The notes under the pieces are model-generated. The model was not told the origin of the DNA. It made no database searches and saw nothing but the letters and a program-made list of their open reading frames with translations. The position numbers were made by a program, and so were the translations under genes. From positions 1,212,340 to 1,276,339 of the forward strand of contig CAVPRM010000002.1 in NCBI GenBank assembly GCA_963707945.1: a DNA stretch of 64,000 bases, read 5' to 3'. Each line of letters opens with the position of its first letter. The first letter of the stretch is position 1. This stretch comes from an uncultured delta proteobacterium. GTDB lineage: Bacteria > Myxococcota_A > UBA9160 > SZUA-336. Positions 1 through 64,000 of this stretch are shown here, piece after piece.

Positions 1-216
1 GGCTCGCCGCGCCGTCGGCGCGCGTCTCGGCGCAGCCAGGCGTTCGACCTGACGAGCGTCGAGATGGTGCAGATGCACGGCGGCGTCGGCTTCACCTGGG
101 AATACGACTGCCACCTGTTCTATCGACGCGCGAAGCATCAGTCGCTGGTACTCGGCACCGCCGCGTACTGGCGCGAGAAGCTCGTGCAGCGACTCGCCGC
201 GAAGCAAGCGGCGTAA
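1..216 (+). CDS. acyl-CoA dehydrogenase, C-terminal fragment (5' end outside window)
   Basis: Frame 1 is open from the window edge to TAA 214-216. It translates ...AFDLTSVEMVQMHGGVGFTWEYDCHLFYRRAKHQSL..., the conserved C-terminal region of acyl-CoA dehydrogenases. Confidence 0.8.
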   Translation, partial: GSPRRRRASRRSQAFDLTSVEMVQMHGGVGFTWEYDCHLFYRRAKHQSLVLGTAAYWREKLVQRLAAKQAA

Positions 217-227
217 GGGGAAATCGG

Positions 228-1447
228 ATGGACTTCAACGACACCAAGGCCGAGGCCGAGTTCCGAGCCGAGGCGCGCGCGTTCCTGACAAGCACATGAA
301 GCCGCTCGGGCCGGGCGAGGCCAACAACATGCTGGCCGAGCGCGACGACCCCGACACGATCAAGCGCGCGAAGGCCTGGCAGGCGACCAAGAAGGACAAC
401 GGCTGGGCGGTGCTCACCTGGCCGAAGGAGTTCGGCGGCCGCGAGGCCACTCCGATCCAGAACGTGATCTGGAATCAGGAGGAGGCGAAGTTCCGGGTTC
501 CGCCCGCCATCTTCGGAATCGGCCTGGGCATGCTCGGCCCCACGATCATGGCGCACGGCACGCAGGCCCAGAAGGACCGCTTCATCGCGAAGATGGCGCG
601 CGGCGACGAGATCTGGTGCCAGCTCTTCAGCGAGCCGGCGGCGGGCAGCGACCTCGCGGGCCTGCGCACGTCGGCCGTCAAGAAGGGCGACGACTGGATC
701 ATCAACGGTCAGAAGATCTGGACGACCGGCGCCCACTTCTCGAAGTGGGGCATGATCGTCACCCGCAGCGATCCGACGGTGCCCAAGCACGCCGGGCTCA
801 CCTACTTCATCGTCGACATGGAGTCGCCGGGCATCGAGATCCGCCAGATCAAGCAGATCAACGGCGGCTCGGGCTTCAACGAGGTGTTCTTCACGGACGT
901 GAAGGTTCCCGACAGCCAGCGCCTCGGGCGCGTGGGCGACGGCTGGCGCGTGGCGCTGACGACGCTCATGAACGAGCGCGCGTCGATCGGTGGCGGCGGC
1001 GGCGGCATGCGCACCGACGACCTGATCCGGATGGCGCGCGAGTCCGAGTGGAACGGCCGGCCCGCGCTCGAGGACAGCGCGGTGCGCCAGAAGATCGCGG
1101 ACTTCTACATCCGCTCGTCGGGCCTCAAGTACACCGGCTACCGCACGCTGACCGCGCTCTCGAAGGGCACCACTCCCGGACCCGAGAGCTCGATCGGCAA
1201 GCTCGTCGGCGCGCCGCTCGGCCAGGAGGTCTCGGCCTTCGCGATCGAGCTGCAGGGCCTGGCGGGCAGCGCGATGGGCGCGGCGCAGGAGGGCTACCTC
1301 GGCTCGCCGGGTCTGCGCATCGCGGGCGGCACCGACGAGATCATGCGGAACATCCTGGCGGAGCGCGTGCTGCGGCTGCCGCCCGAGCCGCGGCTCGACA
1401 AGGACAGCGCGTTCCGCGACGTCCCGACCGGCCCGCCGACGAAGTGA
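228..1447 (+). CDS. acyl-CoA dehydrogenase family protein (1-nt frameshift near the 5' end as sequenced)
   Basis: ORF 296-1447 carries ACAD-like blocks (WCQLFSEPAAGSDLAGLRT, DDWIINGQKIWTTGAH, GGTDEIMRNILAERVL). ATG 228 encodes the expected N-terminus MDFNDTKAEAEFRAEARAFL but hits TGA at 297. One missing base near 288 (ctg-aca-agc would read ctg-gac-aag-cac-atg) would join the frames. Confidence 0.85.
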
Positions 1448-1462
1448 CTCCGCCGCAGCGCT

Positions 1463-1565
1463 GGCCGAGCGAGGGCCGCCCCGAGCGAGGGCCACTGCGG
1501 GACATCGGCCCGCGGTCCGATGTCGGGGGGCGCAGCCCCGCGCAGCGAGCCACAGGCGAGCGGAG
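1463..1565 (-). repeat. GC-rich REP/MITE-like repeat, copy A (inverted relative to copies B-E)
   Basis: The reverse complement aligns with the copies at 10655, 15123, 25445 and 57085. Shared CTCGCTGCGCG and GGCCCTCGCTCGG blocks flank the 24-nt palindrome GACATCGGCCCGCGGTCCGATGTC (1501-1524). It lies between the ACAD stop (1447) and the helicase start (1579). Confidence 0.8.
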
Positions 1566-1578
1566 TTAATCAGAAGGG

Positions 1579-3976
1579 GTGATCGCGGCGGACGAGCTCG
1601 CGCACACCCTCTCGGTCGGCGTCGACGACCTCGTCGACGTCGGCCCGGTGGGGTTCGCGACGGGGGCCGACGCGCCGGACGACGAGCTGCGTGCGCTCGC
1701 GGATCTGCGCGCGGCGTATCTGGAGCGCGCCGAGCGCGGCGGCGCGCGCGTCGCGTTGCGCCTCGAGGCGGAGCTCCGCTTCGGGGACTGGACGGTGCAG
1801 GTCAGCGGGCGTGCGGACGCCGTGCAGGCAGGCGCGAACGGGGCGGCGCTCGAGGTGCTGCGCACCGTTCCCGACGACGACCCCGAGCACGGCGCCGCGC
1901 GCGCGCTCGAGCGCGCGGGCTTCGCGGCGCTTCTGCTCGAGCTCCGCGGCGAGCCGGTGGCGCGCGCCGCCGTGGTCACCCTGGCGGCGGGGGTCGAGCC
2001 CACACGGAGCGCGGTCGCCTTCGGTCGCGAGGCCTGGGGCCGCCTTCTCGCGGAGCGGGTCGAGGAGATCGCGCGGCGCACCGAGGTGGAGCTCGGCCGG
2101 GTCCGTGCGCGCCGCGCGCTCGAGCCGCGCTTTCCGTTTCCCGAGCCGCGCCCCGTGCAGCAGGCGATGCTGCGCGAGGTGGCGGGCGCCGCGGCATCCG
2201 GTCTCGTGCTCTTGTGCAGCGCGCCGACCGGCGTGGGCAAGACCGCGGCCGCGCTGTTCCCGTTCCTGTCCGCCGCGCTGCGCGAGGACCGCCGCGTCTT
2301 CTTCGTCACCTCGCGCACCTCGCAGCAGGAGCTCGCGCTCGAGACCTTGCGCGGAATGCTGCCGGCCGGCGGCGGCGCCCTCGCGCTGCAGATCTCGGCC
2401 AAGGAGCGCGTCTGCCCGCAGCAGCAGCTCGGCTGCGTCGAGCGGCGCTGCCCGTGGGGCCGCCGCTTCGCGGAGCGGCTCGCGCGCACCGGCCTCCTCG
2501 ACGAGCTCGGCGCCGGCGGCGTGGTCACGTCGGACGAGGTCGCGGCCGCGGCACGCGCGCGCGAGCTGTGCCCCTTCGAGGTCGGCCTGCACCTGGCGCG
2601 GCGCTCGAGCGTGCTCGTGTGCGACTTGAACTACGTGTTCGATCCGCGCGTCGCCCTGCGACATCTGCTGAACGAAGCCGCGGGGCGCGACCTCCTGATC
2701 GTCGACGAGGCTCACGACCTGCCGGAGCGCGCCCGCTCGGCGCTCTCGCCCGCGCTCGAGCCCGCGAAGCTCGAGGCGCTCGGCGCCGCGCTCGAGCGGC
2801 CAGCTCGAGCCGGCGTACGGGAGCGCGGGCCGCCTCCTCCTCGAGGTGGCGGAGCACTGCCGCGCGCAGGCCGAGCGGCTGGGCGAGGAGCGCGAGGGCA
2901 AAGCACCCTGGGTCGAGCCCGCCGCCCGCGGCTTCTGGGAGCCGATCGCGCTCCGCGCGACGGTCGCGCAGATGGAGACCCAGGCGCTCTGGGCGCGCGG
3001 CGAGGGCCGCCCCGAGCTGCGCGTGCAAGCGGAGCGCGCAGCGAGGCAGAGCCGAGCGGAGCCAATCGGACGCGACCCGATCCAGAGCGCGCTCGCCGAC
3101 GTGCGCGAGTTCGCGCACCGCGCGGACGCCGATCCCGAACGCTTCGCCGGGCTTTGGGCGCCGGAGCGCGCCTCGCTCTTCTGCCTCGATCCCGCGCCGT
3201 GGCTGGGTGCACGGATCAAGAGCTTCCACGCGGCGGTGCTGATGAGCGCGACGCTCGCGCCGCTCGAGCACCACGCGCGCCTGCTCGGCGTGGACGGCCC
3301 GCGGGCCCTCTCGCTCGACCTGCCCTGCCCGTTCCCGCGCGAGAACCGGCTGCTGGTCGCGGTCGACTCGGTCGACACCCGCTTCAAGGTGCGCGGCGAG
3401 CACGCGGAGGCGATCGCGCGCACGATCGCGCGCTCGCTCGCCACGCGGCGCGGCAACTGGCTGGCGTTCTTCCCGAGCTTCGCGTTCCGCGACGAGGTGC
3501 TCGCGAAGCTGCCGCGCGGCGAGCACCGGGTGCTGCTGCAGCTCCCCGGCGCGCCTGTCGAGCCGATCCTCGAGCGGCTTCGCCAAAACAAGAGTGAGAC
3601 TTTGCTCATCTGCGGCGTACACGGCGGCGTGTTGGCGGAGGGCGTCGACTACCCGGGCGAGATGGCGATCGGCGTCTTCGTCGTCGGCCCGGGGCTGCCG
3701 AAGGTCGAGCTCGAGCGCGAGCTGGTGCGCGAGCGCTTCGAGCGCGAGCTCGGCGCAGGCTTCGAGTACGCCTATCTCGTGCCGGGACTTGCCCGCGCGG
3801 TGCAGGCGGGCGGCCGCGTGCTGCGCGGGCCCGACGACGTCGCGGCGATCGTGTTGCTCGACCGCCGCTTCGGCGAGCCCGAGTACTTCGACCGGCTGCC
3901 GGCGTGGTGGCGCACGGAGATGGTGCGCGCGAGCGATCCGGTCCCCGCGCTCGAGGCGTTCTGGCGCAGGGGCTAG
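1579..3976 (+). pseudogene. XPD/DinG-type Fe-S DNA helicase (superfamily 2), frameshifted near 2795-2801
   Basis: ORFs 1579-3597 and 2846-3976 together give one protein. It has Walker A CSAPTGVGKT, four Cys (CPQQQLGCVERRCPWG...ELCPFE), a DEAH box (IVDEAHDL), and the C-terminal motifs GVHGGVLAEGVDYPG and AGGRVLRGPDD. The frames join at ...LGAALE / GQLEPAYGSAGRLLLEVAEH. GTG start 1579 follows GAAGGGG. Confidence 0.8.
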
Positions 3977-3988
3977 CGGCCGACCGTT

Positions 3989-5212
3989 TTGCAAAGCTTT
4001 GGGGAGGTGAGGACCGCGATCCGGCGCTGTGTTGCTGCGTTCGCGCTGGCGCTGGCCGCGCTCGCGTACTTCGAGCTCGCCTGGCCGCCGCGCTACGAGT
4101 TCCCGCCGCCGACCCCGTTCGCGGGCGACCGCTGGTACAACCCGAACGCGGGCTATCGCGGCGGGGGCCTCGTCGCGAACTTCCACGCGCACTCCGAGGT
4201 CTGGGGCGGGCTCACCTTCGGCGACACGCCCCGCCACGAGCTCTACGCGCTCTACAAGGCGCGCGGCTACGACGTGATCGGGATCAGCGACTACATGACC
4301 CTGGCGCCGCCGCAGGCCGAGAACGACATCTACATTTCCGCCTACGAGCACGGCTTCACGCCCGGACGTCACCACCAGACGGTGCTCGGCGCGCGCCGGG
4401 TCTCGTGGTTCGACTACCCGCTCGGCGGCTCCGTCGACCAGAAGCAGGACGTCATCGATCGACTGCGGCCCGACGCGCAGTACCTGATCCTGAACCACCC
4501 GACCAAGGCCGACTCGTACGCCTTCGAGGACTTCGCGAAGCTGACCGGCTACGACGCGCTCGAGGTCGCCAGCAAGTACGGCCTGTGGGAGGACTTCTGG
4601 GACGGCGCGCTCTCCGCGGGCCGCCCGGTCTGGGGCGTCGCGTCGGACGACGGGCACGCCTCCGTCGAGCTGGGAGCCGGCAGCCACGTCGGCATCGCGT
4701 ATCTCGTGATCCACAGTGTCGAGCGCACCGCCCTGGGCGTGCTCGCCGCGCTGCGCGCCGGCCGCTTCCACGCCATGTACACCCGCGACGGCCAGCCTCC
4801 GATCGAGCTCCTCGGGTGCGAGCTCGAGGGCGACGTGCTGACCGTGCGCGCGGGCGAGACCGCCGACGTGATCCGGTTCATCGGCCAGCACGGGCGCATT
4901 CTGCTCGACGAGCGCAAGCGTTCCGAAGCCAGCTACACCCTGACCGCGGACGATCCGTACGTGCGGGTCGAGGTGGTCGCGCGCCGCGCGATCCTCTACC
5001 TGAACCCGCTGATCCGCTGGGACGGCGTCGCGCTGCCCAAGCCCGAAGCGCGCTTCCTGATCGGGAGAACCTGGGCGATCCGCTCGGCGGGTGCCCTCGT
5101 CTTCGCGCTCGCGGTCATCGCCTGGCGCGGAACAGCACGTAGCCTCCGTCGCGCGCCAGAACGTCGAGCCGATTCCGCGCAGGAAAGCGCGCCAGCTGAG
5201 GCTCGCCGGTGA
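3989..5212 (+). CDS. PHP/CehA-type metal-dependent phosphoesterase-like membrane protein
   Basis: 407-aa ORF with an N-terminal TM helix, an HxH motif (ANFHAHSEVWGG), later NHP and SDDGHA ligand-like motifs, and a C-terminal TM helix. The start is uncertain (TTG 3989 or GTG 4007). The 3' end overlaps the convergent gene by 98 nt. Confidence 0.55.
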   Translation: MQSFGEVRTAIRRCVAAFALALAALAYFELAWPPRYEFPPPTPFAGDRWYNPNAGYRGGGLVANFHAHSEVWGGLTFGDTPRHELYALYKARGYDVIGISDYMTLAPPQAENDIYISAYEHGFTPGRHHQTVLGARRVSWFDYPLGGSVDQKQDVIDRLRPDAQYLILNHPTKADSYAFEDFAKLTGYDALEVASKYGLWEDFWDGALSAGRPVWGVASDDGHASVELGAGSHVGIAYLVIHSVERTALGVLAALRAGRFHAMYTRDGQPPIELLGCELEGDVLTVRAGETADVIRFIGQHGRILLDERKRSEASYTLTADDPYVRVEVVARRAILYLNPLIRWDGVALPKPEARFLIGRTWAIRSAGALVFALAVIAWRGTARSLRRAPERRADSAQESAPAEARR

Positions 5213-6749
5213 TCCCCACGCCTGCACCCTCGCCGGAGAAGAACAGAACGTCGGCGCGGCTATGGTCCTCGACGCTCGTGAAGGCGGTCGCTCGCTGGGC
5301 CGAGAAGCAGATGCCCGAGCGGTGGCGCAGGCCGATCACCCCGATCGCCTGATCGGGCGGAACCAGCGCCGCGGCCTGGACCGCGAGCCGGCGCAGCGGC
5401 GCGGCGAGCTGCGCGTCGACGCGCGCCGCGACCCCCTGAAACAGGATCGTGTAGGCGCACACCGACGCGGCGCCGAGCGCGATCAGCGCCGGCTCGCGCC
5501 GCACGCGCCAGAGGATCTGGAACGCGCCCGCCCCCGCGACCAGGGCGATCGCCACCAGCGCCGGCCCCAGTCCCAACGCGAGCCCGGCCGCGAGCCCCGG
5601 CAGCCGCTCCGCGCGCGGGCCCAGGATTTCCGGCAGCCGCGCCGCGACGCCGGGAAGCAGGACGCTCGCGAGCGCGACGAGCCCGACGAACGCGAGCGCC
5701 GCGCGGAACGAGACGGCGAACGGCCGGTCGCGCTCACCGTGCGGCGCTGCGAGCAGCGCCCCGATCAGGAGCGCGATTCCCGGCAGCGCAGGCGCGATGT
5801 AGTTCGCGAGCTTGGTCGCGGCGATGGAGAAGAACACGAACGTGATTCCCGAGAAGAGCGCGAACAGGCGCAGGAAGCGCGCGCGCTCGCCGCCAGTGCG
5901 AAGGCCCGCGCGCGCGAACGCGAGCGGCGCGAATGAGCTCCACGGGAACAGCCCGACCAGGAGCACGGGCAGGTAGTACAGCGCGTTCCCGCCGTGGCCC
6001 TGCATGGGCGCGCTGAAGCGGCCGACGTGGTGCTCCAGGAACAGGTCGCGCATGAACGCGAACCCGCCCGGCTGGGTGAGGCCGAGCGCGAGGTACCACG
6101 AGAAGCCGAGCCCGACTACGAGCGCGAGACCGGTCGAGAGCCAGCTCGGGCGCAGCGCTTCGCGAAGCTGGCCGCGCAGCGCGAGCTCGACCAGGCCCGC
6201 CGCGCCGGGCAGGAGCACCCCGATCGCCCCCTTGGTCAGGATCGCGAGCGCCGCTGCGCCGGCGGCGAGCGCGAACCAGCCGAGCCCCTTCTCAGGCGCC
6301 TCGAAGGCGCGGTGCAGCGCGCCGACGCAGACCGTGAACCAGAGCAGGAGGAGCATGTCGGTGTAGGCCAGCCGCGCGAGCGCGCCGAACTCGAAGCTCG
6401 TCGCGAGCACGAACGCGCCCGCGAACGCCGCGCGCTCGCCGAGCGGACGCCGCGCGAAGGCGAACAGTACCAGCGGCGCAGCGAGACCGGCCAGGGCCGT
6501 CGCGAGCCGCACGCCGGCCGGCCCGACGCCGAGCAGCTTCATGCCCAGCGCCATGCTCCAGTACAGGAGCGGCGGCTTCTCGAAGAACGCCGCCCCGCAC
6601 AGCTTCGGCGCCAGCCAGTCGCCGCTCGCGAGCATCGTGCGCGCAACGTCGCCGTACGCGGACTCGTCGTAGTCGACCAAGCCCACCGCTCCCAGCCCGA
6701 AGAGCGGCACCATCCCGAGCGCAATCAACCAAGCGACCGGCTGCTTCAC
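5115..6749 (-). CDS. ArnT/PMT-like GT-C glycosyltransferase (family 39/83), polytopic membrane protein
   Basis: 544 aa with many hydrophobic helices. N-terminal DESAYGDVARTMLASGDWLAPKLCGAAFFEKPPLLYW matches the DE..Y / KPPL loop signature of ArnT-type transferases. Confidence 0.85.
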   Translation of the reverse strand: MKQPVAWLIALGMVPLFGLGAVGLVDYDESAYGDVARTMLASGDWLAPKLCGAAFFEKPPLLYWSMALGMKLLGVGPAGVRLATALAGLAAPLVLFAFARRPLGERAAFAGAFVLATSFEFGALARLAYTDMLLLLWFTVCVGALHRAFEAPEKGLGWFALAAGAAALAILTKGAIGVLLPGAAGLVELALRGQLREALRPSWLSTGLALVVGLGFSWYLALGLTQPGGFAFMRDLFLEHHVGRFSAPMQGHGGNALYYLPVLLVGLFPWSSFAPLAFARAGLRTGGERARFLRLFALFSGITFVFFSIAATKLANYIAPALPGIALLIGALLAAPHGERDRPFAVSFRAALAFVGLVALASVLLPGVAARLPEILGPRAERLPGLAAGLALGLGPALVAIALVAGAGAFQILWRVRREPALIALGAASVCAYTILFQGVAARVDAQLAAPLRRLAVQAAALVPPDQAIGVIGLRHRSGICFSAQRATAFTSVEDHSRADVLFFSGEGAGVGITGEPQLARFPARNRLDVLARDGGYVLFRARR

Positions 6750-6782
6750 GAGGCGCGCAGCATAGCGCTACGCTCCGCCGCG

Positions 6783-7520
6783 ATGCCGCCCAGCGTCCCA
6801 GATCTGATGCGCGCGCGCCGCGTGCTGTGCGTGCAGCCGCACTACGACGACAACGACCTCGGCGCGGGCGGAACCATCGCGGCGCTCGCCGATGCCGGGG
6901 CCGAGGTGCACTATCTGACGGTCGCGGACGACCTGGTCGGCGTGCTCGACCGCTCGCTGTCCGACCGCGAGGCGCTGCGCCGGATCGTTTCCGAGCAGCG
7001 CGCCGCAGGGGCAGAGCTCGGCGTCGCCGCGCACGAGCGGCTCGACCTGCCCGACGCGGGCGACTGGGACTCGCTGGCGCTGCGCGCGGCGATCGTCCGC
7101 AGCCTGCGCCGCCTGCGCCCGGACTTCGTGCTGACCGTGGACCCCTGGCTGCCGCTCGAGGCGCACCGCGACCACACGCGAACGGGCCTGGCCGTCGCCG
7201 AGGCGTGTCTCCTGTTCGGGCTGCCGCGGCTCGCGAGCGGCGACCCCGAGCTCGACCGGCGCTTCGAGCCGTACGCGCTCGCGGGGGTCGGCTTCTACTT
7301 CACGGCCGCGCCGAACGCCTGGTTCGACATCGGCGCCACCCGCGCGCGGAAGCACCGCGCGCTCGACACCTACACTGCGCAGTTCACCCCCGAGCAGCTC
7401 CGCGGCCTGCACGCCGGGCTCGAGCGCAAGGAGCGCGAGTGGGCGCGCGGCCGGGGCTTCGAGTACGGTGAGGCGCTCCAGCTCGTCCCGCCGGGACGGC
7501 TCCACGTAGGTCTCGACTGA
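6783..7520 (+). CDS. PIG-L/LmbE family deacetylase
   Basis: ATG 6783 lies inside the long shadow ORF 5994-7520. VLCVQPHYDDNDLGAGGTIA plus the HRDH motif are typical of the LmbE/PIG-L zinc deacetylase fold. Confidence 0.8.
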   Translation: MPPSVPDLMRARRVLCVQPHYDDNDLGAGGTIAALADAGAEVHYLTVADDLVGVLDRSLSDREALRRIVSEQRAAGAELGVAAHERLDLPDAGDWDSLALRAAIVRSLRRLRPDFVLTVDPWLPLEAHRDHTRTGLAVAEACLLFGLPRLASGDPELDRRFEPYALAGVGFYFTAAPNAWFDIGATRARKHRALDTYTAQFTPEQLRGLHAGLERKEREWARGRGFEYGEALQLVPPGRLHVGLD

Positions 7521-7524
7521 TCCC

Positions 7525-8706
7525 ATGGACGCCCACTACCGCAGCCCGATCAATCGCGACGTGCCGCCCGCGCGGCGCGGCGAGTTCGCGCCGCTGCAGT
7601 TCGGCGGGCTCCAGGTCTGGCCGCCCGTCGTGCTGGCGCCGATGGCGGGCGTCACCAACGCGCCCTTCCGCGCGCTGTGCAAGCGCTTTGGCGCAGGGCT
7701 CTACGTCTCCGAGATGATCACCGCGCGGGCGCTGGTCGAGGGCAACGAGAAGACGCTGCGGCTCGCGGGCTTCAGCCCCGAGGAGAAGCCGCGCAGCCTG
7801 CAGCTCTACGGCGTCGATCCGCACTACGTCGGCGAAGCGGTCGGCTGGCTGGTCGACTCCGCGCGGGTCGACCACATCGACATGAACTTCGGCTGTCCCG
7901 TGCGCAAGGTGACACGGCGCGGCGGCGGAGCGGCGCTCCCGCTGCGGCCGCGCCTCCTGCGCAACATCGTGCGCGCGGCGGTGAAGCGCGCGCGGGGCGT
8001 GCCGGTCACGCTGAAGTTCCGGATCGGCGTCGACGCCGACCACCACACCTTCCTGGACTGCGGCCGGATCGCCGAGGACGAGGGCTGTGCCGCGGTCGCC
8101 CTGCACGCACGCACCGCTGCGCAGCTCTACGACGGCGAGGCGGACTGGAGCGCGATCGCGGCGCTGAAGGAAGCCGTGCGGTCCATCCCGGTGCTGGGCA
8201 ACGGCGACATCTGGGAAGCCGAGGACGCGCTGCGCATGATGCGCGCGACCGGCTGCGACGGCGTCGTGGTGGGGCGCGGCTGCCTCGGCCGGCCCTGGCT
8301 GTTCCGCGACCTCGCGGACGTCTTCGACGGCCGCCCGCCCGAGAATCCGCCCCGCCTCGGCGAGATCGCGGACCTGATGCTCGAGCACGCCCGCCTGCTC
8401 GCGCGCTGGTTCGGCGAGGAGTACGGCGTGCGCGGCTTTCGCAAGCACGCGAGCTGGTACACGAAGGGCTTCCGCAACGGCAAGCCGCTGCGCGTGCATC
8501 TGTCGGTGGTGCGCGATCTCGAGGAGCTCGAGGAGCTGCTCGCCGAGGTCGACCGCGAGGAGACCTTCCCGATCGCCGCCATGCGCGTCCCGCGCGGCAA
8601 GAGCGGCGGCACCCAGCGCGTGACCTTGCCCGAGGGCTGGCTCGAGAATCGCGACGACGAGACCCCGCCCGGCGCCGAGGCCGAGGACCCCACCTCGGGC
8701 GGCTAG
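7525..8706 (+). CDS. dus: tRNA-dihydrouridine synthase
   Basis: LAPMAGVTNAPFR, DMNFGCPVRKV, LHARTAAQLY and GNGDI motifs of the Dus FMN TIM-barrel family; 393 aa. Confidence 0.9.
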   Translation: MDAHYRSPINRDVPPARRGEFAPLQFGGLQVWPPVVLAPMAGVTNAPFRALCKRFGAGLYVSEMITARALVEGNEKTLRLAGFSPEEKPRSLQLYGVDPHYVGEAVGWLVDSARVDHIDMNFGCPVRKVTRRGGGAALPLRPRLLRNIVRAAVKRARGVPVTLKFRIGVDADHHTFLDCGRIAEDEGCAAVALHARTAAQLYDGEADWSAIAALKEAVRSIPVLGNGDIWEAEDALRMMRATGCDGVVVGRGCLGRPWLFRDLADVFDGRPPENPPRLGEIADLMLEHARLLARWFGEEYGVRGFRKHASWYTKGFRNGKPLRVHLSVVRDLEELEELLAEVDREETFPIAAMRVPRGKSGGTQRVTLPEGWLENRDDETPPGAEAEDPTSGG

Positions 8707-8772
8707 CTGCGCGCGCGCTGCGTCACGGTTGCACAGGGACCGACGCACGCGCGAATTAGGGTCAAGCTCACA

Positions 8773-10653
8773 ATGCCGCAGGCCGAAGCGTTGGCGATGC
8801 AAGCGCCCCTAGGCCTGCCGTCGGGCTCCATCGTCGCCGACCGGTACGAGCTCACCGGTGAGCTCGGCCGAGGCGAGCGCTCGATCGTGTACTCCGCGCG
8901 GGACCGGCGCAGCGGCGGCGACGTCGCGCTGAAGCTGCTCGCGCTCTCGCCGGCGACCGCGCACTTCGCTCGCCAGCGACTGCGCCGTGAGTCGGAGATC
9001 GTGCGCGCGCTCGCGCACCCCGGCATCGTGCGGCCGCTCGAGATCGTCGACCACGGATCCTGGAGCCTGATCGCGATGGAGATCGTCAGCGGCCGGTCGC
9101 TGGCCGGCGCCGTCGCCGCCGAAGGACCCCTGCACCCCGAAGCCGTCGCGCGGCTGGGCAACGAGATCGCCGATGCGCTCTCCGCGGCGCACCGCTGCGG
9201 GGTCGTCCACCACGACCTGAAGCCCGAGAACATCCTGCTCGACGCGGGCGGCCGCGCGCGGCTCACCGACTTCGGCTGTGCGCGGCTCGAGGGCCAGGCG
9301 CTGCTGACGTTGCCCGAGGATCCGGTCGCGCTCGCGGCCTACCTGCCGCCCGAGGTGGTCGAGGGCCAGATCGCGGACCCGCGCTCGGACGTGTATTCGC
9401 TGGGTCTCGTGCTCTATTTCGCTCTGGTCGGAAACGTGCCCAAGGGCCAGCGCCCCAACCTCCCGCCGCCGCCGCTCGCGGGCGGCTACCACCCGCGCGA
9501 GCGCCGGGCCGACGTGCCCGAGTGGCTCGACGAGATCGTGGCGCGCGCGACTCGCGCCGAGCCGGGCCATCGGCTCGAGACCGCGGAGCGCTTCGGCCGC
9601 GCGCTCGCCCAGCGCTCGCTGGAGAGTCGCGGCGACGAGGCGGCCGAAGGCCGCGCGCTGCGCGTGTGCGTCCTGTGCCGCAAGCCGGGCACGCTCGGCC
9701 GCGCGGTGTGTCCGCACTGCGAGGACGTCGAGGGCGGCGAGGCCGATCAGCTCGTCATGGTCGTGCCCGCGCGCGGCCGCGACCTGCGCGCCAGTCAGGT
9801 CAGGCTGCTGTCCGAGCTGACCAGCATTCCCGCGCGGCAGCTCGCCCTTCGCAGCGCCGTGCGCGCGCAGCGGGCGCTGGTTCGGGTGTCGAGCGCACAC
9901 GCCGAAGTGTTGGTGAAGCGGCTGCGCGGGCGCGGCATCGAGGCCCGCGCGCTGCCGCTCGATCGCGCCTGGCGCGCGCTTCCGCACTGGTCGCTGGCGC
10001 TCGCCGCGGCGACGGTGCTCGCAGGCGCGAGCGCGGCCTGTGCCGGCTTCCCGCTCCTGCTCGCCGCGTGCGCGGTTCCCGCCAGCGCCGCGCTGATCGC
10101 GGGCTGGTCCTGGATCCAGCGCGAGACCCTGCTCGGCGACAAGAGCGACGTCCCGCCGCCGGCCGCGCTGGTGCGCGCCGTGTCCGACGCGATGCCCCGG
10201 CTGCAAGTCGGGCAGGGACGCAAGCTCCTGATCGAGCTCCTGCGCATCGGCCGTGATCTGTGGCTGCGGCTGTGCGCGGGCGAGACCTCGGATGGCGCGC
10301 GCTCGGAGCTCACCGCCGCGCTCCTGTGTGGCTGCGACGCCGCCAGCGAGCTCGCGCGCCAGGACGGAATCCTCGACGCGCTCCAGCTCCACGGCGAGCG
10401 CCGCAACGAGCCGCCGCCGGGGCTCATGGAGAGCCGCGCGCTGTACCACAGCGCGCGCAGCCGGCTCGTGCAGGCCATGCTCGAGTGCGCCGCCTCGCTC
10501 TCGCGCCTGCGCGCGCAGGACATGGTCGAGCCCGAGGACGAGCGCCGCGCGCTGCACGCCGTCTGCTTCGAGCTGCGCGAAGAGCTCGAAGCGGTCCAGA
10601 AGCAGGCGGACGAGGCGTCGCAGCTCTTCCCCGGCCGGCCGGTCAGGCTTTAG
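8773..10653 (+). CDS. Hanks-type serine/threonine protein kinase with zinc-ribbon, TM and C-terminal helical regions
   Basis: GELGRGERSIVY ... VALK, HHDLKPENILL, DFG and PPE motifs. These are followed by CVLCRK...CPHC, hydrophobic segments (LALAAATVLAGASAACAGFPLLLAACAV) and a helical tail. Confidence 0.9.
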   Translation: MPQAEALAMQAPLGLPSGSIVADRYELTGELGRGERSIVYSARDRRSGGDVALKLLALSPATAHFARQRLRRESEIVRALAHPGIVRPLEIVDHGSWSLIAMEIVSGRSLAGAVAAEGPLHPEAVARLGNEIADALSAAHRCGVVHHDLKPENILLDAGGRARLTDFGCARLEGQALLTLPEDPVALAAYLPPEVVEGQIADPRSDVYSLGLVLYFALVGNVPKGQRPNLPPPPLAGGYHPRERRADVPEWLDEIVARATRAEPGHRLETAERFGRALAQRSLESRGDEAAEGRALRVCVLCRKPGTLGRAVCPHCEDVEGGEADQLVMVVPARGRDLRASQVRLLSELTSIPARQLALRSAVRAQRALVRVSSAHAEVLVKRLRGRGIEARALPLDRAWRALPHWSLALAAATVLAGASAACAGFPLLLAACAVPASAALIAGWSWIQRETLLGDKSDVPPPAALVRAVSDAMPRLQVGQGRKLLIELLRIGRDLWLRLCAGETSDGARSELTAALLCGCDAASELARQDGILDALQLHGERRNEPPPGLMESRALYHSARSRLVQAMLECAASLSRLRAQDMVEPEDERRALHAVCFELREELEAVQKQADEASQLFPGRPVRL

Positions 10654-10654
10654 C

Positions 10655-10735
10655 TTCGCTCGCCTTCGGCTCGCTGCGCGCTCGCTCCGCTCGCTCCGCT
10701 CGCTTGCGGCTCCGCGCGAGGGCGGCCTCGCGCTC
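10655..10735 (+). repeat. GC-rich REP/MITE-like repeat, copy B (left arm conserved, right half divergent)
   Basis: CTTCGCTCGCCTTCGGCTCGCTGCGCG starts 2 nt after the kinase stop. It shares the left arm with copies C, D and E and contains a short GCTCGCTCC tandem. It lacks the central palindrome. Confidence 0.65.
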
Positions 10736-10787
10736 CGCCGTCGCGTTGCTGGTCGTGTTGCTCGGGAAGATTCAGCCCGAAGGACGA

Positions 10788-10823
10788 ATCGCGCCGGCTC
10801 TCCCGGAGGAGAACCGGCGCGAT
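10788..10823. terminator. strong hairpin between convergent kinase and HTH genes (putative bidirectional terminator)
   Basis: ATCGCGCCGG(C)TCTCC-cgga-GGAGA(A)CCGGCGCGAT gives 15 paired positions with one mismatch. There is no clear U-tract. Confidence 0.5.
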
Positions 10824-10844
10824 CTGTTCACTGACTCCGAACGC

Positions 10845-11054
10845 TCAGGCGTTCGAGACGGCCTGGGTCTGGAGCTGAGGACCGTTCGGGCCCTCGACGA
10901 TCGTGACGCCCGGCAGATCGTTCGCCGGAATGCGCCACTGCTTCCCGATCCGCACCGCGCCGATCTGGCCCGACTCGATCAGGCGATAGACCGTTCGCGC
11001 CGAGATCCGCAGGAAGTTGGCCGCCTCGCGCACCGTGATCAGATTCTCCGCCAT
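10845..11054 (-). CDS. excisionase-family (MerR-like HTH_17) DNA-binding protein
   Basis: MAENLITVREAANFLRISARTVYRLIESGQIGAVRIGKQWRIPANDL is the excisionase-type helix-turn-helix. ATG 11054 is preceded by GGGGGGAAAG; the alternative ATG 11117 adds a low-complexity leader. Confidence 0.75.
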   Translation of the reverse strand: MAENLITVREAANFLRISARTVYRLIESGQIGAVRIGKQWRIPANDLPGVTIVEGPNGPQLQTQAVSNA

Positions 11055-11355
11055 TGCTTTCCCCCCGTTTGGCCCTTTGGGCCCGCTTCGTCCCTCTGTG
11101 GGTCCTTTGGCCGGCACCTCCGATCAACCTCGGCAAGCCCGGCCTTCAAGAGAACGTTTCGTCAGGGTCGCCAACTCCTTTAGAGCTTTCTTTCGCATGG
11201 CTTGGGATCCGTGAAACGCAGCTATTTCACTGAGTATTGCGGGCGTGGACCGTGCGGCCAGGTCTACCGCGACCACAGCGAGTGGCGAACTGCGTCGCGA
11301 AGCCTCGGCCGCATCCGCCGCGCCGACCTGCGCCCGCGGCGTATCATCGCCGCCG

Positions 11356-12030
11356 ATGAGCGAGCCCGCCGCGAACCGCGCACAGACGATCGTTCGCCTC
11401 GCGATCGTCGCGGCGATCGTCGGCGCCGTCGTGTACTACCGCGGCGCGATCGCGACGGAGGTCGCGGCGCTCGCCGAGTGGGTGAAGACGCTCGGGCCGT
11501 GGGGACCGGTCGTCTTCATTGCGGCGTACGTGGGCGCAGCGGTCGCGTTCGTGCCGGGCTCGGTGCTCACGGTCGCCGCAGGCGCGATCTTCGGCCTATG
11601 GGCCGGCACCGTCTACGTGTTCATCGGGGCGACGCTCGCGGCGTGCATCTCGTTCGCGCTCGCGCGCGGGGCATTGCGCTCGGCGATCGAGCGGCGAGTG
11701 GAAGGCAACGCGCGGCTCGCGGCGATCGACCGTGCCATCGCCGCCGAGGGACGGAAGATCGTCTTCCTGCTCCGGCTCTCGCCGCTGTTCCCGTTCTCCC
11801 TGGGAAACTACGCACTCGGGCTGACCCGGGTGCGCTTCGGGGACTACGCACTCGCGTGTATCGGTATGCTGCCCTGGACCTTCGTGTACGTGTACCTCGG
11901 CGCGTTCGTCGGCGACGTCGGGCTCGGCTGGAAGCTCGTCGGCCTGGCGATCACCGCGGTGATGGTCTTCCTGGCGGCGCGGGCCGCCAAGCGCGCGCTC
12001 GACCGCGCGACCGCCGAGAGCCCGAGCTGA
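11356..12030 (+). CDS. TVP38/TMEM64 (DedA/VTT-domain) family membrane protein
   Basis: The WGPVVFIAAYVGAAVAFVPGSVLTVAAGAIFG ... RLSPLFPFSLGNYALG pattern is typical of this family. Start chosen at MSEPAANR (ATG 11356). Confidence 0.8.
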   Translation: MSEPAANRAQTIVRLAIVAAIVGAVVYYRGAIATEVAALAEWVKTLGPWGPVVFIAAYVGAAVAFVPGSVLTVAAGAIFGLWAGTVYVFIGATLAACISFALARGALRSAIERRVEGNARLAAIDRAIAAEGRKIVFLLRLSPLFPFSLGNYALGLTRVRFGDYALACIGMLPWTFVYVYLGAFVGDVGLGWKLVGLAITAVMVFLAARAAKRALDRATAESPS

Positions 12031-12154
12031 AATGCGTTTCCGCGGCGAGGGAAGAGGAGTCCCCACAGTTGCGGGTGAGCTGCGTGCGGAGCCGGCTGCG
12101 GAGCGCACCGCGCCCGCCGCTCCTGGCCCATCGCTTGCAGTCGAGCCAGCCTGC

Positions 12155-12481
12155 ATGTCCACCCCCACTCCCAGACAGCAGGCAGGCTACCTGCGGCGGC
12201 TCCTGCGCCGCGGCGAGATCGAGATCATCGACCCGTCGAGCGGCCGCGCCGTGCCGGTGCTGGTCGAGCTGCAGGCCGACGTGATCCGGCTCGTGCCGAT
12301 GTTCGAGTCGCCCAAGGGCGAGACGCCGGTCGTCGACGTGCCGCTCTCCGACGAGGCCGCGCGCTGGGGGACGGTGCTCGCGAGATTGCGCGGCGCGCTT
12401 CCGCTCGCGCAGGCCGAGGAGCTGGTGGCCGCGGTCGAGGTCGAGGCCAAGGCCGCGCCGGGCGGCGAACCCTCCGCCTGA
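12155..12481 (+). CDS. hypothetical protein
   Basis: 108 codons from ATG 12155 with strong GC3 bias and a protein-like composition (MSTPTPRQQAGYLRRLLRRGEIEIIDPSSG...). I recognise no family. Confidence 0.5.
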   Translation: MSTPTPRQQAGYLRRLLRRGEIEIIDPSSGRAVPVLVELQADVIRLVPMFESPKGETPVVDVPLSDEAARWGTVLARLRGALPLAQAEELVAAVEVEAKAAPGGEPSA

Positions 12482-12565
12482 ACGCGCCACGGGTCGTCCC
12501 TCCGCGCCAGACACGAGCCGTCGCGAAGGAGTATGATCCGCTTAGCAACGGGCAGGGGCTGAAGG

Positions 12566-13141
12566 ATGAAGGGCTTCTCCGGGGCGTCGCGACGAGGGGC
12601 TGCGTCGCGCGAAGCGATTCTGCAGGCGGCTGTTCGCGTCATCGGGCGCGAGGGACTGGCTGGAGCCTCGCTCGCGACCGTGGCCAGTGAAGCTGCGACG
12701 AGCAAGCCGGCGGTCTTGTACCACTTCGGCTCGCGCGATCGCTTGTTGCACGAAGTGGCATCGCTGGCGTTCGGCTTGTATCGCCGCCTGCTCCCCGAAA
12801 GCGATGCGCCGTCGCCGCGCGCGCGCACGGAAGCGGCGATCGCGGCAATCTTCGCGCCCGAGAACCGCAACCTGCTCGCGTGCGTGCACGAGCTGATCGG
12901 CCTGGGCATGCGCGACCCCGCCGTCGGAGAGCTGCTGGCGCGCTCGTTCGACGAGACCTTGCAGGGGCCGATCCGCGCGCTCCAGCACCTGGGCCCCGAG
13001 GAAGCGCGTGCGCTCGCGCGCGCGCTCGTGATGACGATCCACGGACACGTCGACCTGTGGCTGTGCGCGGACCAGGCCGACACCAAGCAGTTCATCGAGT
13101 CGGCGACGCGAGCCGCACTCGCGCTGGTGCCCGAGAGATGA
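12566..13141 (+). CDS. TetR/AcrR family transcriptional regulator
   Basis: The N-terminal HTH SREAILQAAVRVIGREGLAGASLATVASEAATSKPAVLYHFGSRDRLL is typical of TetR_N. Confidence 0.85.
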   Translation: MKGFSGASRRGAASREAILQAAVRVIGREGLAGASLATVASEAATSKPAVLYHFGSRDRLLHEVASLAFGLYRRLLPESDAPSPRARTEAAIAAIFAPENRNLLACVHELIGLGMRDPAVGELLARSFDETLQGPIRALQHLGPEEARALARALVMTIHGHVDLWLCADQADTKQFIESATRAALALVPER

Positions 13142-13151
13142 CGGCTCGCCG

Positions 13152-14097
13152 CTAGAAGCGCTTCCTCAGCCAGTCGATCAGGATGCGATTGAGCTCGGCC
13201 GGGTGCTCCTGCTGCGTCCAGTGCCCGCAGTCCTTGATCATCACCTTCTCGAGATCGGGGACGCGCGCCTCCATCCCGTCCGCGAGTGCGGGCGGCAGCG
13301 CGAAGTCGTGCTCGGACGTCACCATGAGCGACGGCGCGGTCAGCACCTGCGGCGCGTCCGCGGTGAGGCGCCAGTTGCGGTCGAGGTTGCGGTACCAGTG
13401 GATGCCGCCGCTGAAGCCGGTGCGCTCGAAGGCGCGCACGAACACGTCGAGCTCGGCGTCGCTGAGCAGCGGCTGGCCCAGCTTGCGGCCCTGCTCGACC
13501 GCGGTGGCGAGATTCATGACGCCGCCGGAGGCATCGATGTCCGACGGCTTGATGCCGCGCCGCATCAGCATCTCGAACACGCGCCGCACGTCCTTCGCGA
13601 GCCGCTGGTCCGCGTCGTTCGGCGTCTGGAAGTGGACGATGTAGTGGTCGGGGCCCATCGCCGCGCGCAGCATCTGGACCGGAGGGATCGGCGGCCGCGG
13701 CATGAACGGCGTGTTCACGCCGATCAGGCCGAGCACGCGCTCCGGATGAAGCTGGCCCATCGACCAGATCACCATCCCGCCCCAGTCGTGGCCGCAGAAC
13801 ACCGCGCGCTCGAGCCCGAGCGCGTCGAGCAGACCGGCGAGATCGCCGGTGAGCTGCGCGATGTCGTACGCCTCACCGCCTCGGGGCGATCGCTCGCGCC
13901 GTAGCCGCGCTGGTCGGCCGCGATCGCCGCGAAGATCCCGCGGCCGCCAGCGCGGGCAGCTGGTGGCGCCACGAGTAGGCGAGCTCGGGGAAGCCGTGCG
14001 AGAACACCACGGGCAGGCCCGGCCCTGCTCGTACACCGCCAGGCGTAGCGCCGTTCGCGCGGACGAAGTGCGGCTCGGGGAAAGCGAGGCTCGTCAT
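13152..14097 (-). pseudogene. alpha/beta hydrolase (epoxide-hydrolase-like), at least 2 frameshifts as sequenced
   Basis: Three frames are needed. They read MTSLAFPEPHFVRANG...PVVFSHGFPELAYSWRHQLPALAAAG, then IFAAIAADQRGYGASDRPEAV, then EAYDIAQLTGDLAGLLDALGLERAVFCGHDWGG...CGHWTQQEHP. The shifts are near 13937 and 13874. HGFPE, DxRGYG and GHDWG are epoxide-hydrolase-type motifs. Confidence 0.8.
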
Positions 14098-15114
14098 CGG
14101 CTCGAGGATCACCTTGCACTGGTGGGTGGGGGTCTTCAGCGCCTCGAACGCGCTCGGGAACGCGGCGAGGTCGACGACGTCGGTGATCATGTCGCGGCCC
14201 GGGATGCGGCCACGGTCGAGCATGTCGACGACGAGCTCCCAGTCGCGCCGGTGGTAGGCGACCACGAAGCGGAGCTCGACCTCCTTGATGATCCCCATGA
14301 CCGGGAAGATCGTGTCGGGCTGCATGCACACGCCGACCACCACCACGCGGCCGCGCACCTTGGCCATGCCGATGCACTGCTGCACGAGCCCGGGCACGCC
14401 GACGCACTCGAAGATCACGTCGGGCGGGCCGCCCGTCTCGCGCTGGAACACCGTGACCGGGTCCTCCTTCGACACGTCGGCGACCGCGGTCGCGCCGAAC
14501 TTCTGCGCGAGCGCGATGCGGCCCGGCGCGCGCTCGTTCACCACGACCGCGCGCGCGCCGAAGAAGCGCGCCCATGCCGTGACGGCGAGCCCGATCGGCC
14601 CGGCGCCGATCACCATCACCCGCTCGCCGGGCTGGAGCCGCGCCTGGTTCACCGCGTGCAGGCCGACCGCCAGCGGCTCGACCAGCGCGCCTTCGCGGTA
14701 GGACACGCCCGCGGGCAGACGCAGCGACTCGCTGCCGCCGACCAGCACGTACTCCGAGTACGCGCCGGGGATCTGGCCGAGCCCGGTGCCGCGCAAGCTC
14801 GAACACAGGATGATGTCGCCCGCGAGGCACGGTCCGCATTTTCCGCAGCCGATCGCGGGGAAAGCGCAGACGCGGTCGCCCACCTTCCAGCCCCCGCGCG
14901 CCTCGGCGCCGACCTCGACGACCTCGCCCGCGAACTCGTGACCCATCACCGTCCCGGCAGGCAGTCCCGGCGGCAGCGACGCCGCGTGCAGATCCGAGCC
15001 GCAGATCCCGCAGCTCCGGACGCGCAGCACGAGCTCGCCCGGTCCCGGCTTGGGGTCCGCGAGCTCTTCGATGGTGAGCGGCTGCCCCAGCCCGTGAAAC
15101 ACCGCGCCCTTCAC
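14098..15114 (-). CDS. zinc-dependent alcohol dehydrogenase (MDR family); no in-frame stop before the hydrolase
   Basis: GTG 15114 follows AAGGAG. Motifs: CGICGSDLH, GHEFAGEVVEVG, CGKCGPCLAG and the Rossmann VIGAGPIGL. The frame runs straight into the MTSLAFPE start of the next gene, where an ATGA lies in another frame. Confidence 0.85.
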
Positions 15115-15122
15115 ATGTTCTC

Positions 15123-15195
15123 CTTCGCTCGCCTGCGGCTCGCTGCGCGCCGCCTTCGGCGCTTGCGGCCTCGCTCGGGGACGGCCCTCGCTCGG
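15123..15195 (+). repeat. GC-rich REP/MITE-like repeat, copy C (central palindrome absent)
   Basis: CTTCGCTCGCCTGCGGCTCGCTGCGCGC ... CCTCGCTCGGGGACGGCCCTCGCTCGG abuts the ADH ribosome-binding site. Confidence 0.7.
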
Positions 15196-15235
15196 CGATC
15201 TCCAGCTTGATAAGAGCCGCATCATGGACCATGAA

Positions 15236-15249
15236 TGGACTTCAGTCCA
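15236..15249. promoter_or_regulatory. candidate TetR operator (inverted repeat TGGACT-TC-AGTCCA)
   Basis: Perfect 6+6 inverted repeat 22 nt upstream of the TetR ATG 15271, in a relatively AT-rich divergent intergenic region. Confidence 0.4.
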
Positions 15250-15270
15250 GTTATGGAATAGGCTACAGCC

Positions 15271-15879
15271 ATGGTCGCCCCCGCCCTTTCGACTCGCCGC
15301 GCGCGCAAGAAGGAGCGCACCCGCCAGGAGATCTTCTCCGCGGCGATGGAGCTGTTCGCGGCGCGCGGCTTCGAGGCGGTGACGATCGAGGCGATCTGCG
15401 CCGCGGCCGACGTCGCGCGCGGGACTTTCTTCCTCCACTTCCCGAGCAAGGCCGCGCTGCTCTGGGAGTGGAATCGCCAGGTCGCCGACGAGTTCCGCGC
15501 CGGGCTCGTCGAGCCGCGCGGCAGCGCGGTCGACGAGCTGCGCGACCTGGTCGAGCACATCTCGCGCAAGCTCGAGGCGCAGGCCGACGTCATGGCCGGG
15601 CTGCTGCGCGAGTTCTTCGCGACACCGCCCGCGCCCGCCGCCGCGCGCGAGGCCGATCGCGATCTGTCGGCGCTGGTCGAGGAGCTGGTGCGGCGCGGCC
15701 AGAAGCGCGGCGAGCTGCGCCGCAGCGTCGACGCGCGGCTGGCCGTCGCGATGCTGCTCTCCACCGCCGCCGCGATTCTCGCGGGCAACGTCTGGAAGCC
15801 GGGCGAGATCGCGCCGGCCAAGGTGCGGGCCCAGTTCTACGAAGTCGTCTTTCACGGACTCACGGGAGGTCGAAAGTGA
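15271..15879 (+). CDS. TetR/AcrR family transcriptional regulator
   Basis: RTRQEIFSAAMELFAARGFEAVTIEAICAAADVARGTFFLHFPSKAALL is a TetR_N HTH. The stop overlaps the next start (GTGA). Confidence 0.85.
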   Translation: MVAPALSTRRARKKERTRQEIFSAAMELFAARGFEAVTIEAICAAADVARGTFFLHFPSKAALLWEWNRQVADEFRAGLVEPRGSAVDELRDLVEHISRKLEAQADVMAGLLREFFATPPAPAAAREADRDLSALVEELVRRGQKRGELRRSVDARLAVAMLLSTAAAILAGNVWKPGEIAPAKVRAQFYEVVFHGLTGGRK

Positions 15880-17054
15880 CTCAGTCGCGTCTTCGCTTCG
15901 GAATCTTCATGGCGCCGTTCCACCCCGAGAACGAGAACCCCTCGCTCGCGCTGGCGCGCGACATGGAGCTCGTCGAGTGGCTCGACGAGCTCGGCTACGA
16001 CGAGGCGTGGATCGGCGAGCACCACTCGGCCGGCTACGAGATCATCGGCTCGCCCGAGGTGTTCATCGCCGGCGCCGCCGAGCGCACCCGCCGGATCAAG
16101 CTCGGCACCGGCGTCTCGTCCCTGCCCTACCACCACCCGTTCATGCTGGCCGACCGGATCCGCCAGCTCGACCTGCAGACGCGCGGCCGCGTGATGTTCG
16201 GCGTCGGGCCCGGGTGCGCTGCCCACCGACGCGTTCATGATGGGCATCGATCCCGCCGACGCAGCGCGACCGCATGCTCGAGTCGATCCGCGCGCTGATC
16301 CCGCTGCTGCGCGGCGAGACGGTCACGATGAAGACCGACTGGTTCGAGCTGCGCGAGGCGCACCTGCAGCTGCGCCCGTTCAGCGAGGAAGGCGTCGAGA
16401 TCGCGGTCGCGAACCAGGTCTCGCCCGCGGGCGCGCGCGCGGCGGGCGAGTTCGGGCTGTCGCTGCTCTCGATCGGCGCCACCACCACCGGCGGCTTCAA
16501 CGCGCTCGCCAACACCTGGTCGATCTGCGAGGAGCGCGCGAAGGAGTTCGGCCAGTCGGTCTCGCGACGCGGCTGGCGCCTGGTCGCGCCCATGCACATC
16601 GCCGAGACCCGCGAGAAGGCGCGCGAGGACGTGAAGTTCGGCCTGCTCAACTGGGCGCGGTACTTCCGGGAGATCTCGCCTTTGCCGCTGGTCGAAGCGG
16701 GCGTGCCGATCGACCAGGCGATCGACAAGCTGATCGAGATCGGCATGGCCGTGATCGGCACCCCCGACGACGCGGTCGCGCAGCTGCAGCGGCTCGAGCG
16801 CCAGTCGGGCGGCTACGGCTGCTTCCTGCAGCTCGCGCACGAGTGGGCCGACCGCGCGCGCCACGCACGAGAGCTACGAGCTGATCGCGCGCCACGTGAT
16901 GCCGCGCTTCCAGGGCAGCAACGACCTTCGCGAGAAGAGTCTCGGCTACGCCATCGAGAACCGCGGCCGGATCATGGCCGAGGCGGGCGGCGCGGTCATG
17001 AAGGAGATCGCGAAGCACGCCGCCGAGCAGGGCCAGAAGACCAAAGCGCCGTGA
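15876..17054 (+). pseudogene. LLM-class (luciferase-like) flavin-dependent oxidoreductase, 3 frameshifts as sequenced
   Basis: The segments are VTQSRLRFGIFMAPFHP...WIGEHHSAGYEI...MFGVGPG, then ALPTDAFMMGIDPAD, then QRDRMLESIRALIPLL...QLAHEWAD, then HESYELIARHVMPRFQG...KAP*. The shifts fall at an extra t at 16215, an extra g at 16261, and about 16852-16863. Confidence 0.8.
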
Positions 17055-18544
17055 CACCGAAGCACGTCGTCATCGTCGGGGGCTCGGTCACCGGGCTCGG
17101 CGCAGCGCTCGCGCTCTCGGGCGAGGGGCACCGGGTCACCATCCTCGAGCGCGACGCCACGCCCATGCCCGACTCGCACGTCGAGGCGTTCGAGAAGTGG
17201 GACCGGCGCGGCTCGCCGCAGGTGCGCCACTCGCACGCGTTCCTGGGCCGGCTCTACGGGCTGATCCGTGACCACGCCCCCGACCTTCTGGCGAAGTTTC
17301 TCGCCTGCGGCGCGGAGGAGCTCCGGGTGATGGACCAGGCACGCCAGCGCAGCGGGTCTGACGCGCCGGCGGAGCCCGGCGACGAGGACCTCGTGCTGCT
17401 CGCCTGCCGGCGCATCACCTTCGAATACCTGCTGCGCCGACACGTGCTCGACTCCGGCCGGGTCGAGTTCCGCGACGGCGACGAGGTGACCGGCCTCGCG
17501 ACCGCTGAACCGCGCGCGAACGGCGCTCCGCTGCGGGTCACCGGCGTGCACGTGCGCTGCGCCGATGGCCGCCGCCATGAGCTCGCTGCCGACCTCGTCG
17601 TCGACGCGAGCGGCCGGCGTTCGAAGCTCTCCGACTGGCTCGAGGCGATCGGCGCGCCGCGCCCGCGCCGCGAGTCGGAGCCGTGCGGGATCTTCTACAG
17701 CTCGCGCTTCTACCGCTGGCACGAGGGCGTGGTTCCGCCGGTCATGGAGAACGGCATGGGCCAGGACCTCGGCTACCTGAAGATCGGCCTGTTCCCCGGC
17801 GACGCGCGGATCTTCTCGCTCACCCTCGCCGCTTCGCCCGACGACGACGTGCTGCGCTCCGTCCTGCGCACGCAAGGATTCGAGCGCGCCGCGCGCGCGC
17901 TGCCGTTCGTGCAGCCGTGGGTCGCCCCCGAGTTCTCGACCCCGATCTCCGACGTGCACGGCATGGCGAACCTCTTCAACACCCGACACTTCCTGGTGGA
18001 GGACGGCGAGCCGCTCGCGCTGGGGGTGCTCGCGATCGGCGACGCGCTGATCCACACCAACCCGATCACCGGCCGCGGCTGCAGCCTGGGCTGGGTCGGC
18101 GGCTTCATGCTGGCCGAGGCACTGCGCAAGGAGCCCGACGACCTGCGCGCGCTGGCGCTCCACTTCGACCGCGGCGTCGAACGCGAGATCGTGCCCTGGT
18201 ACGACCTGCAGCGGCAGCAGGACCGCGACGCGATCGAGGTCGACGCGATCCAGCGCCGCGGCGAGAACCCCTACCAGATTGAGCGCGCGGACGGCTCGCA
18301 GGACCCGAAGGCGTTCATGCGCTCACTGCTCCGCGAAGGCCTCGGCCACGCTCTGCGCGACGACATCCAGGTGCTGCGCGCGTTCATGCGCGTCCTGAAC
18401 CTGCTCGACCCGCCGCAGGACCTCATGAGCAAGCCCGAGATCTTCCAGGCGGTGCTGAAGTCCTGGAACGAGCGCCACAACCGCCCGCCGCTCGCGACGG
18501 GCCCGAGCCGAGCCCAGATGCTCGACGTGCTCCGGGGGGCCTGA
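17051..18544 (+). CDS. NAD(P)/FAD-dependent oxidoreductase (monooxygenase-like)
   Basis: GTG 17051 overlaps the LLM stop (GTGA). Contains a dinucleotide fold HVVIVGGSVTGLGAALAL, DASGRRS, and the GD motif AIGDALIHTNPITGRGCS. Confidence 0.75.
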   Translation: MTPKHVVIVGGSVTGLGAALALSGEGHRVTILERDATPMPDSHVEAFEKWDRRGSPQVRHSHAFLGRLYGLIRDHAPDLLAKFLACGAEELRVMDQARQRSGSDAPAEPGDEDLVLLACRRITFEYLLRRHVLDSGRVEFRDGDEVTGLATAEPRANGAPLRVTGVHVRCADGRRHELAADLVVDASGRRSKLSDWLEAIGAPRPRRESEPCGIFYSSRFYRWHEGVVPPVMENGMGQDLGYLKIGLFPGDARIFSLTLAASPDDDVLRSVLRTQGFERAARALPFVQPWVAPEFSTPISDVHGMANLFNTRHFLVEDGEPLALGVLAIGDALIHTNPITGRGCSLGWVGGFMLAEALRKEPDDLRALALHFDRGVEREIVPWYDLQRQQDRDAIEVDAIQRRGENPYQIERADGSQDPKAFMRSLLREGLGHALRDDIQVLRAFMRVLNLLDPPQDLMSKPEIFQAVLKSWNERHNRPPLATGPSRAQMLDVLRGA

Positions 18545-18702
18545 GCCCGGGCTGTCGTCGCTCTCCCCGGCTTCTCGGGAACGGGACATTCAACGCCTTC
18601 CTTGCGGGTCTACGCCCTCTCCCGGGTTAGCAAAAATCGAGTCTTCTTTTTTCTTCCCTTTCGGAAAGTCGTCGTGTAAAAGACCCGCAGGAGGGACTTC
18701 GC

Positions 18703-19854
18703 ATGAAGCTTCGTATGCGAGTGCTTGCGGCTGTCGTCGCTGCCTCGGCGCTGATGGCGACCGGGTGCGGCAATCTCACGATTCGCAGCTGGATCAAGGT
18801 CATCGAGGACCAGAGCTCCGGCTCGCTCCAGTCCGACCTGCTCGGCGGCCCGCCCATGCCGTTGAGCCGCCTGCAGGGTGGCTTCCTCGGCGCGATCGTC
18901 CTCGATACGCGGACGCTTCCCGGGCCGGTCGACGGCACCGTGAACGTGGACATCGTTCGGATCCTCGCGGACTCCGGGAACGCGCTCGTCGGCCCGCTCT
19001 GCATCTGGGGGAACCCGGCGCTGGCGTCGAGCGGAACCGCGCACCTCGACATCCTCGGTGGGACCGGCTCCACGACCATCACGCTGAACCTCAGGGCGAC
19101 CGCCAAGATCGCCGACCTGATCGGTCTCCCGCCGGTCGAGCTCTCGCAGGCCGCGACCTTCCCGCTGAACGGCGTGGGCCTCACGCAGCTCCTGAACGCG
19201 GCGTCGACGGGCTCAGGCGACGGCCTGTTCGCGACGAGCGCCTCGTTCGTCGGCGAGACCGTGCTGCTCGGCGCGCCCGCCTCGTTCAACCTGGACATCC
19301 AGGTCACGAACGAGTCGACGCCGCCGCTCTTCGACGCCGATCTCCTCGCCGTCTGCGGCCCGCACTTCGCGGAGCAGGGACGCTCGGTGTTCTACGGAGT
19401 CAACTCGAAGGCGAGCTACCTGCTGGCCTCGGGCAGCGACCAGCCCGCGGCGCCGACGATCATCCCGCTCGCGGACATCGGCGCGCACCCGGGCGACCAG
19501 CTGAAGATCGCGCGCGTCGGCACCTACAACGACAAGACGGAGCTGCGCGACGGCAACGCCACTCGGATCGGTGCGGTGTTCAGCTCGACGAACGTCGTCA
19601 AGAAGGACAACCAGCGCAACCGCATCCCGGGCGCGATCGAGGCCGGCTCGGACTTCAGCACGCCGCCGCACTTCCTGCTGCTGCTGCCGATTCCGACCGA
19701 CATCCCGCAGGACTTCGCGGTGACCAACAGCCCGACGGTCACTATCCCCGCCGGGGCCCAGTACCTCGTCGTCGGGACGGTTCCCGGGACGCCGCTGAAG
19801 TGGGGTGACAACTCCGGCTTCGGGCTCGGGGTCTCCCTCACGGTCAATCCGTAG
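18703..19854 (+). CDS. lipoprotein, function unknown
   Basis: Signal peptide with lipobox (AASALMATG-C) and SD AGGAGGGA upstream. 383 aa with no recognised domain. Confidence 0.75.
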   Translation: MKLRMRVLAAVVAASALMATGCGNLTIRSWIKVIEDQSSGSLQSDLLGGPPMPLSRLQGGFLGAIVLDTRTLPGPVDGTVNVDIVRILADSGNALVGPLCIWGNPALASSGTAHLDILGGTGSTTITLNLRATAKIADLIGLPPVELSQAATFPLNGVGLTQLLNAASTGSGDGLFATSASFVGETVLLGAPASFNLDIQVTNESTPPLFDADLLAVCGPHFAEQGRSVFYGVNSKASYLLASGSDQPAAPTIIPLADIGAHPGDQLKIARVGTYNDKTELRDGNATRIGAVFSSTNVVKKDNQRNRIPGAIEAGSDFSTPPHFLLLLPIPTDIPQDFAVTNSPTVTIPAGAQYLVVGTVPGTPLKWGDNSGFGLGVSLTVNP

Positions 19855-19870
19855 CAGCGTCTCCCCCTTG

Positions 19871-19906
19871 GCCGGGGTGGGCGCTCGAGAGAGCGCCCAC
19901 CCCGGC
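19871..19906 (+). terminator. 16-bp perfect stem with GAGA tetraloop (terminator/attenuator-like hairpin)
   Basis: GCCGGGGTGGGCGCTC-GAGA-GAGCGCCCACCCCGGC lies between the lipoprotein stop (19854) and the ELWxxDGT start (19919). No U-tract. Confidence 0.55.
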
Positions 19907-19918
19907 GCGCTGCTGCTG

Positions 19919-22900
19919 ATGTTGAAGCTGTTCCGGCTCTCGATCTGGTTCACCTGTCTCGGGGCCGCGTCTCTCGCATCGGCCCAAGGGCAGCCCTATC
20001 TCGTCAAGGACGTGAACGCGACCCTGACCACGGCCGGCTCGTCGCCCGGCGAGGTCACACAGGTCGGAACCACCCTCTACTTCGTCACGACGCCGGCTTC
20101 CGAGAACGCGCTCTGGAAGACCAACGGCACCAGCGCCGGCACGGTGCTGGTCAAGCATCTGGGAGTCGCCGGAGCGAGCAACGCCGCGTCGCTCGTCGCG
20201 CTGAACGCGACCACCCTCCTCTTCACGGCGAGTGACTCCGCGGGCCGCGAGCCCTGGCGCAGCAACGGCACCGCGGCCGGCACGTTCCGCATCGGCGACT
20301 TCAACCCGGGCGCGGCGGACTCCATCCAGGGCCGCTTGACCGTGGTCAACGGCGTGGCGTACTACGTCGGCATCGACGCAGCGGCGGGCCGCGAGCTGTG
20401 GCGCACGGACGGCACCGCAGGCGGCACCTTGCGCGTGAAGGACATCCTGCCCGGGCCGGGTGACTCGAACATCTCAGGGCTCGTCGCGCTGAACGGCGTC
20501 CTCTATTTCACCGCGAACGACGGCACGAACGGCGCCGAGCTGTGGAAGAGCGACGGGACCGCGGTCGGGACGACCATGGTCAAGGACATCAACCCGACCG
20601 GAGGCTCGCTCCCGCTGCTGCCGGTTGCGCTCGGCAACCTGCTGTACTTCTCGGCGACCGACGGCACCTCCGGCTTCGAGCCCTGGAAGAGCGACGGCAC
20701 CAGCGCGGGCACCGTGCGCGTGGCCGACATCGCGCCGGCCGGCGCCTCGTCATCCCCCACGGCCTTCGCGCTGCTCGGGAGCACCGTCTACTTCGCCGCG
20801 AACGACGGCACCTCGGGCATGGAGCTCTGGAAGACCGACGCCGGCGGCACTGCGCTCGTCGCGAACATCGCGGCGGGCTCGGCCAGCTCGACCCCGGCGC
20901 TCCTGACCCCGCTGAACGGCGTCCTCTACTTCACCGCGACGACCACCGCGGCCGGCCGCGAGCTGTGGCGCAGCGACGGCACCGCGGCCGGCACGACGAT
21001 GGTGAAGGACATCTTCGCAGGCGCCACCGGCGGTATCTCGCCCGGCTCGGGTCTCGTCGCGATCGGCAGCCGGCTCTTCTTCGCGGCGAACGAGGGGACC
21101 GCCGGGAACGAGCCCTGGACGAGCGACGGCACCCCCGCCGGCACGGTGCGGCTGGCGGACATCTTCGCGGGCGCCAACCCCTCGACGCCGACCCCGTTCG
21201 TCGGCTCGAGCGGCCTCGCCTACTTCCCGGCCGACGACGAGACGATCGGCCGCGAGCTCTGGAAGAGCGACGGCACCCCCGCCGGCACGGTGCCGGTGAA
21301 GGACCTCACGCCGGGCAGCGGCGACTCGCTCTTCAGCACCGCGTTCGGCGATCTCGCCGGCACGGCGTTCTTCAGCGCCAGCGACGGCGTGAACGGAACG
21401 GAGCTCTGGAAGAGCAACGGAGCCGCACCCGGCACGACGCTCGTGAAGGACATCCGGCCGGGCGCGGCGGGCTCGGTGCCGAGCACCTTCAAGACCGCGA
21501 ACGGCCTCGTGTTCTTCCAGGCCGACGACGGCGCGAACGGCAGCGAGCTCTGGAAGAGCGACGGCACCAGCGTCGGGACGGCGATGGTCCGCAACATCGC
21601 GTCCGGCTCGGCCGGCTCGGGGGCGCTCCCGATCGGGACCATCGGCAGCGTGGTGCTGTTCTCCGCCAACGACGGCTCGGGAAACGGCCCGACGCTCTGG
21701 AAGAGCGACGGCACCAGCGGCGGAACCACCCAGCTGGCTGTCGTCGCCCCGTTCTCGAGCGGCGTCGTGCGGGCCGGCTTCTTCTACTTCCTGGGGGCGG
21801 ATCAGAACGCGGGCGGCGAGCTCTGGCGCACCAACGGCTCGAGCGCCTCGATGGTGGCGGACCTGAACCCGGACCTCGGGACCGGCTTCGCGATGGGCGC
21901 GTCGCTCGCCGCGGTCGGCAGCTCCGTCCTGTTCGCGGGCAACGACGGCGTGACCGGCATCGAGCTCTACGAGAGCGACGGCAGCGGCGCGACGCTCGTG
22001 AAGGACATCAACGAGGGCACCGACAACTCGTCGCCGCAGAGCTTCGCCGTGGCGAACGGAGTGCTGTTCTTCTCGGCCGACGACGGCGTCTCGGGCGTCG
22101 AGCTGTGGAAGAGCGACGGCTCGCCGGCCGGTACGGTGATGGTGAAGGACATCCAGCCGGGCCCGACGGGAAGCTCGCCGGCTCAGCTCGTCCCGGTGGG
22201 CTCGAACGTCTTCTTCCGCGCGAACGACGGAGTCTCCGGGATGGAGCTCTGGAAGAGTGACGGCACCGCCGCCGGCACGGTCCTGGTGCGCGACTTCGCG
22301 ACGGGCTCCCCCAGCTCCACGCCGCAGCCGTTGATCGCGGCGAACGGCGTTCTCTACCTCACGGTGAACGACGGTGTAACCGGCGCCGAGCTGTGGAGGA
22401 GCGATGGAACCGCACCGGGAACCGTGCTGGTGCGCGACATTTCGCCCGGCATCGGCGGCTCCACGCCGAGCCTGGCGACCCTGATCGGCTCGAACCTCTA
22501 TTTCGCCGCGCGGACTGACGCACAAGGGCTCGAGCCCTGGCTGCTGCCGCCCGTCGCTCTTCCCGACGGCGATCTCGACGGACTCAGTGACTCGGCCGAG
22601 CTCGGCCTCGGCTCGAACCCGGCCGACGCCGACTCCGACGACGACGGCCTGCCCGACGGCGCCGAGGAGTTCACGTACCACACGGGCGTCCTGGACGCCG
22701 ACTCCGACGACGACGGCGCGAGCGACGGCGCCGAGGTGACCGCCGGGAGCGATCCGCGCGAGCCGACCTCGGTGCCCCCGCCCCCGATCCCCGTCCCCGC
22801 GCTGCCCCCGAGCGCGGGGTTCGGCCTCGCCGGTCTGCTGCTCGCTTCGGCGCTGGCGAGCCTACGCCGCGGCCGCTCGAGCCAAGTCCGCTCGGAGCCA

Positions 22901-23044
22901 GGACCCGGTCCGAATCCCGCGGGTCGTCGGCGGACTCGGAGCGTATCCTCGGGCGCGCGATGGCCCTGGACACGAATGCATGCGAGCGCGCGCGGCAGGC
23001 CCGCGACCCGCGCTTCGACGGGCGCTTCTACATCGGGGTCGTGA
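19919..23044 (+). CDS. ELWxxDGT-repeat secreted protein with TSP3-like Ca-binding repeats and a PEP-CTERM-like C-terminal anchor
   Basis: Signal peptide MLKLFRLSIWFTCLGAASLASAQG, then about 17-18 units of roughly 48 aa each containing (E/A)(L/P)W(K/R)(S/T)(D/N)GT.AGT. These are followed by DGDLDGLSD...DADSDDDGLPDGAEE...DADSDDDGASDGAE, then IPVPALPPSAGFGLAGLLLASALASLRRGR. The ORF continues about 60 codons further and overlaps the next gene by 85 nt. Confidence 0.85.
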   Translation: MLKLFRLSIWFTCLGAASLASAQGQPYLVKDVNATLTTAGSSPGEVTQVGTTLYFVTTPASENALWKTNGTSAGTVLVKHLGVAGASNAASLVALNATTLLFTASDSAGREPWRSNGTAAGTFRIGDFNPGAADSIQGRLTVVNGVAYYVGIDAAAGRELWRTDGTAGGTLRVKDILPGPGDSNISGLVALNGVLYFTANDGTNGAELWKSDGTAVGTTMVKDINPTGGSLPLLPVALGNLLYFSATDGTSGFEPWKSDGTSAGTVRVADIAPAGASSSPTAFALLGSTVYFAANDGTSGMELWKTDAGGTALVANIAAGSASSTPALLTPLNGVLYFTATTTAAGRELWRSDGTAAGTTMVKDIFAGATGGISPGSGLVAIGSRLFFAANEGTAGNEPWTSDGTPAGTVRLADIFAGANPSTPTPFVGSSGLAYFPADDETIGRELWKSDGTPAGTVPVKDLTPGSGDSLFSTAFGDLAGTAFFSASDGVNGTELWKSNGAAPGTTLVKDIRPGAAGSVPSTFKTANGLVFFQADDGANGSELWKSDGTSVGTAMVRNIASGSAGSGALPIGTIGSVVLFSANDGSGNGPTLWKSDGTSGGTTQLAVVAPFSSGVVRAGFFYFLGADQNAGGELWRTNGSSASMVADLNPDLGTGFAMGASLAAVGSSVLFAGNDGVTGIELYESDGSGATLVKDINEGTDNSSPQSFAVANGVLFFSADDGVSGVELWKSDGSPAGTVMVKDIQPGPTGSSPAQLVPVGSNVFFRANDGVSGMELWKSDGTAAGTVLVRDFATGSPSSTPQPLIAANGVLYLTVNDGVTGAELWRSDGTAPGTVLVRDISPGIGGSTPSLATLIGSNLYFAARTDAQGLEPWLLPPVALPDGDLDGLSDSAELGLGSNPADADSDDDGLPDGAEEFTYHTGVLDADSDDDGASDGAEVTAGSDPREPTSVPPPPIPVPALPPSAGFGLAGLLLASALASLRRGRSSQVRSEPGPGPNPAGRRRTRSVSSGARWPWTRMHASARGRPATRASTGASTSGS

Positions 23045-24417
23045 CGACGGGCGTCTACTGCCGGCCGATCTGCCCGGTGCGGATGCCGAAGGCCGAGAAC
23101 GTGCGCTTCTACCCGAGCGCGGCTGCAGCCGCGGCGGCGGGCTTCAGGCCATGCCTGCGCTGCCGGCCCGAGTCGTCGCCCGGCGCGCCGGTCGCGCGCG
23201 GAACCGGGGCGACCGTGGCGCGCGCGCTGCGGCTGATCGACGAGGGCGCCCTCGACCGCGACGGCGTGGACGCGCTGGCGGCTCGGCTCGGCGTCGGCGC
23301 GCGGCATCTCGGCCGGCTGTTCGTCCGGCACCTGGGCGCCTCGCCGATCCAGGTCGCGCAGACCCGGCGGCTGCACCTGGCGGTGAAGCTGCTCGACGAG
23401 ACGGATCTCGCGGTGACCGAGATCGCCTACGCCGCGGGGTTCGGCAGCGTGCGGCGCTTCAACGAGGTGGTGCGCGCGACCTATCGGCGGCCGCCCGGGA
23501 GCCTGCGCCGCCGGCGCAATCGCGAGGCGGCGACGGGGCTGCGCCTCGAGCTCGCCTATCGCCCGCCGCTCGACTGGTCGCATCTCCTCGCCTTCCTCGA
23601 GCTGCGCGCGGTGCCCGGGCTCGAGGAGGTCGCTGGCGGGCGCTACCGGCGCACGATCGCGCTCGGCGGCCGCCACGGCTGGATCGAGGTCGGACACATG
23701 GAGGAGACGTACAAGCTCGAGCTCCTGGTCCACTTCCCCGACGTCAGCGCGCTGGCCGGAATCGTCGCGCGCGTGCGCGCCGCCTTCGACCTCGACGCGG
23801 ACCCGCTCACGATCGAGCGCGACCTCGCGGCCGATCCGCTCCTCGCCGGTCGGCTGGCCGCGGCGCCCGGCCTGCGCGTGCCCGGCGCCTGGGACGGCTT
23901 CGAGCTGGCGGTGCGCGCGGTGCTCGGCCAGGCGATCAGCGTGGTCGCCGCGCGCACGCTGACCGCCCGTCTGGTGGAGCGCTTCGGCCCGGAGGTCGGC
24001 GAGCGCGGCTGCGCGCGGATCTTCCCGAGCGCCGAGACGCTGGCCGCGGCCGACCTCGACGGGCTCGGCATCCCGGCCCCGCGCGCGGCGGCGATTCGCG
24101 CTCTGGCCTGCGCGGTCGCCGACGGCAAGCTCGACTTCGCGAGCCCGCCCGAGCTCGACGCGCTGGCCGCCGCCCTCGAGTCGCTGCCCGGGCTCGGCCC
24201 CTGGACGGCCCAGTACATCGCGATGCGCGCGGGCCGCCAGCCCGACGCTTTTCCGTGTGGCGATCTCGGCCTGCGCCGCGGCGCCGCCGCCTGTCTCGGC
24301 GAGCTGGGGGCGACGCTGTCCGCGCGGAAGCTGGAAGGCCTCGCCGACCGCTGGCGCCCCTGGCGCGCCTACGCGGCCATGCACCTCTGGTCGGCCTACG
24401 GCGAGCTGCGCGGTTGA
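22960..24417 (+). CDS. Ada-type methylphosphotriester Zn domain / AraC HTH / AlkA DNA-3-methyladenine glycosylase II fusion
   Basis: FYIGVVTTGVYCRPICP...FRPCLRCRP (Ada Zn), IAYAAGFGSVRRFNEVVR (AraC HTH), and a C-terminal HhH-GPD-like LPGLGPWTAQYIAMRA ... DAFPCGDLGL. Confidence 0.85.
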   Translation: MALDTNACERARQARDPRFDGRFYIGVVTTGVYCRPICPVRMPKAENVRFYPSAAAAAAAGFRPCLRCRPESSPGAPVARGTGATVARALRLIDEGALDRDGVDALAARLGVGARHLGRLFVRHLGASPIQVAQTRRLHLAVKLLDETDLAVTEIAYAAGFGSVRRFNEVVRATYRRPPGSLRRRRNREAATGLRLELAYRPPLDWSHLLAFLELRAVPGLEEVAGGRYRRTIALGGRHGWIEVGHMEETYKLELLVHFPDVSALAGIVARVRAAFDLDADPLTIERDLAADPLLAGRLAAAPGLRVPGAWDGFELAVRAVLGQAISVVAARTLTARLVERFGPEVGERGCARIFPSAETLAAADLDGLGIPAPRAAAIRALACAVADGKLDFASPPELDALAAALESLPGLGPWTAQYIAMRAGRQPDAFPCGDLGLRRGAAACLGELGATLSARKLEGLADRWRPWRAYAAMHLWSAYGELRG

Positions 24418-24418
24418 G

Positions 24419-24901
24419 TCAGGGCAGGCGCGCGTACATCCCGTAGAGCACGTAGGCCGCACCCGCGGCGCCGAGCATGCTCGAGACCAGCGCCGTCCAG
24501 CCGGCGCGCCGGTGGGTGCGCAGGATCGTGCCCCGCGCGGCCGCTGCCCGCGCGATCGGATCGATCAGGCGGCGGCGAGTGGCGATCGCGAATGCGGTCC
24601 CTCCCGCGAGCACCATCGCCGCAATGCACAGCTCGTGGAAGCGCAGCACGTGCACGTAGCGCGGCTCCCAGAGCTCGAGCTGCTCGCGGCCGAGCGCGAA
24701 CACCTTCAGCAGGTAGGAGACGAGGAACAGCCCGACCAGCGCGCCCGCGGTCTTCATCAGCCGCGCGTGGCCGGCGACGTCGCCGCCGCGCACCCGGCGC
24801 ACGCCCAGGCAAGCGCACGCGATCGTCGCGAGCATGTTCGCGAGCGCGGCGGTCCAGTAGACGACCTTGGGATCGAGCTCCACCCGCGCGGAGCATAACA
24901 A
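24419..24901 (-). CDS. DUF420-like membrane protein
   Basis: Four hydrophobic helices with His-containing motifs (GHARLMKTAG, VLRFHELCIAAMV, THRRAGWTALV), the pattern I associate with DUF420. Confidence 0.6.
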   Translation of the reverse strand: MLCSARVELDPKVVYWTAALANMLATIACACLGVRRVRGGDVAGHARLMKTAGALVGLFLVSYLLKVFALGREQLELWEPRYVHVLRFHELCIAAMVLAGGTAFAIATRRRLIDPIARAAAARGTILRTHRRAGWTALVSSMLGAAGAAYVLYGMYARLP

Positions 24902-24961
24902 CGGTGGCGACCCAAGGGCATCGGGCTACCATGCGCGCAGGGGATTGTGGGAGGTTACCTC

Positions 24962-25435
24962 GTGACGACCATTCGAGCGTTCGCAGTTTGCGGCGTCGTG
25001 TCTCTCTTCATGCTCGCCGCGTCGGGCGCGCGCGCTCAGTCGGACGGCATTCCGACGATCACCGGCGCGTGGACCGGCAAGATCAGCTCGGTCTACTGGG
25101 ACCAGACGGCTGACGGGTCGCCGCACCCCAAGCACAAGTTCAAGTCGAAGGTCGACGTCTCGATCGATCAGAAGGGCGGCTCGATCCTGCTGACCTTCAG
25201 CTTCAACGACGACCTGCCCGTGGACGCTGGCGGCGGCACTTCTTCGCTCGTCCTCACGGGCAATGTCGGCAACTACCACCTGAGCGGGGTGGCCGAGGCC
25301 GCTCCGGGAGTCCCGGCCGTCGCGGTCTCCGGCACCTCGAACAAGAAGGGCACCAAGATCACACTCAAGGGTGTCGCCGCTTCCGACGACTTCACTCAAG
25401 AGATCAAGATCAAGATCAAACGAATCGCGCCGTAG
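24962..25435 (+). CDS. secreted hypothetical protein
   Basis: GTG 24962 lies 6 nt after GGGAGG. Signal peptide VTTIRAFAVCGVVSLFMLAASGARAQ, then a beta-rich small protein ending EIKIKIKRIAP. Confidence 0.6.
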   Translation: MTTIRAFAVCGVVSLFMLAASGARAQSDGIPTITGAWTGKISSVYWDQTADGSPHPKHKFKSKVDVSIDQKGGSILLTFSFNDDLPVDAGGGTSSLVLTGNVGNYHLSGVAEAAPGVPAVAVSGTSNKKGTKITLKGVAASDDFTQEIKIKIKRIAP

Positions 25436-25444
25436 TCCTATCGA

Positions 25445-25539
25445 CTTCGCTCGCCTTCGGCTCGCTGCGCGCTTCGCTTGCGACCTCGCTCGCCGACATC
25501 GGACCGCGGGGCGATGTCCCGCGGTGGGCCCTCGCTCGG
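25445..25539 (+). repeat. GC-rich REP/MITE-like repeat, copy D (full length)
   Basis: CTTCGCTCGCCTTCGGCTCGCTGCGCGC ... palindrome GACATCGGACCGCGGGGCGATGTC (25495-25518) ... GGGCCCTCGCTCGG. It fills the gap between two convergent stops (25435 and 25548). Confidence 0.8.
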
Positions 25540-25547
25540 CCTCCCCG

Positions 25548-26708
25548 CTAGCGGCGCAGCTCGGCGAGGACCTCGGCGGTGTGCTCGCCGAGCGCTGGCA
25601 CCTTCGCTCGCGGCGTCACGTCGGCGCCGCTGAAGAGGACCGGCGAGCCCACGTTTCTCTGGGTTCCGCCCGCGCCGTCCGGCACGTCGACGAAGGCGCG
25701 CGCCGCGATCGCCTGGCGGTCCTGCACGACTTCGGCCGGCGTGTTGACCGGCGCCCACCAGAGGTCGGCGGCGTCGAAGCGCGGGATCCACGCGTCGAGC
25801 GGCCGCTTGGCGAACTGCTCGTCGAGGATCTTGATCAGCTCGCGGCAGTTCGCGGCGCGGGCCGTGGGCGTCGCGAAGCGCGGGTCGGCGACGAGCGAGG
25901 CGAGGTCGAACGCCTCGCACATGCGCGGCCAGTGCCGCTCCGCCTCCACCCCGAGCATCCAGACCCAGCGGCCGTCGCCCGCCTTGAACGAGGTGATCGT
26001 CGGCGACGGCGAGTCCTCGCGCTTGCCCAGCGGGAGGACGGCGCCGAACGCGAGCTGCTGCGCCACGTCGAAGCCGATCGTGTAGATCCCGCTGCGCAGG
26101 AGGCACGCGTCGACGAGCTGCCCCTTGCCGGTGCGCTCGCGCGCGAGCAGCGCCGCCAGCACGCCGGCCAGACAGTGGCTGCCCGTGATGTGGTCGCCGA
26201 AGCCCGCGCGCGAGCCCGCGGGCTCGCCGCCCGCCGGCGCGAGGATCGAGCCGATCCCCGAGCGCGACCAGAACGCGCCGATGTCGTACGCCGCGCGCGC
26301 GGCGTCCGGCCCCTCCTGGCCGTAGCCGGTCACGTGCCCGTAGACGAGCCGCGGGTTCTCGGCCGAGAGCGACGCGTAGTCGAGCCCGAGCCGCGCGAGC
26401 GCATCGGCCCGGTAGTTCGTGATGAACACGTCCGCGCCCAGCACCAGAGCACGCGCCGCCTCGCGTGCGGCGGGCTCGGCCAGGTCCAGCACGACCGAGC
26501 GCTTGCCGCGGTTGTCGAGGTCGAAGCCCGGGCAGGACGGCAGCTCGACCCCCGCGAGCGCGCGGTAGAACTGCCTCATCGGGTCACCGCGCGGCGGCTC
26601 GATCTTCACCACGTCGGCGCCCCAATCGGCGAGGAGCCCCGCCGTCGCCGGGGCCGCAACCCAGAAAGCCATCTCCACCACGCGCACGCCTTGAAGAAGC
26701 ATGCCCAT
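25548..26708 (-). CDS. CaiB/BaiF family (class III) CoA-transferase
   Basis: MGMLLQGVRVVEMAFWVAAPATAGLLADWGADVVKIEPP ... FITNYR ... YDIGAFW is the typical family III CoA-transferase pattern. The ATG lies inside a long shadow ORF. Confidence 0.85.
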   Translation of the reverse strand: MGMLLQGVRVVEMAFWVAAPATAGLLADWGADVVKIEPPRGDPMRQFYRALAGVELPSCPGFDLDNRGKRSVVLDLAEPAAREAARALVLGADVFITNYRADALARLGLDYASLSAENPRLVYGHVTGYGQEGPDAARAAYDIGAFWSRSGIGSILAPAGGEPAGSRAGFGDHITGSHCLAGVLAALLARERTGKGQLVDACLLRSGIYTIGFDVAQQLAFGAVLPLGKREDSPSPTITSFKAGDGRWVWMLGVEAERHWPRMCEAFDLASLVADPRFATPTARAANCRELIKILDEQFAKRPLDAWIPRFDAADLWWAPVNTPAEVVQDRQAIAARAFVDVPDGAGGTQRNVGSPVLFSGADVTPRAKVPALGEHTAEVLAELRR

Positions 26709-26759
26709 AGTCTGGCACGGTTGACGGCGCGGGAGGCGGCCAGTACACCCGCCCGCATC

Positions 26760-27906
26760 ATGTCGCAGCCCTCGCAGCGCGCCCGCTCGATCGAGCCGTT
26801 CCTCGCGATGGAGGTCCTGGAGCGCGCGCAGGAGCTCGAGCGCGCCGGCGCCGACGTGATCCACCTCGAGATCGGGGAGCCCGAGTTCCCGGCGCCCGCG
26901 GCGGCGGTCGAAGCGGCCCGGCGGGCGCTCGCGGACGAGCCGTCCCGCTACACCGACAGCCGCGGGCTGCTCGAGCTCCGCGAGGCGATCGCGCGCGACC
27001 ACGCGCGCCGCAGCGGTGTCGCCGTGGACCCCGCGCGCGTGCTGGTCGCGGCGGGCACCTCGCCGGCGCTCCTGCTCGCGTTCACCTACCTGCTCGACCC
27101 GGGCGACGAGGTCGTGCTCGGCACGCCGCACTACGCCTGCTACCCGAACCTGATCCGCGCGGCGGGCGGGGTCCCGGTGTTCGTCGAGACGCGCGCGGCG
27201 GATGGCTACCCGCTGCGCGCCGCCGACGTGCGCCGCATGCTCACGCCGCGCACGCGCGCGATCGTGGTCGCCTCGCCCGCAAACCCGACCGGGGCCGTGC
27301 AAGCGCGCGCCGATCTCGAGGCGCTGGCGGCGCTCGGCCCGCCGCTCGTCTCGGACGAGATCTACGACGGCCTGGTCTACGACGGCGCACGGGTCACCTC
27401 GGCGCTCGAGCTCGGCCGCGACGCGTTCGTGCTCGACGGCTTCTCGAAGCGCTACGCGATGACCGGCTTCCGGCTCGGCTACCTGATCGCGCCGGCGCGG
27501 GCGTCGCGCGCGCTGCAGAGCCTGGCGCAGAACCTGTTCATCTCGGTCGCGAGCTTCGTGCAGCGCGCCGGGATCGCGGCGCTCGAGCACGGCGCCGCCA
27601 CGACCGCGGCGATGCGCGACGCCTACGCGCTCCGCCGCGGCGTGCTGATGGACGGCTTGAAGCGGCTGGGCTTCGAGGTCCCCGTCGCGCCGCGCGGCGC
27701 GTTCTACGTGTTCGCCGACGCGCGGCGCATCGACGCCGACTCGCGCGCGGCTGTCCTCGCGAGTGCTCGAGGAGGCGCACGTCGCGGTCACTCCCGGCGT
27801 CGACTTCGGCGCCGCGGGCGAGGGCTACCTGCGCTTCTCGTGCACCGCGGCGGAGGCCGAGATCCACGAGGCGCTGGCGCGGATCGCGCGCGTGATCGGT
27901 CGCTAG
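26760..27906 (+). pseudogene. class I/II pyridoxal-phosphate aminotransferase, frameshift near 27750
   Basis: IHLEIGEPEFP, ASPANPTG and the SKRYAMTGFRLGY (PLP Lys) motifs. After ...ADARRIDADSRA the conserved tail LSSRVLEEAHVAVTPGVDFGAAGEGYLRFS...VIGR* is in the next frame (extra g at about 27750). Confidence 0.8.
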
Positions 27907-28676
27907 CCAGCGACCAGCACGCCGTCGGCGACGAGCTCGGCCGCGATCTCGGCCACGTCGGCCTCGGACTCGCCGCAAACTCGCGCCAGCTCGGCGAGCG
28001 TCCGCGGCCTGCCGGCCGCGTCGAGAAGCCGCGCCAGGTCGGGCGCAAGCCGCTCGGCCTGCACGTCGCGCAGCCGGAACGGCTTGGCCTCGCGCTCGGC
28101 GATCACGAGCACCGTCTCCTCGCCGGCCGAGTCGAGCTCGAACGCGGGCAGAGGCGCGGCGCGATCGAGCGCCTCGCGCACGCGTACGGCGAGCTCGAGC
28201 GCACCGGCCGGCAGCGCGACGAGCCAGGCCCACGGCGCGAGGGCCAGCTCGCCGCGCCCCGGTGCGCTGGCCGCCCGCAGCTCCCGGCGCGCGCGCGCGA
28301 GCGCGCGCTCGAGCGCCGCCAGCGCGCGCGCCGCGGAGGTCCGCGACGCGCTGCTGCGCTCCGCGTAGCGGCCGAAGGCGAGCGGCAGGCTCGCGTCGAA
28401 CTGCACCGCCTCGTGGAACTCGGCCGAGCTCGTGAAGCCCTCGGCCACCACGCCGGCCGCGCGCGAGAGCGCGAACTCCTCGGAGACGTTGCGCAGGAAC
28501 TGGCCGAGCCGGCGCAGGTCGCGATCCGCGGAGAGCGCGCCCGGATCCGCGCCGCGCAGGAGGGCGAGCTCCGCCGCGCCCAGCTGCGCGTCGGTCTCGC
28601 CCGCGCGCAGCCGCGCCGCGAAGGCGGGATCGAGCTGCATGCGGAACAGGGCTCTCTGCACCGCCCGGTGGTTCAC
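27903..28676 (-). CDS. partner protein of the DUF692/MNIO-like enzyme, with RRE/winged-helix-like C-terminus
   Basis: GTG 28676 overlaps the upstream stop (GTGA). The protein is 257 aa. The C-terminus RTLAELARVCGESEADVAEIAAELVADGVLVAG resembles PqqD/RRE-type peptide-recognition wHTH. It sits where DUF2063/MbnC/TglI-type partners sit next to DUF692 genes. Confidence 0.6.
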   Translation of the reverse strand: MNHRAVQRALFRMQLDPAFAARLRAGETDAQLGAAELALLRGADPGALSADRDLRRLGQFLRNVSEEFALSRAAGVVAEGFTSSAEFHEAVQFDASLPLAFGRYAERSSASRTSAARALAALERALARARRELRAASAPGRGELALAPWAWLVALPAGALELAVRVREALDRAAPLPAFELDSAGEETVLVIAEREAKPFRLRDVQAERLAPDLARLLDAAGRPRTLAELARVCGESEADVAEIAAELVADGVLVAG

Positions 28677-29544
28677 GGGAACGCGCGCCGCAGGCGCTCG
28701 AAGGTCGGGATCACCTCGCCCGCCGCGTTGCGCTCGCACTCGAACACGAGCGCGCGCAGGTTCGGCGCGCGCGGCAGCACCGCCTCGAAGATCTCCCAGG
28801 TGTCGCGGAGCGGTGTCGGCGCGTGGTCGTCGTCGACGAAGGTCCGGCCGGCGTGCGCGAACTCGCTCGCGCCGGCGACGTGGATCTCCACGACGCGCTC
28901 GAGCGGGTAGCCGTCGAGCCCGTCGAGCGGCGCGTGTCCCGTCGCGCGCTGGTAGATCGCCAGGTGCGCGACGTCGAGCAGGAGCCCCGAGTCCGCCTGC
29001 TCGGCTACGCGGCGCGAAGTAGTCGAGCAGGTGCAGATCGCCCAGGTAGACGTGCGCGGGCGGATTCTCGGGCAGCACCTCGAAGCGGGTGGACTCGCGC
29101 AGCCGGCGCACGTTGTCGGCCATCTCGCGCGCGGAGTCCGCGCACAGGATCGGCGGCGCGAGCAGCCCGTGGCCGCGGTCGCGCCGGCCCAGGTGCCACA
29201 GTCCTGCGTCGCCGCACAGCCAGGCCGCGCCGAGCTCGCGCGCCAGCGCGGCCACCGCGCCGACCCACTCGGGCGAGAGGCTCTCGCGCTCCTCGAGGTT
29301 GCCGTCGAGCAGGTGATAGGTCGTCGGCCAGGCCGCCGCGCACCACGCGCGTACGGTGGCGTCCACGCCGCGCTCGAGGTCGACGCCGATCTCGAGAAAC
29401 TCGCACAGCTCCGGGCGCGCACGGCGCAGCGCCAGCGGATCGAGCCCGGACGCGGACGCGCCGAACTCGGTCGAGATGCCCGAGCCCGAGCCGCGGCAGC
29501 GCCGCCGCCCGAGCGGCGAACGGTGCGCTCGGGTCGTACCCCAT
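28673..29544 (-). pseudogene. divergent DUF692/MNIO-like (xylose-isomerase-like TIM barrel) enzyme, 2 frameshifts as sequenced
   Basis: The segments are MGYDPSAPFAARAAALPRLGLG, then ISTEFGAS...CEFLEIGVDLE...YHLLDGNL...LPENPPAHVY..., then RVAEQADSGLLLDVAHL...VVEIHVAGAS...VDDDHAPT...LVFECERN...*. The block order resembles DUF692 (lEN, LLDvnN, eiHlAG, DtH, iEwD). The shifts are near 29478 and 29011. Confidence 0.65.
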
Positions 29545-29549
29545 CGCAG

Positions 29550-30749
29550 CTAGGCTGGTTCGAGGTCCATGGGGATGCTGGTGAAGCCGCGGAAGACGAA
29601 GCTCTTGTGCAGCGGCAGCGGCTCGGTGTTCGCCAGCTGGAAGGAGCGGGTTCGCTCGAGCAGGACGCGCAGCGCGATCTGCGCTTCGAGCCGCGCGAGG
29701 TTCGAGCCCAGGCAGTAGTGCGTGCCGAAGCCGAACGAGAGGTGGCGGCTCTCCTTGCGGTCGGGGTCGAAGCGATCGGGATCCCTGAACATCGCGTCGT
29801 CGCGGTTCGCCGACGCGAGCCAGCAGATCGCGAACTCGCCCTTGGGCACCACGGTGCCCGCGAGCTCGACGTCGCGGGTCGCCACGCGCGGGTCGAGCTG
29901 CACCGGCGAGCTGAAGCGCAGGACCTCTTCGACCGCGGCCGGCACGAGCGCCGGATCCTTCCGCACGCGCTCGAGCGTCTCGGGCTGCTCGAGCAGGGTC
30001 AGCACGACGTTCCCGATCAGGGTCGTCGTCGTCTCGTTTCCCGCGACGAGCAGCAGGATCAGCATCTGCACGAGCTCGTCGAAGCTGAGCTTCGAGCCCT
30101 CGACCTCGGCCGCGACCAGGCCCGAGAGGAGGTCCTCGCGCGGCGAACGCCGGCGCTCGTCGGCGAGCCTCGCGAAGTACGCGCTGAGCTCTTCCACCAG
30201 CTTCTGGTTGCGCTCGAACGTCTCGCGGTCGGGCGGCGCGAAGATTCCCACACCCAGCGTCTCGACGAGTTTGTCCGACCAGTACTTGAAGCGCTCGCTG
30301 TCCTCGGTCGGCACGCCGATGATCTCGGCGATGATGGTGACCGGCAGCGGATACGTCAGCGCCCGAACCAGGTCGGTCTTCCGCTGCGTCAGCGCCTTGT
30401 CGAGCAGCTGCTGCGCGATCTCGACCATGCGCGGCTCGAGCCGGCGGATGATCTTGGGCGTGAACGCCTGGTTCACCAGACCGCGCAGCCGGTCGTGCGC
30501 GGGCGGATCGAGCCCGATCATGCTCGGCACCCGCTCCGTCATCTCGGGGAAGCCGGGCGGCGGCGGAAACTGGCTCGACCAGGTGCGCCAGTCGCGCAGC
30601 ACCTCGGTCACGTCGTCGTAGTTGAAGATCGAGGTGACCGGCAGGCCAGGATGCCGGAAGGCGCGGAGCTTGCGCCCCTGCGCGTAGAACGGATAGGGGT
30701 TGCGGCGGGTCGCGTCGTCGAACGGATTGAAGGAGAAGTCGGCCGACAT
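29550..30749 (-). CDS. cytochrome P450
   Basis: 399 aa with the I-helix LLLVAGNETT, the ExxR motif EEVLRF, and the heme loop FGFGTHYCLGSNLA. The stop is 5 nt from the next start. Confidence 0.92.
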   Translation of the reverse strand: MSADFSFNPFDDATRRNPYPFYAQGRKLRAFRHPGLPVTSIFNYDDVTEVLRDWRTWSSQFPPPPGFPEMTERVPSMIGLDPPAHDRLRGLVNQAFTPKIIRRLEPRMVEIAQQLLDKALTQRKTDLVRALTYPLPVTIIAEIIGVPTEDSERFKYWSDKLVETLGVGIFAPPDRETFERNQKLVEELSAYFARLADERRRSPREDLLSGLVAAEVEGSKLSFDELVQMLILLLVAGNETTTTLIGNVVLTLLEQPETLERVRKDPALVPAAVEEVLRFSSPVQLDPRVATRDVELAGTVVPKGEFAICWLASANRDDAMFRDPDRFDPDRKESRHLSFGFGTHYCLGSNLARLEAQIALRVLLERTRSFQLANTEPLPLHKSFVFRGFTSIPMDLEPA

Positions 30750-30758
30750 GGCCGCATT

Positions 30759-31970
30759 CTAGCGCGGGTCCGATCGGGACTCGTAGCCGGCTGCGGCGAG
30801 CTTCGCGACGATCTCGCGCAGGTGGTCGGCGCCGCGCGTCTCGAGCACGAACGAGACTTCGGCCTCGGACGAGGGCGCGCGCGCGAACACCTTCTCGTGG
30901 ATCACCTGGACGACGTTGGCGCCGCTCTCCGCGATCGCTGCGGAGATGACCGCGAGCTGACCCGGCACGTCGCGCACGCGCACGAGCAGGCGGGCCAGCC
31001 GCGAGGTGCGCGCGAGCCCGCGCTCGATCACGTGCGAGAGCACCTGCATGTCGATGTTCCCGCCGCTGATCACCACCCCGACGCGCTTTCGCCAGAACGT
31101 GCGCGGGTTGGCGAGCACCGCCGCCAGCGCGGCCGCTCCCGCACCCTCGGCGACGGTCTTCTCGACCTCGAGCAACAGGAGGATCGCCGCCTCGAGCGGG
31201 TCCTCCTCGACGAGCAGGATCTCCTTCACGTGCTTGCGCACGATCGGCAGCGTGAGCTGGCCCGGCGCCTTCACCGCGATCCCGCCCGCGAGGGTCGCGT
31301 CGCCGCAGCGGATCGGCTGGCCCGCGAGCGCCTGCTTCATGGCCGGATAGCGCGCGGACTGGACGCCGAAGACCTCGAGGTCCGGGCGCAGCGCGTGCGC
31401 GGCGATCGCGCAGCCGGAGATCAAGCCGCCGCCGCCGATCGGCGCCACCAGCACCTCGAGGTCGGGCACGGCCTCGAGCATCTCGAGCGCCACCGTGCCC
31501 TGCCCCGCGATCACCTTCGGGTCGTCGTACGGATGTACCCAGACGAGGTTCCGCTCGCGCGCGAGCTGGGCCGCCCGCGCGGCCGCGTCCTCGAGGGTCT
31601 CGCCCTCGATCAGCACCTCGGCGCCGAACGCGCGGGTCTGCTCGACCTTCACGGTGGGCGTGTGGCGGGGCATGACCACGACGGCCCGGACGCCGAGCCG
31701 CTGCGCGTGGTAGGCCACGCCCTGCGCGTGATTGCCGGCCGACATGGCGATCACGCCGGCGGCGCGCTCGGCGCTCGTCAGCGAGAGCAGCTTGAAGAGC
31801 GCCCCGCGCTCCTTGAACGCGGCGGTGAACTGCAGGTTCTCGAACTTCAGGAACAGCTCGCAGCCCGCGATCTCGGACAAGGTGCGCGAGCGCAGGAAGG
31901 GCGTGCGCTCGACGGCGCCGCGAATCGCGTCGGCGGCGGCGCGGACGTCGGCGAGCTCGATCTCACCCAT
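30759..31970 (-). CDS. ilvA: threonine ammonia-lyase (threonine dehydratase) with C-terminal ACT-like domain
   Basis: LKFENLQFTAAFKERGA (PLP Lys), SAGNHAQGVA and GGGGLISG motifs, plus an ACT-like tail RLLVRVRDVPGQLAVISAAI. The ATG lies inside shadow ORF 30759-32909. Confidence 0.88.
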   Translation of the reverse strand: MGEIELADVRAAADAIRGAVERTPFLRSRTLSEIAGCELFLKFENLQFTAAFKERGALFKLLSLTSAERAAGVIAMSAGNHAQGVAYHAQRLGVRAVVVMPRHTPTVKVEQTRAFGAEVLIEGETLEDAAARAAQLARERNLVWVHPYDDPKVIAGQGTVALEMLEAVPDLEVLVAPIGGGGLISGCAIAAHALRPDLEVFGVQSARYPAMKQALAGQPIRCGDATLAGGIAVKAPGQLTLPIVRKHVKEILLVEEDPLEAAILLLLEVEKTVAEGAGAAALAAVLANPRTFWRKRVGVVISGGNIDMQVLSHVIERGLARTSRLARLLVRVRDVPGQLAVISAAIAESGANVVQVIHEKVFARAPSSEAEVSFVLETRGADHLREIVAKLAAAGYESRSDPR

Positions 31971-31997
31971 CGCTCGCGAGTGTATACTGGCCCACCG

Positions 31998-32873
31998 ATG
32001 AAGCTCGCCACGTTCACGCACGCCGGCTCGACGCGGATCGGCGTGGTCCGCGGGGACGAGCTCGTCGACCTGTCCGCCGCGGCGCCCGACCTGCCGCGCG
32101 ACCTGATCTCGTTCCTGGCCCAGGGCCAGCGCGCGCGCCAGCGCGCGGGGGAGGCCGCGGCCGCCAGCAGCGCGCGGCTGCCGCTCGTCGAGGTGAGGCT
32201 CGAGGCGCCGATCCTGCGCCCGCCCAAGTATCTCGCCGTCGGCCTGAACTACGCCGACCACGTCGCCGAGAGCGGCCAGGAACGGCCCAAGTTCCCCACC
32301 ATCTTCAACAAGCAGTCCACCTGCGTGGTGGGGCCCACCGACGTGATCCACCTGCCGAAGGTGTCGACGGCGCTCGACTACGAGGGCGAGCTCGCGTTCG
32401 TGATCGGCAAGCGCTGCCGCCACGTTCCGCGCCGGCGCGCGCCCGAGGTGATCGCCGGCTACTGCGTGGCCAACGACGTGTCCGTGCGCGACTGGCAGCT
32501 GCGGGTCCCGACCTGGACGATGGGCAAGTCGTTCGACACCCACGGCCCGCTCGGTCCGTGGCTCACCACCGCCGACGAGGCGGGCGACCCGCACGGGCTC
32601 CGCGTCCGCACCTGGGTGAACGGCGAGCTGCGCCAGAACTCGAACACCAAGGAGCTGATCTTCGACTGCTACGCGCTGGTCGAGCACCTGTCGACCGCGT
32701 TCACGCTCGAAGTCGGCGACGTGATCGCGACGGGCACCCCCGGAGGCGTGGGCGTCGCGATGAAGCCGCCGCGCATGCTCCAGGCGGGCGACGTGGTGCG
32801 GATCGAGATCGACAACCTGGGCCAGCTCCAGAACGAGGTGGTCCACGAGCCCGAGGAGACGGCGCGCTTCTGA
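31998..32873 (+). CDS. fumarylacetoacetate hydrolase (FAH) family protein
   Basis: Last 291 codons of ORF 29031-32873. GLNYADH, DYEGELAFVIGK, MGKSFD and GTPGGVG are typical FAH-family motifs. Confidence 0.88.
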   Translation: MKLATFTHAGSTRIGVVRGDELVDLSAAAPDLPRDLISFLAQGQRARQRAGEAAAASSARLPLVEVRLEAPILRPPKYLAVGLNYADHVAESGQERPKFPTIFNKQSTCVVGPTDVIHLPKVSTALDYEGELAFVIGKRCRHVPRRRAPEVIAGYCVANDVSVRDWQLRVPTWTMGKSFDTHGPLGPWLTTADEAGDPHGLRVRTWVNGELRQNSNTKELIFDCYALVEHLSTAFTLEVGDVIATGTPGGVGVAMKPPRMLQAGDVVRIEIDNLGQLQNEVVHEPEETARF

Positions 32874-32889
32874 GCGCGGGAGACGAACC

Positions 32890-33732
32890 ATGAAGTACGG
32901 CCTCGCCATCTTCCCGACGGACTACTCGATCACTCCGGTGCAGCTCGCGCGCGAGGCCGAGGCGCGCGGCTTCGAGTCACTCTGGTTCCCCGAGCACTCG
33001 CACATCCCCGCCTCGCGGCGCACGCCCTTCCCCGCGGGCGGCGACCTGCCCAAGCAGTACTACGACGTGTTCGAGCCCTTCATCGCGCTGGCTGCCGCGG
33101 CCGCAGTGACGACCCGGCTCCGGCTCGCCACCGGCGTCTGCCTGGTCGTGCAGCGCGACCCGATCCAGACCGCGAAGGACGTCGCCACGCTCGACCGCGT
33201 CTCGGACGGCCGCTTCCTGTTCGGCATCGGCGCCGGCTGGAACGCCGAGGAGATGGAGGACCACGGCACCGTCTACCGCACGCGGCTGTCGCTGATGCGC
33301 GAGCGGGTCCTGGCCATGAAGGCGATCTGGACCCAGTCGAAGGCGGAGTACCACGGGAAGTTCGTGAACTTCGACCCGATCATGACCTGGCCCAAGCCGG
33401 TCCAGAAGCCACACCCGCCGGTGTTGGTCGGCGGCGGCTGGCCGGGCGGCGCGCGCCGCGCGATCGAGTACGGCGACGGCTGGATGCCGATCCACATCCC
33501 CCGACACCTCTTGAAGCGGATCCCGGAGTTCTGGCACGAGGCCGAGGCCGCGGGCCGCAAGCGCGAGTCGCTCGAGCTCTCGATCTTCGGCGCGCTGCCG
33601 GACGAGAAGGAGCTGGAAGGCCTGCGCGCCGCTGGGGCCGTCCGAGCCGTGTTCATGCTGCCCGCCGAGCCGGCGGACAAGATCCTGCCGCGGCTCGACT
33701 CGCTGTCGGAGATCGCGCGCCGACTGGGCTAA
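32890..33732 (+). CDS. LLM-class oxidoreductase (resembles the F420-dependent Rv2161c-type subgroup)
   Basis: MKYGLAIFPTDYSITPVQLAREAEARGFESLWFPEHSHIP ... GIGAGWNAEEME. The cofactor assignment is from family resemblance only. Confidence 0.8.
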   Translation: MKYGLAIFPTDYSITPVQLAREAEARGFESLWFPEHSHIPASRRTPFPAGGDLPKQYYDVFEPFIALAAAAAVTTRLRLATGVCLVVQRDPIQTAKDVATLDRVSDGRFLFGIGAGWNAEEMEDHGTVYRTRLSLMRERVLAMKAIWTQSKAEYHGKFVNFDPIMTWPKPVQKPHPPVLVGGGWPGGARRAIEYGDGWMPIHIPRHLLKRIPEFWHEAEAAGRKRESLELSIFGALPDEKELEGLRAAGAVRAVFMLPAEPADKILPRLDSLSEIARRLG

Positions 33733-33735
33733 CCC

Positions 33736-34215
33736 TCAGAGGGCGTCCAAGAGGTTGTCCCGGGTGCGCTGGTACTCGTCGTCCGAGAGGACACCGCGCC
33801 GGCGCAGGCGGGTCGCGCGGGCGAGGCTCTGCGAGACGTCGCCGAAGGCCCGCGCATCGGGGTCGAGCCTCGCGGGTCCGAGCCGGTCGCGAAGCGACTG
33901 CCCGAGCGCCCAGGTCGTCGCGCCCGAGAGCGCGCACTGCGCGGCCGCACCGCCCACCGTGCCGATCCCGGGGAGGATCTTGAGGGCGCTCGCGACGACG
34001 CGCGGAAGGAGCGCGCCGAACAGGCCGACGGCGACCGCGCCCGCGGCGTCCACGTCCACCCGACCGCCGTACAGGCGGGCGAGCTTTCGCACCATCGCTA
34101 GCTGCACCGCCGTCACGGCCACCAGGTCGACCAAGGGGATCGGGATGGCCGCGGCCGCGGCGGCACTCGCGATGTGCCGGGAGATCAGCTCGTCGGCGCG
34201 TTGCTCGGCGTTCAT
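33736..34215 (-). CDS. DUF697-like membrane-associated protein with C-terminal SHOCT domain
   Basis: ATG 34215 follows GAGAGGAG. AIPIPLVDLVAVTAVQLAMVRKLARLYG ... KILPGIGTVGG is DUF697-like, and the C-terminal GVLSDDEYQRTRDNLL is SHOCT-like. Confidence 0.65.
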   Translation of the reverse strand: MNAEQRADELISRHIASAAAAAAIPIPLVDLVAVTAVQLAMVRKLARLYGGRVDVDAAGAVAVGLFGALLPRVVASALKILPGIGTVGGAAAQCALSGATTWALGQSLRDRLGPARLDPDARAFGDVSQSLARATRLRRRGVLSDDEYQRTRDNLLDAL

Positions 34216-34365
34216 GGGGAACTCCTCTCGATGGATCAGCCCTCCCTTCAGCAACCGACGTGCCAGCCTTCGCGCGGCCCCAGGGGTCTCGCGGGTGCCC
34301 GGGCTGCAGCGGCTGGGCGACACCGCAGCCCCCCGGCGGCGGCCCGTCGAGTACCCTCTCGACCG

Positions 34366-34794
34366 ATGAGCGACCCCGCACCTCCCGGCCTCGAGTTCGT
34401 CGCTGCCGTCGCGATCCCCGTCCTCGAGAAGCCGGTCGGGTCGGGCCAGAGCGCCAGGGGGAACCGCCAGCTGATCGCCTTTCCCGGCGGCACGGTGAGC
34501 GGGCCCGGGCTCTCGGGTCGCGTCCTGCCCGGCGGCGCCGACGTCCAGCTGATCCGCCGCGATGGAGTCGCCGAGATCGACGCCAGGTACGTGATCGAGA
34601 CCGAGCGCGGCGCGCGCGTGTTCGTGCGCAACGCGGGCATCGCCCGTGCGAGCGCCGGCGGGATCTACTTCCGCACGTCGCCCACCTTCGAGACCGAGGC
34701 CCCGGATCTGCAGTGGCTGATGCAGCACGTCTTCGTCGGAACCGGCGCGGTGGCAGGCGGCGGCGTCGAGCTGCGCTGGTACCGGGTGACCTAG
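34366..34794 (+). CDS. DUF3237 (UPF0311) family protein
   Basis: GNRQLIAFPGGTVSGPGLSGRVLPGGADVQLIRRDGVAEIDARYVIETERGARVFVRNAG ... YFRTSPTFET matches the DUF3237 pattern. Confidence 0.75.
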   Translation: MSDPAPPGLEFVAAVAIPVLEKPVGSGQSARGNRQLIAFPGGTVSGPGLSGRVLPGGADVQLIRRDGVAEIDARYVIETERGARVFVRNAGIARASAGGIYFRTSPTFETEAPDLQWLMQHVFVGTGAVAGGGVELRWYRVT

Positions 34795-35713
34795 CGCCCG
34801 ATCGAATCGCCTTTGATCAGAAACCTGCCGTCGATCCGCAGCGGGACTGCTTCCCCTCGTGCGTCGGCGTGCCGGCCACGCACCGCGTGGATGTGGAGAT
34901 GGGGCTCCATCGTCGACCCCGAGTTCCCGACGTTTCCCATGAGTGCTCCCGTCGCGACCCGATCTCCGACCGCGACCGGGATCGAGCCGCCCTCGAGGTG
35001 GGCGAGGACCACGCTGTCCCGCCGCAGAAGATCACCACGTGGTTCCCCAACGGGTTCTGCAGGTCGGGATCCATGAGCGGCCGATCTGGGAGGCCGTCCT
35101 CGACGAACACGACTTCCCCGTCGCAGGGGGCGACGACCCGGGTGCCGAACACGGTGTAGTCGTTCAGATCGTCGGGCGAGAGCCCGGCTGCCCGGACGCC
35201 CAACCCGTTCAGCTCGATGAGGTCGAGCGCATAGCGTTGGTCTCGGATGAACGCGTGATGGTTGACCGACGCGTTGGCGCCGCCACCCATGACGTAGTAG
35301 GTGCCGCCGCGCAGCGGCGAGGACAGCTCCAACGGCTCTCCTTCATAGGCGCGCGCCAGCCACAGCAGTGGAAGCAGCGAGCACCAGAAGGCGGCGTGAA
35401 CGAGGTTCGCGGCCGTGAGGAAGAACTCCTTGCTCCAGCGGCGCGGGAGCCACGCCCGCGGCAGGCCGCGCCGTACCCGGAAGAAAACGATCGCCGCGAA
35501 GGCAGCTGCGAAGATCGCAGGCCAGAAACCGCCGACCGCGTACCACGCACCTAGACTCGAGAACGTCAGCACCACCTGTACGACCGCGATCAGGGCGATC
35601 AGGCTGAGGAGATGCACGCGGCTCGCCGCGCGACTCCGCCACAGCCAGAGCAACAGGGCGCTCGGCAGCACGAGGCAGAGCGAGACCACAACGCCATACA
35701 CCAGGAAGCGCAT
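34791..35713 (-). pseudogene. membrane-anchored M23 family metallopeptidase, frameshift near 35029
   Basis: N-terminal TM helices (MRFLVYGVVVSLCLV...), then ...NPLGNHVVI in one frame and LRRDSVVLAHLEGGS...GNSGSTMEPHLHIH (HxH) in the next (ORFs 34817-35731 and 34791-35012). Confidence 0.75.
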
Positions 35714-35730
35714 TGCGGGAGTTTCGAGCA

Positions 35731-37071
35731 ATGTCCGTGCCCGCCGCCACCGCCGCAGCCGGCGCGACGCAGAGGGGGGAACTGCAGCTGTTAGACTGCC
35801 GCCGCATGACCAACGCTCCGCGCGCCGTCGTCGCGAACTCGGGCGGCGAGATCACCGACGTCGCCGGGCTGCGTGCGGCTGCGCGCGCCGGGAACGACGT
35901 GTTCCCGCTCGACCCGGCCGACCTGGTGCCGCTGCCCGACGCGAGCCGGCTCCTGTTCCTGCCCGGCCGCACGCCGCTCGCCTACGAGAGAAGCGGCGCG
36001 GCCGAACCCGAGCCGCTCGACGGCGCGCTCGCGGTGGCGGCCTTCCTGCCGCCGGGCTGGACCGGTCTCTCGCTCTCCGCCTTCCGGCGCGAGGCGAACG
36101 CGCCGCTCCTCCCGCTCTACGCCTACACCGCGGTGTGCTGGCACCGCGGGCGCTTCTGCGTCGCAGCGCGCCGGGTCGACGACGACTCGAAGCACGACCC
36201 CGAGTCGTTCTCGCTGGCCGAGATCCAGGCGAGGGTGGCCGAGCTGCGCGCGCGCCTGCCGAACAACCGTCTGATCGCCCACCACGGCGAGCGCTGCGCG
36301 CTGGAGTGGGGCTGCCCGAACGCGCAGAACCTGTTCCTGGGCCGCTTCGAGGCGCCGATCGCGCTCGCGCGCTCGTGCAATGCGGCCTGCCTGGCCTGCA
36401 TCTCCGAGCAGCCGCCCGATGCGGTGCCCTCGGCGCAGGAGCGGCTCGCCTTCAAGCCCTCGCTCGACGAGATCCTCGAGCTCGCAGTACCGCACCTCGA
36501 GCGCGCGCCGCGCGCGATGATCAGCTTCGGCCAGGGCTGCGAGGGCGAGCCGCTGCTCGAGGCGGAGCGCATCGCCGAGGCGATCCGCGCGATCCGCAAG
36601 CGGACCTCGCGCGGGTCGCTCCATCTGAACACGAACGGCAGCCGCCCGGACGCGCTGCGCGCCCTCGCCGCAGCCGGGCTCGACAGCGTTCGCGTCTCGC
36701 TGAACAGCGCGCGCGAAGAGACTTACACCCCGTACTACCGGCCGCGAACGTATCGGTTTCGCGAGGTGGTCGAGAGTCTCTCCGCCGCGCGCGAGCTGGG
36801 TCTCTACACGTCCGTGAATCTCCTCTCATTCCCCGGGGTCACAGACTGCACGGACGAGGCGGACGCACTGATTGGACTCGCGCGAAGTACGGGCCTGCGC
36901 ATGATCCAGTGGCGCAACCTCAACGTGGACCCGGACTGGTACATGGGTCTGTTCGCGAACCTGCCCCGCGCGCCGCGCCTGGGCATGGGCGCGCTGCTCG
37001 AGCGCGTTCACGCCGAGCTCCCCGAGCTGCGCTTCGGCTACTTCAACCCGCCCGCCGAGGACTGGAGATAG
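35731..37071 (+). CDS. radical SAM protein with unassigned ~200-aa N-terminal domain
   Basis: CxxxCxxC cluster motif (SCNAACLAC), a GGE-like FGQGCEGEPLL, and LNTNGSRPD, SLNSAREETY. The start is ATG 35731 (alternative 35806). The stop lies 1 nt before the next start. Confidence 0.8.
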   Translation: MSVPAATAAAGATQRGELQLLDCRRMTNAPRAVVANSGGEITDVAGLRAAARAGNDVFPLDPADLVPLPDASRLLFLPGRTPLAYERSGAAEPEPLDGALAVAAFLPPGWTGLSLSAFRREANAPLLPLYAYTAVCWHRGRFCVAARRVDDDSKHDPESFSLAEIQARVAELRARLPNNRLIAHHGERCALEWGCPNAQNLFLGRFEAPIALARSCNAACLACISEQPPDAVPSAQERLAFKPSLDEILELAVPHLERAPRAMISFGQGCEGEPLLEAERIAEAIRAIRKRTSRGSLHLNTNGSRPDALRALAAAGLDSVRVSLNSAREETYTPYYRPRTYRFREVVESLSAARELGLYTSVNLLSFPGVTDCTDEADALIGLARSTGLRMIQWRNLNVDPDWYMGLFANLPRAPRLGMGALLERVHAELPELRFGYFNPPAEDWR

Positions 37072-37072
37072 C

Positions 37073-38509
37073 ATGCGCGCCGCGCGCCTCGTGACGCTCG
37101 TCTGTGTCGCCCTGCTCGCAACCGCCGCGCGCGCCCAGGAGGCGGCCACCGCGCACGTGCGCTCGAACCCCGAGGAGCGCAGCGAGGTCGGGCTCACGAT
37201 CTACTCGGGCGGCTTCGGCCTGGTGCGCGAGACGCGCACCCTGGCCCTCGCCAAGGGCCGGACCGAGCTCGAGTTCGCGGGAGTGGCCGAGACGATCCAG
37301 CCCGAGACGGTGCTGATCGATCCGCTCGGCGGCGCGAACCTCCGCGTGCTGGAGCAGAACTACCGCTACGACCTGCTCTCGCCCGAGAAGCTGCTCGAGA
37401 AGTACATCGGGAAGTCGGTGAAGGTGCTGCGCTGGAGCGAGTCGAAGGGCCGCGACGAGGAGCGCGACGCGGTCGTGCTCTCGGCCGGCCCGACGCCGAT
37501 CCTGCGCGTGGGCGACGAGATCACCTGGGCGTTCCCTGGCCGCATCTCGTTCCCCGAGCTGCCCAAGAACCTGATCGCGAAGCCGAGCCTGGTCTGGCTG
37601 GTCGAGGCCGGCGCCGAGAAGCCGAAGGTCGAGGTCGAGTATCTCGCCAACCAGCTGGGCTGGAAGGCCGACTACGTGCTGGCCGTCGACGACAAGGACC
37701 AGAGCGGCGATCTCACCGGCTGGGTGACCCTCGACAACAGGAGCGGGTCGGCATACGCGAACGCGAAGCTGCAGCTCGTGGCCGGCGACGTGCACCGGGT
37801 GACCCCGCAGCAGTTCGTCGACGACCTGCGCATGTCGCGCAAGGTGACGATCGCGGAGGCCGCCGCGCCCCAGTTCCGCGAGGAGGGGCTGTTCGAGTAC
37901 CACCTGTACACGCTCGAGCGCCCGACGACCCTGCTCGAGAACGAGACGAAGCAGATCGCGCTGCTCGAGGCGAGCGGCGTGCCGCTGAAGAAGCGGCTCG
38001 TCTACCGCGGCGAGCGCCAGTGGTTCCGCTACGCGCTCGGCGGCGAGCCCATCACGCAGAACAAGGTCGCCGTCAGCCTCGAGTTCGAGAACAAGGCGGG
38101 CGCGAAGCTGGGCATGCCGCTGCCGAAGGGGATCGTGCGCGTCTACAAGCGCGACTCGTCGGGCGGCCGCCAGTTCCTGGGCGAGGACCAGATCGACCAC
38201 ACGCCGCGCGACGAGAAGGTGCGCATCCGCGTCGGCGACGCCTTCGACGTGGTCGGCGAGCGGAAGCAGATGGACTACAAGGTGATCAACTCCTGCCGCA
38301 GCGAGAGCGCCTGGCAGATCGACCTGCGCAACCACAAGGACAGCGCGGTCGAGGTGGACGTGATCGAGCCCGCGAGCGGCGACTGGGAGATCGTCTCGTC
38401 GAGCCTGAAGGCCGTGAAGGAAGACGCGAACACCTTCAGCTTCCACGTGCCGGTGCCGGCGGGCGGGAGCACCCGGGTCGAATACCGGGTGCGCGTGCGC
38501 TGGTGCTAG
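37073..38509 (+). CDS. DUF4139 (MuiA-like) secreted protein
   Basis: Signal peptide MRAARLVTLVCVALLATAARAQE, plus YRYDLLSPEKLLEKYIGK, GWKADYVL, GWVTLDNRSGSAYANAKLQLVAGDV, the typical DUF4139 pattern. Confidence 0.8.
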   Translation: MRAARLVTLVCVALLATAARAQEAATAHVRSNPEERSEVGLTIYSGGFGLVRETRTLALAKGRTELEFAGVAETIQPETVLIDPLGGANLRVLEQNYRYDLLSPEKLLEKYIGKSVKVLRWSESKGRDEERDAVVLSAGPTPILRVGDEITWAFPGRISFPELPKNLIAKPSLVWLVEAGAEKPKVEVEYLANQLGWKADYVLAVDDKDQSGDLTGWVTLDNRSGSAYANAKLQLVAGDVHRVTPQQFVDDLRMSRKVTIAEAAAPQFREEGLFEYHLYTLERPTTLLENETKQIALLEASGVPLKKRLVYRGERQWFRYALGGEPITQNKVAVSLEFENKAGAKLGMPLPKGIVRVYKRDSSGGRQFLGEDQIDHTPRDEKVRIRVGDAFDVVGERKQMDYKVINSCRSESAWQIDLRNHKDSAVEVDVIEPASGDWEIVSSSLKAVKEDANTFSFHVPVPAGGSTRVEYRVRVRWC

Positions 38510-39567
38510 AGCTCCCGCGCACGCGCGCGGTCCTCGAGCGAGGGATCGCCGAGGGCCTGCACGCGGGCGCGCAGCTCTGTGCACTGCGCGGCGGCGAGCC
38601 CGCCGAGCTGGCGCTGGGCCTGGCCACGGACTCGATCGTGCTCTGGTTCTCGTCGACGAAGCCGCTGATGAGCGCGGCGATCGGCCAGCTCTTCGAGCGC
38701 GGCCTGGTCGACTTCGACGATCCGGTCGCGCGCCACGTGCCCGAGTTCGCCGCCAACGGCAAGGCCGGGATCACGCTGCGCCACCTGCTTACCCACACCG
38801 CGGGAATCCCCAACGCGCACCGCGACTGGTCGCGCGAGAGCTGGGACGAGATCGTGGCGAAGATCTGCGCGGCAGCGCCCGAGCCGGGCTGGCGGATCGG
38901 CGTCGACTGCGGCTACCACGTCGCGTCGGCGTGGTACGTGCTCGGAGAGGTCGTGCGCCGGCGCGACGGGCGTACCTACGACCGCTACGTCCGCGAGGCG
39001 ATCCTCGCGCCGCTCGGGATCGCCGACTTCTGGGTCGGCATGAGCGCGGCGGATCACGGCGCGAACACGGCGCGGATCGCGCCGTTGCTCGACATCACGA
39101 GCGGCAGGCCCCAGCCGTCCGCGTACTGGGCGTGGACCGGCTCCGCCGAGTCCGTGGCGATCTGCCGACCCGGCGGCAGCGGCTGGGGAACGGCGCGTGC
39201 GCTCGCCGGATACTATGCGGCGCTCCTCCGCGGCGGCGCGCCGATCCTGCAGGCCGACACCGTGCGGCGTCTCACCGAGCCGGCGCTGCGCGGCGCGCGT
39301 GACCGGAACTTTGGGGTCGTGCTCGACCGCGGGCTCGGCGTCGTGCTGAACTCGGCCGCGTACGGCCCAGGCTCGGCGTGGTACGGCAATCGCGCTTCCC
39401 CTCGAGCCTTCGGCCACTCCGGCTACTTCTCGTCGGTCGCGTTCGCCGATCCCGTGCACGACCTCGCGGTGGCGCTCGCCTGGGGCTGCGTCGTCCCACC
39501 GCAAAAGCACGACCCGCGCGCGCACGCGGCGCTCGACGCGCTGTACGAGGACCTCGGGCTAGAATGA
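38503..39567 (+). CDS. serine hydrolase (beta-lactamase/transpeptidase-like fold)
   Basis: GTG 38503 overlaps the upstream stop by 7 nt. SxxK motif (WFSSTKPLM), LLTHTAGI, and a late HSGY motif. No signal peptide. Confidence 0.75.
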   Translation: MLELPRTRAVLERGIAEGLHAGAQLCALRGGEPAELALGLATDSIVLWFSSTKPLMSAAIGQLFERGLVDFDDPVARHVPEFAANGKAGITLRHLLTHTAGIPNAHRDWSRESWDEIVAKICAAAPEPGWRIGVDCGYHVASAWYVLGEVVRRRDGRTYDRYVREAILAPLGIADFWVGMSAADHGANTARIAPLLDITSGRPQPSAYWAWTGSAESVAICRPGGSGWGTARALAGYYAALLRGGAPILQADTVRRLTEPALRGARDRNFGVVLDRGLGVVLNSAAYGPGSAWYGNRASPRAFGHSGYFSSVAFADPVHDLAVALAWGCVVPPQKHDPRAHAALDALYEDLGLE

Positions 39568-39571
39568 GCCC

Positions 39572-40240
39572 GTGACCCAGCTCCAGATCTCCGACGGTGT
39601 GGCGCGGATCTCCCTCGACGACGGCAAGGTGAACGCCATGTCGAGCGAGCTGATGGGCGAGCTCGGCAAGGCGCTCGACCAGGCCGAGGCCGCGGGCGCC
39701 GTCACCGTGCTGCGCGGGCGCAGCGGAATGTTCTCGGCCGGCTTCGACCTCGGCACGTTCAAGCGCGGCCGCGACGCGACGCTCGCGATGCTGCGCGGCG
39801 GCGCGCGGCTGATCGAGCGCCTTCTCGCCTTCCCCTGTCCGGTCGTCACGGTCTGCACCGGCCACGCGTATCCGGCGGGCGCGTTCCTGATGCTGGCCGC
39901 GGACGTGCGCTTCGGCGTCTCCGGCGAATGGCGGATCGGCATGAACGAGGTGGCGATCGCGCTCACCGTGCCGCAGTTCGCGCTCGAGATCGCCCGACAT
40001 CGCCTCACGCCAGCCGGCTTCGCGCGGATCACGACCGCGCCGATGTTCGGCCCGGACGAGGCGCTGCGGCACGGCTACCTGGACTACGTCGTCGACGCAG
40101 CGCAGCTCGATGCCGCGGTCGAGATCGAAGTTGCGCGGCTCCGCAAGCTCGACCGAACCGCGTTCATCGCGACCAAGGCCCGGATCAACGCGCACGCGCT
40201 CGAGGCGATCCGTGCGGCGATCGCGGCCGAGCTCGCCTAG
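39572..40240 (+). CDS. enoyl-CoA hydratase/isomerase (crotonase) family protein
   Basis: ARISLDDGKVNAMS, the oxyanion-hole-like FSAGFDL, and CTGHAYPAGAFLMLAAD; 222 aa. Confidence 0.85.
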   Translation: MTQLQISDGVARISLDDGKVNAMSSELMGELGKALDQAEAAGAVTVLRGRSGMFSAGFDLGTFKRGRDATLAMLRGGARLIERLLAFPCPVVTVCTGHAYPAGAFLMLAADVRFGVSGEWRIGMNEVAIALTVPQFALEIARHRLTPAGFARITTAPMFGPDEALRHGYLDYVVDAAQLDAAVEIEVARLRKLDRTAFIATKARINAHALEAIRAAIAAELA

Positions 40241-40880
40241 CGACGCGGCCCGGCAGGAACGTCGCCACCAGCCCCTCCGCGTGCGCCTCGACCCAAGACG
40301 CGTCGGTCGGCTCCTCGCCGGTCAGCAGGCGCGCCTCGGGTGCATTCACGTAGGGCAGCGACGCCGCGCCAACCAGCACGTAGTGGAACACCGCATCGCC
40401 GATCGGCGCCGCGATCCTTGCTAGGCGCAGTCGGCGCCAGAGCAGGCGGACCGCGTCGTAGAGCGGCCGCACGTGGCGCTCGGTCATCCAGCGCAGCCGT
40501 GCGCCCCGCGCGGTCGCCTCGTGCACCATGATCTGGTTCAGCTCGGGGTGCGCGGCCGCGAAGCGGACGAAGCGCCGGATCATCTCGGCGAAGCCATCGG
40601 CGAGCGCGTCGGTTCGGCCGGCCGCGACGTCCAGCCCCTCCATGGCCCGGCCGAGCTCCGCGAACAGATGGTCCACCGCAGCCTTCCAGAGGTCTTCCTT
40701 CGACTCGAAGTGGTAGTGGATCTGCGGCTGGTGAGCGTCGGCGCGCTCGGCGATGGCGCGGGTCGAGGCACCCTCGAAACCCTTCGCGCCGAACTCCACG
40801 AGTGCGGCGTCGAGCAGGCGCTCCCGGTTGTCCTCCCGGGACCGGCGCAGCCGCGGACGAAGCTTCCTCGCTTGACCCAT
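40185..40880 (-). CDS. TetR/AcrR family transcriptional regulator
   Basis: NRERLLDAALVEFGAKGFEGASTRAIAERADAHQPQIHYHFESKEDLW is a TetR_N HTH. The 3' end overlaps the convergent crotonase gene by 56 nt. Confidence 0.85.
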   Translation of the reverse strand: MGQARKLRPRLRRSREDNRERLLDAALVEFGAKGFEGASTRAIAERADAHQPQIHYHFESKEDLWKAAVDHLFAELGRAMEGLDVAAGRTDALADGFAEMIRRFVRFAAAHPELNQIMVHEATARGARLRWMTERHVRPLYDAVRLLWRRLRLARIAAPIGDAVFHYVLVGAASLPYVNAPEARLLTGEEPTDASWVEAHAEGLVATFLPGRVARRARPRSPHGSPRARAR

Positions 40881-40895
40881 GCTTCCAGCTCAACT

Positions 40896-40913
40896 TATTA
40901 TCAATTGATAATA
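40896..40913. promoter_or_regulatory. 18-bp perfect AT-rich palindrome TATTATCAATTGATAATA, candidate TetR operator
   Basis: Located in the 50-nt divergent gap between the TetR start (40880) and the PPOX-like start (40931). It stands out as AT-only in a GC-rich context. Confidence 0.6.
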
Positions 40914-40930
40914 GCAGTCGGAGAGACAAC

Positions 40931-41488
40931 GTGCAGATCCTCCCGCTCTCCTCCACGCCGTTCACCGCCCCGACCGACCGCGACATGCTCCCGTCCGAGC
41001 GGCGCGAGTTCGTCCGCAGCCACCGCACCTGCGTCTTCGGCTACGCGCGGCGCTCCGACGGGCCGGCCATGTCGATCGTGTACTACGTTCCGACCGACGG
41101 CGACGAGCTCCTGGTCTCCACGATGGGCGGCCGCGCCAAGGCGAAGGCCGTGGCACGCGACGGAAAGGTCAGCCTCTGCGTCCTCGACGAGCGCTGGCCG
41201 TTCGCGTACCTGCAGGTCTACTGCGATGCCCGCCTCGAGTCAGAGCCTGAGCTGGTAGTAGACGTCATGATGGCCGTCGGCGCGCGCATGTCGGGCCAGC
41301 CGCTCCCCGAGCAGGCGCGGCCGGCGGTGAAGGCGATGGCCGAGAAGGAGGGCCGCGTCGTCCTACGGTGTCGCCCCTACGAGACCTTCGCGCAGCCGCC
41401 GCGCCACCTGCACCGCAACGATCAGCAGGGGGCGATCAGCCACTGGATCACGGGAGCCGTGCCGTGGAATGCGCCGGATCGGCCGTAG
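40931..41488 (+). CDS. PPOX-class (pyridoxamine 5'-phosphate oxidase-like, probable F420/FMN-dependent) oxidoreductase
   Basis: GTG 40931 lies 7 nt after GGAGAG. RREFVRSHRTCVFGYARRSDGPAMSIVYY...ELLVSTMGGRAKAKAVARDGKVSLCVLD is typical of the split-barrel PPOX family. Confidence 0.7.
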   Translation: MQILPLSSTPFTAPTDRDMLPSERREFVRSHRTCVFGYARRSDGPAMSIVYYVPTDGDELLVSTMGGRAKAKAVARDGKVSLCVLDERWPFAYLQVYCDARLESEPELVVDVMMAVGARMSGQPLPEQARPAVKAMAEKEGRVVLRCRPYETFAQPPRHLHRNDQQGAISHWITGAVPWNAPDRP

Positions 41489-43175
41489 CTCTCGAGAGCC
41501 GCGCGACCTCGTGCGCCAGGATCTGTCGGGTGATCGCGATCGCGCACGCGTAGGTCGAGTCGGTGCCGAACGCGCCGAGGCTCTTCGAGAGCAGTGACTG
41601 GCGCCGGCTGTACGGCGTGTCCGACGCGTAGTGCAGCACGCCGACCGAGAAGCCGGTTCGCTCCGAGAGCGCGACGATCTCGTCGTTCGGGTGGCGGCGC
41701 GGGTCGACCAGCTCGTAGATCGCCGACAGGTACGGGCCGGCCTCCATCTCGAGCACGGTGTAGCCCTCGCGGTAGAACACGCCCATGTAGTTCGGGTTCT
41801 GCAGGAACGCGCCGCGCACCGTGACCGCCTTCTGGTTGTCGAGCACGCTGCCGTGCTGGAGCCAGGGCGCGACGTCGTCGAAGCCGAACGCGTTGCGGAT
41901 CAGGTAGGTGTTGTCGGAGTGCTCGTCGTGCACGACGCGCGAGATCATCACGTCGCCGACCTGGCCGTTCAGGGTCGCCGCCTTGCCCATCACGTACGCG
42001 CCGAAGAGCGGCCCCGCGCCCTGCCCCACGCGCGACAGCAGGTGGTACGCCGCGAGCCCGAGCGGGTAGTCGATGTTCAGGATCCAGGCGTCGCTCTCGC
42101 GCAGCCGCTCGAGACCGGGCATGCGCAGGCGCGGATCGAAGTGCTCCGGCCGCACGCGCGCGAGCTCGATCGCCTGCGCCTGCACGTCGATCTCGGCCGT
42201 GGCGTCGGCGGACTCGATGCCCGCCTCGCTGTCCCAGCGCTGCACGCGCTCGAGCGCGCCGGGGTCCGAGTGCAGGTAGTTGCGCAGCGCGAAGTACAGA
42301 AGGTTGGGCGCGGCGGGCGAGCCATCGTCGAGCTGGCGCTCGAGCTCCGGCAGGAAGTCGATCTTCGGGTCTCGGCGCGCGGCCGCGATGATCGCGTCCC
42401 GGTGCGCCAGCGCGTAGCCGCCGAGCAGATTCGCGAGCGAGTGCGTGTTCGACGACACGAAGTAGATCGGCGGGCGCGACGCCCCGGGATCGCGCACGTA
42501 GACGCGCTCGATGCCCTGCCACCACTGCTGCGCCGCGCGCTCGTAGGCCGAGAACGAGCCGGCGAGGAGCCGCACCCGCAGGTCGAGGCGCGTGGTCGCG
42601 AGCGCGCGCAGGGCCAGGTCGGCGTCGCCGCCGAGCGCCTCGCGCAGGCGGGCGACGTCGGCCTCCGAGATGCCGAGCGCCTCGGCCGCCGCCGCCTTCG
42701 CCGCCGGGTTCGCGAGCGCCTCCGGCCGCGCCGCGAGCAGGTCGTGCATCTTGTTCCACTCGATCTGGTAGGCGGTCAGGATCGGCAGCAGGTCGTCGAT
42801 GTCGGACGTGCTCGCAACGTACGCGGCCAACGTCGCGGCGCCGTCCCAGCGCAACAGGCGCCGGCGGCCGCGCGCGCGCACCCGCTGCCAGGCGCGGGTC
42901 GGCAGTCCGAACGCGGCGAACGTCTCGTCCGACTGGCCGAGCACCACGCGCTCGATCCGCGGCATGCACTCGGGCAGCCGCCCCGCCGCATAGCTGAACG
43001 CGCCGACGTCGGGCTGCGCATCGCGCGCACCCAGGTGCAGGCTCGAGTTCGAGAACGAGTGCGCCTCTTCGAACGCCCGCACCCGCACTTCGCCGCTCGA
43101 GCGCAGCAGCGAGTACACCGTGCGCAGGTAGAGGGCGATCTCGTTCGACTCGGTGTCGGGCTTCTGCCGCTCCAC
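41448..43175 (-). CDS. uncharacterized protein with C-terminal PNP/UDP-type (AMP-nucleosidase-like) phosphorylase domain
   Basis: 575 aa. In the C-terminal ~230 aa, WILNIDYPLG...YVMGKAATLNGQVGDVMIS...VTVRGAF...GYTVLEMEAGPYLSAI follows the nucleoside phosphorylase fold motif order (G-x-[AG]-G...D, ..EME). The N-terminal 340 aa are unassigned. Confidence 0.55.
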   Translation of the reverse strand: MERQKPDTESNEIALYLRTVYSLLRSSGEVRVRAFEEAHSFSNSSLHLGARDAQPDVGAFSYAAGRLPECMPRIERVVLGQSDETFAAFGLPTRAWQRVRARGRRRLLRWDGAATLAAYVASTSDIDDLLPILTAYQIEWNKMHDLLAARPEALANPAAKAAAAEALGISEADVARLREALGGDADLALRALATTRLDLRVRLLAGSFSAYERAAQQWWQGIERVYVRDPGASRPPIYFVSSNTHSLANLLGGYALAHRDAIIAAARRDPKIDFLPELERQLDDGSPAAPNLLYFALRNYLHSDPGALERVQRWDSEAGIESADATAEIDVQAQAIELARVRPEHFDPRLRMPGLERLRESDAWILNIDYPLGLAAYHLLSRVGQGAGPLFGAYVMGKAATLNGQVGDVMISRVVHDEHSDNTYLIRNAFGFDDVAPWLQHGSVLDNQKAVTVRGAFLQNPNYMGVFYREGYTVLEMEAGPYLSAIYELVDPRRHPNDEIVALSERTGFSVGVLHYASDTPYSRRQSLLSKSLGAFGTDSTYACAIAITRQILAHEVARLSRATADPAHSTARLP

Positions 43176-43277
43176 GCTTGCCTCACGATCGGAGTGGGCG
43201 GGAATCTACCAAAGACCCCCCCGCGGCCCAGCAGGCCGCGGGCCACGGTACGCGGGGCCGCCATGTAGAATCCGCGG

Positions 43278-44705
43278 ATGCAGGAATACGAGCGCTACGA
43301 CGCCCTGGGCCTGGCGGAGCTGGTGCGCAAGGGCGCGGTGAGTCCCGAGGAGCTGCTCGACGCCGCGCTGGCGCGCGTGTCCAAGCACAACCCCAAGCTC
43401 AACGCCCTCGTGATGAGCTTCGAGGAGCGCGCGCGCCGCGAGATCCGCGCCGGGCTTCCCGACGGTCCCTTCCGCGGCGTGCCGTTCCTGTTGAAGGACC
43501 TGCACGCGCAGCTGGCGGGCGAACGGCTGACCTACGGCTCGCGCCTGTTCGAGAAGTTCGTGTCCGAGACCGACAGCGAGCTCGTCGCGCGCTACCGGCG
43601 CGCCGGCCTGGTGATCTTCGGCCGCACCGCGTCGCCGGAGTTCGGGCTCACCGCGACGACCGAATCGGTGCTGTTCGGCGCGACCCGCAATCCCTGGAGC
43701 CTGGAGCGCAGCTCGGGCGGATCGTCGGGCGGCGCGTCGGCGGCCGTGGCGGTGGGAATCCTTCCGGCCGCGCACGCGAGCGACGGCGGCGGCTCGATCC
43801 GGATCCCCGCCGCCTGCTGCGGACTGGTCGGCCTGAAGCCGACCCGCGCGCGCGTGCCGATGGGTCCGCACGTCGGCGAGGGCTGGGGCGGCATGAGCAC
43901 GGCGCACGTCGTGTCTCGCTCGCTGCGCGACACCGCGGCGCTGCTCGACGCCACCCACGGCCCCGACCTGGGCCAGCCGTACTTCGCGCCCGAGCCCGAG
44001 CGCGCCTATCGGGACGAGCTGTCGCGCGCGCCTGGGCGGCTTCGGATCGCGGTGCAGACCACGACCTTCAACGGGGTCGACACCCATCCGGAGTGCCGCG
44101 ACGCTGCGCTCGACGCGGCGAAGCTGTGCCAGTCCCTCGGCCACGACGTCGCGGAGGCCAAGCTCGAGGTGGACCGCGAAGCTCTCGCGCGCGCGGTGCA
44201 GGTGCTGATCGGCTCGAACGTCGCCGCGACGGTCGAGGACCTAGCGGCCGCGGCGGGGCGCGAGCCCGGGCTCGATCTCGTCGAAGAGGTCACGCTTGCG
44301 ATGGTGCTGGGCGCGCGCTCGGCGAGCGCGGCCGACTACGCCCGGGCGGTGCGCGTGCTCCACGCGACCGGCCGCCGCGTGGCGCGCTTCTTCGAGAGCG
44401 TCGACGTGCTGATTACGCCGACCATGGCCCTGCCGACGCCGCGCATCGGCGAGCTCGCGCTCGCGCAGACGCCCGGCGCCGCGTTCGGCGCGCGACTCGG
44501 CGCGAGCACGGGCTACACGGCGCTCTTCAACGCCGCCGGAAATCCCGCGCTGAGCCTGCCGCTCGGCCGCGCCTCCGACGGCATGCCGCTGGGCGTGCAG
44601 CTCGCGGGCCGCTTCGGCGACGAGGCGACCCTGCTGCGCCTCGGCGCGCAGCTCGAGAAGGCGCGGCCGTGGTTCGACGTGCGCCCGCCGCTCGCCGGGC
44701 TCTGA
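43278..44705 (+). CDS. amidase (amidase-signature family)
   Basis: The GGSSGGASAAVA and GSIRIPAACCG signature plus the FLLKDL motif; 475 aa. The stop overlaps the KS start (TGATG). Confidence 0.9.
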   Translation: MQEYERYDALGLAELVRKGAVSPEELLDAALARVSKHNPKLNALVMSFEERARREIRAGLPDGPFRGVPFLLKDLHAQLAGERLTYGSRLFEKFVSETDSELVARYRRAGLVIFGRTASPEFGLTATTESVLFGATRNPWSLERSSGGSSGGASAAVAVGILPAAHASDGGGSIRIPAACCGLVGLKPTRARVPMGPHVGEGWGGMSTAHVVSRSLRDTAALLDATHGPDLGQPYFAPEPERAYRDELSRAPGRLRIAVQTTTFNGVDTHPECRDAALDAAKLCQSLGHDVAEAKLEVDREALARAVQVLIGSNVAATVEDLAAAAGREPGLDLVEEVTLAMVLGARSASAADYARAVRVLHATGRRVARFFESVDVLITPTMALPTPRIGELALAQTPGAAFGARLGASTGYTALFNAAGNPALSLPLGRASDGMPLGVQLAGRFGDEATLLRLGAQLEKARPWFDVRPPLAGL

Positions 44706-45907
44706 TGAGCCGGCCGCCTTGCAGGCTCGCCGCGCTGGGTCAGGTCAGCGCGCTGGGTCGGGAGCGCTCGGAGGTCTACGCGCGGCTGATTGCCGGCGAC
44801 TCCGGCCTCTCGCTGCGCGACGATTTCGTCCCGGAGCGAAGCCTCTGGCTCGGCGCCGTGCGCGAGCCGCTGCCGGCGATCCCGTCCGCGCTCGCGCGCT
44901 TCGCTTGCCGCAACAACCAGCTCGCGCTCGCGGCGCTCGAGTCGATCGGCGCCGAGGTCGCCGCCGCCGTCGCGCGGTTCGGCGCGGAGCGGGTCGGGGT
45001 CGTGGTCGGCACCAGCACCTCGGGCGTGGGCGACGCGGAGGCGGCGATCGCGCACCGCGAGCGCACGGGGGTGCTCGCGCACGAGTTCCACTACGACCAG
45101 CTCGAGTTCGGCGGGCTCGCGCGCTTCGTGGCCCTGGCCGCGGGCGCGCGCGGGCCGGCGTACACGCTCTCGACCGCCTGCTCCTCGGGCGCGCGCGCGC
45201 TGGCCTCGGCGCGCTCGCTGGTGGCGCTCGGCGTCTGCGACGCGGTGATCTCCGGCGCGGCCGACTCGCTGTGCGGGCTCACCACCAACGGCTTCGCTGC
45301 GCTCGGCGCGCTCTCGGCGCAGGTGACCAACCCTTGTAGCGCGAACCGCGACGGCTTGAACCTGGGAGAGGCCGGCGTTCTGTTCCTCGTCACCGGCGAG
45401 CCCGGCGGCGTTCAGCTCCTCGGCGTGGGCGACTCGAGCGAGGCCCACCACATGTCCGCGCCCGACCCCGAGGGGCGCGGGGCCGAGGTGGCGATGAAGA
45501 TGGCGCTCGACGACGCGGGGCTCGCGCCGGGCGAGATCGCCTACCTGAACCTCCACGGCACCGGCACGCCGCAGAACGACGTCATGGAAGCGGCGGCGGT
45601 CGCGCGCGTGCTGGGCGAGTCGGTGCCCTGCAGCTCGACGAAGCCGCTCGTCGGCCACACGCTGGGCGCCGCGGGTGCGCTCGAGGCCGCGTTCTGCTGG
45701 CTCGTGCTCGCCGAGGCTCGCGGCGGCCGCCTCGCCCTGCCCCCGCACGTGTGGGACGGCGCGCGCGACCCCGCGCTCGCCGCGATCCATCTGGCCGGCA
45801 AGGGCGAGACCGTCCTGGCCGGGCCGCGCCCGCGCGTGATGACGAACTCGTTCGGGTTCGGCGGGAACAACTGCACGCTGATCCTCGGCGCGGGCGAGCC
45901 GGCGTGA
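44705..45907 (+). CDS. beta-ketoacyl-ACP synthase (type II PKS/FAS KS, APE-cluster type)
   Basis: 400 aa with the active-site Cys in LSTACSSG and His motifs HGTGT and GHTLGAAG. These are the last 401 codons of ORF 43178-45907. Confidence 0.9.
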   Translation: MSRPPCRLAALGQVSALGRERSEVYARLIAGDSGLSLRDDFVPERSLWLGAVREPLPAIPSALARFACRNNQLALAALESIGAEVAAAVARFGAERVGVVVGTSTSGVGDAEAAIAHRERTGVLAHEFHYDQLEFGGLARFVALAAGARGPAYTLSTACSSGARALASARSLVALGVCDAVISGAADSLCGLTTNGFAALGALSAQVTNPCSANRDGLNLGEAGVLFLVTGEPGGVQLLGVGDSSEAHHMSAPDPEGRGAEVAMKMALDDAGLAPGEIAYLNLHGTGTPQNDVMEAAAVARVLGESVPCSSTKPLVGHTLGAAGALEAAFCWLVLAEARGGRLALPPHVWDGARDPALAAIHLAGKGETVLAGPRPRVMTNSFGFGGNNCTLILGAGEPA

Positions 45908-46635
45908 AGGCGTCGCTGCTTCGCTGGTCGGCCTGGGCCCCGGGGATCGAGACGCGCGCCGACTGGGAGGCGTGGGCGCAGGCGCCTACGCCGCTGCCAC
46001 CGGTCGGTGTACCCGACGCGAAGTTCCTCCCGGCGATGTTGCGGCGCCGCTGCACGCCGCTCACCCGCACCATGCTGACGGCGGCGTTCGGCGCAGCCGA
46101 CTCCGACGAGATCGCGCGCCTGCGCACCGTGTTCTCGTCGCGCCACGGCAGCATCAACGAGTCGATCGGCCTGCTCGAGAACGTGGTGCGCCGCGAGAAG
46201 CTGTCGCCGGCGACGTTCAGCCACACCGTGCACAACGCGCAGGCGGGGCTGTTCTCGATCGCAGCGGGGAACCGCGCGGCGTCGAGCTCGCTCTCGGCGC
46301 AGGAGGACTCCTGGGTGTCGGGCTTCGTCGAAGCGCTCTGCTTCCTGGAGCGCGACCCGCGCGAGCCCGTGCTCCTGGTGGTGGGCGACGTGCCGCTCGC
46401 CGAGACCTTCGCGCCGCTCGTCGACGAAGCGGCGACGCCCTACGCGTTCGCGGTCCAGGTCGGCGCGCCGGGGACGGGGCCGGGGATCGAGCTCGAGCTC
46501 GCCGCGCGCGCGGGCGCCGAGCGCGAGCGCCCGGGCTGGCCGCCCGCGCTCGACTTCCTGCGCTGGTGGCTCGGCACCGAGCCGCGGCTCGAGCAGACGA
46601 GCCGCTCGGGCGCGCAGCGCTGGACGAGGCCGTAG
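45904..46635 (+). CDS. beta-ketoacyl synthase chain-length-factor-like protein (Ketoacyl-synt_2/PF13723-like)
   Basis: GTG 45904 overlaps the KS stop (GTGA). There is no catalytic Cys. MLRRRCTPLTRTML...SRHGSINES...LSPATFSHTVHNAQAGLFSIA is the pattern of APE-type CLF partners. Confidence 0.8.
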   Translation: MKASLLRWSAWAPGIETRADWEAWAQAPTPLPPVGVPDAKFLPAMLRRRCTPLTRTMLTAAFGAADSDEIARLRTVFSSRHGSINESIGLLENVVRREKLSPATFSHTVHNAQAGLFSIAAGNRAASSSLSAQEDSWVSGFVEALCFLERDPREPVLLVVGDVPLAETFAPLVDEAATPYAFAVQVGAPGTGPGIELELAARAGAERERPGWPPALDFLRWWLGTEPRLEQTSRSGAQRWTRP

Positions 46636-46637
46636 GA

Positions 46638-47918
46638 GTGGACGCCGCACACGCGGGGCACGCGGACCCGTTCGCGGACGTTCTCCTCTACATGGCCGTG
46701 GTCCTTGGCGCCGCGCTCGTCGGCCGCTGGCTCGCGTCGCGCGGCCGTCTCGCTTCGGTGTTGGGCGAGCTGGCGATCGGCGTCGCGCTCGGCAACCTCG
46801 CCTACCAGCTCGGCAGCCCGGTGGCCGCACGGGTGATGCACGGTTTCGACGTGCACGAGCTGCTGCACTCCACGGTTCCCGGCGACGACACCCTGCGGAT
46901 CGTGCTGATCTCGCTCTGGGTGTTCTCGAATCTCGGCGTGATCCTGCTCCTGCTGATGGTCGGGCTCGAGTCGAGCGTCGAGGAGCTGCTGGGCGTGGGC
47001 GCCCGCGCGCTGTCGGTCGCGCTCGCGGGGGTGATCGCGCCGTTCGGGCTCGGCTGGGCGACGTCCTACTGGCTCCTGCCCGAGGCGGCGGCCGCAACCC
47101 ACCTGTTCAACGGCGCCGCGCTGTGCGCGACCAGCGTGGGCATCACCGCGCGCGTGCTGCGCGACATGGGGCAGATGCACAGCAACGCCGCGCGCGTAAT
47201 CCTCGGCGCCGCGGTGATCGACGACGTGCTCGGGCTCGTGATCCTGGCCGTGGTCATCGGTGTGGTCGCGACCGGCCGCGTCGAGCTCGGGGCAATCGCC
47301 AAGATCAGCCTGCTCTCGGCCGCCTTCCTGCTCGCGGTGCTCTGGTTCGGCGAGAAGATCGGCGCCGGCACCGCGCGCGTGCTCGCCGCGCTCGAGCGGC
47401 GCAACGCGAAGCTGCTGGCGCCGCTGCTCCTCGCCTTCGCGACCGCCTGGCTCGTGAATCAGATCGGCCTGGCCGCGATCATCGGCGCCTTCGCCGCGGG
47501 GCTCCTCCTGCGCGACGAGCACTTCACGGCGAAGGACGGGCGGCCCGAGTCGTTGCACGAGATCCTCGCGCCGCTCGAGTCGGTCTTCGCGCCCGTCTTC
47601 TTCGTCTTGATCGGCATGCAGGTGAACCTGGAGCTGCTCGCCGATCCGGCGACCCTCTTGCTGGGCGCGGCGCTCACCGCGGTGGCGATCGCGAGCAAGC
47701 TCGTCGCCGGGGTGTTCGCCGGACCCGGCGCGAACAAGTGGGTCGTCGGCCTCGGCATGGTCCCGCGCGGCGAGGTCGGTCTGATCTTCGCGAGCATCGG
47801 GAAGTCGCTCGACGTGATCGACGGCGCGGTGTTCTCGGCGGTCGTGCTGATGGTGATCGCGACGACCTTGTTCGCGCCGCTGGCGCTGGATCGCATGCTG
47901 CGGCGCCGGCCGGCCTAG
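46638..47918 (+). CDS. cation:proton antiporter (CPA2/Kef-type Na+/H+ exchanger family)
   Basis: About 12 TM helices. VLGELAIGVALGN, LLLLMVGLESS, AALCATSVGITARVL, GAAVIDDVLGLV and MVPRGEVGL are typical. The start is GTG 46638 or ATG 46692. Confidence 0.85.
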   Translation: MDAAHAGHADPFADVLLYMAVVLGAALVGRWLASRGRLASVLGELAIGVALGNLAYQLGSPVAARVMHGFDVHELLHSTVPGDDTLRIVLISLWVFSNLGVILLLLMVGLESSVEELLGVGARALSVALAGVIAPFGLGWATSYWLLPEAAAATHLFNGAALCATSVGITARVLRDMGQMHSNAARVILGAAVIDDVLGLVILAVVIGVVATGRVELGAIAKISLLSAAFLLAVLWFGEKIGAGTARVLAALERRNAKLLAPLLLAFATAWLVNQIGLAAIIGAFAAGLLLRDEHFTAKDGRPESLHEILAPLESVFAPVFFVLIGMQVNLELLADPATLLLGAALTAVAIASKLVAGVFAGPGANKWVVGLGMVPRGEVGLIFASIGKSLDVIDGAVFSAVVLMVIATTLFAPLALDRMLRRRPA

Positions 47919-47925
47919 CTCGGGC

Positions 47926-48423
47926 TCACCCCGCCGCGCGGCGCAGCGCCTCCACGTCGATCTTCTTCATCTTGAGCATCGCCCCCATTGCGCGTCCGGC
48001 GCGCTGCTTGTCGGGGCCGCTCATGAGCTCGACGAGAATCGTGGGGACGACCTGCCACGAGAGGCCGAATCGGTCCTTCAGCCAGCCGCACTGCTGGGCC
48101 TTGGGGTCGCCGTCCTTCGACAGATGATCCCAGTAGTGGTCGACCTCCGCCTGGCTCTCGCAGTTCACGACCAGCGAGATCGCCTCGGTGAACTTGAAGT
48201 GAGGGCCGCCGTTGATCGCGGTGAACACCTGCCCGTCGAGCTCGAACTCCACGGTCATCACCGAGCCCTCGGGCCGGCCTGCGCCCTTCGCACCCTCTTT
48301 GCTGTAGCGCGCGGTGGTCAGGATCCGGGAGTTCGGGAACACCGAAGTGTAGAACTGCACCGCTTCCTCCGCGTCGTCGTCGAACCACAGGAACGGGGTG
48401 ATCCGCTGGAACTTGGCTGGCAT
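47926..48423 (-). CDS. VOC-superfamily protein (PhnB/YjdN-like, PF06983-type)
   Basis: ATG 48423 follows GAGGAG. ITPFLWFDDDAEEAVQFYTSVFPNS...FELDGQVFTAINGG...EVDHYWDHLS...CGWLKDRFGLSWQVVP. Confidence 0.85.
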   Translation of the reverse strand: MPAKFQRITPFLWFDDDAEEAVQFYTSVFPNSRILTTARYSKEGAKGAGRPEGSVMTVEFELDGQVFTAINGGPHFKFTEAISLVVNCESQAEVDHYWDHLSKDGDPKAQQCGWLKDRFGLSWQVVPTILVELMSGPDKQRAGRAMGAMLKMKKIDVEALRRAAG

Positions 48424-48542
48424 GGCGATCTCCTCTGCCGTTGATCTGCCTTCACCCCCTAGACGAACGAGCCAGCTGGATCTCGACAGCCACCCCCGAT
48501 TTCGGGTTACCTTCACCTTGACCCGTTGGACAAGGATGCCCC

Positions 48543-50021
48543 GTGAGGATCTCCCGGATCGCGCTCGCCCTCCTCCTTTCTCTGTTCGCCCAGACCGCCG
48601 CCGCGCAAGACCAGACCTTCACCAGCCTGGGCGGCCCCTGGTGGTTCACGCTGGGCGGCAAGGACAAAGGCGCGGTCGTGCTTCAGTTCACCGCGCCCGA
48701 GAGCGGGACCTTCGCGGTCACCGACGTGGAGCTCACCGATCACCCGAGCTTCGGCTTCTCGCGCGCGATCGGGGATTTCTTCCAGATCGAGGCGGACCAG
48801 GAGTTGTCGCTCGACTCGAAGCGCAGCATTTCGGGCGACCTCGAGCTGACCGAGCCCGACGGCGGTCCCGTGATCAGCGTCCTGTCGATCGCGAAGGGCA
48901 AGGTGAACAAGACGTTCACGAAGCTGAGCTTGAAGGGAACGATCGAGGGCGAGGACGGGCCAGTCGTGGTCAAGCTCAAGGGCGTGCGACCGCCCCAGGG
49001 CTTCCCCGTGCTCACGGGCGGCACCACGGAGGGAGGTCTCAAGGGCAAGGCCGTGAAGAGCACGGCGCTCGATCTCACCCTGACGGGCGACGAGGTGCTC
49101 GGCGTGCCCGCTTACGCGTTCAGCGCCGTGGGTCCGGCCGAGATCGACAAGGAGGAGGTCCCCGACGTGTCGCTCGACGGCCGCGTCATGCTGCTGCCGA
49201 GCTTCAAGGTGTTCGGGGTGATGGACGACTCCTCCGACTTCGGAGACGGCGCTGCGAAAGGCAAGCTCCACATCTCCGATCCCAACACCGCGATCCCTAA
49301 GTTCGCCGTCAACATCGCGGCGGAGCCGAAGCTGAAGCTGAAGGGAACGCTCACGGAGGCGGTCGAGCCGATCCTGCTGGTCGCCCCGACGAGCTTCGAC
49401 TTCGGCGCGCTCCGGCTCGACGCGAGCGCCGAGCACACCTTCACGGTCCAGAACGTCGGCACCGGATCGCTCTCGGGATCCGCAACTTCCTTGTCCGGCT
49501 CGAGCACCGACTTCGCGCTGTCGGGCGCAACGGCGTACGACGGCCTCGCGAACGGCGACGATCCCTTCGAGGTCGACGTCACGTTCGATCCGTCCTCGGC
49601 CGGCGCGAAGACCGCGCAGCTGCGCTTCGGCGTCGCCGGCGGCGCCGGCTCGTTCGTGGTTCAGCTCACCGGCACCGGTGGCGTCTCCGAGCTCACGGTC
49701 GACCCCGACCCGATCACTTTCGACGACGCGACGCCCGCTGGCGCGGCGCAGTTCATCGACGTCACCCTGACGAACGACGGCGACGCGACCCTCACCGGCC
49801 AGGCGTCGATCGGCGTGTCGACGGTGTTCGCGCTCATGAACGGCCCCGTGGTCGCGGGCCTCCCGATCGGCCTGAACATCGCTCCCGGTGCGAACCAGGT
49901 GCTCACGGTGCGCTTCACTCCGCCGGCCACGGTGGGGAACTCGAACGCGACGCTGACGCTCACGGGCCCGACTGCGGGCAACAAGACGGTGGCGATCTCC
50001 GGAGCCGTGGTCTCCCCTTAA
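48543..50021 (+). CDS. secreted protein, paralog 1: novel N-terminal domain plus two choice-of-anchor-D/ASH-like Ig-fold domains
   Basis: Signal peptide RISRIALALLLSLFAQTAAAQ and N-terminal QTFTSLGGPWWFTLGGKDKGA. The C-terminal modules LLVAPTSFDFGALRLDASAEHTFTVQNVGTGSLSG and LTVDPDPITFDDATPAGAAQFIDVTLTNDGDATLTG are typical of choice-of-anchor D. Confidence 0.8.
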   Translation: MRISRIALALLLSLFAQTAAAQDQTFTSLGGPWWFTLGGKDKGAVVLQFTAPESGTFAVTDVELTDHPSFGFSRAIGDFFQIEADQELSLDSKRSISGDLELTEPDGGPVISVLSIAKGKVNKTFTKLSLKGTIEGEDGPVVVKLKGVRPPQGFPVLTGGTTEGGLKGKAVKSTALDLTLTGDEVLGVPAYAFSAVGPAEIDKEEVPDVSLDGRVMLLPSFKVFGVMDDSSDFGDGAAKGKLHISDPNTAIPKFAVNIAAEPKLKLKGTLTEAVEPILLVAPTSFDFGALRLDASAEHTFTVQNVGTGSLSGSATSLSGSSTDFALSGATAYDGLANGDDPFEVDVTFDPSSAGAKTAQLRFGVAGGAGSFVVQLTGTGGVSELTVDPDPITFDDATPAGAAQFIDVTLTNDGDATLTGQASIGVSTVFALMNGPVVAGLPIGLNIAPGANQVLTVRFTPPATVGNSNATLTLTGPTAGNKTVAISGAVVSP

Positions 50022-50125
50022 GCGGTCGTCGCGAGCGGGAGCTGCTGTCGCGCACTGACTTCTGGAGTCGTTCGCACTGACTCGACTCCGTTGACGGTAC
50101 TTGGCCGCGCGGTAAAACACGCGCA

Positions 50126-51728
50126 ATGCGTATCCATCGAATCGCGCTCGCGGTGGCCGTGTTCACGTTGCTCGCCCAGGTCGCCGCCGCGCAGCAGACC
50201 TTCACCAGCGTGGGCGGGCCGTGGTGGTTCAAGCTATCGGGCAAGGACAAGGGCGCGCTGTTCGTCGAGCTCAGCGAGCCGAATGCCGGCACGCTGACCG
50301 TCGTGGACGTCGCGCTCAGCGACCGCCCGAGCTTCGGCTTCTCGCGCTCGCTGGCGGCGTTCTTCCAGCTCGCCGCGGGTCAGGCGCTGTCGATCGACGA
50401 GAAGGGCAACCTCACCGGCGTGCTCGAGCTCAGCGAAGCGGGCGGCACCGATCCGGTCGGCATGCTCACGATCGACAAGGGCAAGTCCAACAAGAAGTTC
50501 ACCAAGCTCGAGCCTGCACGCGACGATCGAAGGCGTGGGCGGAGCGCCGCTCGTGGTGAAGCTCACGGGCGTGCGGCCGCCGGCCGGCTTCCCCGTGCTG
50601 ACGGGTCACACGAGCGAGGCGAGCGTCAAGGGCAAGGGCGTGAAGTCGAGCCAGCTCGATCTCGCCGTGACGAGCGACGGCAATCTCGGCTTCCCCGCCT
50701 ACACCTGGACCGGCGCGGGCATGGTCGACATCGACAAGGTCCCCGTGGACGCGAACTTCGCCGGCCACCTCATGCTCGATCCGAAGTTCAAGGCGCAGGG
50801 GCTGCTCGAGAGCTCGTCAGACCTCGGGACGGGCCCGCTCAGCGGGAAGCTCGTCGCGAGTGGCAAGACCGCGACCGTTCCGAAGCTCTCGCTCACCGCC
50901 GAGGCCGACCGCAAGCTCGGAATCAAGGCCAAGCTCAGCGACCCGACCGAGCCGATCCTCCTGGTCACTCCGCTCAGCTGGAACTTCGGCGCGATCCACC
51001 TGGACGGCATGCCCATCAAGTTTTTCCAGGTCTCGAACGTGGGCGTCGGGACGCTGTCCGGAACCGTCTCGTTCCTGGCCGGCAGCGATCCCGACTTCAA
51101 GCTGCCCGGAGCGACCACGTACGGTCCGCTCGCGCCGGGCGATCCGCCCGTCAACATCGCGGTCATGTTCGACCCGAACGTGCCGGGTGACAAATCCGCG
51201 TCGCTGCGCTTCGGCGTCGACACCTTCGTCGGCGCGAAGGTCGTGGCACTGACGGGCGTGGCCGGCCTGGCCGACATCGATGTCGACACGGACCCGATCA
51301 GCTTCGACGACACGGCCGTCGGATCGTCGCAAATGCTGGTCGTGACCGTGTCGAACGGCGGCGACGCCACCCTCACCGGCAGGGCGACGCTGACCGGCTC
51401 GAGCGCCTTCGCGCTGCTCACGCCGCCGAACACGCTCCCGGTGAGCCAGATCTCCTATTCGCTCGCGCCCGGCGCCGAAAAGGAGATCACCATCCGCTTC
51501 ATGCCGACCGCGACGGCCGACTTCACCGGCACGCTGAACCTCACCGGCGGCGGCGGCCTGATCGGTGGCGATGGACGGGACGGGGATCTGAGCGCTCAGC
51601 GCCCTCGCTCCGGCCTGCCCAGCGCCCGCCTCCGCTCGCCCTTGTACGCGTTCGCGCGGCGGCCCATCTCGTTGCCGTCGGCGGGGAAGAAGAACTCGAA
51701 GGCGCTGTCGATCGGACCGCCGTCGTAG
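50126..51728 (+). pseudogene. secreted protein, paralog 2 of 48543-50021; frameshift near 50510, 3' end uncertain
   Basis: MRIHRIALAVAVFTLLAQVAAAQQTFTSVGGPWWFKLSGKDKGA... is colinear with paralog 1. Deleting the g at 50510 restores TKLSLHATIEG, which aligns with TKLSLKGTIEG. The last ~45 codons overlap the antisense of the convergent gene and have no counterpart in paralog 1. Confidence 0.75.
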
Positions 51729-52310
51729 TTCCGGAAGTGCGTCTTGCGCACGGCGAACTCGACGCAGCGAGATCGCGCCGAACACGAGCCAGACGATCCA
51801 GCCCGTGTAGGCGCGCCACCAGGCGGGCGGCGCGAACAGCGCGAGCGCGGCGATGCCGAGCGCGTTCAGCAGGAACACGACCGCCCACAGCGCGGTCACG
51901 CCGCGGCAGTACCGGCCGATGAAGCCGGGCGCGTTGGGCTCGAGGCGCAGCGCGGCGCGCTCGACCAGGCTCTGCTCGGCCCGGAGGCTGGCGGCGAAGA
52001 TCCGCGCGAGCGCGGCGTACAACCAGGCCGGGATCAGGAGCAGGAACACGTGCTCGGCCGTCAGAGCGGCTGCGAGCGGCAGGCCGACGAACCCGGCCGT
52101 GTCGAGCGGACCCAGCGACAGGTCGCGCGGCAGCGCGCCGCGCGCCGCGAAGATCGAGAGCGCCGTCAGCGCGAGAAACGCGACCGCGAGCGCGCGCACA
52201 CCGAACTGCGTCACCAGACCGCCTTCGACGAACGGCCAGAGCAGCGTGAGCAGCGCGAAGGCGACGCCCACGACGAGCGCGCCGCGCCCCGGTCGCTCCA
52301 GCTCAGCCAA
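51596..52310 (-). pseudogene. polytopic membrane protein co-transcribed with the halogenase; frameshift near 51764
   Basis: ATG 52310 overlaps the halogenase stop by 8 nt. It has 5-6 hydrophobic helices up to ...WIVWLVFGAISL, then VEFAVRKTHFRNYDGGPIDSAFEFFFPADGNEMGRRANAYKGE...* in another frame (stop 51596). Confidence 0.6.
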
Positions 52311-53871
52311 GGGACTTGGCGGAAAGGAGCGCGCTGAGCGACAGCGTCTCCTCCGGATCGACCGCCGTGTCGGGCCCCAGCAGCTGCAGCGCGCGCCGGC
52401 GCACGTCGTTGAAGATGTCCTCGGTCTTCTCGAGCACCTCGCGTCGCGGGCGCGGCAGGCCGACCTGCTTCAGGAAGTCGAGGTGGTCGAGACCGGGTGT
52501 GAAGTTTCCCTGGTTCGCGCGGTAGAACTCGCCGCGCTTGCGCAGCGACTCGGCGACCCGACGGAACAGCGCGTTGAAGTTCCCGAGCGCCGAGAGGATC
52601 AGCGGCGCCATCCGCAGCTGGCGGCGCAGCCAGCGCGGATCGAGGTGCTCGTCGCGCAGGTACGGCGAGACCCACAAGTTGAAGTAGCAGCCGATGTCGA
52701 AGTCCCACTTCAGCTTGCCGAGCTCGAAGCTGCCGAAGCTCTCGTACTGGTTGCGGTACAGGAGCAAGGTCGCTTCCTGGCGGAACGCCATGAACCGGTC
52801 GTAGAGGTCGCAGCGCTCCGCAATCGCGGCCGCGCTCTCGCCCGCGAAGTCGCGCACGATCAGCTCGGTCAGGAAGTCGTTCTCGTGCGCGATGAAGTCC
52901 GTGCCCGGGCTGTAGAGCGGATCGGCCGAGGTCGCCGCTTCGCCGGTCAGCCCCCAGCGGTCGGGCGAGAAGTAGCGCTCCGTCGAGTACGCGATCTGCG
53001 TGTAGCTGCCCTGGTCGAGCGGCTTGGCGTCGCGCAGCAGGTGCGCCATCGCGGCGTGGCCGTCGAGAAACCGGCGGAATCCCTCCGGCGTGCGCAGCGC
53101 ACGCTCGTCGAATCCCGTCGGCCCCGTGACACCCACGCTCGTGATGCCGTCGTGCAGCGGGATGAACCACGCCCAGTAGCCCGGGTAGAAGAAATGGATC
53201 GTCGAGAGGAACCGGCTCGAGTGGCGCACGCGCGCGCGCCACGCGGCGGGGCCGAGATCGTCGACGTCGGCCACGCCCTCGAAGCGGCCCCACACCGAGC
53301 CGATCCGGTGCGTCTCCTCGCGCTGGCGCAGGCCGAGCGTGCGCGCGATCAGATCGGCTCGGCCTGCGGCGTCGACCAGCCAGCGCGTCGAGTGCTGCAC
53401 GGCGCCGTTCGGGCCGACGACCTCGAAGCGGTGCGGCGCGCCGCCGGTCCCGATCTCGAGTGGCCGCGCGCGCACCCCGGTCTCGACCTGAACTCCCGCG
53501 CGCCGGTTCATCTCGAGCAGGTCCGCCTCGAGCCGCGCGCGGTCGATCTGGAACGACGGGTGGTAGGGCAGATTGATGGGGCCGATCTCGCTCATCTCCC
53601 AGAGCGGAAGCGAGCGGTCGGCCGAGTCGTAGAAGTAGCGCAGCCCGTTCTTCGGCAGGTGCCGGTCGTAGAGATAGCGCGACAGGCCCTGGCGCTTGAT
53701 CAGGTAGTGGCTGCCGATCTCGACGACCGACTCGCCCACCTTCCAGCTCGACTCGCGCGACTTCTCGTAGAGGCCGATGCGCAGGCCGGGCGCGCTGCGC
53801 GTGAGCTGTCGCGCGAGCAGGTTGCCTGCGAGCCCGCCGCCGAGGATGGCGACGTCGAGGTCCGGGCTCAC
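52303..53871 (-). CDS. flavin-dependent halogenase-like FAD oxidoreductase
   Basis: GxGxxG (DVAILGGGLAGNLLA), SWKVGES, and the halogenase-type WxWxIP motif (GYWAWFIPL); 522 aa. The start overlaps the KR stop (ATGA). Confidence 0.75.
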   Translation of the reverse strand: MSPDLDVAILGGGLAGNLLARQLTRSAPGLRIGLYEKSRESSWKVGESVVEIGSHYLIKRQGLSRYLYDRHLPKNGLRYFYDSADRSLPLWEMSEIGPINLPYHPSFQIDRARLEADLLEMNRRAGVQVETGVRARPLEIGTGGAPHRFEVVGPNGAVQHSTRWLVDAAGRADLIARTLGLRQREETHRIGSVWGRFEGVADVDDLGPAAWRARVRHSSRFLSTIHFFYPGYWAWFIPLHDGITSVGVTGPTGFDERALRTPEGFRRFLDGHAAMAHLLRDAKPLDQGSYTQIAYSTERYFSPDRWGLTGEAATSADPLYSPGTDFIAHENDFLTELIVRDFAGESAAAIAERCDLYDRFMAFRQEATLLLYRNQYESFGSFELGKLKWDFDIGCYFNLWVSPYLRDEHLDPRWLRRQLRMAPLILSALGNFNALFRRVAESLRKRGEFYRANQGNFTPGLDHLDFLKQVGLPRPRREVLEKTEDIFNDVRRRALQLLGPDTAVDPEETLSLSALLSAKSLG

Positions 53872-54605
53872 AGCATGCCTCCGTTCACCGAGATCACCTG
53901 GCCGGTCAGGTAGCCGGCCCCTTCGGAGAACAAGTACACCACGAGCGACGCAATCTCATCGGGCCGGCCCAGACGCTGCAGCGGGACGAGCTTGCGCAGC
54001 TCCTCGACCGGCGCGCCGGCGAGCATCTCGGTCTCGACCAGGCCCGGCGCGACGCAGTTCACGGTGATCGCGCGGCGCGCGAGCTCGAGCGAGAGCGCCT
54101 TGGTCGCCCCGTGCAGACCCGCCTTCGAGGCGCTGTAGTTCACCTGCCCCCGGTTGCCGACCAGCCCCGCGATCGACGAGATCGCGACGATCCGGCCGCC
54201 GTCGTGCATGCGCACGAGGGGCATGACCAGCGGGCGGAGCACGTTGTAGAAGCCGTCGAGGTTGGTGCGCAGCACGCGGTCCCACGCCTCGCCGGTGAGC
54301 GCGGGGAAGGCGGCGTCGGCATGGACACCTGCAGCGAGCACCACGCCCCAGTACGGCCCGGCCTCGGCGACGTCGCGCTCGAGCGCGGCGGCGGCGGCCG
54401 CGCGGTCGGCCACGTCGAAGCCGAGCAGGCGCGCGTCGCGGCCGAGCTCGCGGGCCTCCTTGGCGACCGACTCGGCGGCGGCGGCGTCCGCGCGATAGCC
54501 CACGCCGACGTCGAAGCCCGCGCGCGCGAGCCCGAGCGCGCAGGCGCGGCCGATGCCGCGGCTCGCGCCGGTGACCAGAACCCGCCGCGTCTCGGGCGAG
54601 CTCAT
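53868..54605 (-). CDS. fabG: SDR 3-oxoacyl-ACP reductase (KR of the polyene cluster)
   Basis: VLVTGASRGIGRA, NYSASKAG (YxxxK) and NCVAPGLVET; 245 aa. ATGA overlaps at both ends. Confidence 0.9.
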   Translation of the reverse strand: MSSPETRRVLVTGASRGIGRACALGLARAGFDVGVGYRADAAAAESVAKEARELGRDARLLGFDVADRAAAAAALERDVAEAGPYWGVVLAAGVHADAAFPALTGEAWDRVLRTNLDGFYNVLRPLVMPLVRMHDGGRIVAISSIAGLVGNRGQVNYSASKAGLHGATKALSLELARRAITVNCVAPGLVETEMLAGAPVEELRKLVPLQRLGRPDEIASLVVYLFSEGAGYLTGQVISVNGGML

Positions 54606-55024
54606 GCCAGCGCGTCCGACACGTAGACCGACAAGGTGCCCTCTGCGACGAGCTCGTCGCCCGCGCGCAGCTCGCATGCGAACGAGGCGAGCGCGCCCGC
54701 GCGGCCCAGGAGCCGCGCGGAGACCTCGAGCGATTCGTCCGCCGCGAGCCACTCGCGGTGCAGGCCCAGCTGCTTCGCCCCGACCAGGAGCCCGGGAGAC
54801 GGCGCTCTGCCCAGCGCGCGCGCCAAAAGCCCGCCGTGCGCGGCGATGCACTGCGCCATGTACTCCAGCCCGACGTACGCGGGCACCCGCCCGTCGGCCG
54901 CCCGGAAGAGCTCCGAGTCCGCGACCAGGACCGAGCACACGGTGCGCTCGGGCGAGTGCGACAGCACGCGGCGAACCAAGAGCATCGGACGCGCGTGGGG
55001 AAGCAGCTCGGCCGCCGCGGTCAT
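54602..55024 (-). CDS. hotdog-fold 3-hydroxyacyl-ACP dehydratase (ApeP-like)
   Basis: 140 aa. LLPHARPMLLVRRVL...VPAYVGLEYMAQCIAAHGG is typical of the small APE-cluster dehydratases. The ATG lies inside ORF 54602-55912. Confidence 0.75.
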   Translation of the reverse strand: MTAAAELLPHARPMLLVRRVLSHSPERTVCSVLVADSELFRAADGRVPAYVGLEYMAQCIAAHGGLLARALGRAPSPGLLVGAKQLGLHREWLAADESLEVSARLLGRAGALASFACELRAGDELVAEGTLSVYVSDALA

Positions 55025-55991
55025 TCCGGCTTCTCGCCCAGCGCGCGCAGGCCGTCGCCGTAGAAGTCGTAGAAGTTGAACCATTGCCTGGGATTGCGCA
55101 GCGCGTAGTGCTCGAGTCGCCGCACCCAGGCTTCGAGCGTCTCGCGCGCGACCTTGTCGCGCTCGGCGCGCGGCACGGGGCCGCCCTCGAAGAGCGGCTC
55201 GGTCACCGCGAAGTACCGAAGGTGGCCGGTGCCGATGCAGAGCGAGATGTACACCGGGGCACCGAGCACGGCCCCGAGCAGGAACGGCGTCAGCGGGAAC
55301 GCGGCGCGCCGCCCCGCGAACTGCGTCGCGGCGGGCCGCTCGCGGCCGCCGGGATGGACGCGGTCCGCGAGGATGCCGACGAACTCGCCGCGGTCGAGAC
55401 ACGCCTTGATCTCGAACGCGCTCTGCACGGACGTGGGGTCGGCCGCGATCACGCGCACCCGACTGCCGCCGCCGAGCGAGTCGAACAGTGCGTTCACCCG
55501 CTCCGCGTGGTTGGTGAACATGAGCACGTTCACGCGCAGGCCGTACTTGCCGGCGATCAGGCGCAGCATGTCGAAGCTGCCCAGGTGCGCGCCGACCAGA
55601 AGCGCCCCGCGACCCTGCCGCGCCAGCTCGAGCAACGCCTCGCCGCCCGAGTGGTCGATCTGGAACATCGAGCCGGCGCCCGCCCACAGGATCATCCGGT
55701 CCATCACGCTGCAGGCGAACCCATAGACGTGCCGGTACACCATGAGCCAGCCCGGCTTCTGGCCGAGCGCGGCGCGGCCTTCGGGAGTCGCCCAAACGGT
55801 TTCGAGCCACTCGCGCGACGAGCCGCGCGTCACCCCGTCGCGCACGATGAAGTAGAGCGAGATCGGCACCAGCAACGAGCGCCAGGCCCGTTCGCCCGAA
55901 GTTCCGGTACATCCAGATCCCGAAGCGCGAGCCAGCCGCGGTTCCCGCGCTCGTCCTTGCGCGCCCACTCGCCGCCGCGCGGGGCGCTCAC
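55021..55991 (-). pseudogene. LpxL/HtrB-type (lipid A biosynthesis-like) acyltransferase, probably two close frameshifts near 55920 and 55891
   Basis: GTG 55991 overlaps the GT2 stop (GTGA) and encodes ...EWARKDERGNRGWLALR. The next frame gives IWMYRNFGR, and the third gives AWRSLLVPISLYFIVRDGVTRGSSREWL...GAHLGSFDMLR...ILADR. The middle segment is short, so the exact indel positions are uncertain. Confidence 0.7.
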
Positions 55992-56722
55992 GGCGCGCTC
56001 CGGCCCGCGAGCAGCGCCGGCGCGCGGCGCAGCATCGCGAGCCACAGCCGCGCGTAGGTCGCGCCCATCACGGGGAAGTCGCGGCCGACGTCGAAGTGCG
56101 AGATGCCGCCGGGCACGTAGATGACCCGCACCGGCACGTTCACGATCGGGATGCCCTCGAAGACGCAGCGCACCGCGAACTCCGGCTCGAACTCCATGCG
56201 GGTGCCGAGCTTGCCCCGCGCCAGCACGCGCAGCGCCGGGCCCAGCGGCACCCCGCGCATGCCGCAGAGCGGGTCGCGGATCGCGAACGAGAGCGTCGCC
56301 AGCCACACCGCGCCGCGCGAGAGCTGGCGCGCCCAGATCCGCGAACGCGGCGCGGTCGCGTCGAAGACCGGCTCGCCGAGGACGAGCGCGTCGGGATCTT
56401 TCTGCATCGCCTCGAGCATGCGCGGCACCGCTTCGGCTTCGTGCTGACCGTCGGCGTCGAGCTGAAGCGCGTGCGTGAAGCCGAGCTCGGCGGCGAGCGC
56501 GTAGCCGGCCTTGAGTGCCGCGCCCTTCCCGCCGTTCTCGGGCAGCGCGTGGAGGTGCACGAAGTCGAAATCGCGCGCGAGCCGCGCCAGCTCGGCGCGG
56601 GTCTCGGATCCGCTCCCGTCGTCCACGACCAGACACGGAAGAGCGTAGCCCGCGAGCGATTCGAGCACGCCGCGCAGCGGAGCGCCGTGGTCGTAGCAAG
56701 GGATCAAGAGGCAGGGCTTCAC
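55988..56722 (-). CDS. glycosyltransferase family 2
   Basis: LLIPCYDHG, VVDDGSGSET, ENGGKGAALKAG and QLDADGQH (DxD region); 244 aa. Confidence 0.88.
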   Translation of the reverse strand: MKPCLLIPCYDHGAPLRGVLESLAGYALPCLVVDDGSGSETRAELARLARDFDFVHLHALPENGGKGAALKAGYALAAELGFTHALQLDADGQHEAEAVPRMLEAMQKDPDALVLGEPVFDATAPRSRIWARQLSRGAVWLATLSFAIRDPLCGMRGVPLGPALRVLARGKLGTRMEFEPEFAVRCVFEGIPIVNVPVRVIYVPGGISHFDVGRDFPVMGATYARLWLAMLRRAPALLAGRSAP

Positions 56723-58623
56723 GGCGAGCCCTCCGGGGCCAGCGCCGCGCGGCCCGAGGCGAACGTGCGCGCGCCGGCGAACACGCGGAAGCGCAGGCTC
56801 GCGCCGTCCGGGTCGAGCTCGACCTCCAGGGCGAAGCTCTGCTCCGGCTCGAGCACGTCCCGGAAGCGGACTCCCGACAGCGCGCCCACGCGGCGCGACG
56901 GTCCGACGAGCTCGCGCGCCGCCTGCAGCACCCAGTGGAGCTGCACCACCCCCGCGACCAGCGGCCTGCCCGGGAAGTGGCCCTCGAGGAAGGCGAGCTC
57001 TGCGGGCACGCGCAGCTCGCGCACGAGCTTGCGCAGATCGCGCTGCTCCGAGATCAGCACGGGCTCGCGCACGGGCCCGATTGTCTTCGCTCGGCTGCGC
57101 CTCGCTGCGCGCGGCTGCGCCGCCGACAGCGGCCCGCGGGACGATGTCCCGGGGAGGGGCCTCGCTCGGGACGGCCCTCGCTCGGCCTCGCCATCGTCGA
57201 GCAGCTCGAGCAGCTTCGCCTGCGCGAGCTTGCCCTGCGGGTCGCGCGGCAGCTCGGCCAGGTAGCGCCAGGCGCGCGGCAGGAGCACGCGATCCCAGTA
57301 CCCCGCGAGGTGATCGGCGAGCGCCGCGCCCAGCGCGCGCCGGCCGCTCTCCGCGAGCGCAGTCTGGCCGGCGTCGGACAGGGCGACCACGGCGCCGACC
57401 CGCGCGTCACCGCCCGCGTCGAACGCGACCAGCGCCGCATCCGCGACGAAGGCGTGCGTGCGCAGGTGCGATTCCATCTCGGGCAGCGCGAGCCGCTTCT
57501 CGCCGACCTTCACGATCCGGTCGGCGCGGCCCAGCAGCGCGAACCCGCCGTCGGCGTGGAGCTCGACCCGATCGCCCATCACCAGAGTCTGCGGCTCGCC
57601 GGCGCGCGCTGCCGAGCCGACGCTGACGAACGGCGAGCGCACGACGAGCCGGCTCTCGTCCGGCTCGGCCGCGAGCTCGACGCCGGGGAACGGCTGCCAG
57701 CGCGCGGAGGGCCCCGCCAGCGACTGCGCCCGCCAGGCGACGCCGCCGGTCTCGCTCGAGCCGAAGATCTCGAGCGGCGCCTGGCCGACCAGCCCGGCGA
57801 CGTCGCGCGCCACGTCGTCGTCGAGCGGGCCGCCCGACGAGAAGATCGCGCGGCACCCCGCGCGGAGCCCCGCGAGCTCGGCGTCGGCGCGCATCCGGCG
57901 CAGGTGCACGGGCGTGGTCGCCAGCGCGAAGTCGCCCGCCTCGCGCATGCGCGGGAAGAGCTCCTCGGTGTGCAGGAACGTCTCGGCCGAGAAGGCGCGC
58001 CCCGACGCGAGCGGCCAGAGCACCCGGAACAAGAGGCCGTACAGGTGCTGGTGCGACACGGTCGCGAACACGCTCGCGCGGCCGAGTCGCGCGCCGAACA
58101 GCGCCTCTTGCACGGCCAGCTCGAGATCCAGGTGGCGCAGCGCCTTCGGCACCGCCTTGCCCGGCCCGGTCGTGCCCGAGGTCGAGAGCTCGACCAGCGG
58201 CCGATCCGGATCGAGCGCCTCGAAGCGGACGGCCCCGGTCCCGACCTCGCCCAGCGGGTCGAGCCGCGGCAGGCCGGACAGCTCGTCCTCACCGATCCCC
58301 GGATCGACGAGCGCGCCGTCGGCCTGCGCGGCCAGCTCGGACAGGGTCTGCGGCTGCCGGTTCGGCGCGACCAGCGCCCGCGCGCCCGCGTGCGCGACCG
58401 CGAGCAGGCCCACCGCGAACGCGTAGCTGTCCTCCGAGAAGAGCAGCAGCCGGGCGCTCCGGCGCGCCGCGATCTGGGCCGAGAGCGACCCGACCCGCGC
58501 CGCGAAGTCCGACCAGTCGCGCTCGACGTCCCGCGCGAATGCGACCCGAACGCGCGGATTCCGCCCCCTGCGGAGCAGCTCCGCGAGCGGGATGAAATCG
58601 AGGGCGGCGGCGAGCTCGCTCAC
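56719..58623 (-). CDS. AMP-dependent synthetase/ligase fused to a C-terminal FabZ/ApeI-type hotdog dehydratase
   Basis: TSGTTGPGKAV, FGSSETGG, GRADRIVKVGEKR and the QGKL adenylation cores, then the linker GEAERGPSRARPLPGTSSRGPLSAAQPRAARRSRAK encoded by repeat copy E, then LAFLEGHFPGRPLVAGVVQLHW (hotdog). It is a single 634-codon ORF. Confidence 0.85.
   Translation of the reverse strand: MSELAAALDFIPLAELLRRGRNPRVRVAFARDVERDWSDFAARVGSLSAQIAARRSARLLLFSEDSYAFAVGLLAVAHAGARALVAPNRQPQTLSELAAQADGALVDPGIGEDELSGLPRLDPLGEVGTGAVRFEALDPDRPLVELSTSGTTGPGKAVPKALRHLDLELAVQEALFGARLGRASVFATVSHQHLYGLLFRVLWPLASGRAFSAETFLHTEELFPRMREAGDFALATTPVHLRRMRADAELAGLRAGCRAIFSSGGPLDDDVARDVAGLVGQAPLEIFGSSETGGVAWRAQSLAGPSARWQPFPGVELAAEPDESRLVVRSPFVSVGSAARAGEPQTLVMGDRVELHADGGFALLGRADRIVKVGEKRLALPEMESHLRTHAFVADAALVAFDAGGDARVGAVVALSDAGQTALAESGRRALGAALADHLAGYWDRVLLPRAWRYLAELPRDPQGKLAQAKLLELLDDGEAERGPSRARPLPGTSSRGPLSAAQPRAARRSRAKTIGPVREPVLISEQRDLRKLVRELRVPAELAFLEGHFPGRPLVAGVVQLHWVLQAARELVGPSRRVGALSGVRFRDVLEPEQSFALEVELDPDGASLRFRVFAGARTFASGRAALAPEGSP
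57085..57185 (+). repeat. GC-rich REP/MITE-like repeat, copy E, lying in frame inside a coding sequence
   Basis: CTTCGCTCGGCTGCGCCTCGCTGCGCGC ... GACAGCGGCCCGCGGGACGATGTC (57125-57148) ... CCTCGCTCGGGACGGCCCTCGCTCGG is colinear with copies A and D. Confidence 0.8.
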
Positions 58624-58637
58624 GACGCCGCTCGACC

Positions 58638-58910
58638 TCAGGCGCGCCCTTCGGTCGAGACGCGCTGGTGCACGAGCTCGACGATCTCGCCGATCGTCCG
58701 CATCTGCTCGATGTCGTCGTCGGAGAACGCGAGCCCGGTATCTTCCTCGATCCAGCCCGCCAGCGCGACGCCGTCGAGGCTGTCGAAATCGAGGTCGGTC
58801 CGGAGATCGGTCTGGGCCGAGATCTCCGCTGCATCGACGTCGAACTCGCGCACCAGGATCGCGAGCACTCGCGCCTGGATGTCCTGCTTGGAGCTCTGTT
58901 GGAGCGACAC
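58638..58910 (-). CDS. acyl carrier protein
   Basis: 90 aa. The DLDFDSLDGVAL motif carries the phosphopantetheine Ser. GTG start after AGGAGA. Confidence 0.85.
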   Translation of the reverse strand: MSLQQSSKQDIQARVLAILVREFDVDAAEISAQTDLRTDLDFDSLDGVALAGWIEEDTGLAFSDDDIEQMRTIGEIVELVHQRVSTEGRA

Positions 58911-58930
58911 GCTCTTCTCCTGCGAGCCGC

Positions 58931-59200
58931 CTAGTGAGATAGCTGTGAATTCACGAACTCGGCGAGGCTGCGCACCGAGGCGAAGATGCGCCGGTTCTCG
59001 TCGGGATCATCCTCGATCTTGACACCGAAGCGCTCCTCGAGCGCCATCGCGAGCTCGAGCGCGTCGATCGAGTCGAGCCCGAGCCCCTCGACGAAGAGCG
59101 GCGCCTCGCTCTCGATCTCGTCGGGCGCGATGTCCTCCAGCACGAGCGCCTCCACGATCAGGCGCTTCAGCTCCGACTCCAGCCCGTTAATCCGCGGCAT
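58931..59200 (-). CDS. acyl carrier protein
   Basis: 89 aa with the GLGLDSIDALEL motif. The start overlaps the upstream acyltransferase stop by 14 nt. Confidence 0.88.
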   Translation of the reverse strand: MPRINGLESELKRLIVEALVLEDIAPDEIESEAPLFVEGLGLDSIDALELAMALEERFGVKIEDDPDENRRIFASVRSLAEFVNSQLSH

Positions 59201-59999
59201 CCGTACTCTCCGTGAGTTCTCTAGCGAATCGCGCGCGCAGCGCGCGGGTCAGTTTGCGCGCGGCGAGCACCGTCGACTCCCCGCCGTCCAGATGTTCCTT
59301 CGCGACGACCGGCTCTCCCACCCGGACGGTGTAGACCCCCCGGCTCGGAGGAACGTGATACCACGGAAGGCCCTTCATCAGCATGCGGGGCGAAACTTCG
59401 ATCTCGATCGGGAGCATATCCAAGCCCGTCGCGAGCGCGACGTGGGCGGCCCCGCGCTGGAAGCGGCCCAGGCCGGCCTCGGGGCTCCGCGTGCCCTCCG
59501 GGAAGACCAGGAGCGTTCGACCTTCGCGCAACCTTCGCGCCGCCTCGCGGACCACGTCGGCTCCGGAGTCGTTGGCGATGTAGTCCGCGGCCCGGATCGC
59601 CCCGCGCAGCCAGCGGTTCTCCGCGCGCGAGCTGGCGACGATGCAGTCGGCCTGCGGCAGGTGCGAGACGATCAGCTCCACGTCGATCAGCGACGGGTGA
59701 TTGGCCACGATGATGCGGGGCCGATCACCGGCGAGGCGCTCCACGTCGACCCAGTGCACCTCGATCACGCCCAGCACCTGCATCAGGCGCACGTGGAGCC
59801 GGTACATGCGGTGGATCGCGCGCTGCGCTAGGCGCCAGGGCTCTGCGCTCGGCGGGTCGACGAGCTTGCGCAGCGGGAGCCAGACCAGCGAGAGCCAGAC
59901 GCTCCACAGGCCGAACGTGACGAATGCGAACCCCGTCGCCGGCGTGCGCCACGCCTTCGAGACCCAGCCCAGCCACCGCGGGCGCGATCGCGAACGCAT
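59187..59999 (-). CDS. lysophospholipid (PlsC-type, 1-acylglycerol-3-phosphate-like) acyltransferase
   Basis: Last 271 codons of ORF 59187-62027. It has an N-terminal TM segment, the HxxxxD box (ANHPSLID) and FPEGTRS. Confidence 0.85.
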   Translation of the reverse strand: MRSRSRPRWLGWVSKAWRTPATGFAFVTFGLWSVWLSLVWLPLRKLVDPPSAEPWRLAQRAIHRMYRLHVRLMQVLGVIEVHWVDVERLAGDRPRIIVANHPSLIDVELIVSHLPQADCIVASSRAENRWLRGAIRAADYIANDSGADVVREAARRLREGRTLLVFPEGTRSPEAGLGRFQRGAAHVALATGLDMLPIEIEVSPRMLMKGLPWYHVPPSRGVYTVRVGEPVVAKEHLDGGESTVLAARKLTRALRARFARELTESTDAAD

Positions 60000-60103
60000 C
60001 CCCCTGCGTAACCTCCCTCGACCCCCGACGAAGGCGCGAGCCGGAGCGAGTCTAACACCGCCCTCTTCGCGCTGTAAACGAGCGCCGCTGAAAGGAAAGG
60101 CGG

Positions 60104-60523
60104 CTACTGCGTAGCGGGATCGTAGAGGACTTCGATCACCGTGAGGGCTCCGTTGTACTTGTTCCTCGAGAACGTGATCTGGCCCTTGCCCTTGTACGTC
60201 CAGCCTTCGCGCGAGGCCTCGGTGCCGAAGTAGTACGGCATGAAGGTCTTCGCGCTCGGGTAGGCGTGGGTCGCCGTCGGCGCGCCGAGGATCTGCTTCA
60301 CCTGAGCGTCGGTCATGTCGTACTTCACCTTCTCGAAGGGGTGACCCTTCGGGATCGGCTTGGTGCTGGCGGCCTGGGCCGCGTCCTGACCGGGTTGCGC
60401 CGCGGGCGCCGGGGCCGAGCTGGACGAGTTGGACGCGCTGGACGAACCGCGGTTCGCGCAGCCAGCCAGACCGACGAGAGCGAACACGGCGACGAGCGAT
60501 CGAACCGACTTCGTGCGAGACAA
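60104..60523 (-). CDS. lipoprotein, function unknown (BamE/SmpA_OmlA-like core possible)
   Basis: TTG start and lipobox LVGLAG-C, then a Ser/Ala/Pro-rich linker, then YDMTDAQVKQILGAPT... Confidence 0.7.
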   Translation of the reverse strand: MSRTKSVRSLVAVFALVGLAGCANRGSSSASNSSSSAPAPAAQPGQDAAQAASTKPIPKGHPFEKVKYDMTDAQVKQILGAPTATHAYPSAKTFMPYYFGTEASREGWTYKGKGQITFSRNKYNGALTVIEVLYDPATQ

Positions 60524-60593
60524 TGCGGGCTCCTTCTCCCGGGGGGCGCGCCCAGCTTAGCGCGCACGTTGCGCTTTGTTTACTCCTACTCGC

Positions 60594-62132
60594 ATGAGCT
60601 TTGCATCGATCGAGATCGGTTCGGCTCCGCAGACCCTCGACAACCTGCTGGCCCTCGCGCGCGGCCACGTGCGGCCGGTGCTGTCGAATCGCGCCCAGTA
60701 CCGCGCCCGGCTCGACGCCGAGCACGCCGCCGTCGCGCGCGCACTCGCGCGCGGCGAGCGGGTCTACGGCGTCTCGACGGGAGTGGGCGCGTCGGTCGGG
60801 AACGCCGTCGAGGCGGAGTTCCGCTCCGACCTGGTCCACAACCTGTTCCGGATGCTCGGCACCGGGGTGGGCGCGCCGCTGCCCGAGCTCGGCGCCGCGG
60901 CCGTCGTGACGGCGCGGCTGGTCTCGCTCGCCGCGGGCCACTCGGGAATCCGACCGCTGGTGCTCGAGCGGCTGGCGGAGCTCCTCGAAGCCCGCTGCCT
61001 GCCGCGGATCCCCGAGTGCGGCTCGGTCGGCGCGAGCGGCGATCTCGCCCCGCTCTCCTACATCGCGAGCATGCTCGCCGGCGAGGGCGAGGTGACCCTG
61101 CGCGGCCGGCCGACCGACGCGCTGAAGGCGCACCAGCTCTTGCGGCTCGAGCCGCTCCGCTTCGAGCCGAAGGAGACGCTCTCGCTCGTGAACGGGACCA
61201 GCTTCATGACCGGGCTCGGGGCGCTCGCCTGGGAGCGCGCGGCCGAGCTCGCGCAGGTCGGCTGCGCGATCACCGCGATGGCCAGCGAGGCGACCCGCGG
61301 GAATCCGCGCCACTTCGACTCGCGGATCAGCGAGTGGAAGCCGCACGCCGGACAGATCCTGGCGTCCGAGTGGATTCGCACGCACCTCGAGTACCACTCC
61401 GGCAAGCCGATCCCGGCGCCCGCGCGGCTGCAGGACCGCTACTCGATCCGCTGTGCGCCGTCGGTCCTCGGGGTGCTGATCGAGGCCAGCGAGATCGCGC
61501 GCGGGATCCTCGAGATCGAGCTGAACGGCGCCAACGACAACCCGCTGGTCGACCCCGACACCGGCGAGATCCTGCACGGCGGGAACTTCTACGGCGGGCA
61601 CCTGTGCTTCGCGCTCGACGGGCTGAAGAGCGCGGTCGCCAGCGTCGCCGACCTGATCGACCGCCAGGTCGCCCTGCTCTGCCGGCCCGAGACCAGCGAG
61701 GGCCTGCCCGCCGAGCTGATCTCGCTGGAAGGACCGGGCGGGTTCGCGCACCACGGCTTCAAGGGCATGCAGGTCACCGCGTCCGCGCTGACGGCCGAGG
61801 CGCTGAAGCTGACCATGCCCGCCGCCGCGTTCAGCCGCAGCACCGAGTCGCACAACCAGGACAAAGTCTCGATGGGCGCGATCGCCGCGCGCGACTGCCT
61901 GCGCGTCCTCGACCTCTCCGAGGCCGTGGTCGCGATCGGGCTGCTCGCGGTGTGCCAGTGCGTGGATCTGCGCGGCGGCGCGCCGAGCCGGCAGAGCCGG
62001 CGCCTGCACGAAGCGGTGCGCAAGCACGTGCCGGCGCTGCGCGGCGACCGGCGCCAGGACTCGGACATCGCGCGGGTGGTCGAGCTGGTGCGCTCGGGCT
62101 CGCTGCCGCTGGCCTCGCGCGCCGCTTCATGA
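60594..62132 (+). CDS. MIO-dependent aromatic amino acid ammonia-lyase (HAL/TAL/PAL family)
   Basis: The MIO-forming triad is in GSVGASGDLAPLSY, with YGVSTGVG and NGANDNPLV motifs. ATG 60594. The stop overlaps the next start (ATGA). Confidence 0.88.
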   Translation: MSFASIEIGSAPQTLDNLLALARGHVRPVLSNRAQYRARLDAEHAAVARALARGERVYGVSTGVGASVGNAVEAEFRSDLVHNLFRMLGTGVGAPLPELGAAAVVTARLVSLAAGHSGIRPLVLERLAELLEARCLPRIPECGSVGASGDLAPLSYIASMLAGEGEVTLRGRPTDALKAHQLLRLEPLRFEPKETLSLVNGTSFMTGLGALAWERAAELAQVGCAITAMASEATRGNPRHFDSRISEWKPHAGQILASEWIRTHLEYHSGKPIPAPARLQDRYSIRCAPSVLGVLIEASEIARGILEIELNGANDNPLVDPDTGEILHGGNFYGGHLCFALDGLKSAVASVADLIDRQVALLCRPETSEGLPAELISLEGPGGFAHHGFKGMQVTASALTAEALKLTMPAAAFSRSTESHNQDKVSMGAIAARDCLRVLDLSEAVVAIGLLAVCQCVDLRGGAPSRQSRRLHEAVRKHVPALRGDRRQDSDIARVVELVRSGSLPLASRAAS

Positions 62133-62788
62133 GCTTGCGCCGGGCCTGTCTCGCGCTGCTGGCGCTGGCGGCGCTCGGCGCCGAGCCCGCGGCTCCGCCG
62201 CAACCGGCCGGGCCGCCGCCCGGCACGATCACGCTCGACGACCTGCTCGCGCACATGGCGACGACGAGCGGAGTGGTCGCCGAGTTCCGCGAGATCAAGA
62301 CGCTGAAGCTCCTCGACGCGCCGCTCGAGACGCGCGGCACGGTCTACTACGCGCCGCCCGACCGCCTGGCGCGCGTGACCCGCGAGCCGGCCCAGACGCG
62401 GCTCATCCTCGACGGCGGCCACATGCGCTACCAGGACGCCGCCGGCGCGCGCGATGTGGACCTCGCGAGCAACCCGGTCGCGCGCGCGTTCGCCGACAAC
62501 CTGATCGTGCTCTGGCGCGGCGACAAGGCGGCGCTCGAGAAGATCTACGCGCTCGACTTCCGCGCCGACGGCTCGCGCTGGCAGCTCGAGCTGACGCCGA
62601 AGAGCTCGCCGCTCGACCGCTTCGTGCGCGCGATCGAGCTGCGCGGTGAGGGCGCCGCGATGCGCGAGATGGAGGTCCTCGAGTCGGACGGCGACAAGAC
62701 CCAGACCCTCTTCGAGAAGACCGACGTCGCGCACAGCTTCGGCGAGGAAGAGGCGCGCGCGATCTTCGGCGCGCGGCCGGCGCCGTGA
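62129..62788 (+). CDS. LolA-like outer-membrane lipoprotein carrier family protein
   Basis: Signal peptide MSLRRACLALLALAALGA. FREIKTLKLLDAPLETRGTVYYAPPDRLARV ... WQLELTPKS is the typical LolA-related protein of APE clusters. Confidence 0.75.
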   Translation: MSLRRACLALLALAALGAEPAAPPQPAGPPPGTITLDDLLAHMATTSGVVAEFREIKTLKLLDAPLETRGTVYYAPPDRLARVTREPAQTRLILDGGHMRYQDAAGARDVDLASNPVARAFADNLIVLWRGDKAALEKIYALDFRADGSRWQLELTPKSSPLDRFVRAIELRGEGAAMREMEVLESDGDKTQTLFEKTDVAHSFGEEEARAIFGARPAP

Positions 62789-64000
62789 ATCGCGCCGCGC
62801 GGCTCGCGGCCTGGGCCGTGCTCTCCGCCGCGCTGCTCGCCTACAGCGCGGCGCACCTCGAGTTCTCCACCGACATCACGAACTTCCTGCCCGACGGCGA
62901 GGGCGCCGAGCTGGCGCAGATCTCGCGCGAGCTCACCCGGAGCGAGCTGACCCGCACGGTGGTGCTCTCGATCGGCGCGGACGACCCGGCCGTGGCCCGC
63001 GCGGCCGCGCGCGAGCTGGCCGAGACGCTGCGCGCGAACCCGGAGGTCGCCTGGCTGCGCGCCGGCGCGGACCCGGAGTTCCTGCGCGGTGTGTACGAGC
63101 TCTACTTCCCGCGCCGGATGTACTTCCTGTCGGACGCGCCGGAGACCGAGCTCCCCGGCCGACTCTCGGACGAGGGGCTGCGGGCGCAGGCGCAGGCGGT
63201 GCGGGCGAGCCTCGCGCTGCCGACCTCGCCGCTCATGAAGCAGATCGTCCCGGAGGATCCGCTCGGCGCGCTCGAGCGCCAGCTCGCGCGGCTCACGGCG
63301 GGCGAGCCGCCGCTCGTGACGCGCGACGGCGTCTTCACGACCGCGGACGGACGCTTCGCGGTGCTGGTCCTGGCCACGCGCCACTCCGCGTTCGACTCCG
63401 CGGCGCAGGCGCCGCTGCTCGACGCGATCGCCGCGAAAGTTCGCCGAGCTGCGCGCGCGGCTCGGCGGGAACCTCGTCCTCGAGCAGAGCGGCGCAAACC
63501 GCTTCGCCGTCGACGCCGAGCGCCAGATCCGCTTCGACGCCTCGTGGATCTCCGCGCTCTCGTTCGCGGGCGTCACCGCGCTCACCTACGTGTTCTTCCG
63601 CTCGCCCCTGTCGCTGCTCCTGGTGATGATGCCCGGCACGTTCGGACTGCTCGTGGCGATGGCGCTCGGCATCGCCGTGTTCGGCAAGCTCGACGGGATG
63701 ACGCTCGCGTTCGGCGGGTCGCTGATCGGCGTCACCGTCGACTACCCGACCCACCAGCTCATCCTGTGGAGCCTCTCGGAGCGCAACGAGTCCGCCTGGC
63801 AGCTCTCGCGCCGGCTCGGCGCTTCGCTCGTGATGGCGGCGCTCACGACGATCGCGAGCTTCGCGGGCATGGCCTTCACCTCGTTCCCCGGCTTCCGCGA
63901 GCTGGGGCTGTTCTCGACGGTCGGCGTGGGCGCGGCCGTGCTCGCCTCGCTGTTCATGCTGCCCGACCTGTTGCCGCGGCGGCGCCGCGTGCTGCCCGCC
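62785..64000 (+). pseudogene. MMPL/RND-type exporter (partial, continues past window), frameshift near 63437
   Basis: GTG 62785 overlaps the LolA-like stop (GTGA). It has an N-terminal TM helix plus a periplasmic domain. After ...LLDAIAAK the frame changes (aaa-g-ttc) to FAELRARLGGNLVLEQSG...FFRSPLSLLLVMMPGTFGLLVAMALG...VTVDYPTH...SFPGFRELGLFS. Confidence 0.8.

Follow-up and report, generated by a model that had tools for sequence, protein, structure and literature searches.

A conserved MNIO-partner gene pair in a myxococcotal four-gene locus and its relatives across bacterial phyla

Introduction

Do four closely packed, co-oriented genes in a bacterial genome encode one pathway? The question is raised by a 64,000-nucleotide stretch of DNA from an uncultured member of the Myxococcota (hereafter the window), in which genes for a threonine dehydratase, a cytochrome P450, a DUF692-type TIM-barrel protein and a partner protein follow one another on the minus strand. 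A preliminary description, made from the sequence, had read the four genes as a single functional unit with no visible precursor peptide. To our knowledge, every characterised multinuclear non-haem iron oxidase (MNIO, the DUF692 family) has been approached by way of an adjacent precursor gene. The subfamily described here has no adjacent precursor in any of 80 loci, is unusually conserved, with 55-94% identity between members from different phyla, and is surrounded by housekeeping genes. Should its substrate be a conserved protein or a metabolite, MNIO chemistry would reach beyond natural-product tailoring into the basic physiology of cells in a number of little-studied phyla. The locus also illustrates how close packing of genes in one genome, here dehydratase-P450-MNIO, can point to a pathway for which comparison across genomes gives no support. 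The question is open to experiment, since cultured carriers of the pair exist (Nannocystis, Enhygromyxa and Pseudenhygromyxa).

Results

Layout of the locus

The features discussed below are as follows.

30759..31970, minus strand: predicted threonine ammonia-lyase (IlvA, single ACT-type C-terminal domain), 403 aa; PALP E=8e-75, plus ACT
29550..30749, minus strand: cytochrome P450, 399 aa; PF00067 E=1.6e-39, motif FGFGTHYCLG found
28673..29544, minus strand: MNIO (DUF692/PF05114), 289 aa once frame-corrected; PF05114 E=1.4e-17
29479, minus strand: first MNIO frameshift site, extra G in CTCGGGCTCGG[G]CATC, a G run; relatives have CTCGGGCTCGGCATC
29011, minus strand: second MNIO frameshift site, extra C in TTCGCGC[C]GCGT; relatives have TTCGCGCGCGT
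27903..28676, minus strand: partner, 257 aa, TglI-like and of 'PME-type 2'; no Pfam or NCBIfam match, fold from the AF2 model
26757..27900, plus strand: convergent class I/II aminotransferase with its own single-base frameshift near 27747; PF00155 E=4e-60

The four minus-strand genes and all their quoted motifs were found where the preliminary description had placed them, with 9 nt between dehydratase and P450, 5 nt between P450 and MNIO, and a 4-nt GTGA overlap between MNIO and partner. Its account of the flanks also held: a divergent FAH gene lies 27 nt from the dehydratase end of the set, and the aminotransferase converges on the other side. Judging from this spacing, the four genes would form an operon; a promoter and terminator scan of the locus returned nothing above shuffled controls. 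The window leaves no intergenic room for a precursor gene beside MNIO and partner.

The enzyme and its partner

The TIM-barrel protein is a genuine member of the MNIO family. PF05114 was its sole Pfam match at E<=0.1 (64.3 bits, cut-off 25), and the corrected 289-aa sequence can be aligned over its whole length with unbroken homologues of 289 aa; identity rises to 94%, the full-length value against one of them (P0001). When its AF2 model (pLDDT 92.6) was searched with Foldseek, ranks 1-9 were taken by TglH, a DUF692 protein (3bww) and MbnB (E 7.5e-15 to 5.5e-9, TM ~0.7); UVDE, xylose-isomerase-like proteins and endonuclease IV began at E=6e-7, with lower TM. A family profile searched against the PDB returned DUF692, MbnB and TglH chains only. 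The DUF692-type call made at the outset is upheld by these matches, and the competing identity raised with it, that of an ordinary sugar-phosphate isomerase or AP-endonuclease-2 family member, is ruled out by the PF05114-only match and the MNIO-first structural ranking. Residues H77, D112, H117, E159, D190, H193, H221, D237/D238, H240, E268 and E270 are invariant among 30 homologues. The conserved His, Asp and Glu positions, among which the iron ligands are predicted from MbnB and TglH, align with the corresponding motifs of 3bww, and the blocks singled out earlier (LPENPP, LLLDVAHL, VEIHVAG, DDDHAPT and FECERN) all coincide with invariant positions in the alignment of the family. None of the NCBIfam equivalogs for characterised MNIOs was reached: the best-scoring model, ApyH, gave 67.7 bits against a cut-off of 400, BufB 62.3 against 310 and HvfB 33.3 against 360. 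This protein is the predicted catalytic subunit of the pair.

The partner has no significant match in Pfam or NCBIfam, its only sub-threshold hit being HTH_36 (E=0.024, residues 214-251); Pfam searches detected neither a DUF2063 (PF09836) signature nor, at E<=0.1, a PqqD match. Its fold was recognised through an AF2 model (pLDDT 94.7), for which the top Foldseek match was TglI (8hi7_A, E=1.2e-4, prob 1.0, TM 0.63/0.61), with NGO1945 (3dee) also found (E=3.4e-3, prob 1.0, TMt 0.62). The model predicts a helical DUF2063-like N-terminal domain and a C-terminal winged helix whose RRE-like assignment derives from its fold, which would make the partner the putative substrate-recruiting subunit. The preliminary description had seen a PqqD/RRE winged helix at this C-terminus and held that its reading would fail if no RRE-like fold were present: the fold is there, shared with TglI and NGO1945, but the PqqD resemblance is not matched in sequence. 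Of the other models named there for comparison, DUF692 matched the MNIO, whereas DUF2063 did not match the partner and the MbnC structure (7dz9_C) reached only prob 0.10. Directly following the MNIO, devoid of PF09836 and modelled with an NGO1945/TglI-like fold, the partner belongs to 'PME-type 2'.

Frameshifts in the MNIO gene

The caveat that the MNIO gene needs two frame corrections is real: compared with five relatives, the sequence has one inserted base at each of two sites, a G at 29479 and a C at 29011. Both extra bases also occur in a near-identical, separately assembled contig (L092; 96-99% nucleotide identity to the window), as a recently fixed pseudogene would show. The gene could then be a genuine pseudogene created by two +1 insertions, and the cassette a decaying remnant in this organism, which we regard as unlikely. 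The corrected frame contains no in-frame stops and no other decay, and keeps all the invariant residues. Between the two carriers its pN/pS is 0.36, similar to that of neighbouring genes, with neutrality rejected at p=0.01 in a test based on 26 substitutions only. Both assemblies are also rich in indels. Single-base insertions elsewhere in the window affect the aminotransferase (one) and an LLM gene (three), bringing the count to six frameshifts in three otherwise conserved genes, and L092 contains 138 indels in 20.5 kb. The tblastn match of the aminotransferase splits over two frames, and the extra base responsible is absent from L092, which again speaks against a pseudogene. Context-specific long-read errors are known to recur between samples. 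Because the corrected frame is under purifying selection and the assembly is prone to indels, the two breaks are probably systematic long-read assembly errors, and the gene is probably intact in the organism.

Conservation of the MNIO-partner pair

Our comparison set comprised 80 related loci from 201 species genomes (Myxococcota, Planctomycetota, Acidobacteriota and Entotheonella), chosen via two subfamily motifs, a selection by which distant relatives with cis precursors may be missed. The preliminary description had proposed mining the neighbourhoods of homologous four-gene sets; what is kept across the 80 loci is not the four-gene set but MNIO and partner, the only genes that stay together. 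They are obligately linked and sometimes fused: a partner-HMM match lies immediately downstream of the MNIO in 75 of 81 loci, an in-frame fusion occurs in 10 of 80, and fusions are also found among the library representatives P0197, P0200 and P0202. Relatives of the pair, found for instance in Nannocystis and Enhygromyxa, have unrelated housekeeping genes as their annotated contexts.

The pair has no conserved neighbour. Within 10 kb on either side, no other family is present in more than 9 of the 80 loci, and outside the clade that carries the dehydratase and P450, 124 flanking genes match 109 Pfam families, none of which occurs in more than six genes. The Pfam matches of flanking genes across the 80 loci reveal no enrichment in proteases or exporters. 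Precursor-like small ORFs fare no better, with no recurrent family in more than four loci within the same 10-kb flanks, by a recurrence test that would miss unique, very short or fast-evolving precursors. The lack of an adjacent precursor first noted for this locus is borne out and extends to the whole family.

Discussion

A proposed two-gene cassette and the alternatives

We hold with moderate confidence that the functional unit is a two-gene cassette of MNIO and partner, whose products would form a self-contained heterodimer resembling TglHI and modify a peptide or protein with its gene at another site. The MNIO would act as a TIM-barrel, multinuclear-iron, O2-dependent oxidase with TglH as its closest structural relative; the helical DUF2063-like domain of the partner would dock on it, and the RRE-like winged helix would hold the peptide. 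Working as a heterodimer, or in some species as one fused polypeptide, the two would carry out an oxidative modification at one particular residue in a peptide or protein made by the ribosome. By analogy with characterised MNIOs, and from the RRE-like fold, we infer that this substrate is supplied in trans. It would be encoded elsewhere in the genome, probably without a signal peptide, as reported for this partner type: PME-type 2 partners accompany signal-peptide-less precursors (PMC12452194). In this Myxococcota lineage, an ordinary ilvA-type dehydratase gene and a generic P450 gene immediately precede the cassette; we see them as neighbours by descent and not as conserved components. A bolder proposal, possible and in our view rather doubtful, is that of a new functional MNIO class: a strongly conserved, self-contained TglHI-like heterodimer, sometimes a single fused protein and present in at least 200 species of these four groups, that would oxidatively modify a conserved protein or peptide of the cell with its gene at another site, or else a small thiol metabolite, in a housekeeping-type rather than a natural-product role.

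Packing of the locus invites a different reading, in which the dehydratase, P450, MNIO and partner, with or without the aminotransferase, form a four- or five-gene pathway that builds and tailors one peptide, or supplies that peptide with an unusual amino acid, for instance 2-aminobutyrate. The co-oriented genes, with their gaps of 9 and 5 nt and 4-nt overlap, are in keeping with such a pathway, and the P450-MNIO-partner order is kept in all eight species genomes of the clade, with 0-5 nt between P450 and MNIO in every member. The pairing of P450 and MNIO, which the preliminary description did not recognise, has a RiPP precedent in aminopyruvatide biosynthesis (NCBIfam ApyO, ApyH), but the proteins here score far below both cut-offs. 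A pathway is nevertheless very unlikely. Dehydratase and P450 stand upstream of the pair in only 8 of the 80 loci, those of the eight closest Myxococcota species genomes, and the arrangement is missing from all 72 other related loci fetched; among these, L017 does have a P450, but it is far off and convergent. In L013 and L015 the dehydratase and the P450 are split by an MFS_2 transporter gene on the opposite strand, and in L012 and L013 the aminotransferase lies at a distance of 8-10 kb. Scores for the dehydratase exceed two NCBIfam equivalog cut-offs (NF005600, 592 vs 496 bits; TIGR01127, 429.8 vs 378.75), by which it is predicted to be an ordinary threonine ammonia-lyase (IlvA, short form), most likely a housekeeping neighbour. 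The nearest solved structures to the P450 are CYP109 YjiB, CYP267B1 and CYP113A1, and the RiPP P450 model ApyO gives it 69 bits (cut-off 525), as expected of a generic CYP109/107-like protein close to general CYP109/107/267-type hydroxylases; it is a lineage-specific neighbour outside the conserved module. MNIO sequence conservation is equal in loci with and without these neighbours. Given the restriction to 8 of 80 loci, the intervening MFS gene and the ordinary IlvA, the four-gene functional unit first proposed is not sustained. The P450 is probably co-transcribed with the MNIO, and a clade-specific functional link between the two may exist.

It is also quite unlikely, in our estimate, that the pair is a conserved metabolic enzyme outside RiPP biosynthesis, oxidising a small molecule, for instance a thiol of low molecular weight or a short peptide of non-ribosomal origin. 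Such a role would fit the lack of a precursor near any locus and of protease or exporter enrichment, as well as the housekeeping-like sequence conservation and contexts of the pair. Some neighbours point the same way: a GST adjoins the pair in Nannocystis, a DinB_2+FGE (EgtB-type) gene lies 24 nt upstream of it in L051, and FGE-like genes occur near it in Blastocatellia. These thiol neighbours, however, go back to about two or three independent events, and chance adjacency is plausible given the great abundance of FGE-family genes in these phyla. The partner moreover retains a full RRE-like domain comparable to those of TglI and NGO1945, and all characterised MNIOs known to us act on peptides or proteins.

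Comparison with known systems

For both subunits of the favoured cassette, the best structural match is TglH/TglI of the pearlin/3-thiaglutamate system of Pseudomonas syringae (8hci, 8hi7), with E=7.5e-15 and TM 0.71 for TglH against the MNIO, and E=1.2e-4 and TM 0.63 for TglI against the partner. Both systems consist of an enzyme and a partner encoded by two genes, and the DUF2063 Pfam signature is missing from both partners, but sequence identity is only 17-19%. TglHI comes with the TglA scaffold peptide and the TglB/PEARL peptide-aminoacyl-tRNA ligase, neither of which is near the pair here. Scaffold peptide and PEARL (LanB-like) genes are absent from the window neighbourhood and from annotated relatives, and the 25 most frequent of the 109 Pfam families matching flanking genes include no LanB-type family. 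The pair differs from TglHI in having no such companion genes and in its much stronger conservation between phyla.

The aminopyruvatide pathway (ApyH MNIO, ApyI partner, ApyO P450; PMC11117315) likewise combines P450, MNIO and partner. It differs from our locus in model scores (ApyH 67.7/400, ApyO 69/525) and by its precursor and B12-radical-SAM genes, which have no adjacent counterpart here; the P450 association here is restricted to one clade. The bufferin BufB/BufC, HvfB/HvfC and NGO1945-type MNIO plus DUF2063 systems share the enzyme fold and the two-domain partner. Their operons, however, encode a signal-peptide precursor (DUF2282 or HvfA) beside the enzyme gene, and often DoxX, none of which is found at this locus, and they are set apart by score (BufB 62 bits, cut-off 310; HvfB 33, cut-off 360) and by PF09836, which the partner does not match. 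With MbnB of methanobactin biosynthesis the MNIO has its fold in common (TM 0.72-0.79), and MbnB/MbnC is a heterodimer, as the present pair putatively is; MbnC itself is dissimilar to the partner, and the locus contains no MbnA-type precursor or transport genes.

The partner matches every feature described for PME-type 2 proteins, which follow the MNIO, lack a Pfam signature, resemble 3dee and 8hi7, and have about 260 aa in two domains (PMC12452194). PME-type 2 is a broad class and not a function, and the precursors of many small MNIO clusters remain unidentified (PMC12452194). Antoine et al. 2025 give as an example a 276-aa PME-type 2 partner from the myxobacterium Plesiocystis pacifica (PMC12452194).

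Organization of the locus

Gene layout in the window, whose G+C content is 72%, was read from third-position GC combined with six-frame translation. The four co-oriented minus-strand genes of the preliminary description are present, with the spacings it gave (9 nt, 5 nt, then a GTGA overlap), and every motif that it quoted was found.

Genes of the locus and its flanks
FAH gene, divergent, 27 nt upstream of the four minus-strand genes
31970-30759, minus strand, threonine dehydratase (PALP and ACT domains)
30749-29550, minus strand, P450
29544-28673, minus strand, DUF692-type protein, a multinuclear non-haem iron oxidase (MNIO)
28676-27903, minus strand, partner protein of 257 aa
26757-27900, plus strand, aminotransferase, convergent, ending at the partner stop codon

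A promoter and terminator scan gave no signal exceeding shuffled controls. Among the small ORFs of the window none is precursor-like: their products are one HTH protein of excisionase type, two acyl carrier proteins, one lipoprotein and one small secreted protein. The secreted protein (about 160 aa, 24947-25435, plus strand), encoded between DUF420 and CoA-transferase genes, has a signal-peptide-like N-terminus, carries no Cys-rich motif and does not look like a precursor. The two acyl-carrier-protein-like genes, in tandem and with DSLD/DSID motifs (58653-59188, minus strand), sit among several co-oriented genes at roughly 52-63 kb, a locus that may be of lipid or polyketide type.

An MNIO with a TglI-like partner

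The assignment of the TIM-barrel protein to the DUF692/MNIO family is borne out by three concordant approaches. The sole Pfam match of the frame-corrected protein is PF05114 (MbnB_TglH_ChrH), at 64 bits against a cut-off of 25, and a profile of 30 homologues searched against the PDB matched DUF692, MbnB and TglH chains exclusively. In fold comparison, the AlphaFold model (pLDDT 92.6) lies closest to structures of TglH, MbnB and the DUF692 protein of H. somnus, which fill the first nine ranks (E 7.5e-15 to 5.5e-9, TM about 0.7), with xylose-isomerase-like proteins, UVDE and endonuclease IV ranking below, from E=6e-7. As the His/Asp/Glu motif positions are also invariant across the family, an ordinary sugar isomerase or AP endonuclease, the main reading by which the preliminary description would have failed, is ruled out. 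The alignment further contains an invariant, subfamily-specific loop, WLCGDAGLWHxGxRxRGHG, where model confidence is lower. The NCBIfam equivalogs for characterised MNIOs were not reached (ApyH 67.7 against 400, BufB 62 against 310, HvfB 33 against 360), and by these sequence comparisons the pair formed by the MNIO and its partner falls outside all characterised MNIO families.

Sequence searches of Pfam, NCBIfam and the PDB gave no match for the partner. The proposal that it carries an RRE-like domain held at the level of fold but not at that of sequence: models for DUF2063, MbnC and PqqD detected nothing in it, and fold comparison alone gave matches. The partner model (pLDDT 94.7) matches TglI (8hi7_A; E=1.2e-4, TM 0.63/0.61, probability 1.0) and NGO1945 (3dee, DUF2063 and RRE domains; probability 1.0). 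Since it combines a TglI/NGO1945-like fold with no Pfam, NCBIfam or PDB-sequence match, the partner fits a class of MNIO partners that Antoine et al. 2025 (PMC12452194) defined as 'PME-type 2'. Judged from the models, both proteins are nearest to the TglHI holoenzyme.

Frame breaks in the MNIO gene

The two frame corrections called for in the MNIO gene each correspond to one extra base relative to five relatives, a G within a run of G (29479) and a C within CG-rich sequence (29011). Removal of both bases yields a protein of 289 aa that can be aligned over its whole length with intact proteins of the same size, with identity as high as 94%. In tblastn comparisons with proteins of a syntenic relative, an LLM-class oxidoreductase gene (15876-17039, plus strand) showed three single-base breaks, leaving four frame segments, and the aminotransferase gene one. 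Counting the MNIO, three genes that are otherwise well conserved contain six frame breaks, which points to an indel-prone window assembly. A near-identical contig from another assembly (L092; ENA ERZ25039492 contig_2168, 2.9 Mb), 96-99% identical in nucleotide sequence and aligned to window positions 17800-38373, has 110 extra and 28 missing bases relative to the window, a total of 138 indels over 20.5 kb; gene calling there is heavily fragmented and misses the MNIO gene. These indels and fragmented calls, together with the additional frame breaks, make both records look like indel-prone long-read assemblies.

Both MNIO insertions are common to the window and L092, so they could be real and the gene a true pseudogene, whereas the aminotransferase insertion has no counterpart in L092. 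However, the corrected MNIO differs between the two records by 13 synonymous and 13 non-synonymous changes, a pN/pS of 0.36 that indicates purifying selection, like the values for the P450 (0.31) and the partner (0.30), and neutral evolution is rejected (p=0.01). As random errors in L092 could only raise the non-synonymous count, we consider the breaks to be probably a recurrent, context-specific assembly error, and a genuine pseudogene unlikely.

Distribution of the pair

A scan seeded with motifs and covering one genome for each species identified 201 genomes encoding a close MNIO relative, from which the best 80 loci (MNIO identity 54-82%) were fetched. By record title, 36 of these are Myxococcota or 'Deltaproteobacteria', 24 Planctomycetota, 3 Blastocatellia, 2 Entotheonella, 2 Eisenbacteria and 1 Thermoanaerobaculia, the remainder being vague or evidently mis-binned. 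Four records (L039, L053, L054 and L057) are titled as Klebsiella pneumoniae, Clostridia or Enterobacterales MAGs, yet carry a high-GC pair of Myxococcota/Planctomycetota type; they are probably mis-binned or mislabelled.

An iterated partner HMM found a match immediately downstream of the MNIO in 75/81 loci. Three of the six partner-less loci (L010, L024 and L035) stop at or near the MNIO, and the other three have a different gene downstream. MNIO and partner form a single in-frame polypeptide in 10/80 loci, and fused representatives of 520-630 aa were also recovered by an exhaustive library search. Outside the eight closest Myxococcota loci the MNIO is accompanied only by the partner; with nothing else recurrent nearby, the conserved unit is a self-contained two-gene or one-gene module.

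Two departures from this arrangement were observed. In L059, L069 and L076 (Bradymonadia and Myxococcales MAGs), the MNIO is followed by a protein of about 265-280 aa with an N(N/D)REWFK motif, which we take to resemble DUF2461/TIGR02453, and a search spanning -4 to +5.5 kb around the MNIO start found no partner. An opposite-strand gene (about 160-220 aa, signal-peptide-like N-terminus) sits between MNIO and partner in two loci, the Planctomycetota L025 and L052.

Neighbours of the pair

ORFs were clustered all-against-all from -4 to +5.5 kb, then again with self-trained gene calls over ±10 kb, and Pfam and NCBIfam censuses were run on 124 immediately flanking genes. Besides the pair, ORF families within ±10 kb reach at most 9/80 loci, and small-ORF families at most 4/80. 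The flanking genes fall into 109 different Pfam families, the largest with at most six genes; the 25 commonest comprise neither proteases nor exporters nor any known precursor family, and TIGR04222, a membrane protein proposed as an MNIO substrate, is absent from the NCBIfam matches. ORF clustering and family censuses thus revealed no neighbour recurring beyond narrow lineages, and the lack of an adjacent precursor gene, first noticed in the window, extends across the 80 loci. Intergenic gaps around the pair are frequently too small for an extra gene, and the annotated contexts are unrelated housekeeping functions: menaquinone (futalosine) synthesis, SpoU methylase, aminopeptidase P, DUF155, amidohydrolase and, in Nannocystis, GST. 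The neighbours typified by L004 (560-aa, sulfotransferase-like and 340-aa proteins) were rejected as conserved partners, having no NCBIfam match and being restricted to some 5-6 loci.

A small-molecule or thiol substrate for the pair seems rather improbable. Thiol-related neighbours do occur: a DinB_2+FGE gene of EgtB architecture lies 24 nt upstream of the pair in a Planctomycetota locus (L051:8625-9956, plus strand), short FGE-like genes lie downstream on the minus strand, convergent, in five Blastocatellia-type loci (L050, L053, L054, L056 and L073), and the Nannocystis GST (L093:6424-7047, plus strand) lies upstream of the pair. They were discarded as a functional clue, representing too few independent events and, for FGE/EgtB, two architectures. 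That threonine dehydratase, P450, MNIO and partner form one pathway is less probable still. In tblastn searches with the window proteins, this gene order was confined to eight Myxococcota loci, the closest ones, all with an MNIO identity of 74% or more, and in two of them (L013 and L015) an opposite-strand MFS_2 transporter gene separates dehydratase and P450; the aminotransferase is 8-10 kb distant in L012 and L013. The dehydratase scores as an ordinary threonine ammonia-lyase, above both equivalog cut-offs (NF005600, 592 against 496; TIGR01127, 430 against 379). The closest solved relatives of the P450 are small-molecule hydroxylases of the CYP109 YjiB, CYP267B1 and CYP113A1 type, and it scores far under the cut-off of the RiPP P450 model ApyO. 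On the other side, the P450-MNIO spacing is 0-5 nt throughout the clade, so the two genes are likely co-transcribed and a clade-specific functional link is possible. Their adjacency has a single origin and does not define the family. From the preliminary interpretation we therefore retain the MNIO, its partner and the missing precursor, but not the dehydratase-P450 pathway.

A possible mode of action

By analogy, TglHI offers the closest working parallel for the pair. As in TglHI and MbnBC, the helical domain of the partner would dock onto the MNIO barrel and its RRE-like domain would offer a peptide to the multi-iron site, where a specific residue would undergo O2-dependent oxidation; the substrate would be encoded in trans. 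It is likely cytoplasmic, as PME-type 2 partners go with precursors lacking signal peptides (PMC12452194), and the unusually high conservation of the MNIO, including the WLCGDAGLWHxGxRxRGHG loop, suggests that it is conserved. The two hallmarks of pearlin systems, scaffold peptide and PEARL ligase, were found neither near the pair in the window nor in annotated relatives, and unlike a canonical RiPP cluster, defined by its adjacent precursor, the pair stands without one. The literature concedes that for many minor MNIO clusters the precursor has yet to be found (PMC12452194). Searched for an MNIO family of orphan type described from Myxococcota or Planctomycetota, it returned only ChrH-type and general landscape statements, and we found no prior description of this stand-alone, cross-phylum family of MNIO plus partner.

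A few kb from the pair, the window also encodes a radical SAM protein (35818-37068, plus strand), whose SAM domain begins only at about residue 180, directly followed by a DUF4139 protein (37070-38509, plus strand). The two genes are also side by side in the related loci L001 and L006, and could constitute another maturase-type system.

Follow-up and report, generated by a model that had tools for sequence, protein, structure and literature searches.

The 64,000-nucleotide window (the whole stretch of DNA analysed here) carries what we read, with a probability of roughly three in four, as an aryl polyene (APE)-family type II PKS lipid-pigment cluster of an uncultured Myxococcota-like bacterium. 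It probably also belongs to a widespread subtype that has an ammonia-lyase together with a halogenase. The most likely product predicted from the genes is a (hydroxy)cinnamate-primed aryl polyene on a glyco- or phospholipid anchor, exported to the outer membrane and probably halogenated on the ring. The gene identities are assigned because the profile matches exceed curated cut-offs, namely those of the ApeP-like, ApeI-like, PF13723, FabG2, PRK09185 KS, LolA_3 and MMPL models, of two PP-binding ACPs, and of PlsC and GT2. The earlier note had arrived at the same APE-family reading, which the ApeP-like, ApeI-like, PRK09185 KS and PF13723 matches bear out.

Ten minus-strand genes, a lipoprotein gene separated from them by a 104-nt gap, and a divergent arm of lyase, LolA and MMPL genes lie where the earlier note had placed them, in agreement with the profile searches (ApeP-like, ApeI-like, FabG2, PF13723, LolA_3), and the motifs it had quoted (GGGLAG and WAWFIP in the halogenase, GASGDLAPLS in the lyase) are all found. 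Its description of the junctions as mostly ATGA/GTGA overlaps is approximately right: the ten genes meet at nine junctions, of which four are 4-nt overlaps of this kind, two are overlaps of 8 and 14 nt, and three are gaps of 14-20 nt. On the plus strand, the lyase gene overlaps the LolA gene by ATGA and the LolA gene overlaps the MMPL gene by GTGA. The KS/CLF pair claimed at 44.7-46.6 kb is real and belongs to the cluster, from the rest of which an insertion of unrelated genes, about 5 kb long, separates it in this genome; in four relatives (L001, L002, L006 and L007) KS-CLF directly abuts the membrane protein gene. As points against the APE-family reading, only this single pair is visible, in contrast to the additional KSs of E. 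coli- and Ralstonia-type clusters, and the ORFs scanned yielded no methyltransferase, thioesterase or flavin reductase. A Na+/H+ antiporter gene adjoins the cluster.

The elongating ketosynthase (44702-45907, plus strand) has its active-site Cys in TACSSGA and its His residues in EAHHMSAP and NLHGTGT, and matches the Pfam models ketoacyl-synt and Ketoacyl-synt_C. It scores 481.8 bits against NCBIfam NF006618/PRK09185 (cut-off 407), whereas it stays below the FabF/FabB equivalog cut-offs (FabF, 199.6 bits; cut-off 493.75), and it is 50% identical to the KS of the Ralstonia ape cluster. Its CLF-like partner of the ApeC or Lysobacter ORF16 type (45904-46635, plus strand; PF13723, 166.1 bits, E=1.2e-48) overlaps the KS stop codon, and a KS-PF13723 pair is the hallmark of xanthomonadin-type clusters (PMC3691225). 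The ketoreductase, a FabG2 or ApeQ-like SDR (53868-54605, minus strand), exceeds the TIGR01831 FabG2 cut-off (344.2 bits; cut-off 338.85), falls below that of FlxB (240 bits; cut-off 340), and shares 62% identity with the FabG of the Ralstonia ape cluster. Two dehydratases are encoded, the ApeP-like hotdog protein (54602-55024, minus strand; PF22817, 44 bits, cut-off 27) and the ApeI-like domain (PF22818) fused to an AMP-ligase (PF00501) in a starter-activating ApeH::ApeI protein (56719-58623, minus strand; both domains over cut-off). Both pass their ApeP-like or ApeI-like Pfam thresholds and lie far under the FabZ cut-offs (23-24 bits against cut-offs of 113-155 for the ApeP-like protein). 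The ligase has the PYP-type 4-coumarate-CoA ligase model TIGR02372 as its best NCBIfam match (E=1e-23, under cut-off), and the ligase::ApeI fusion also occurs in locus L081 and in Ralstonia, the latter with 33% identity over 585 aa. The two acyl carrier proteins, both on the minus strand, carry a DSL motif (58638-58910; PF00550, 47.8 bits) and a DSI motif (58931-59200; PF00550, 39.5 bits; NF006617, 100.6 bits, cut-off 70); the latter is the most conserved gene of the cluster, with 94-97% identity in the closest relatives.

The MIO aromatic amino acid ammonia-lyase of the TAL/PAL class (60594-62132, plus strand; PF00221, 473.7 bits; GASGDLAPLS present) likely starts at the ATG at 60594, and a TTG at 60576 opens the longest ORF. 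Public data hold a 512-aa protein 100% identical to it over 99% of the query, its best PDB matches are SgTAM and RsTAL, and its relatives are automatically annotated as histidine ammonia-lyase. It scores under the cut-offs of both HutH models (389 vs 524 and 380 vs 539) and of the FlxA model (293 vs 700 bits). The MIO triad is ASG, and by the selectivity-motif definitions of PMC3992019, motif 2 is Gln (NQD), the TAL/PAL state, unlike the Glu of HAL, and motif 1 is Met-Leu. Among 119 aligned members of the lyase family, 19 have Met-Leu (the clade of the window), 68 have Phe-His and 15 have Ser-Leu. Because Met-Leu is without the His of TALs (His-Leu) and of FlxA/SgTAM/HAL-type enzymes (x-His), the substrate is not predictable and tyrosine is not assured; non-phenolic cinnamate, as a starter, would suit the halogenase poorly. 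The hydrophobic-Leu pair resembles the Phe-Leu state reportedly found at motif 1 of PAL (Watts et al. 2006). Together with the tyrosine aminomutases (SgTAM) among the best PDB matches, this motif speaks for a starter other than 4-coumarate, with the lyase using phenylalanine or another aromatic amino acid, or supplying a beta-amino acid as an aminomutase. In that case the flexirubin model would not apply to the aryl head group, nor hence to the target of the halogenase. We regard such a starter as somewhat unlikely. Also in its favour, the authors of the FlxA study rule out the prediction of lyase specificity from sequence (PMC3992019). Against it, the nearest relatives of the halogenase take phenols and pyrroles and so point to an activated ring; the best family match of the ligase is a 4-coumarate-CoA ligase; an aminomutase product is ill-suited to a polyene-forming KS/KR/DH set; and FlxA, which also defies the motif 1 rule, is a 1000-fold Tyr-selective TAL (PMC3992019).

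The roles given to the anchor and export genes follow the published structure of the APE lipid and an analysis of ape deletions (bioRxiv 10.1101/2020.12.19.423268). The LpxL-type (lipid A) acyltransferase (55021-55968, minus strand), a marginal assignment by PF03279 (22.9 bits, cut-off 22.3; NF005120, E=1e-10), corresponds to the C-terminal half of ApeJ, and the family 2 glycosyltransferase (55988-56722, minus strand; PF00535, 59.5 bits) to the N-terminal half; they are 31% and 45% identical, respectively, to the Lip_A_acyltrans and GT2 halves of a fused Ralstonia protein. The PlsC-type, ApeD-like acyltransferase (59187-59999, minus strand; PF01553, 60.8 bits) occupies the position relative to the ACPs that ApeD has in the Ralstonia and E. 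coli gene order. A small cluster-associated lipoprotein (60104-60523, minus strand) has a LAGC lipobox and weak family matches only (BamE domain, LppK); it is kept in the closest relatives and is 30% identical (118 aa, E=1e-9) to a hypothetical protein of the Azospirillum xanthomonadin-type cluster. The LolA-like periplasmic carrier, an ApeL or FlxQ analogue (62129-62788, plus strand; PF19574 LolA_3, 63.5 bits), has the flexirubin LolA2 model as its best NCBIfam match (55.7 bits, under the cut-off of 125). The ApeG-like integral membrane protein (51596-52310, minus strand) has no Pfam match and shares 34% identity (E=6e-11) with the hypothetical protein that the Ralstonia ape operon encodes between its ApeF and ApeH. 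The ApeM-like MMPL/RND exporter (62785-64000, plus strand; PF03176, 35.1 bits for the frame-corrected sequence) is represented by its N-terminal ~405 aa, since the window ends within the gene; a relative with 77% identity has a DUF3261-like gene directly after its MMPL gene.

Both the membrane protein and the MMPL gene are frameshifted in the assembly. In tblastn with the 237-aa orthologue of L081, the membrane protein aligns at 52310-51765 in one frame and at 51766-51599 in another; the mechanical ORF continues to 50817, and only the shifted frame stops at about 51599/51596. The MMPL gene, searched with a 787-aa orthologue, aligns at 62785-63441 in frame 1 and 63437-63997 in frame 2, which places the shift near 63440. 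Were these shifts real, the cluster would be decaying and no pigment would be exported, a reading that two shifts within cluster genes and the position of the first (at about 51766), outside any homopolymer run, make conceivable but that we judge unlikely. Unrelated genes are also frameshifted (a secreted-protein paralogue at about 50.5 kb and a helicase at about 2.7 kb), the MMPL shift sits at an AAA run, the source contig is 2.8 Mb long with a near-identical lyase truncated on a second multi-megabase contig, and the remaining cluster genes are intact, with lengths equal to those of their orthologues. This is the usual signature of indel errors in long-read assemblies.

The 522-aa flavin-dependent halogenase (52303-53871, minus strand) is of the phenol/pyrrole 'variant B' type with a helical C-terminal extension, and its predicted identity is well supported by sequence and model comparisons. 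Its best PDB sequence matches include CmlS, PltA, Mpy16/Bmp2, ChlB4, CtcP and CndH. In an alignment of 21 family sequences, the three Gly of GxGxxG, Lys74 and the WxWxIP residues Trp233, Trp235, Ile237 and Pro238 are invariant. Several source annotations, in contrast, label its relatives as FAD-dependent monooxygenase or NAD(P)/FAD-dependent oxidoreductase, and the protein scores under the Pfam Trp_halogenase cut-off (19.7 vs 21 bits) and far under that of the CmlS equivalog (79 vs 900 bits), as might a hydroxylase or other monooxygenase that would leave the product non-halogenated. We consider this improbable, given the invariant WxWxIP residues and K-x-G lysine, the 19 PDB sequence matches that are all halogenases except the uncharacterised 3NIX, and the AF2 model (pLDDT 86.4, pTM 0.90), whose top 45 Foldseek PDB matches are all flavin-dependent halogenases, with the monooxygenases PnpA, KMO and PhqK ranking after them. 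For the predicted halogenase, we infer activity, halide choice and timing.

That genes of ordinary fatty-acid or lipid A metabolism or of histidine utilisation lie side by side here by chance, as shared names (FabG, FabZ-like, LpxL-like, PlsC, ACP) and the histidine ammonia-lyase label of the lyase relatives might suggest, is very improbable and effectively refuted by profile cut-offs and locus synteny: the FabZ, FabF and HutH equivalog cut-offs are missed by wide margins and APE-specific models passed, lyase motif 2 is Gln rather than the Glu of HAL, no hut genes occur among the ORFs scanned, and synteny holds across differently labelled lineages and with the Ralstonia ape operon. The earlier note had named both the ordinary-metabolism and the HutH origin as readings that profile searches might favour, and neither is favoured.

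For the APE-family cluster, the pathway would begin with the MIO lyase, which would deaminate an aromatic amino acid (tyrosine being the likeliest) and so release a (hydroxy)cinnamic acid that the AMP-ligase domain of ApeH::ApeI, by analogy with ApeH and XanA2, would adenylate and load onto one of the two ACPs. The KS/PF13723 pair, FabG2 and the ApeI- and ApeP-like dehydratases, whose identities are established at the level of profile matches, would then carry out iterative malonyl extension with no enoyl reduction step and so build an aryl polyene on the ACP. The halogenase would chlorinate or brominate the electron-rich aryl ring, probably on a carrier-bound substrate. The PlsC-type acyltransferase, the GT2 and the LpxL-type acyltransferase (a split ApeJ) may join the chromophore to a glyco- or phospholipid anchor, as in the Xenorhabdus APE lipids, and the ApeG-like membrane protein, the LolA-like carrier, the MMPL exporter and a DUF3261/ApeN-like protein beyond the window edge would bring the lipid to the outer membrane.

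Synteny was sampled at 80 loci around halogenase homologues, 28 of them with enough flank, all MAGs and labelled mainly as Myxococcota or Binatia. Up to 57 of the 80 share the whole gene order (counts differ by gene), and 23 of the 28, all of them MAGs, share the lyase-bearing architecture of the window; synteny is kept across differently labelled lineages. The earlier note had ascribed the lyase to flexirubin logic and the halogenase to xanthomonadin logic and taken their pairing as unusual. This is not supported, as flexirubin clusters, among them the flx cluster of Chitinophaga pinensis, already combine the two, and so do Ralstonia solanacearum and dozens of environmental genomes.

Among known systems, the Xanthomonas pig, Azoarcus arc and Azospirillum ramasamyi plasmid (L085) clusters share with the window a single KS + PF13723 pair with a halogenase gene, and clusters of this xanthomonadin/arcuflavin type also share GT2, LPLAT acyltransferases, FabG, DH, AMP-ligase, ACP, LolA and the MMPL exporter. 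The table for the Azoarcus arc cluster also lists a Na+/H+ antiporter gene, and such a gene lies beside the window cluster too. Their starter (3-/4-hydroxybenzoate) comes via the XanB2 chorismatase, whereas the window has the lyase instead and no XanB2 among the ORFs scanned; their methyltransferase and polysaccharide deacetylase are absent from the window, and the Azospirillum halogenase-like protein is about 27% identical to that of the window.

The APE clusters of E. coli CFT073 and Xenorhabdus doucetiae have the KS, CLF, ApeE/F ACPs, ApeI/P dehydratases, ApeQ reductase, ApeD, ApeJ, ApeG, ApeL and ApeM in common with the window, where the order D-E-F-H-I-J is preserved on the minus strand, and this system with its APE-lipid product is the model for the anchor and export steps. 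It starts from 4-hydroxybenzoate and carries an ApeK thioesterase, and differs further from the window in its ApeB methyltransferase and second KS (ApeR). In the APE-lipid study the starter unit is given as 4-hydroxyphenyl, and the gene roles considered name neither a lyase nor a halogenase (bioRxiv 10.1101/2020.12.19.423268).

The flx clusters of C. pinensis and Flavobacterium johnsoniae share the lyase-primed logic and the pairing of lyase and halogenase: C. pinensis has flxA, whose product is a proven TAL, together with the halogenase gene flxK (PMC3992019), and their F. johnsoniae homologues have consecutive accession numbers. Also shared are the SDR, KS, two ACPs, lipid A-type acyltransferase, DH-like proteins, LolA, GT2 and PlsC-type acyltransferase/exporter. 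Flexirubins vary in aryl-ring chlorination, and the family includes ring-chlorinated, tyrosine-derived aryl polyenes (PMC3992019). The flx clusters belong to another phylum, activate coumarate by FlxY (a coenzyme F390 synthetase-like CoA ligase) instead of the AMP-ligase::ApeI fusion, have several KSs, a methyltransferase and a thioesterase in addition, and esterify the polyene to a DarAB-made dialkylresorcinol; DarAB was not seen in the window, and none of the flx models is matched at equivalog level (FlxA 293 vs 700, FlxB 240 vs 340, LolA2 56 vs 125 bits).

The ape-like cluster on the Ralstonia solanacearum megaplasmid (RSp0369/RSp0370 region; L086, CP022773.1 407202-440710) has counterparts of all the genes tested apart from those for the lipoprotein and the second ACP (58638-58910): a HAL-family lyase (46% identity, motif 2 Gln), a Trp-halogenase-family flavoprotein, the AMP-ligase::ApeI fusion, PF13723 CLF, PlsC acyltransferase, tandem ACPs, ApeG-like membrane protein, GT2 and lipid A-type acyltransferase, LolA, MMPL, KS, DH and FabG. 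Unlike the window cluster, it is a single operon that retains the gene order of E. coli, fuses the GT2 with the acyltransferase, and encodes a thioesterase, a methyltransferase and three more KSs; at motif 1 its lyase has Tyr-His rather than Met-Leu. Its product is still called unknown (PMC9542644), and the earlier note's statement that no product is known for the exact architecture (outside Bacteroidota and without dialkylresorcinol) is fair. The Ralstonia halogenase is of a 419-aa type, 23% identical to the 522-aa enzyme. This 522-aa subfamily (23–27% identity to the halogenases of comparator clusters) and the Met-Leu lyase clade make the window cluster mildly distinctive.

Because the window has a GC content of about 72%, mechanically compiled ORF lists contain many antisense artefacts, and GC3 frame analysis by itself leaves real and antisense ORFs inseparable; the gene calls are based on profile hits and orthologue alignment. 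Translations and profile searches agree that every gene listed in the earlier note is present. The KS gene (44702–45907; PRK09185, 481.8 bits against a cut-off of 407) is overlapped by that of a CLF-like protein, the PF13723 partner of the KS (45904–46635; 166 bits), and these two matches make the KS/CLF pair proposed at 44.7–46.6 kb real. On the minus strand, in order of coordinate, lie genes for an ApeG-like membrane protein (52310 to ~51596), a flavin-dependent halogenase-like protein (52303–53871), a FabG2-type SDR (53868–54605; TIGR01831, 344.2 bits against 338.85), an ApeP-like hotdog dehydratase (54602–55024; PF22817, 44 bits against 27), a lipid A-type acyltransferase (55021–55968; a marginal match to PF03279), a GT2 (55988–56722), an AMP-binding::ApeI-like fusion (56719–58623; PF22818, 31.9 bits against 28.5), two adjacent PP-binding proteins that are the ACPs (58638–58910, with the motif DSL, and 58931–59200, with DSI), and a PlsC-type acyltransferase (59187–59999). 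Beyond a 104-nt gap, a lipoprotein with an LAGC lipobox is encoded on the same strand (60104–60523). The divergent plus-strand arm comprises an MIO lyase (starting at 60576 or 60594 and ending at 62132; PF00221, 474 bits), a LolA_3 protein (62129–62788; 63.5 bits), and the start of an MMPL exporter, cut by the window edge after ~405 codons (35.1 bits for these N-terminal 405 aa once the frame is corrected).

The ten packed minus-strand genes had been described as joined mostly by ATGA/GTGA overlaps; such overlaps are present at four of the nine junctions, but the other five consist of longer overlaps (two) or gaps of 14–20 nt (three). The membrane protein gene is present, but its end at 51596 holds only if a frame shift near 51766 is allowed for. 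This is one of at least four apparent frameshifts in the 64 kb, the other one inside the cluster being in the MMPL gene, at an AAA run near 63440. The remaining two are outside the cluster, one near 2700, where the N- and C-terminal halves of a DinG-like helicase are in different frames, and one near 50500, in the second of two secreted paralogues. Since unrelated genes are affected as well, the pattern suggests indel errors of a long-read assembly rather than pseudogenes or decay of the cluster.

Clusters of the aryl polyene (APE) type are considered one of the most widespread BGC families in bacteria, and their products guard cells from oxidative stress. The APE core set consists of the KS (apeO/R), ACP (apeE/F), CLF (apeC), dehydratase (apeI/P), ketoreductase (apeQ), and transporter (apeM) genes (Grammbitter et al. 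2020). The window contains the KS with its PF13723 CLF, tandem dedicated ACPs, ApeI- and ApeP-type dehydratases, an ApeQ/FabG2 protein, and an MMPL exporter with a LolA-like carrier. In addition, the minus strand runs in the order ApeD-like acyltransferase, ACP, ACP, ApeH::ApeI, GT2, and acyltransferase, the same D-E-F-H-I-J series as in the ape operon of E. coli/Xenorhabdus; the window's membrane protein, which lacks annotation, shares 34% identity with the protein in the ApeG position of the Ralstonia ape operon. No second, ApeR-type KS was found: the window, like the 10-kb flanks retrieved for close relatives, has just one KS; xanthomonadin-type clusters likewise run on a single KS/CLF pair.

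An origin of these genes in ordinary metabolism is disfavored at each point where the earlier note had proposed to look for it. The dehydratases score 24 bits with FabZ models, for which the cut-offs are 113–155, and pass the APE-specific Pfam models; the KS misses the equivalog cut-offs of FabF and FabB; and the lyase falls short of the HutH models (TIGR01225, 380.5 against 539; PRK09367, 389 against 524), with no hut genes among the window ORFs scanned. The gene set thus fits the APE family and supports the assignment, made by sequence comparison; the predicted product would be a membrane-bound aryl-polyene chromophore.

To place the cluster among its relatives, one genome per species was scanned with the halogenase family alignment, giving 80 loci with 10-kb flanks, nearly all from MAGs labelled Myxococcota, Deltaproteobacteria, or Binatia. 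The closest halogenase loci, from Myxococcota MAGs, are 83–85% identical. In most loci, tblastn with the cluster proteins places a block of FabG2, ApeP, acyltransferase, GT2, ligase::ApeI, ACP, and PlsC next to the halogenase, and the lyase-LolA-MMPL arm is found in 23 of the 28 loci with a long enough flank. Two loci with a 79%-identical halogenase (L005 and L007) keep the whole architecture without the lyase and the lipoprotein gene, the LolA gene being directly beside that for PlsC, so such a cluster can do without the starter-supply gene or replace it. In another relative (L081/L082), where the lyase is 77% identical, the MMPL gene (787 aa) precedes a DUF3261-like (ApeN-like) gene. Past the latter, at 14521–21539, in a part that would correspond to sequence outside the right edge of the window, is a second cassette. 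It encodes an AMP-ligase of 484 aa, an FAD oxidoreductase (PF12831), a 448-aa unannotated protein, an ACP, another member of the Trp-halogenase family (443 aa), and a flavoprotein resembling amine oxidases; the cassette may provide additional tailoring or starter functions, or it may be a small cluster in its own right. Cultured Nannocystis (L065, L067, L069, and L071–L073) was considered as a representative of the cluster and rejected: a 51%-identical halogenase is followed there by a KS and a PlsC-type acyltransferase, without lyase, GT2, LolA, or MMPL, so that by gene content it is a reduced halogenase-KS-acyltransferase module.

The halogenase, the membrane protein gene, and CLF-KS are contiguous in this order in the closest relatives, with CLF-KS directly adjoining the membrane protein gene in L001, L002, L006, and L007. 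The ~5 kb that separate them in the window are therefore inserted unrelated genes. The insert (46632–51728) encodes an Na+/H+ exchanger (CPA2), a member of the VOC/3-dmu-9_3-mt family, and, in tandem, two secreted paralogues with Ig-like domains (ASH/DUF1573); its genes are absent from the same position in L001, L002, and L006, and L004 and L041 carry the antiporter alone. A cation:proton antiporter gene adjoins halogenase-containing clusters in otherwise unrelated contexts, namely in the window (46632–47918), in the Myxococcota MAG loci L004 and L041, and as arcG of the Azoarcus arcuflavin cluster (PMC3949708). A Janthinobacterium plasmid carries one too (L084, 12428–13729), immediately upstream of a homologue of the halogenase (34% identical) that neighbours a type I PKS. 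This recurrence may be a coincidence or may be tied to ion or halide handling.

We note several other neighbours. Directly beside the KS, at 41448–44705, are the genes for a 575-aa DUF6909 protein (671 bits) and an amidase of the amidase-signature type, kept in that place in the closest relatives (L001, L002, L003, L006, and L007) and not in more distant loci; the pair is probably an inherited neighbourhood outside the pathway. At 29550–38509 the window encodes a cytochrome P450, a luciferase-like monooxygenase, a radical SAM protein, a DUF4139 protein, and a threonine dehydratase-like PALP+ACT protein whose long frame runs from stop to stop, all unrelated to the cluster. The cluster lipoprotein has a 30%-identical hypothetical counterpart on an Azospirillum ramasamyi plasmid (L085, 11214–11633), next to a MipA/OmpV gene in a xanthomonadin-type cluster, which hints at a conserved, so far unrecognised outer-membrane component.

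The halogenase belongs to a large and well-conserved family, with 1,393 matches at E ≤ 1e-10, the best 120 of which are all at least 58% identical. With one exception, an uncharacterised flavoprotein (3NIX), its sequence matches in the PDB are FADH2-dependent halogenases of the type acting on phenol, pyrrole, or carrier-bound substrates (CmlS, PltA, Mpy16/Bmp2, ChlB4, CtcP, CndH, and PltM). Across an alignment of 21 family members, Gly11, Gly13, and Gly16 of GxGxxG, Lys74 (with Asn75 and Gly76), and Trp233, Trp235, Ile237, and Pro238 of WxWxIP are invariant. Lys74 aligns with a lysine of CmlS, 3NIX, and the Ralstonia enzyme, and we take this K-x-G lysine to be the catalytic lysine of flavin-dependent halogenases (FDHs). 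With the AF2 model (pLDDT 86.4, pTM 0.90), Foldseek ranks 1–45 are all FDHs, ahead of any monooxygenase, with E values down to 2e-21 and TM-scores of 0.55–0.72; the C-terminal ~170 residues are helical and covered by no Pfam model. By sequence and predicted fold, the identity of the flavoprotein as a halogenase is well supported; its halogenating activity, halide preference, and timing are put forward as predictions. It is only 23–27% identical to the comparator enzymes, among them those of the Ralstonia and Azospirillum clusters, and the 522-aa, CmlS/PltM-like subfamily appears modestly distinctive, with no characterised member found. Two apparent leads to other clusters did not hold. The second-best PDB match, 3NIX from Cytophaga hutchinsonii (24% identical to the window enzyme), was considered as a flexirubin-cluster halogenase, a link we dropped because the neighbours of a 98%-identical protein are housekeeping genes; and the best match in the plasmid collection, from Janthinobacterium lividum, is beside a type I PKS and not in an APE cluster.

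The lyase contains the MIO triad ASG, and its selectivity motif 2 has glutamine (HNQDKVSMG), the state of tyrosine and phenylalanine ammonia-lyases (TAL/PAL), glutamate being that of histidine ammonia-lyases (HAL; PMC3992019). A public protein is 100% identical over 99% of the query. The best PDB matches are the tyrosine-specific enzymes SgTAM and then RsTAL; with the FlxA equivalog model the lyase scores 293 bits, for a cut-off of 700, and it differs from FlxA in motif 1. Glutamine is present in motif 2 (NQD) of 116 of the 120 family members. Motif 1 is Phe-His in 68, Met-Leu in 19 (the clade of the window enzyme), Ser-Leu in 15, and Leu-His in six, with Ala-Leu (four), Met-His (four), Phe-Leu (two), and Tyr-His (one) as rarer states; the clade of the window has neither of the His positions that known TALs use. 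This combination, among cluster-associated lyases, of a highly variable motif 1 with a nearly invariant motif 2 and MIO triad suggests that starter specificity has diversified inside one cluster family. Reading the substrate itself from motif 1 was abandoned as unreliable; FlxA contradicted that motif, and its authors note that lyase specificity is not predictable from sequence (PMC3992019).

Two points favour tyrosine as the substrate: halogenases of this family require an activated ring, and the best family match of the ligase is 4-coumarate-CoA ligase. That the lyase uses phenylalanine or another substrate is a live alternative. A more far-reaching reading, which we consider unlikely, is that the Met-Leu lyase and the 522-aa halogenase clade, known together only from uncultured Myxococcota/Binatia-type genomes, might produce halogenated aryl-polyene lipids of a chemically new class. 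The head group of these lipids would differ both from the 4-hydroxyphenyl of flexirubin and from the hydroxybenzoate-derived ring of xanthomonadin, and could come, for example, from phenylalanine or a modified amino acid.

In the scheme that fits best, with tyrosine or another aromatic amino acid as the starting point, the lyase would give a (hydroxy)cinnamate, which the ligase domain would load onto an ACP. The polyene would then be built by the KS/CLF, FabG2, and the ApeI- and ApeP-like dehydratases, and its ring modified by the halogenase. PlsC, GT2, and the LpxL-type acyltransferase would join the polyene to a glyco- or phospholipid, as in the Xenorhabdus APE lipids, followed by export via the ApeG-like, LolA-like, MMPL, and ApeN-like proteins. 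The sequence matches show the enzyme identities in this scheme; we infer the substrates and the order of the steps.

The cluster is of a known type and opens no new principle, and the novelty that the earlier note had claimed for it is not supported. It extends the lyase- and halogenase-bearing APE subtype into uncultured Myxococcota and Binatia, and the subtype ties together the flexirubin, Ralstonia ape-like, and xanthomonadin architectures. Its practical value is as a compact target for heterologous expression (about 16 kb plus the exporter), and further value is in a halogenase subfamily without a known characterised member and a lyase clade whose substrate cannot be given by sequence.

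The lyase had been read as flexirubin logic and the halogenase as xanthomonadin logic, and their co-occurrence as unusual. This is contradicted by the C. pinensis flexirubin cluster and the R. solanacearum ape-like operon, each of which has both. The former holds the ammonia-lyase gene flxA, whose product acts as a TAL in biochemical tests, and the halogenase gene flxK (Cpin_1863) (Schoener et al. 2014, Table S4, PMC3992019); the F. johnsoniae homologues of the two have consecutive accession numbers. Literature searches for an aryl polyene or flexirubin cluster with an ammonia-lyase and a halogenase gave nothing relevant, the combination being recorded in that supplementary table. Unlike the flexirubin type, the window has no FlxY-type (F390 synthetase-like) 4-coumarate-CoA ligase, its sole ligase being the ApeH-type AMP-binding::ApeI-like fusion, and none of the ORFs scanned in the 64 kb is a DarA/DarB dialkylresorcinol gene; such genes could be present in another part of the genome.

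Among annotated proteins, the closest to the lyase (46–47% identity) are encoded inside the ape-like operon on the R. solanacearum megaplasmid, a cluster recognised as ape-like with its product given as unknown (PMC9542644). That operon shares the AMP-ligase::ApeI fusion and ends with a 419-aa Trp-halogenase-family flavoprotein, whereas its GT2 and lipid A-acyltransferase are fused and those of the window are encoded by two adjacent genes. The xanthomonadin/arcuflavin type (Lysobacter/Xanthomonas, Azoarcus, and the Azospirillum plasmid) shares the GT2, acyltransferases, LolA, MMPL, and the single KS/PF13723 pair associated with a halogenase gene (cf. PMC3691225, Fig. 5, and L085). These clusters obtain their starter via the XanB2 chorismatase, without a lyase, whereas in the window, where no candidate XanB2 for 3-/4-hydroxybenzoate supply was found among the ORFs scanned, the lyase would take the starter-supply role. 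In sum, the window cluster is a mosaic put together from modules that are already known; its content is nearest to that of the Ralstonia operon and its KS economy to that of the xanthomonadin type.

Follow-up and report, generated by a model that had tools for sequence, protein, structure and literature searches.

An open reading frame (ORF) in a 64,000-nt stretch of DNA from an uncultured delta proteobacterium (the window) joins an AMP ligase to a hotdog dehydratase through a linker that resembles a dispersed repeat, which raises the question of whether the repeat made the didomain protein or entered one that already existed. The original prediction was that an intergenic element had joined two separate genes by removing the stop and start codons between them. 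The results point to the second possibility: the locus very probably encodes an ancestrally fused ApeH-ApeI-type enzyme, with a dispersed REP-like repeat inserted in its short linker, lengthening the tether with the reading frame kept.

The features of the locus are shown in Table 1. The 634-codon ORF, starting with GTG in the ORF list, was confirmed to carry both domains: PF00501 (AMP-binding) matched residues 26–299 with 50.6 bits (Pfam gathering threshold 29.9), and PF22818 (ApeI-like) matched residues 533–606 with 31.9 bits (gathering threshold 28.5). The ApeI structure (PDB 6qsr_A) aligned with residues 528–626 of the dehydratase domain (E = 1.4e-8), and the C-terminal subdomain of the adenylation domain reached approximately residue 465. 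The core ANL motifs were found, namely A3 TSGTTGPGK (148), A5 GSSETG (288), A7 MGDR (349), A8 GRADRIVKVGEKR and A10 PRDPQGK (459), and their columns, including the A10 catalytic lysine, were invariant across the homolog alignment (A1). The active-site histidine motif of the dehydratase, GHFPG, is located at 548, with H549 nearly invariant in the same alignment. The closest NCBIfam likeness of the ligase was 4-coumarate-CoA ligase (TIGR02372), at 83.6 bits far under the cutoff of 334.7 bits. The GC3 of the ORF was 0.95 throughout. In comparison, the GC2 of the linker codons was 0.80–0.87 vs. approximately 0.5 in the rest of the ORF, which fits a foreign, non-coding origin. In the AlphaFold2 model, the pLDDT was mostly 85–97 in the ligase and about 90 in the dehydratase, and it fell below 50 (about 30) at residues 479–517, which had no secondary structure; the insert at the interdomain tether is thereby predicted to be disordered.

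Table 1. Positions of the didomain gene, its domains and the repeat copies in the window.
Feature	Position	Strand	Basis or context
ApeH-ApeI-type didomain gene, 634 aa	56719..58623	-	ORF list, Pfam, GC3, homologs
Adenylation (ANL) domain, residues 1-478	57190..58623	-	Pfam, motifs, alignment, AlphaFold2
ApeI-like hotdog dehydratase domain, residues 518-634	56719..57072	-	Pfam, PDB 6qsr_A, AlphaFold2
Repeat copy E, long form, in-frame reading AERGPSRARPLPGTSSRGPLSAAQPRAARRSRAKTIG	57076..57186	-	blastn, nhmmer, DNA alignment, pLDDT, GC2
Conserved 27-nt core of copy E, CGCGCAGCGAGGCGCAGCCGAGCGAAG, with GGC-GCA-GCC mini-hairpin	57085..57111	-	
Internal palindromic module, long form, GGGACATCG-TCCCGCGGGC-CGCTGTCGG	57123..57150	-	alignments; inverted-repeat pair I2 (copies A/C)
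Repeat copy A, intergenic long form, most similar to copy E	1458..1578	+	
Repeat copy B, short form, coding, read as GEGRPELRVQAERAARQSRAEPIG	2996..3073	+	in frame of XPD/Rad3-like helicase
Repeat copy F, short form	10648..10729	-	starts at Ser/Thr kinase stop (10651-10653), antisense to kinase gene
Repeat copy D, short form, 5' leader of Zn-alcohol-dehydrogenase-like gene	15109..15203	-	
Repeat copy C, long form	25431..25545	-	fills 112-nt gap, convergent stops 25435 + 25548

Judged from its neighbours, the gene belongs to an aryl-polyene/flexirubin-like lipid pigment cluster. By Pfam, these neighbours are two ACPs, acyltransferases, a GT2, an ApeP-like DH, a KR, an aromatic amino-acid lyase and a LolA-like protein, in an order that is the same in the relatives L001 and L002. 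A single KS is located on the opposite strand approximately 8 kb off (44708–45907), and the cluster may run past the window end at 64000. The two domains belong to the same families as ApeH (acyl-ACP synthetase, PF00501) and ApeI (dehydratase and ApeP partner, PF22818) of aryl-polyene clusters (PMC8253772; PDB 6qsr), whose neighbourhood is also matched by the two ACPs, acyltransferase, GT2, ApeP-like, KR and LolA-like genes. In contrast to the characterised ApeH and ApeI, a single polypeptide is found here and across a large Myxococcota-centred clade, and the window copy additionally has the repeat-derived linker. A further difference from aryl-polyene clusters is the adjacent aromatic lyase gene, which points to a coumarate-type, flexirubin-like starter rather than 4-hydroxybenzoate. 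The adenylation domain would thus probably activate an aromatic starter, likely 4-coumarate from the neighbouring lyase, with predicted loading on one of the two adjacent ACPs, and the hotdog domain would probably partner with the nearby ApeP-like protein.

The prediction that the linker of about 35 residues is encoded by a repeat copy was borne out. In a blastn search of 57050–57230 against the window, the best match was to copy A (1463–1571, 84% over 110 nt, E = 3e-27), followed by copy C (25437–25539, 76% over 103 nt) and shorter matches at 3034–3069, 10654–10681 and 15123–15196, while nhmmer found exactly six repeat copies in the window. The 27-nt core CGCGCAGCGAGSCNNAGSCGAGCGRAG occurred six times in the window and not once in 100 shuffles (0 expected). 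The earlier placement of the element at 57085–57185 was close, whereby its exact bounds had to be moved to 57076–57186 by junction analysis or to 57073–57188 by the megablast gap. The internal palindromic module of copy E is slightly degenerate compared with copies A and C.

Copy A is located between the stop codon of an acyl-CoA dehydrogenase gene (1447) and the GTG start of a helicase gene (1579), and the right end of copy D, GAGCGAAG followed by GAG, makes up the Shine-Dalgarno sequence that lies 6 nt ahead of the GTG at 15114. The claim that all copies other than the one in the linker are intergenic did not hold, since copy B is part of the continuous frame of the helicase. This copy shares the orientation and the reading frame of copy E and replaces a variable helicase loop with a net gain of 15 nt relative to orthologs. 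A clean insertion was rejected for copy B: the homolog search, from which its status was taken (the helicase PDB alignments start only where the copy-B segment stops), showed a replacement within the variable loop. The helicase also carries a frameshift at approximately 2790, a probable single-base indel in the assembly.

For the linker itself, filled and empty sites were compared in a DNA alignment of the window, L001, L003 and the intergenic copies A and C. The 111 nt of copy E stand in place of 12 nt at the empty site of L003, a net gain of 99 nt (33 codons) in frame; with megablast, both flanks matched L001 at 90–92%, leaving 57073–57188 unmatched. No target-site duplication was found at the filled site in comparison with the empty sites of L003 and L001. 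The empty site already has GCCGAGCG, identical over 8 nt to the left end of the element; this octamer is present at the empty sites of L003, L125, L126 and L136, and GAGCG is present in most others. In coding sequence this rich in GC, a microhomology of 8 nt should arise by chance fairly often. Related inserts were found in two further relatives: P0002, which comes from another ENA assembly (ERZ27276473) and is 81% identical, carries a shorter insert that is also in frame (AERGPSRART..QAAEPRAARRSRAK), and L002 has the left part of the element at the same codon as copy E. Among the closest relatives, the presence of the element is patchy, with the window copy nearest to P0001, which lacks it, and P0002 nearest to P0003, which also lacks it, so that repeated gain or loss is required. 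A scan of metagenomes for a second assembly of the same allele gave only element-free relatives (65–80%) and one contig ending before the linker.

Two derived states were considered among these relatives and dropped. The odd linker of P0001 (AKPVERAL) could not be convincingly derived from the element ends as an excision footprint. Within the element, the L002 contig departs from the gene and passes into the end of an unrelated, convergent gene, where it breaks off 83 nt further on; an assembly chimera is as compatible with this contig structure as an element-induced gene split in L002/P0004.

The age of the fusion is indicated by the homologs. Nearly all of the best 120 (46–86% identity) combine PF00501 and PF22818 in one protein of 580–640 aa. 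The short linker ...G-AERAPV... is common to more than 25 aligned relatives at the exact site of the window's element, and, in alignment A1, only the window, P0002 and P0004 deviate from it. The closest element-free relatives with this linker are L001 (91%) and L003 (83%), the empty sites of both being continuous ORFs, and the short linker recurs in 11 other metagenome loci, again with the element absent. With the dehydratase domain alone as the query, approximately 49 of the best 150 clusters (50% identity) were 540–770 aa long with the dehydratase at the C-terminus, and fused forms were found down to approximately 31–37% identity. Since element-free fused homologs share the short linker, the fusion long predates the insertion; on this comparative evidence, the fusion is ancestral, and the repeat lengthened the tether and did not create the didomain protein.

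It is therefore very unlikely that separate ligase and dehydratase genes were joined when an intergenic repeat was inserted or captured with the loss of the stop and start. This idea is favoured by the linker truly being a repeat copy, by the stand-alone size of approximately 70 of the 150 best dehydratase-domain clusters, and by ApeH and ApeI being separate proteins in the characterised clusters of Escherichia coli and Xenorhabdus (PMC8253772). The separate arrangement on which the original prediction had relied is thus correct for those clusters but not for the present lineage, where close and moderately distant relatives are all fused, element-free and share G-AERAPV. Aligning the ligase and dehydratase genes of relatives, which had been proposed as a check, did reveal that the element was absent from nearly all of them, but the genes were fused rather than separate. 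The continuous ORFs at the empty sites and the persistence of fused forms at low identity also speak against such a joining, and the depth of the fused clade makes it implausible that the element-free orthologs are secondary excisions.

The remaining alternatives concern the effect of the insertion and its reality. The didomain protein may be non-functional or processed differently, and the insertion might not be neutral at all: it could inactivate the gene, leave it as a young pseudogene or split its expression, for example by way of an RNA or DNA hairpin that brings about premature termination or processing of the mRNA, an internal GTG then serving as a second start for the dehydratase. In favour of this, the ORF of the close relative L002/P0004 is cut short by a TAG within the element at this position, the placement of gene-end copies in the orientation of the upstream gene suggests a function at the 3' ends of transcripts, a Shine-Dalgarno sequence is provided by copy D, and the other coding copy sits in a frameshifted helicase. 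Nevertheless, a non-neutral insertion is improbable: the ORF is uninterrupted, keeps its frame and has normal GC3 to both sides of the insert, the catalytic motifs are all kept, a scan of the sense strand at 56700–57500 revealed no terminator-like or promoter-like signal, the folding energy is no better than that of shuffles, and the L002 contig, ending so soon past the element in unrelated sequence, may be a chimera. An assembly artefact, i.e., a mis-join or collapsed repeat absent from the real chromosome, would agree with the MAG-like source (2.79 Mb contig, at least one likely indel error) and with the breaks at or near the repeat in the contigs of relatives (L002 and L135), yet it has very little probability, given that the sequence on either side runs collinear with that of L001, the reading frame continues exactly through the insert, and P0002, assembled independently, carries a related insert there, also in frame; a mis-join would hardly be expected to lead back into this gene with the frame unbroken. 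Because of the probable single-base indel in the helicase, base-level accuracy in the GC-rich repeat is not guaranteed, whereby an error would likely break the frame rather than preserve it. A merely coincidental similarity of GC-rich, low-complexity sequence had been named as the finding that would overturn a repeat-derived linker. With a genome of 72% GC and GAGCG-type motifs also occurring in coding sequence, such coincidence deserves mention, but the long match to copy A and the absence of the core from shuffles leave it a practically negligible chance; the same holds for the reverse derivation, of the intergenic copies from the linker of the gene, because the family was found at no fewer than 119 loci across dozens of MAGs, whereas the linker insert is found in a few close relatives only.

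According to the favoured explanation, a dispersed, mostly intergenic REP-like repeat would have inserted into the pre-existing interdomain linker G-AERAPV of the fused enzyme, introducing no stop and extending the linker from about 10 to 45 residues as an Arg/Pro/Ser/Ala/Gly-rich tether that is predicted to be disordered. Since both catalytic domains are intact, it is most likely that the insertion is tolerated as a near-neutral passenger and brings no functional innovation. The presence of GCCGAGCG at the empty site, together with the lack of terminal inverted repeats and target duplication, makes microhomology-guided capture or recombination more likely than classical cut-and-paste transposition.

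The repeat family is widespread in uncultured Myxococcota. In total, 165 of 170 sampled cores were outside continuous coding frames, and the five coding ones (approximately 3%) comprised copies E and B and three genes in other MAGs. These in-frame copies occupy structurally permissive sites, such as the ligase-dehydratase linker, the variable helicase loop and a LigD-like hairpin loop in one of the three further genes. Depending on the gene, the repeat is read in one of two frames, and all six frames are mostly stop-free, so the choice of frame was not forced. The repeat usually abuts stop or start codons, the intergenic copies being typically located at gene ends and co-oriented with the upstream gene, with a sense bias of 62:17 between co-directional genes; given this bias, the sense orientation of all five coding copies is not significant and was discarded as a signal.

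Structurally, the repeat is built of GNA-triloop mini-hairpins and same-direction GAGCG motifs, and its stems show compensatory variation: paired hairpin spacers, 58 of them distinct, were present in 54% of copies vs. 1.3% of shuffles. GNA-triloop hairpins are exceptionally stable in single-stranded DNA. In this 72% GC sequence, the folding energy of the six copies on both strands (z from -0.45 to +0.19 vs. shuffles) indicated no special stability, and the structure was therefore judged by pairing and covariation counts. Terminal inverted repeats were not found, the left end GCCGAGCGAGGGCC and the right end GGCGAGCGAAG-NNNATC being same-direction motifs. Rfam at gathering thresholds gave no match in the window, and a literature search with the core sequence brought up nothing but unrelated primers.

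As a short palindromic unit, highly repeated and mainly extragenic, the element resembles a REP-type repeat. It shares with the REP/BIME of proteobacteria a very high abundance and a short, GC-rich sequence able to form hairpins; both pack in short spacers after stops or between operon genes and show orientation bias and tandem clusters. In contrast to the near-identical REP copies, its stems differ between copies with the pairing preserved, and its tandem arrays are direct, not alternating. With MITEs, some of which (ERIC, Correia and BOX) have intragenic in-frame copies, it shares the properties of a small, non-autonomous repeat forming translational fusions or insertions in host ORFs (PMC10969869), but terminal inverted repeats and target-site duplication were lacking here, as seen at one filled-vs-empty site. 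The closest parallel is with the Rickettsia palindromic elements (RPEs; Ogata et al., 2000, summarised in the MITE review PMC10969869), of which nearly half are coding in some families. RPEs are likewise short (approximately 100–150 bp) and dispersed with internal palindromes, are found both between genes and in frame in unrelated genes, and, as here, add peptides of 30–50 residues at fold-compatible loops or linkers. The present repeat differs in its host (Myxococcota, not Rickettsia), its presumably unrelated sequence and its low coding fraction (5/170); it also has the GNA-triloop mini-hairpins, the same-direction GAGCG motifs and the use of two reading frames. Since host and composition differ, the relation to RPEs is one of analogy only, and, by that analogy, an in-frame repeat in an enzyme linker is a further example of a known phenomenon best known from Rickettsia.

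A bolder and rather doubtful interpretation would make the repeat an undescribed structured mobile or recombinogenic element of Myxococcota, spreading via single strands to GCCGAGCG-like microhomology, with the linker as a recurrent hotspot. The conserved 27-nt core and the stem with free sequence, kept pairing and GNA-triloop mini-hairpins may belong to such a new class. If so, long, short and truncating linker alleles would be present in sister lineages, and the element would actively remodel protein linkers and loops and occasionally split fused genes.

With the insertion regarded as a passenger in an ancestrally fused enzyme, the locus provides a clean filled-vs-empty case outside Rickettsia of an intergenic repeat lying in frame within an enzyme, at a structurally harmless tether, and illustrates how selfish repeats lengthen linkers and loops. 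In Myxococcota-type aryl-polyene clusters, fused ApeH-ApeI proteins are common, a point of use in annotation given the separate genes of the characterised clusters. The repeat family, with its covarying mini-hairpins and gene-end association and its absence from Rfam and the searched literature, may merit its own description. It is also a hazard for metagenome assembly, in which contigs break or mis-join at the repeat. Two contigs of relatives, those of L002 and L135, break at or near it.

As the original prediction held, the linker between the two domains of the ligase-dehydratase is indeed encoded by a repeat copy (copy E). The linker DNA gave blastn-type matches in the window at 1463-1571 (84% over 110 nt, E=3e-27) and 25437-25539 (76% over 103 nt), with shorter ones at 3034-3069, 10654-10681 and 15123-15196. 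A profile built from these matches recovered exactly six copies in the window (A-F; A, C and E long, B, D and F short), and the 27-nt core CGCGCAGCGAGSCNNAGSCGAGCGRAG occurred 6 times versus 0 in 100 shuffles. The GC content at the third codon position was 0.87-1.00 over the entire ORF, while that at the second position rose from ~0.5 elsewhere to 0.80-0.87 in codons ~481-520, a composition that sets the linker apart from the remainder of the gene.

The further proposal that the repeat had created the didomain protein is contradicted by the homologs. A search of 5.8 billion proteins (E<=1e-10) gave 1892 hits. With few exceptions, the best 120 (46-86% identity) combine PF00501 and PF22818 in a single protein of ~580-640 aa; the exceptions are truncated, as P0004 is. 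In the protein alignment of the fused homologs (A1), all relatives but P0002 and P0004 have a short conserved linker (...LLExG-AERAPVxxPxL...) between the domains, and the window protein has ~33 additional residues precisely at this position. The same short linker, with zero repeat copies, was found in 11 more metagenome loci (65-80% identity). In the element-free relatives (among them the loci L001 and L003 and the 11 loci), the genes are fused and not separate. Separate genes for the acyl-ACP synthetase ApeH and the dehydratases ApeI/ApeP are a feature of the characterised Escherichia coli and Xenorhabdus clusters (PMC8253772), and to these the prediction applies, but not to the lineage of the window. 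When the dehydratase domain only was searched against a 50%-clustered library of 1.84 billion proteins, ~49 of the best 150 clusters were 540-770 aa long with the dehydratase C-terminal, reaching down to ~31-37% identity, and ~70 were <=200 aa; both architectures are thus widespread. In the lineage of the window, the fused form is much older than the repeat, and the fusion itself is ordinary. The PDB chain 6qsr_A (119 aa) aligns to the dehydratase domain, yet is titled "AMP-dependent synthetase and ligase", which hints that fused homologs have long shaped annotation. A triple fusion of ligase, ApeI-like dehydratase and GT2 glycosyltransferase was seen in P0046 (846 aa, Proteobacteria MAG); thus, the downstream GT2 gene of the cluster is also fused in some lineages.

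The closest element-free relatives are L001 (encoding P0001, 91% identity outside the linker) and L003 (encoding P0003, 83%), whose DNA matches the window codon for codon on either flank of the insert. The empty site in L003 reads GGC GGC GCC GAG CGC GCG CCC GTT CGC GAG, and the filled site GGC GAG GCC GAG CGA GGG CCG ... GCG AAG ACA ATC GGG CCC GTG CGC GAG. From GCCGAGCG to just before CCCGT there are 111 nt in the window (57076-57186) against 12 nt in L003, so that the net gain is 99 nt (33 codons); independently, in megablast against L001, window 57073-57188 remained unaligned between two blocks at 90-92%. The inserted stretch aligns over its full length with the intergenic copies A and C. 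These alignments make the direction of the event clear: the repeat element entered an already existing linker.

The empty site already holds GCCGAGCG (codons Ala-Glu-Arg), which is identical to the left end of the element (GCCGAGCGAGGGCC). L003, L125, L126 and L136 have the octamer, and most other loci have GAGCG. Both terminal inverted repeats and target duplication, as in a MITE, were looked for: the element ends are same-direction motifs and not inverted repeats, and comparison of the filled and empty sites revealed no target-site duplication beside the insert, which argues against a classical MITE mechanism. A microhomology-guided capture of the element at the GCCGAGCG-bearing site would be compatible with the ends and the empty site.

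Two further relatives vary at this site. In P0002 (81% identity, from another ENA assembly), the insert at this place is also in frame but shorter (...SERAERGPSRART-QAAEPRAARRSRAKSTR TERAPVREP, protein level), without the palindromic module and with TERAP kept after the element in A1. L002 (encoding P0004, 88%) carries the left part of the element at the same codon of the linker, with short-form copy D as its best match; its ORF is ended by a TAG in a hairpin loop inside the element (L002 7440-7562), after which the contig runs into the 3' end of a convergent gene that is unrelated, and breaks off 83 nt on. The fused gene may really be truncated here, or the assembly may have been joined at the repeat as a chimera. 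Outside the linker, the window is nearest to element-free P0001 (91%) and P0002 to element-free P0003 (89%). Since nearest relatives differ in the presence of the element, its distribution is patchy, and it must have been gained or lost more than once.

The window protein keeps the adenylation motifs A3 (TSGTTGPGK), A5 (GSSETG), A7 (MGDR), A8 (GRADRIVKVGEKR) and A10 (PRDPQGK, with the catalytic lysine), as well as the GHFP histidine motif of the hotdog domain. The AlphaFold2 model (input alignment A1) had a mean pLDDT of 83.7, with most 10-residue blocks of both domains at 85-97. As residues 479-517 had a pLDDT of ~30 and no secondary structure, the insert is predicted to be a disordered lengthening of the interdomain tether, where added residues should harm least, and is most likely a tolerated passenger. 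A scan of 56700-57500 gave no promoter-like signal and, on the sense strand, no terminator-like one. An antisense terminator-like hairpin with a T-rich tail lies at the element/dehydratase junction (1 versus 0.1 expected) and is probably fortuitous. The same cluster includes a PlsC-type acyltransferase, two ACPs, GT2, a lipid-A-type acyltransferase, an ApeP-like dehydratase and KR, with an aromatic amino-acid lyase and a LolA-like protein on the opposite strand; this neighbourhood fits an aryl-polyene/flexirubin-type cluster. Among NCBIfam models, the ligase most resembles 4-coumarate-CoA ligase at a sub-threshold score; its starter may be of the coumarate type.

Coordinates of the ligase-dehydratase, repeat copies and other features (window positions unless a locus or residues are named)
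Feature	Position	Strand	Remarks
Ligase-dehydratase ORF	56719..58623	-	634 aa, GTG start
AMP-binding domain PF00501	residues 26-299		50.6 bits, cutoff 29.9 (Pfam); C-terminal subdomain to ~465
ApeI-like dehydratase PF22818	residues 533-606		31.9 bits, cutoff 28.5 (Pfam)
Antisense hairpin	57060-57079	+	
Copy A	1458-1578	+	between acyl-CoA dehydrogenase stop and helicase start, ending ~10 nt before start
Copy B	2996-3073	+	in C-terminal half of XPD/Rad3-like helicase (PF13307; PDB XPD matches)
Helicase gene	1579-3976	+	
Copy C			fills the 112-nt gap flanked by two convergent stops
Copy D	15109-15203	-	leader of Zn-ADH-like gene
Copy F			begins at kinase stop codon
Tandem-repeat gene	20073-22474	+	
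Adjacent paralogs	48537-50021; 50508-51728	+	
Tandem element arrays	L031 4597-4715; L033 3056-3266; L065 4844-5043; L023; L028		

The other copies had all been taken as intergenic, which is true of A, C, D and F, packed tightly against gene ends, but not of copy B, which falls in a reading frame of strong coding signal. Its translation (GEGRPELRVQAERAARQSRAEPIG) has the same orientation and frame as that of copy E (...AAQPRAARRSRAKTIG). A clean insertion was rejected here: helicase orthologs (77-79% identity) hold an unalignable, poorly conserved loop of like length, and copy B is therefore a replacement in a variable loop (+15 nt net). The helicase gene consists of two overlapping ORFs with one extra base near 2790 (window GAGCGGCCAG versus GAGC-TCCAG in the ortholog locus L124), and in the source annotation only the C-terminal half is called, as a protein of its own (376 aa, P0121) on a contig of 2.79 Mb; the break points to an assembly indel or else to a recent pseudogene. 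With its right end (GAGCGAAG+GAG), copy D forms the Shine-Dalgarno sequence of its gene, 6 nt ahead of the GTG, and in other MAGs AAGGAGG and a start codon often directly follow the element.

Searching one genome per GTDB species for the core pattern yielded at least 119 matching stretches, all from uncultured MAGs; their labels are Myxococcota, Deltaproteobacteria or Myxococcales, and for some Spirochaetales. The label 'uncultured Spirochaetales' on many repeat-bearing MAGs (L008, L010, L011, L013 and others) is probably a taxonomic mislabel. The general order is GCAAGC, a variable-sequence hairpin, the 27-nt core and ~9 nt (NNNATCRGG); the left module and internal palindrome of the window copies are subfamily features. 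In 54% of copies, against 1.3% of shuffles, the CAAG-to-core spacer pairs perfectly over at least 4 bp inward from its ends, across 58 distinct sequences with the loops GAA (25), GCA (8) and GGA (4). At the two S positions of the core, 102 copies have C..G, 66 have G..C and 2 have a mismatch, so that the positions covary in 168/170; pairing is therefore kept while the sequence varies. Whole-element folding energies were no better than those of shuffles. The repeats of L004-L122 and the window form GNA-triloop mini-hairpins. Hairpins of the d(GCGNAGC) type are exceptionally stable as single-stranded DNA, which is a lead only.

A stop codon often marks the start of an element copy (TAGCAAGC...), and some MAGs have direct tandem arrays of 2-3 or more units with periods of ~46-100 nt. 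The upstream gene was co-oriented with the element in 97/134 cases, and between co-directional genes the sense:antisense ratio was 62:17. All six reading frames are mostly stop-free. A continuous coding frame with flanks that look coding surrounds 5 of 170 cores, namely E, B and three in other MAGs (L101, core ~6830 on the reverse strand; L078; L112), the latter in a different frame (...RSEPQASE...). One of these three breaks what seems to be a LigD-type beta-hairpin loop, resembling that of the LigD phosphoesterase (RGRFTLVRTG[...]NWLLIKKPD).

The Rickettsia palindromic elements (PMC10969869), a set of dispersed repeats that enter unrelated genes in frame where the protein structure permits it, are the closest known phenomenon; the analogy is functional and claims no sequence relationship. 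In location and abundance, the window family is like REP/BIME elements. The insert is a further example of in-frame repeat insertion, a known kind of event, and the more interesting residue is the repeat family rather than the fusion: it had no match in Rfam and was not found described there or in the searched literature.

Elsewhere in the window, one long gene carries ~15 units of a ~144-nt (48-aa) tandem repeat that share the conserved motif ...ELWKSDGT..GT..., which suggests a repeat protein of the beta-propeller or FG-GAP-like kind. Two adjacent paralogs share ~72% identical DNA blocks at an offset of ~1583 nt and have Ig-like ASH/DUF1573-type domains.
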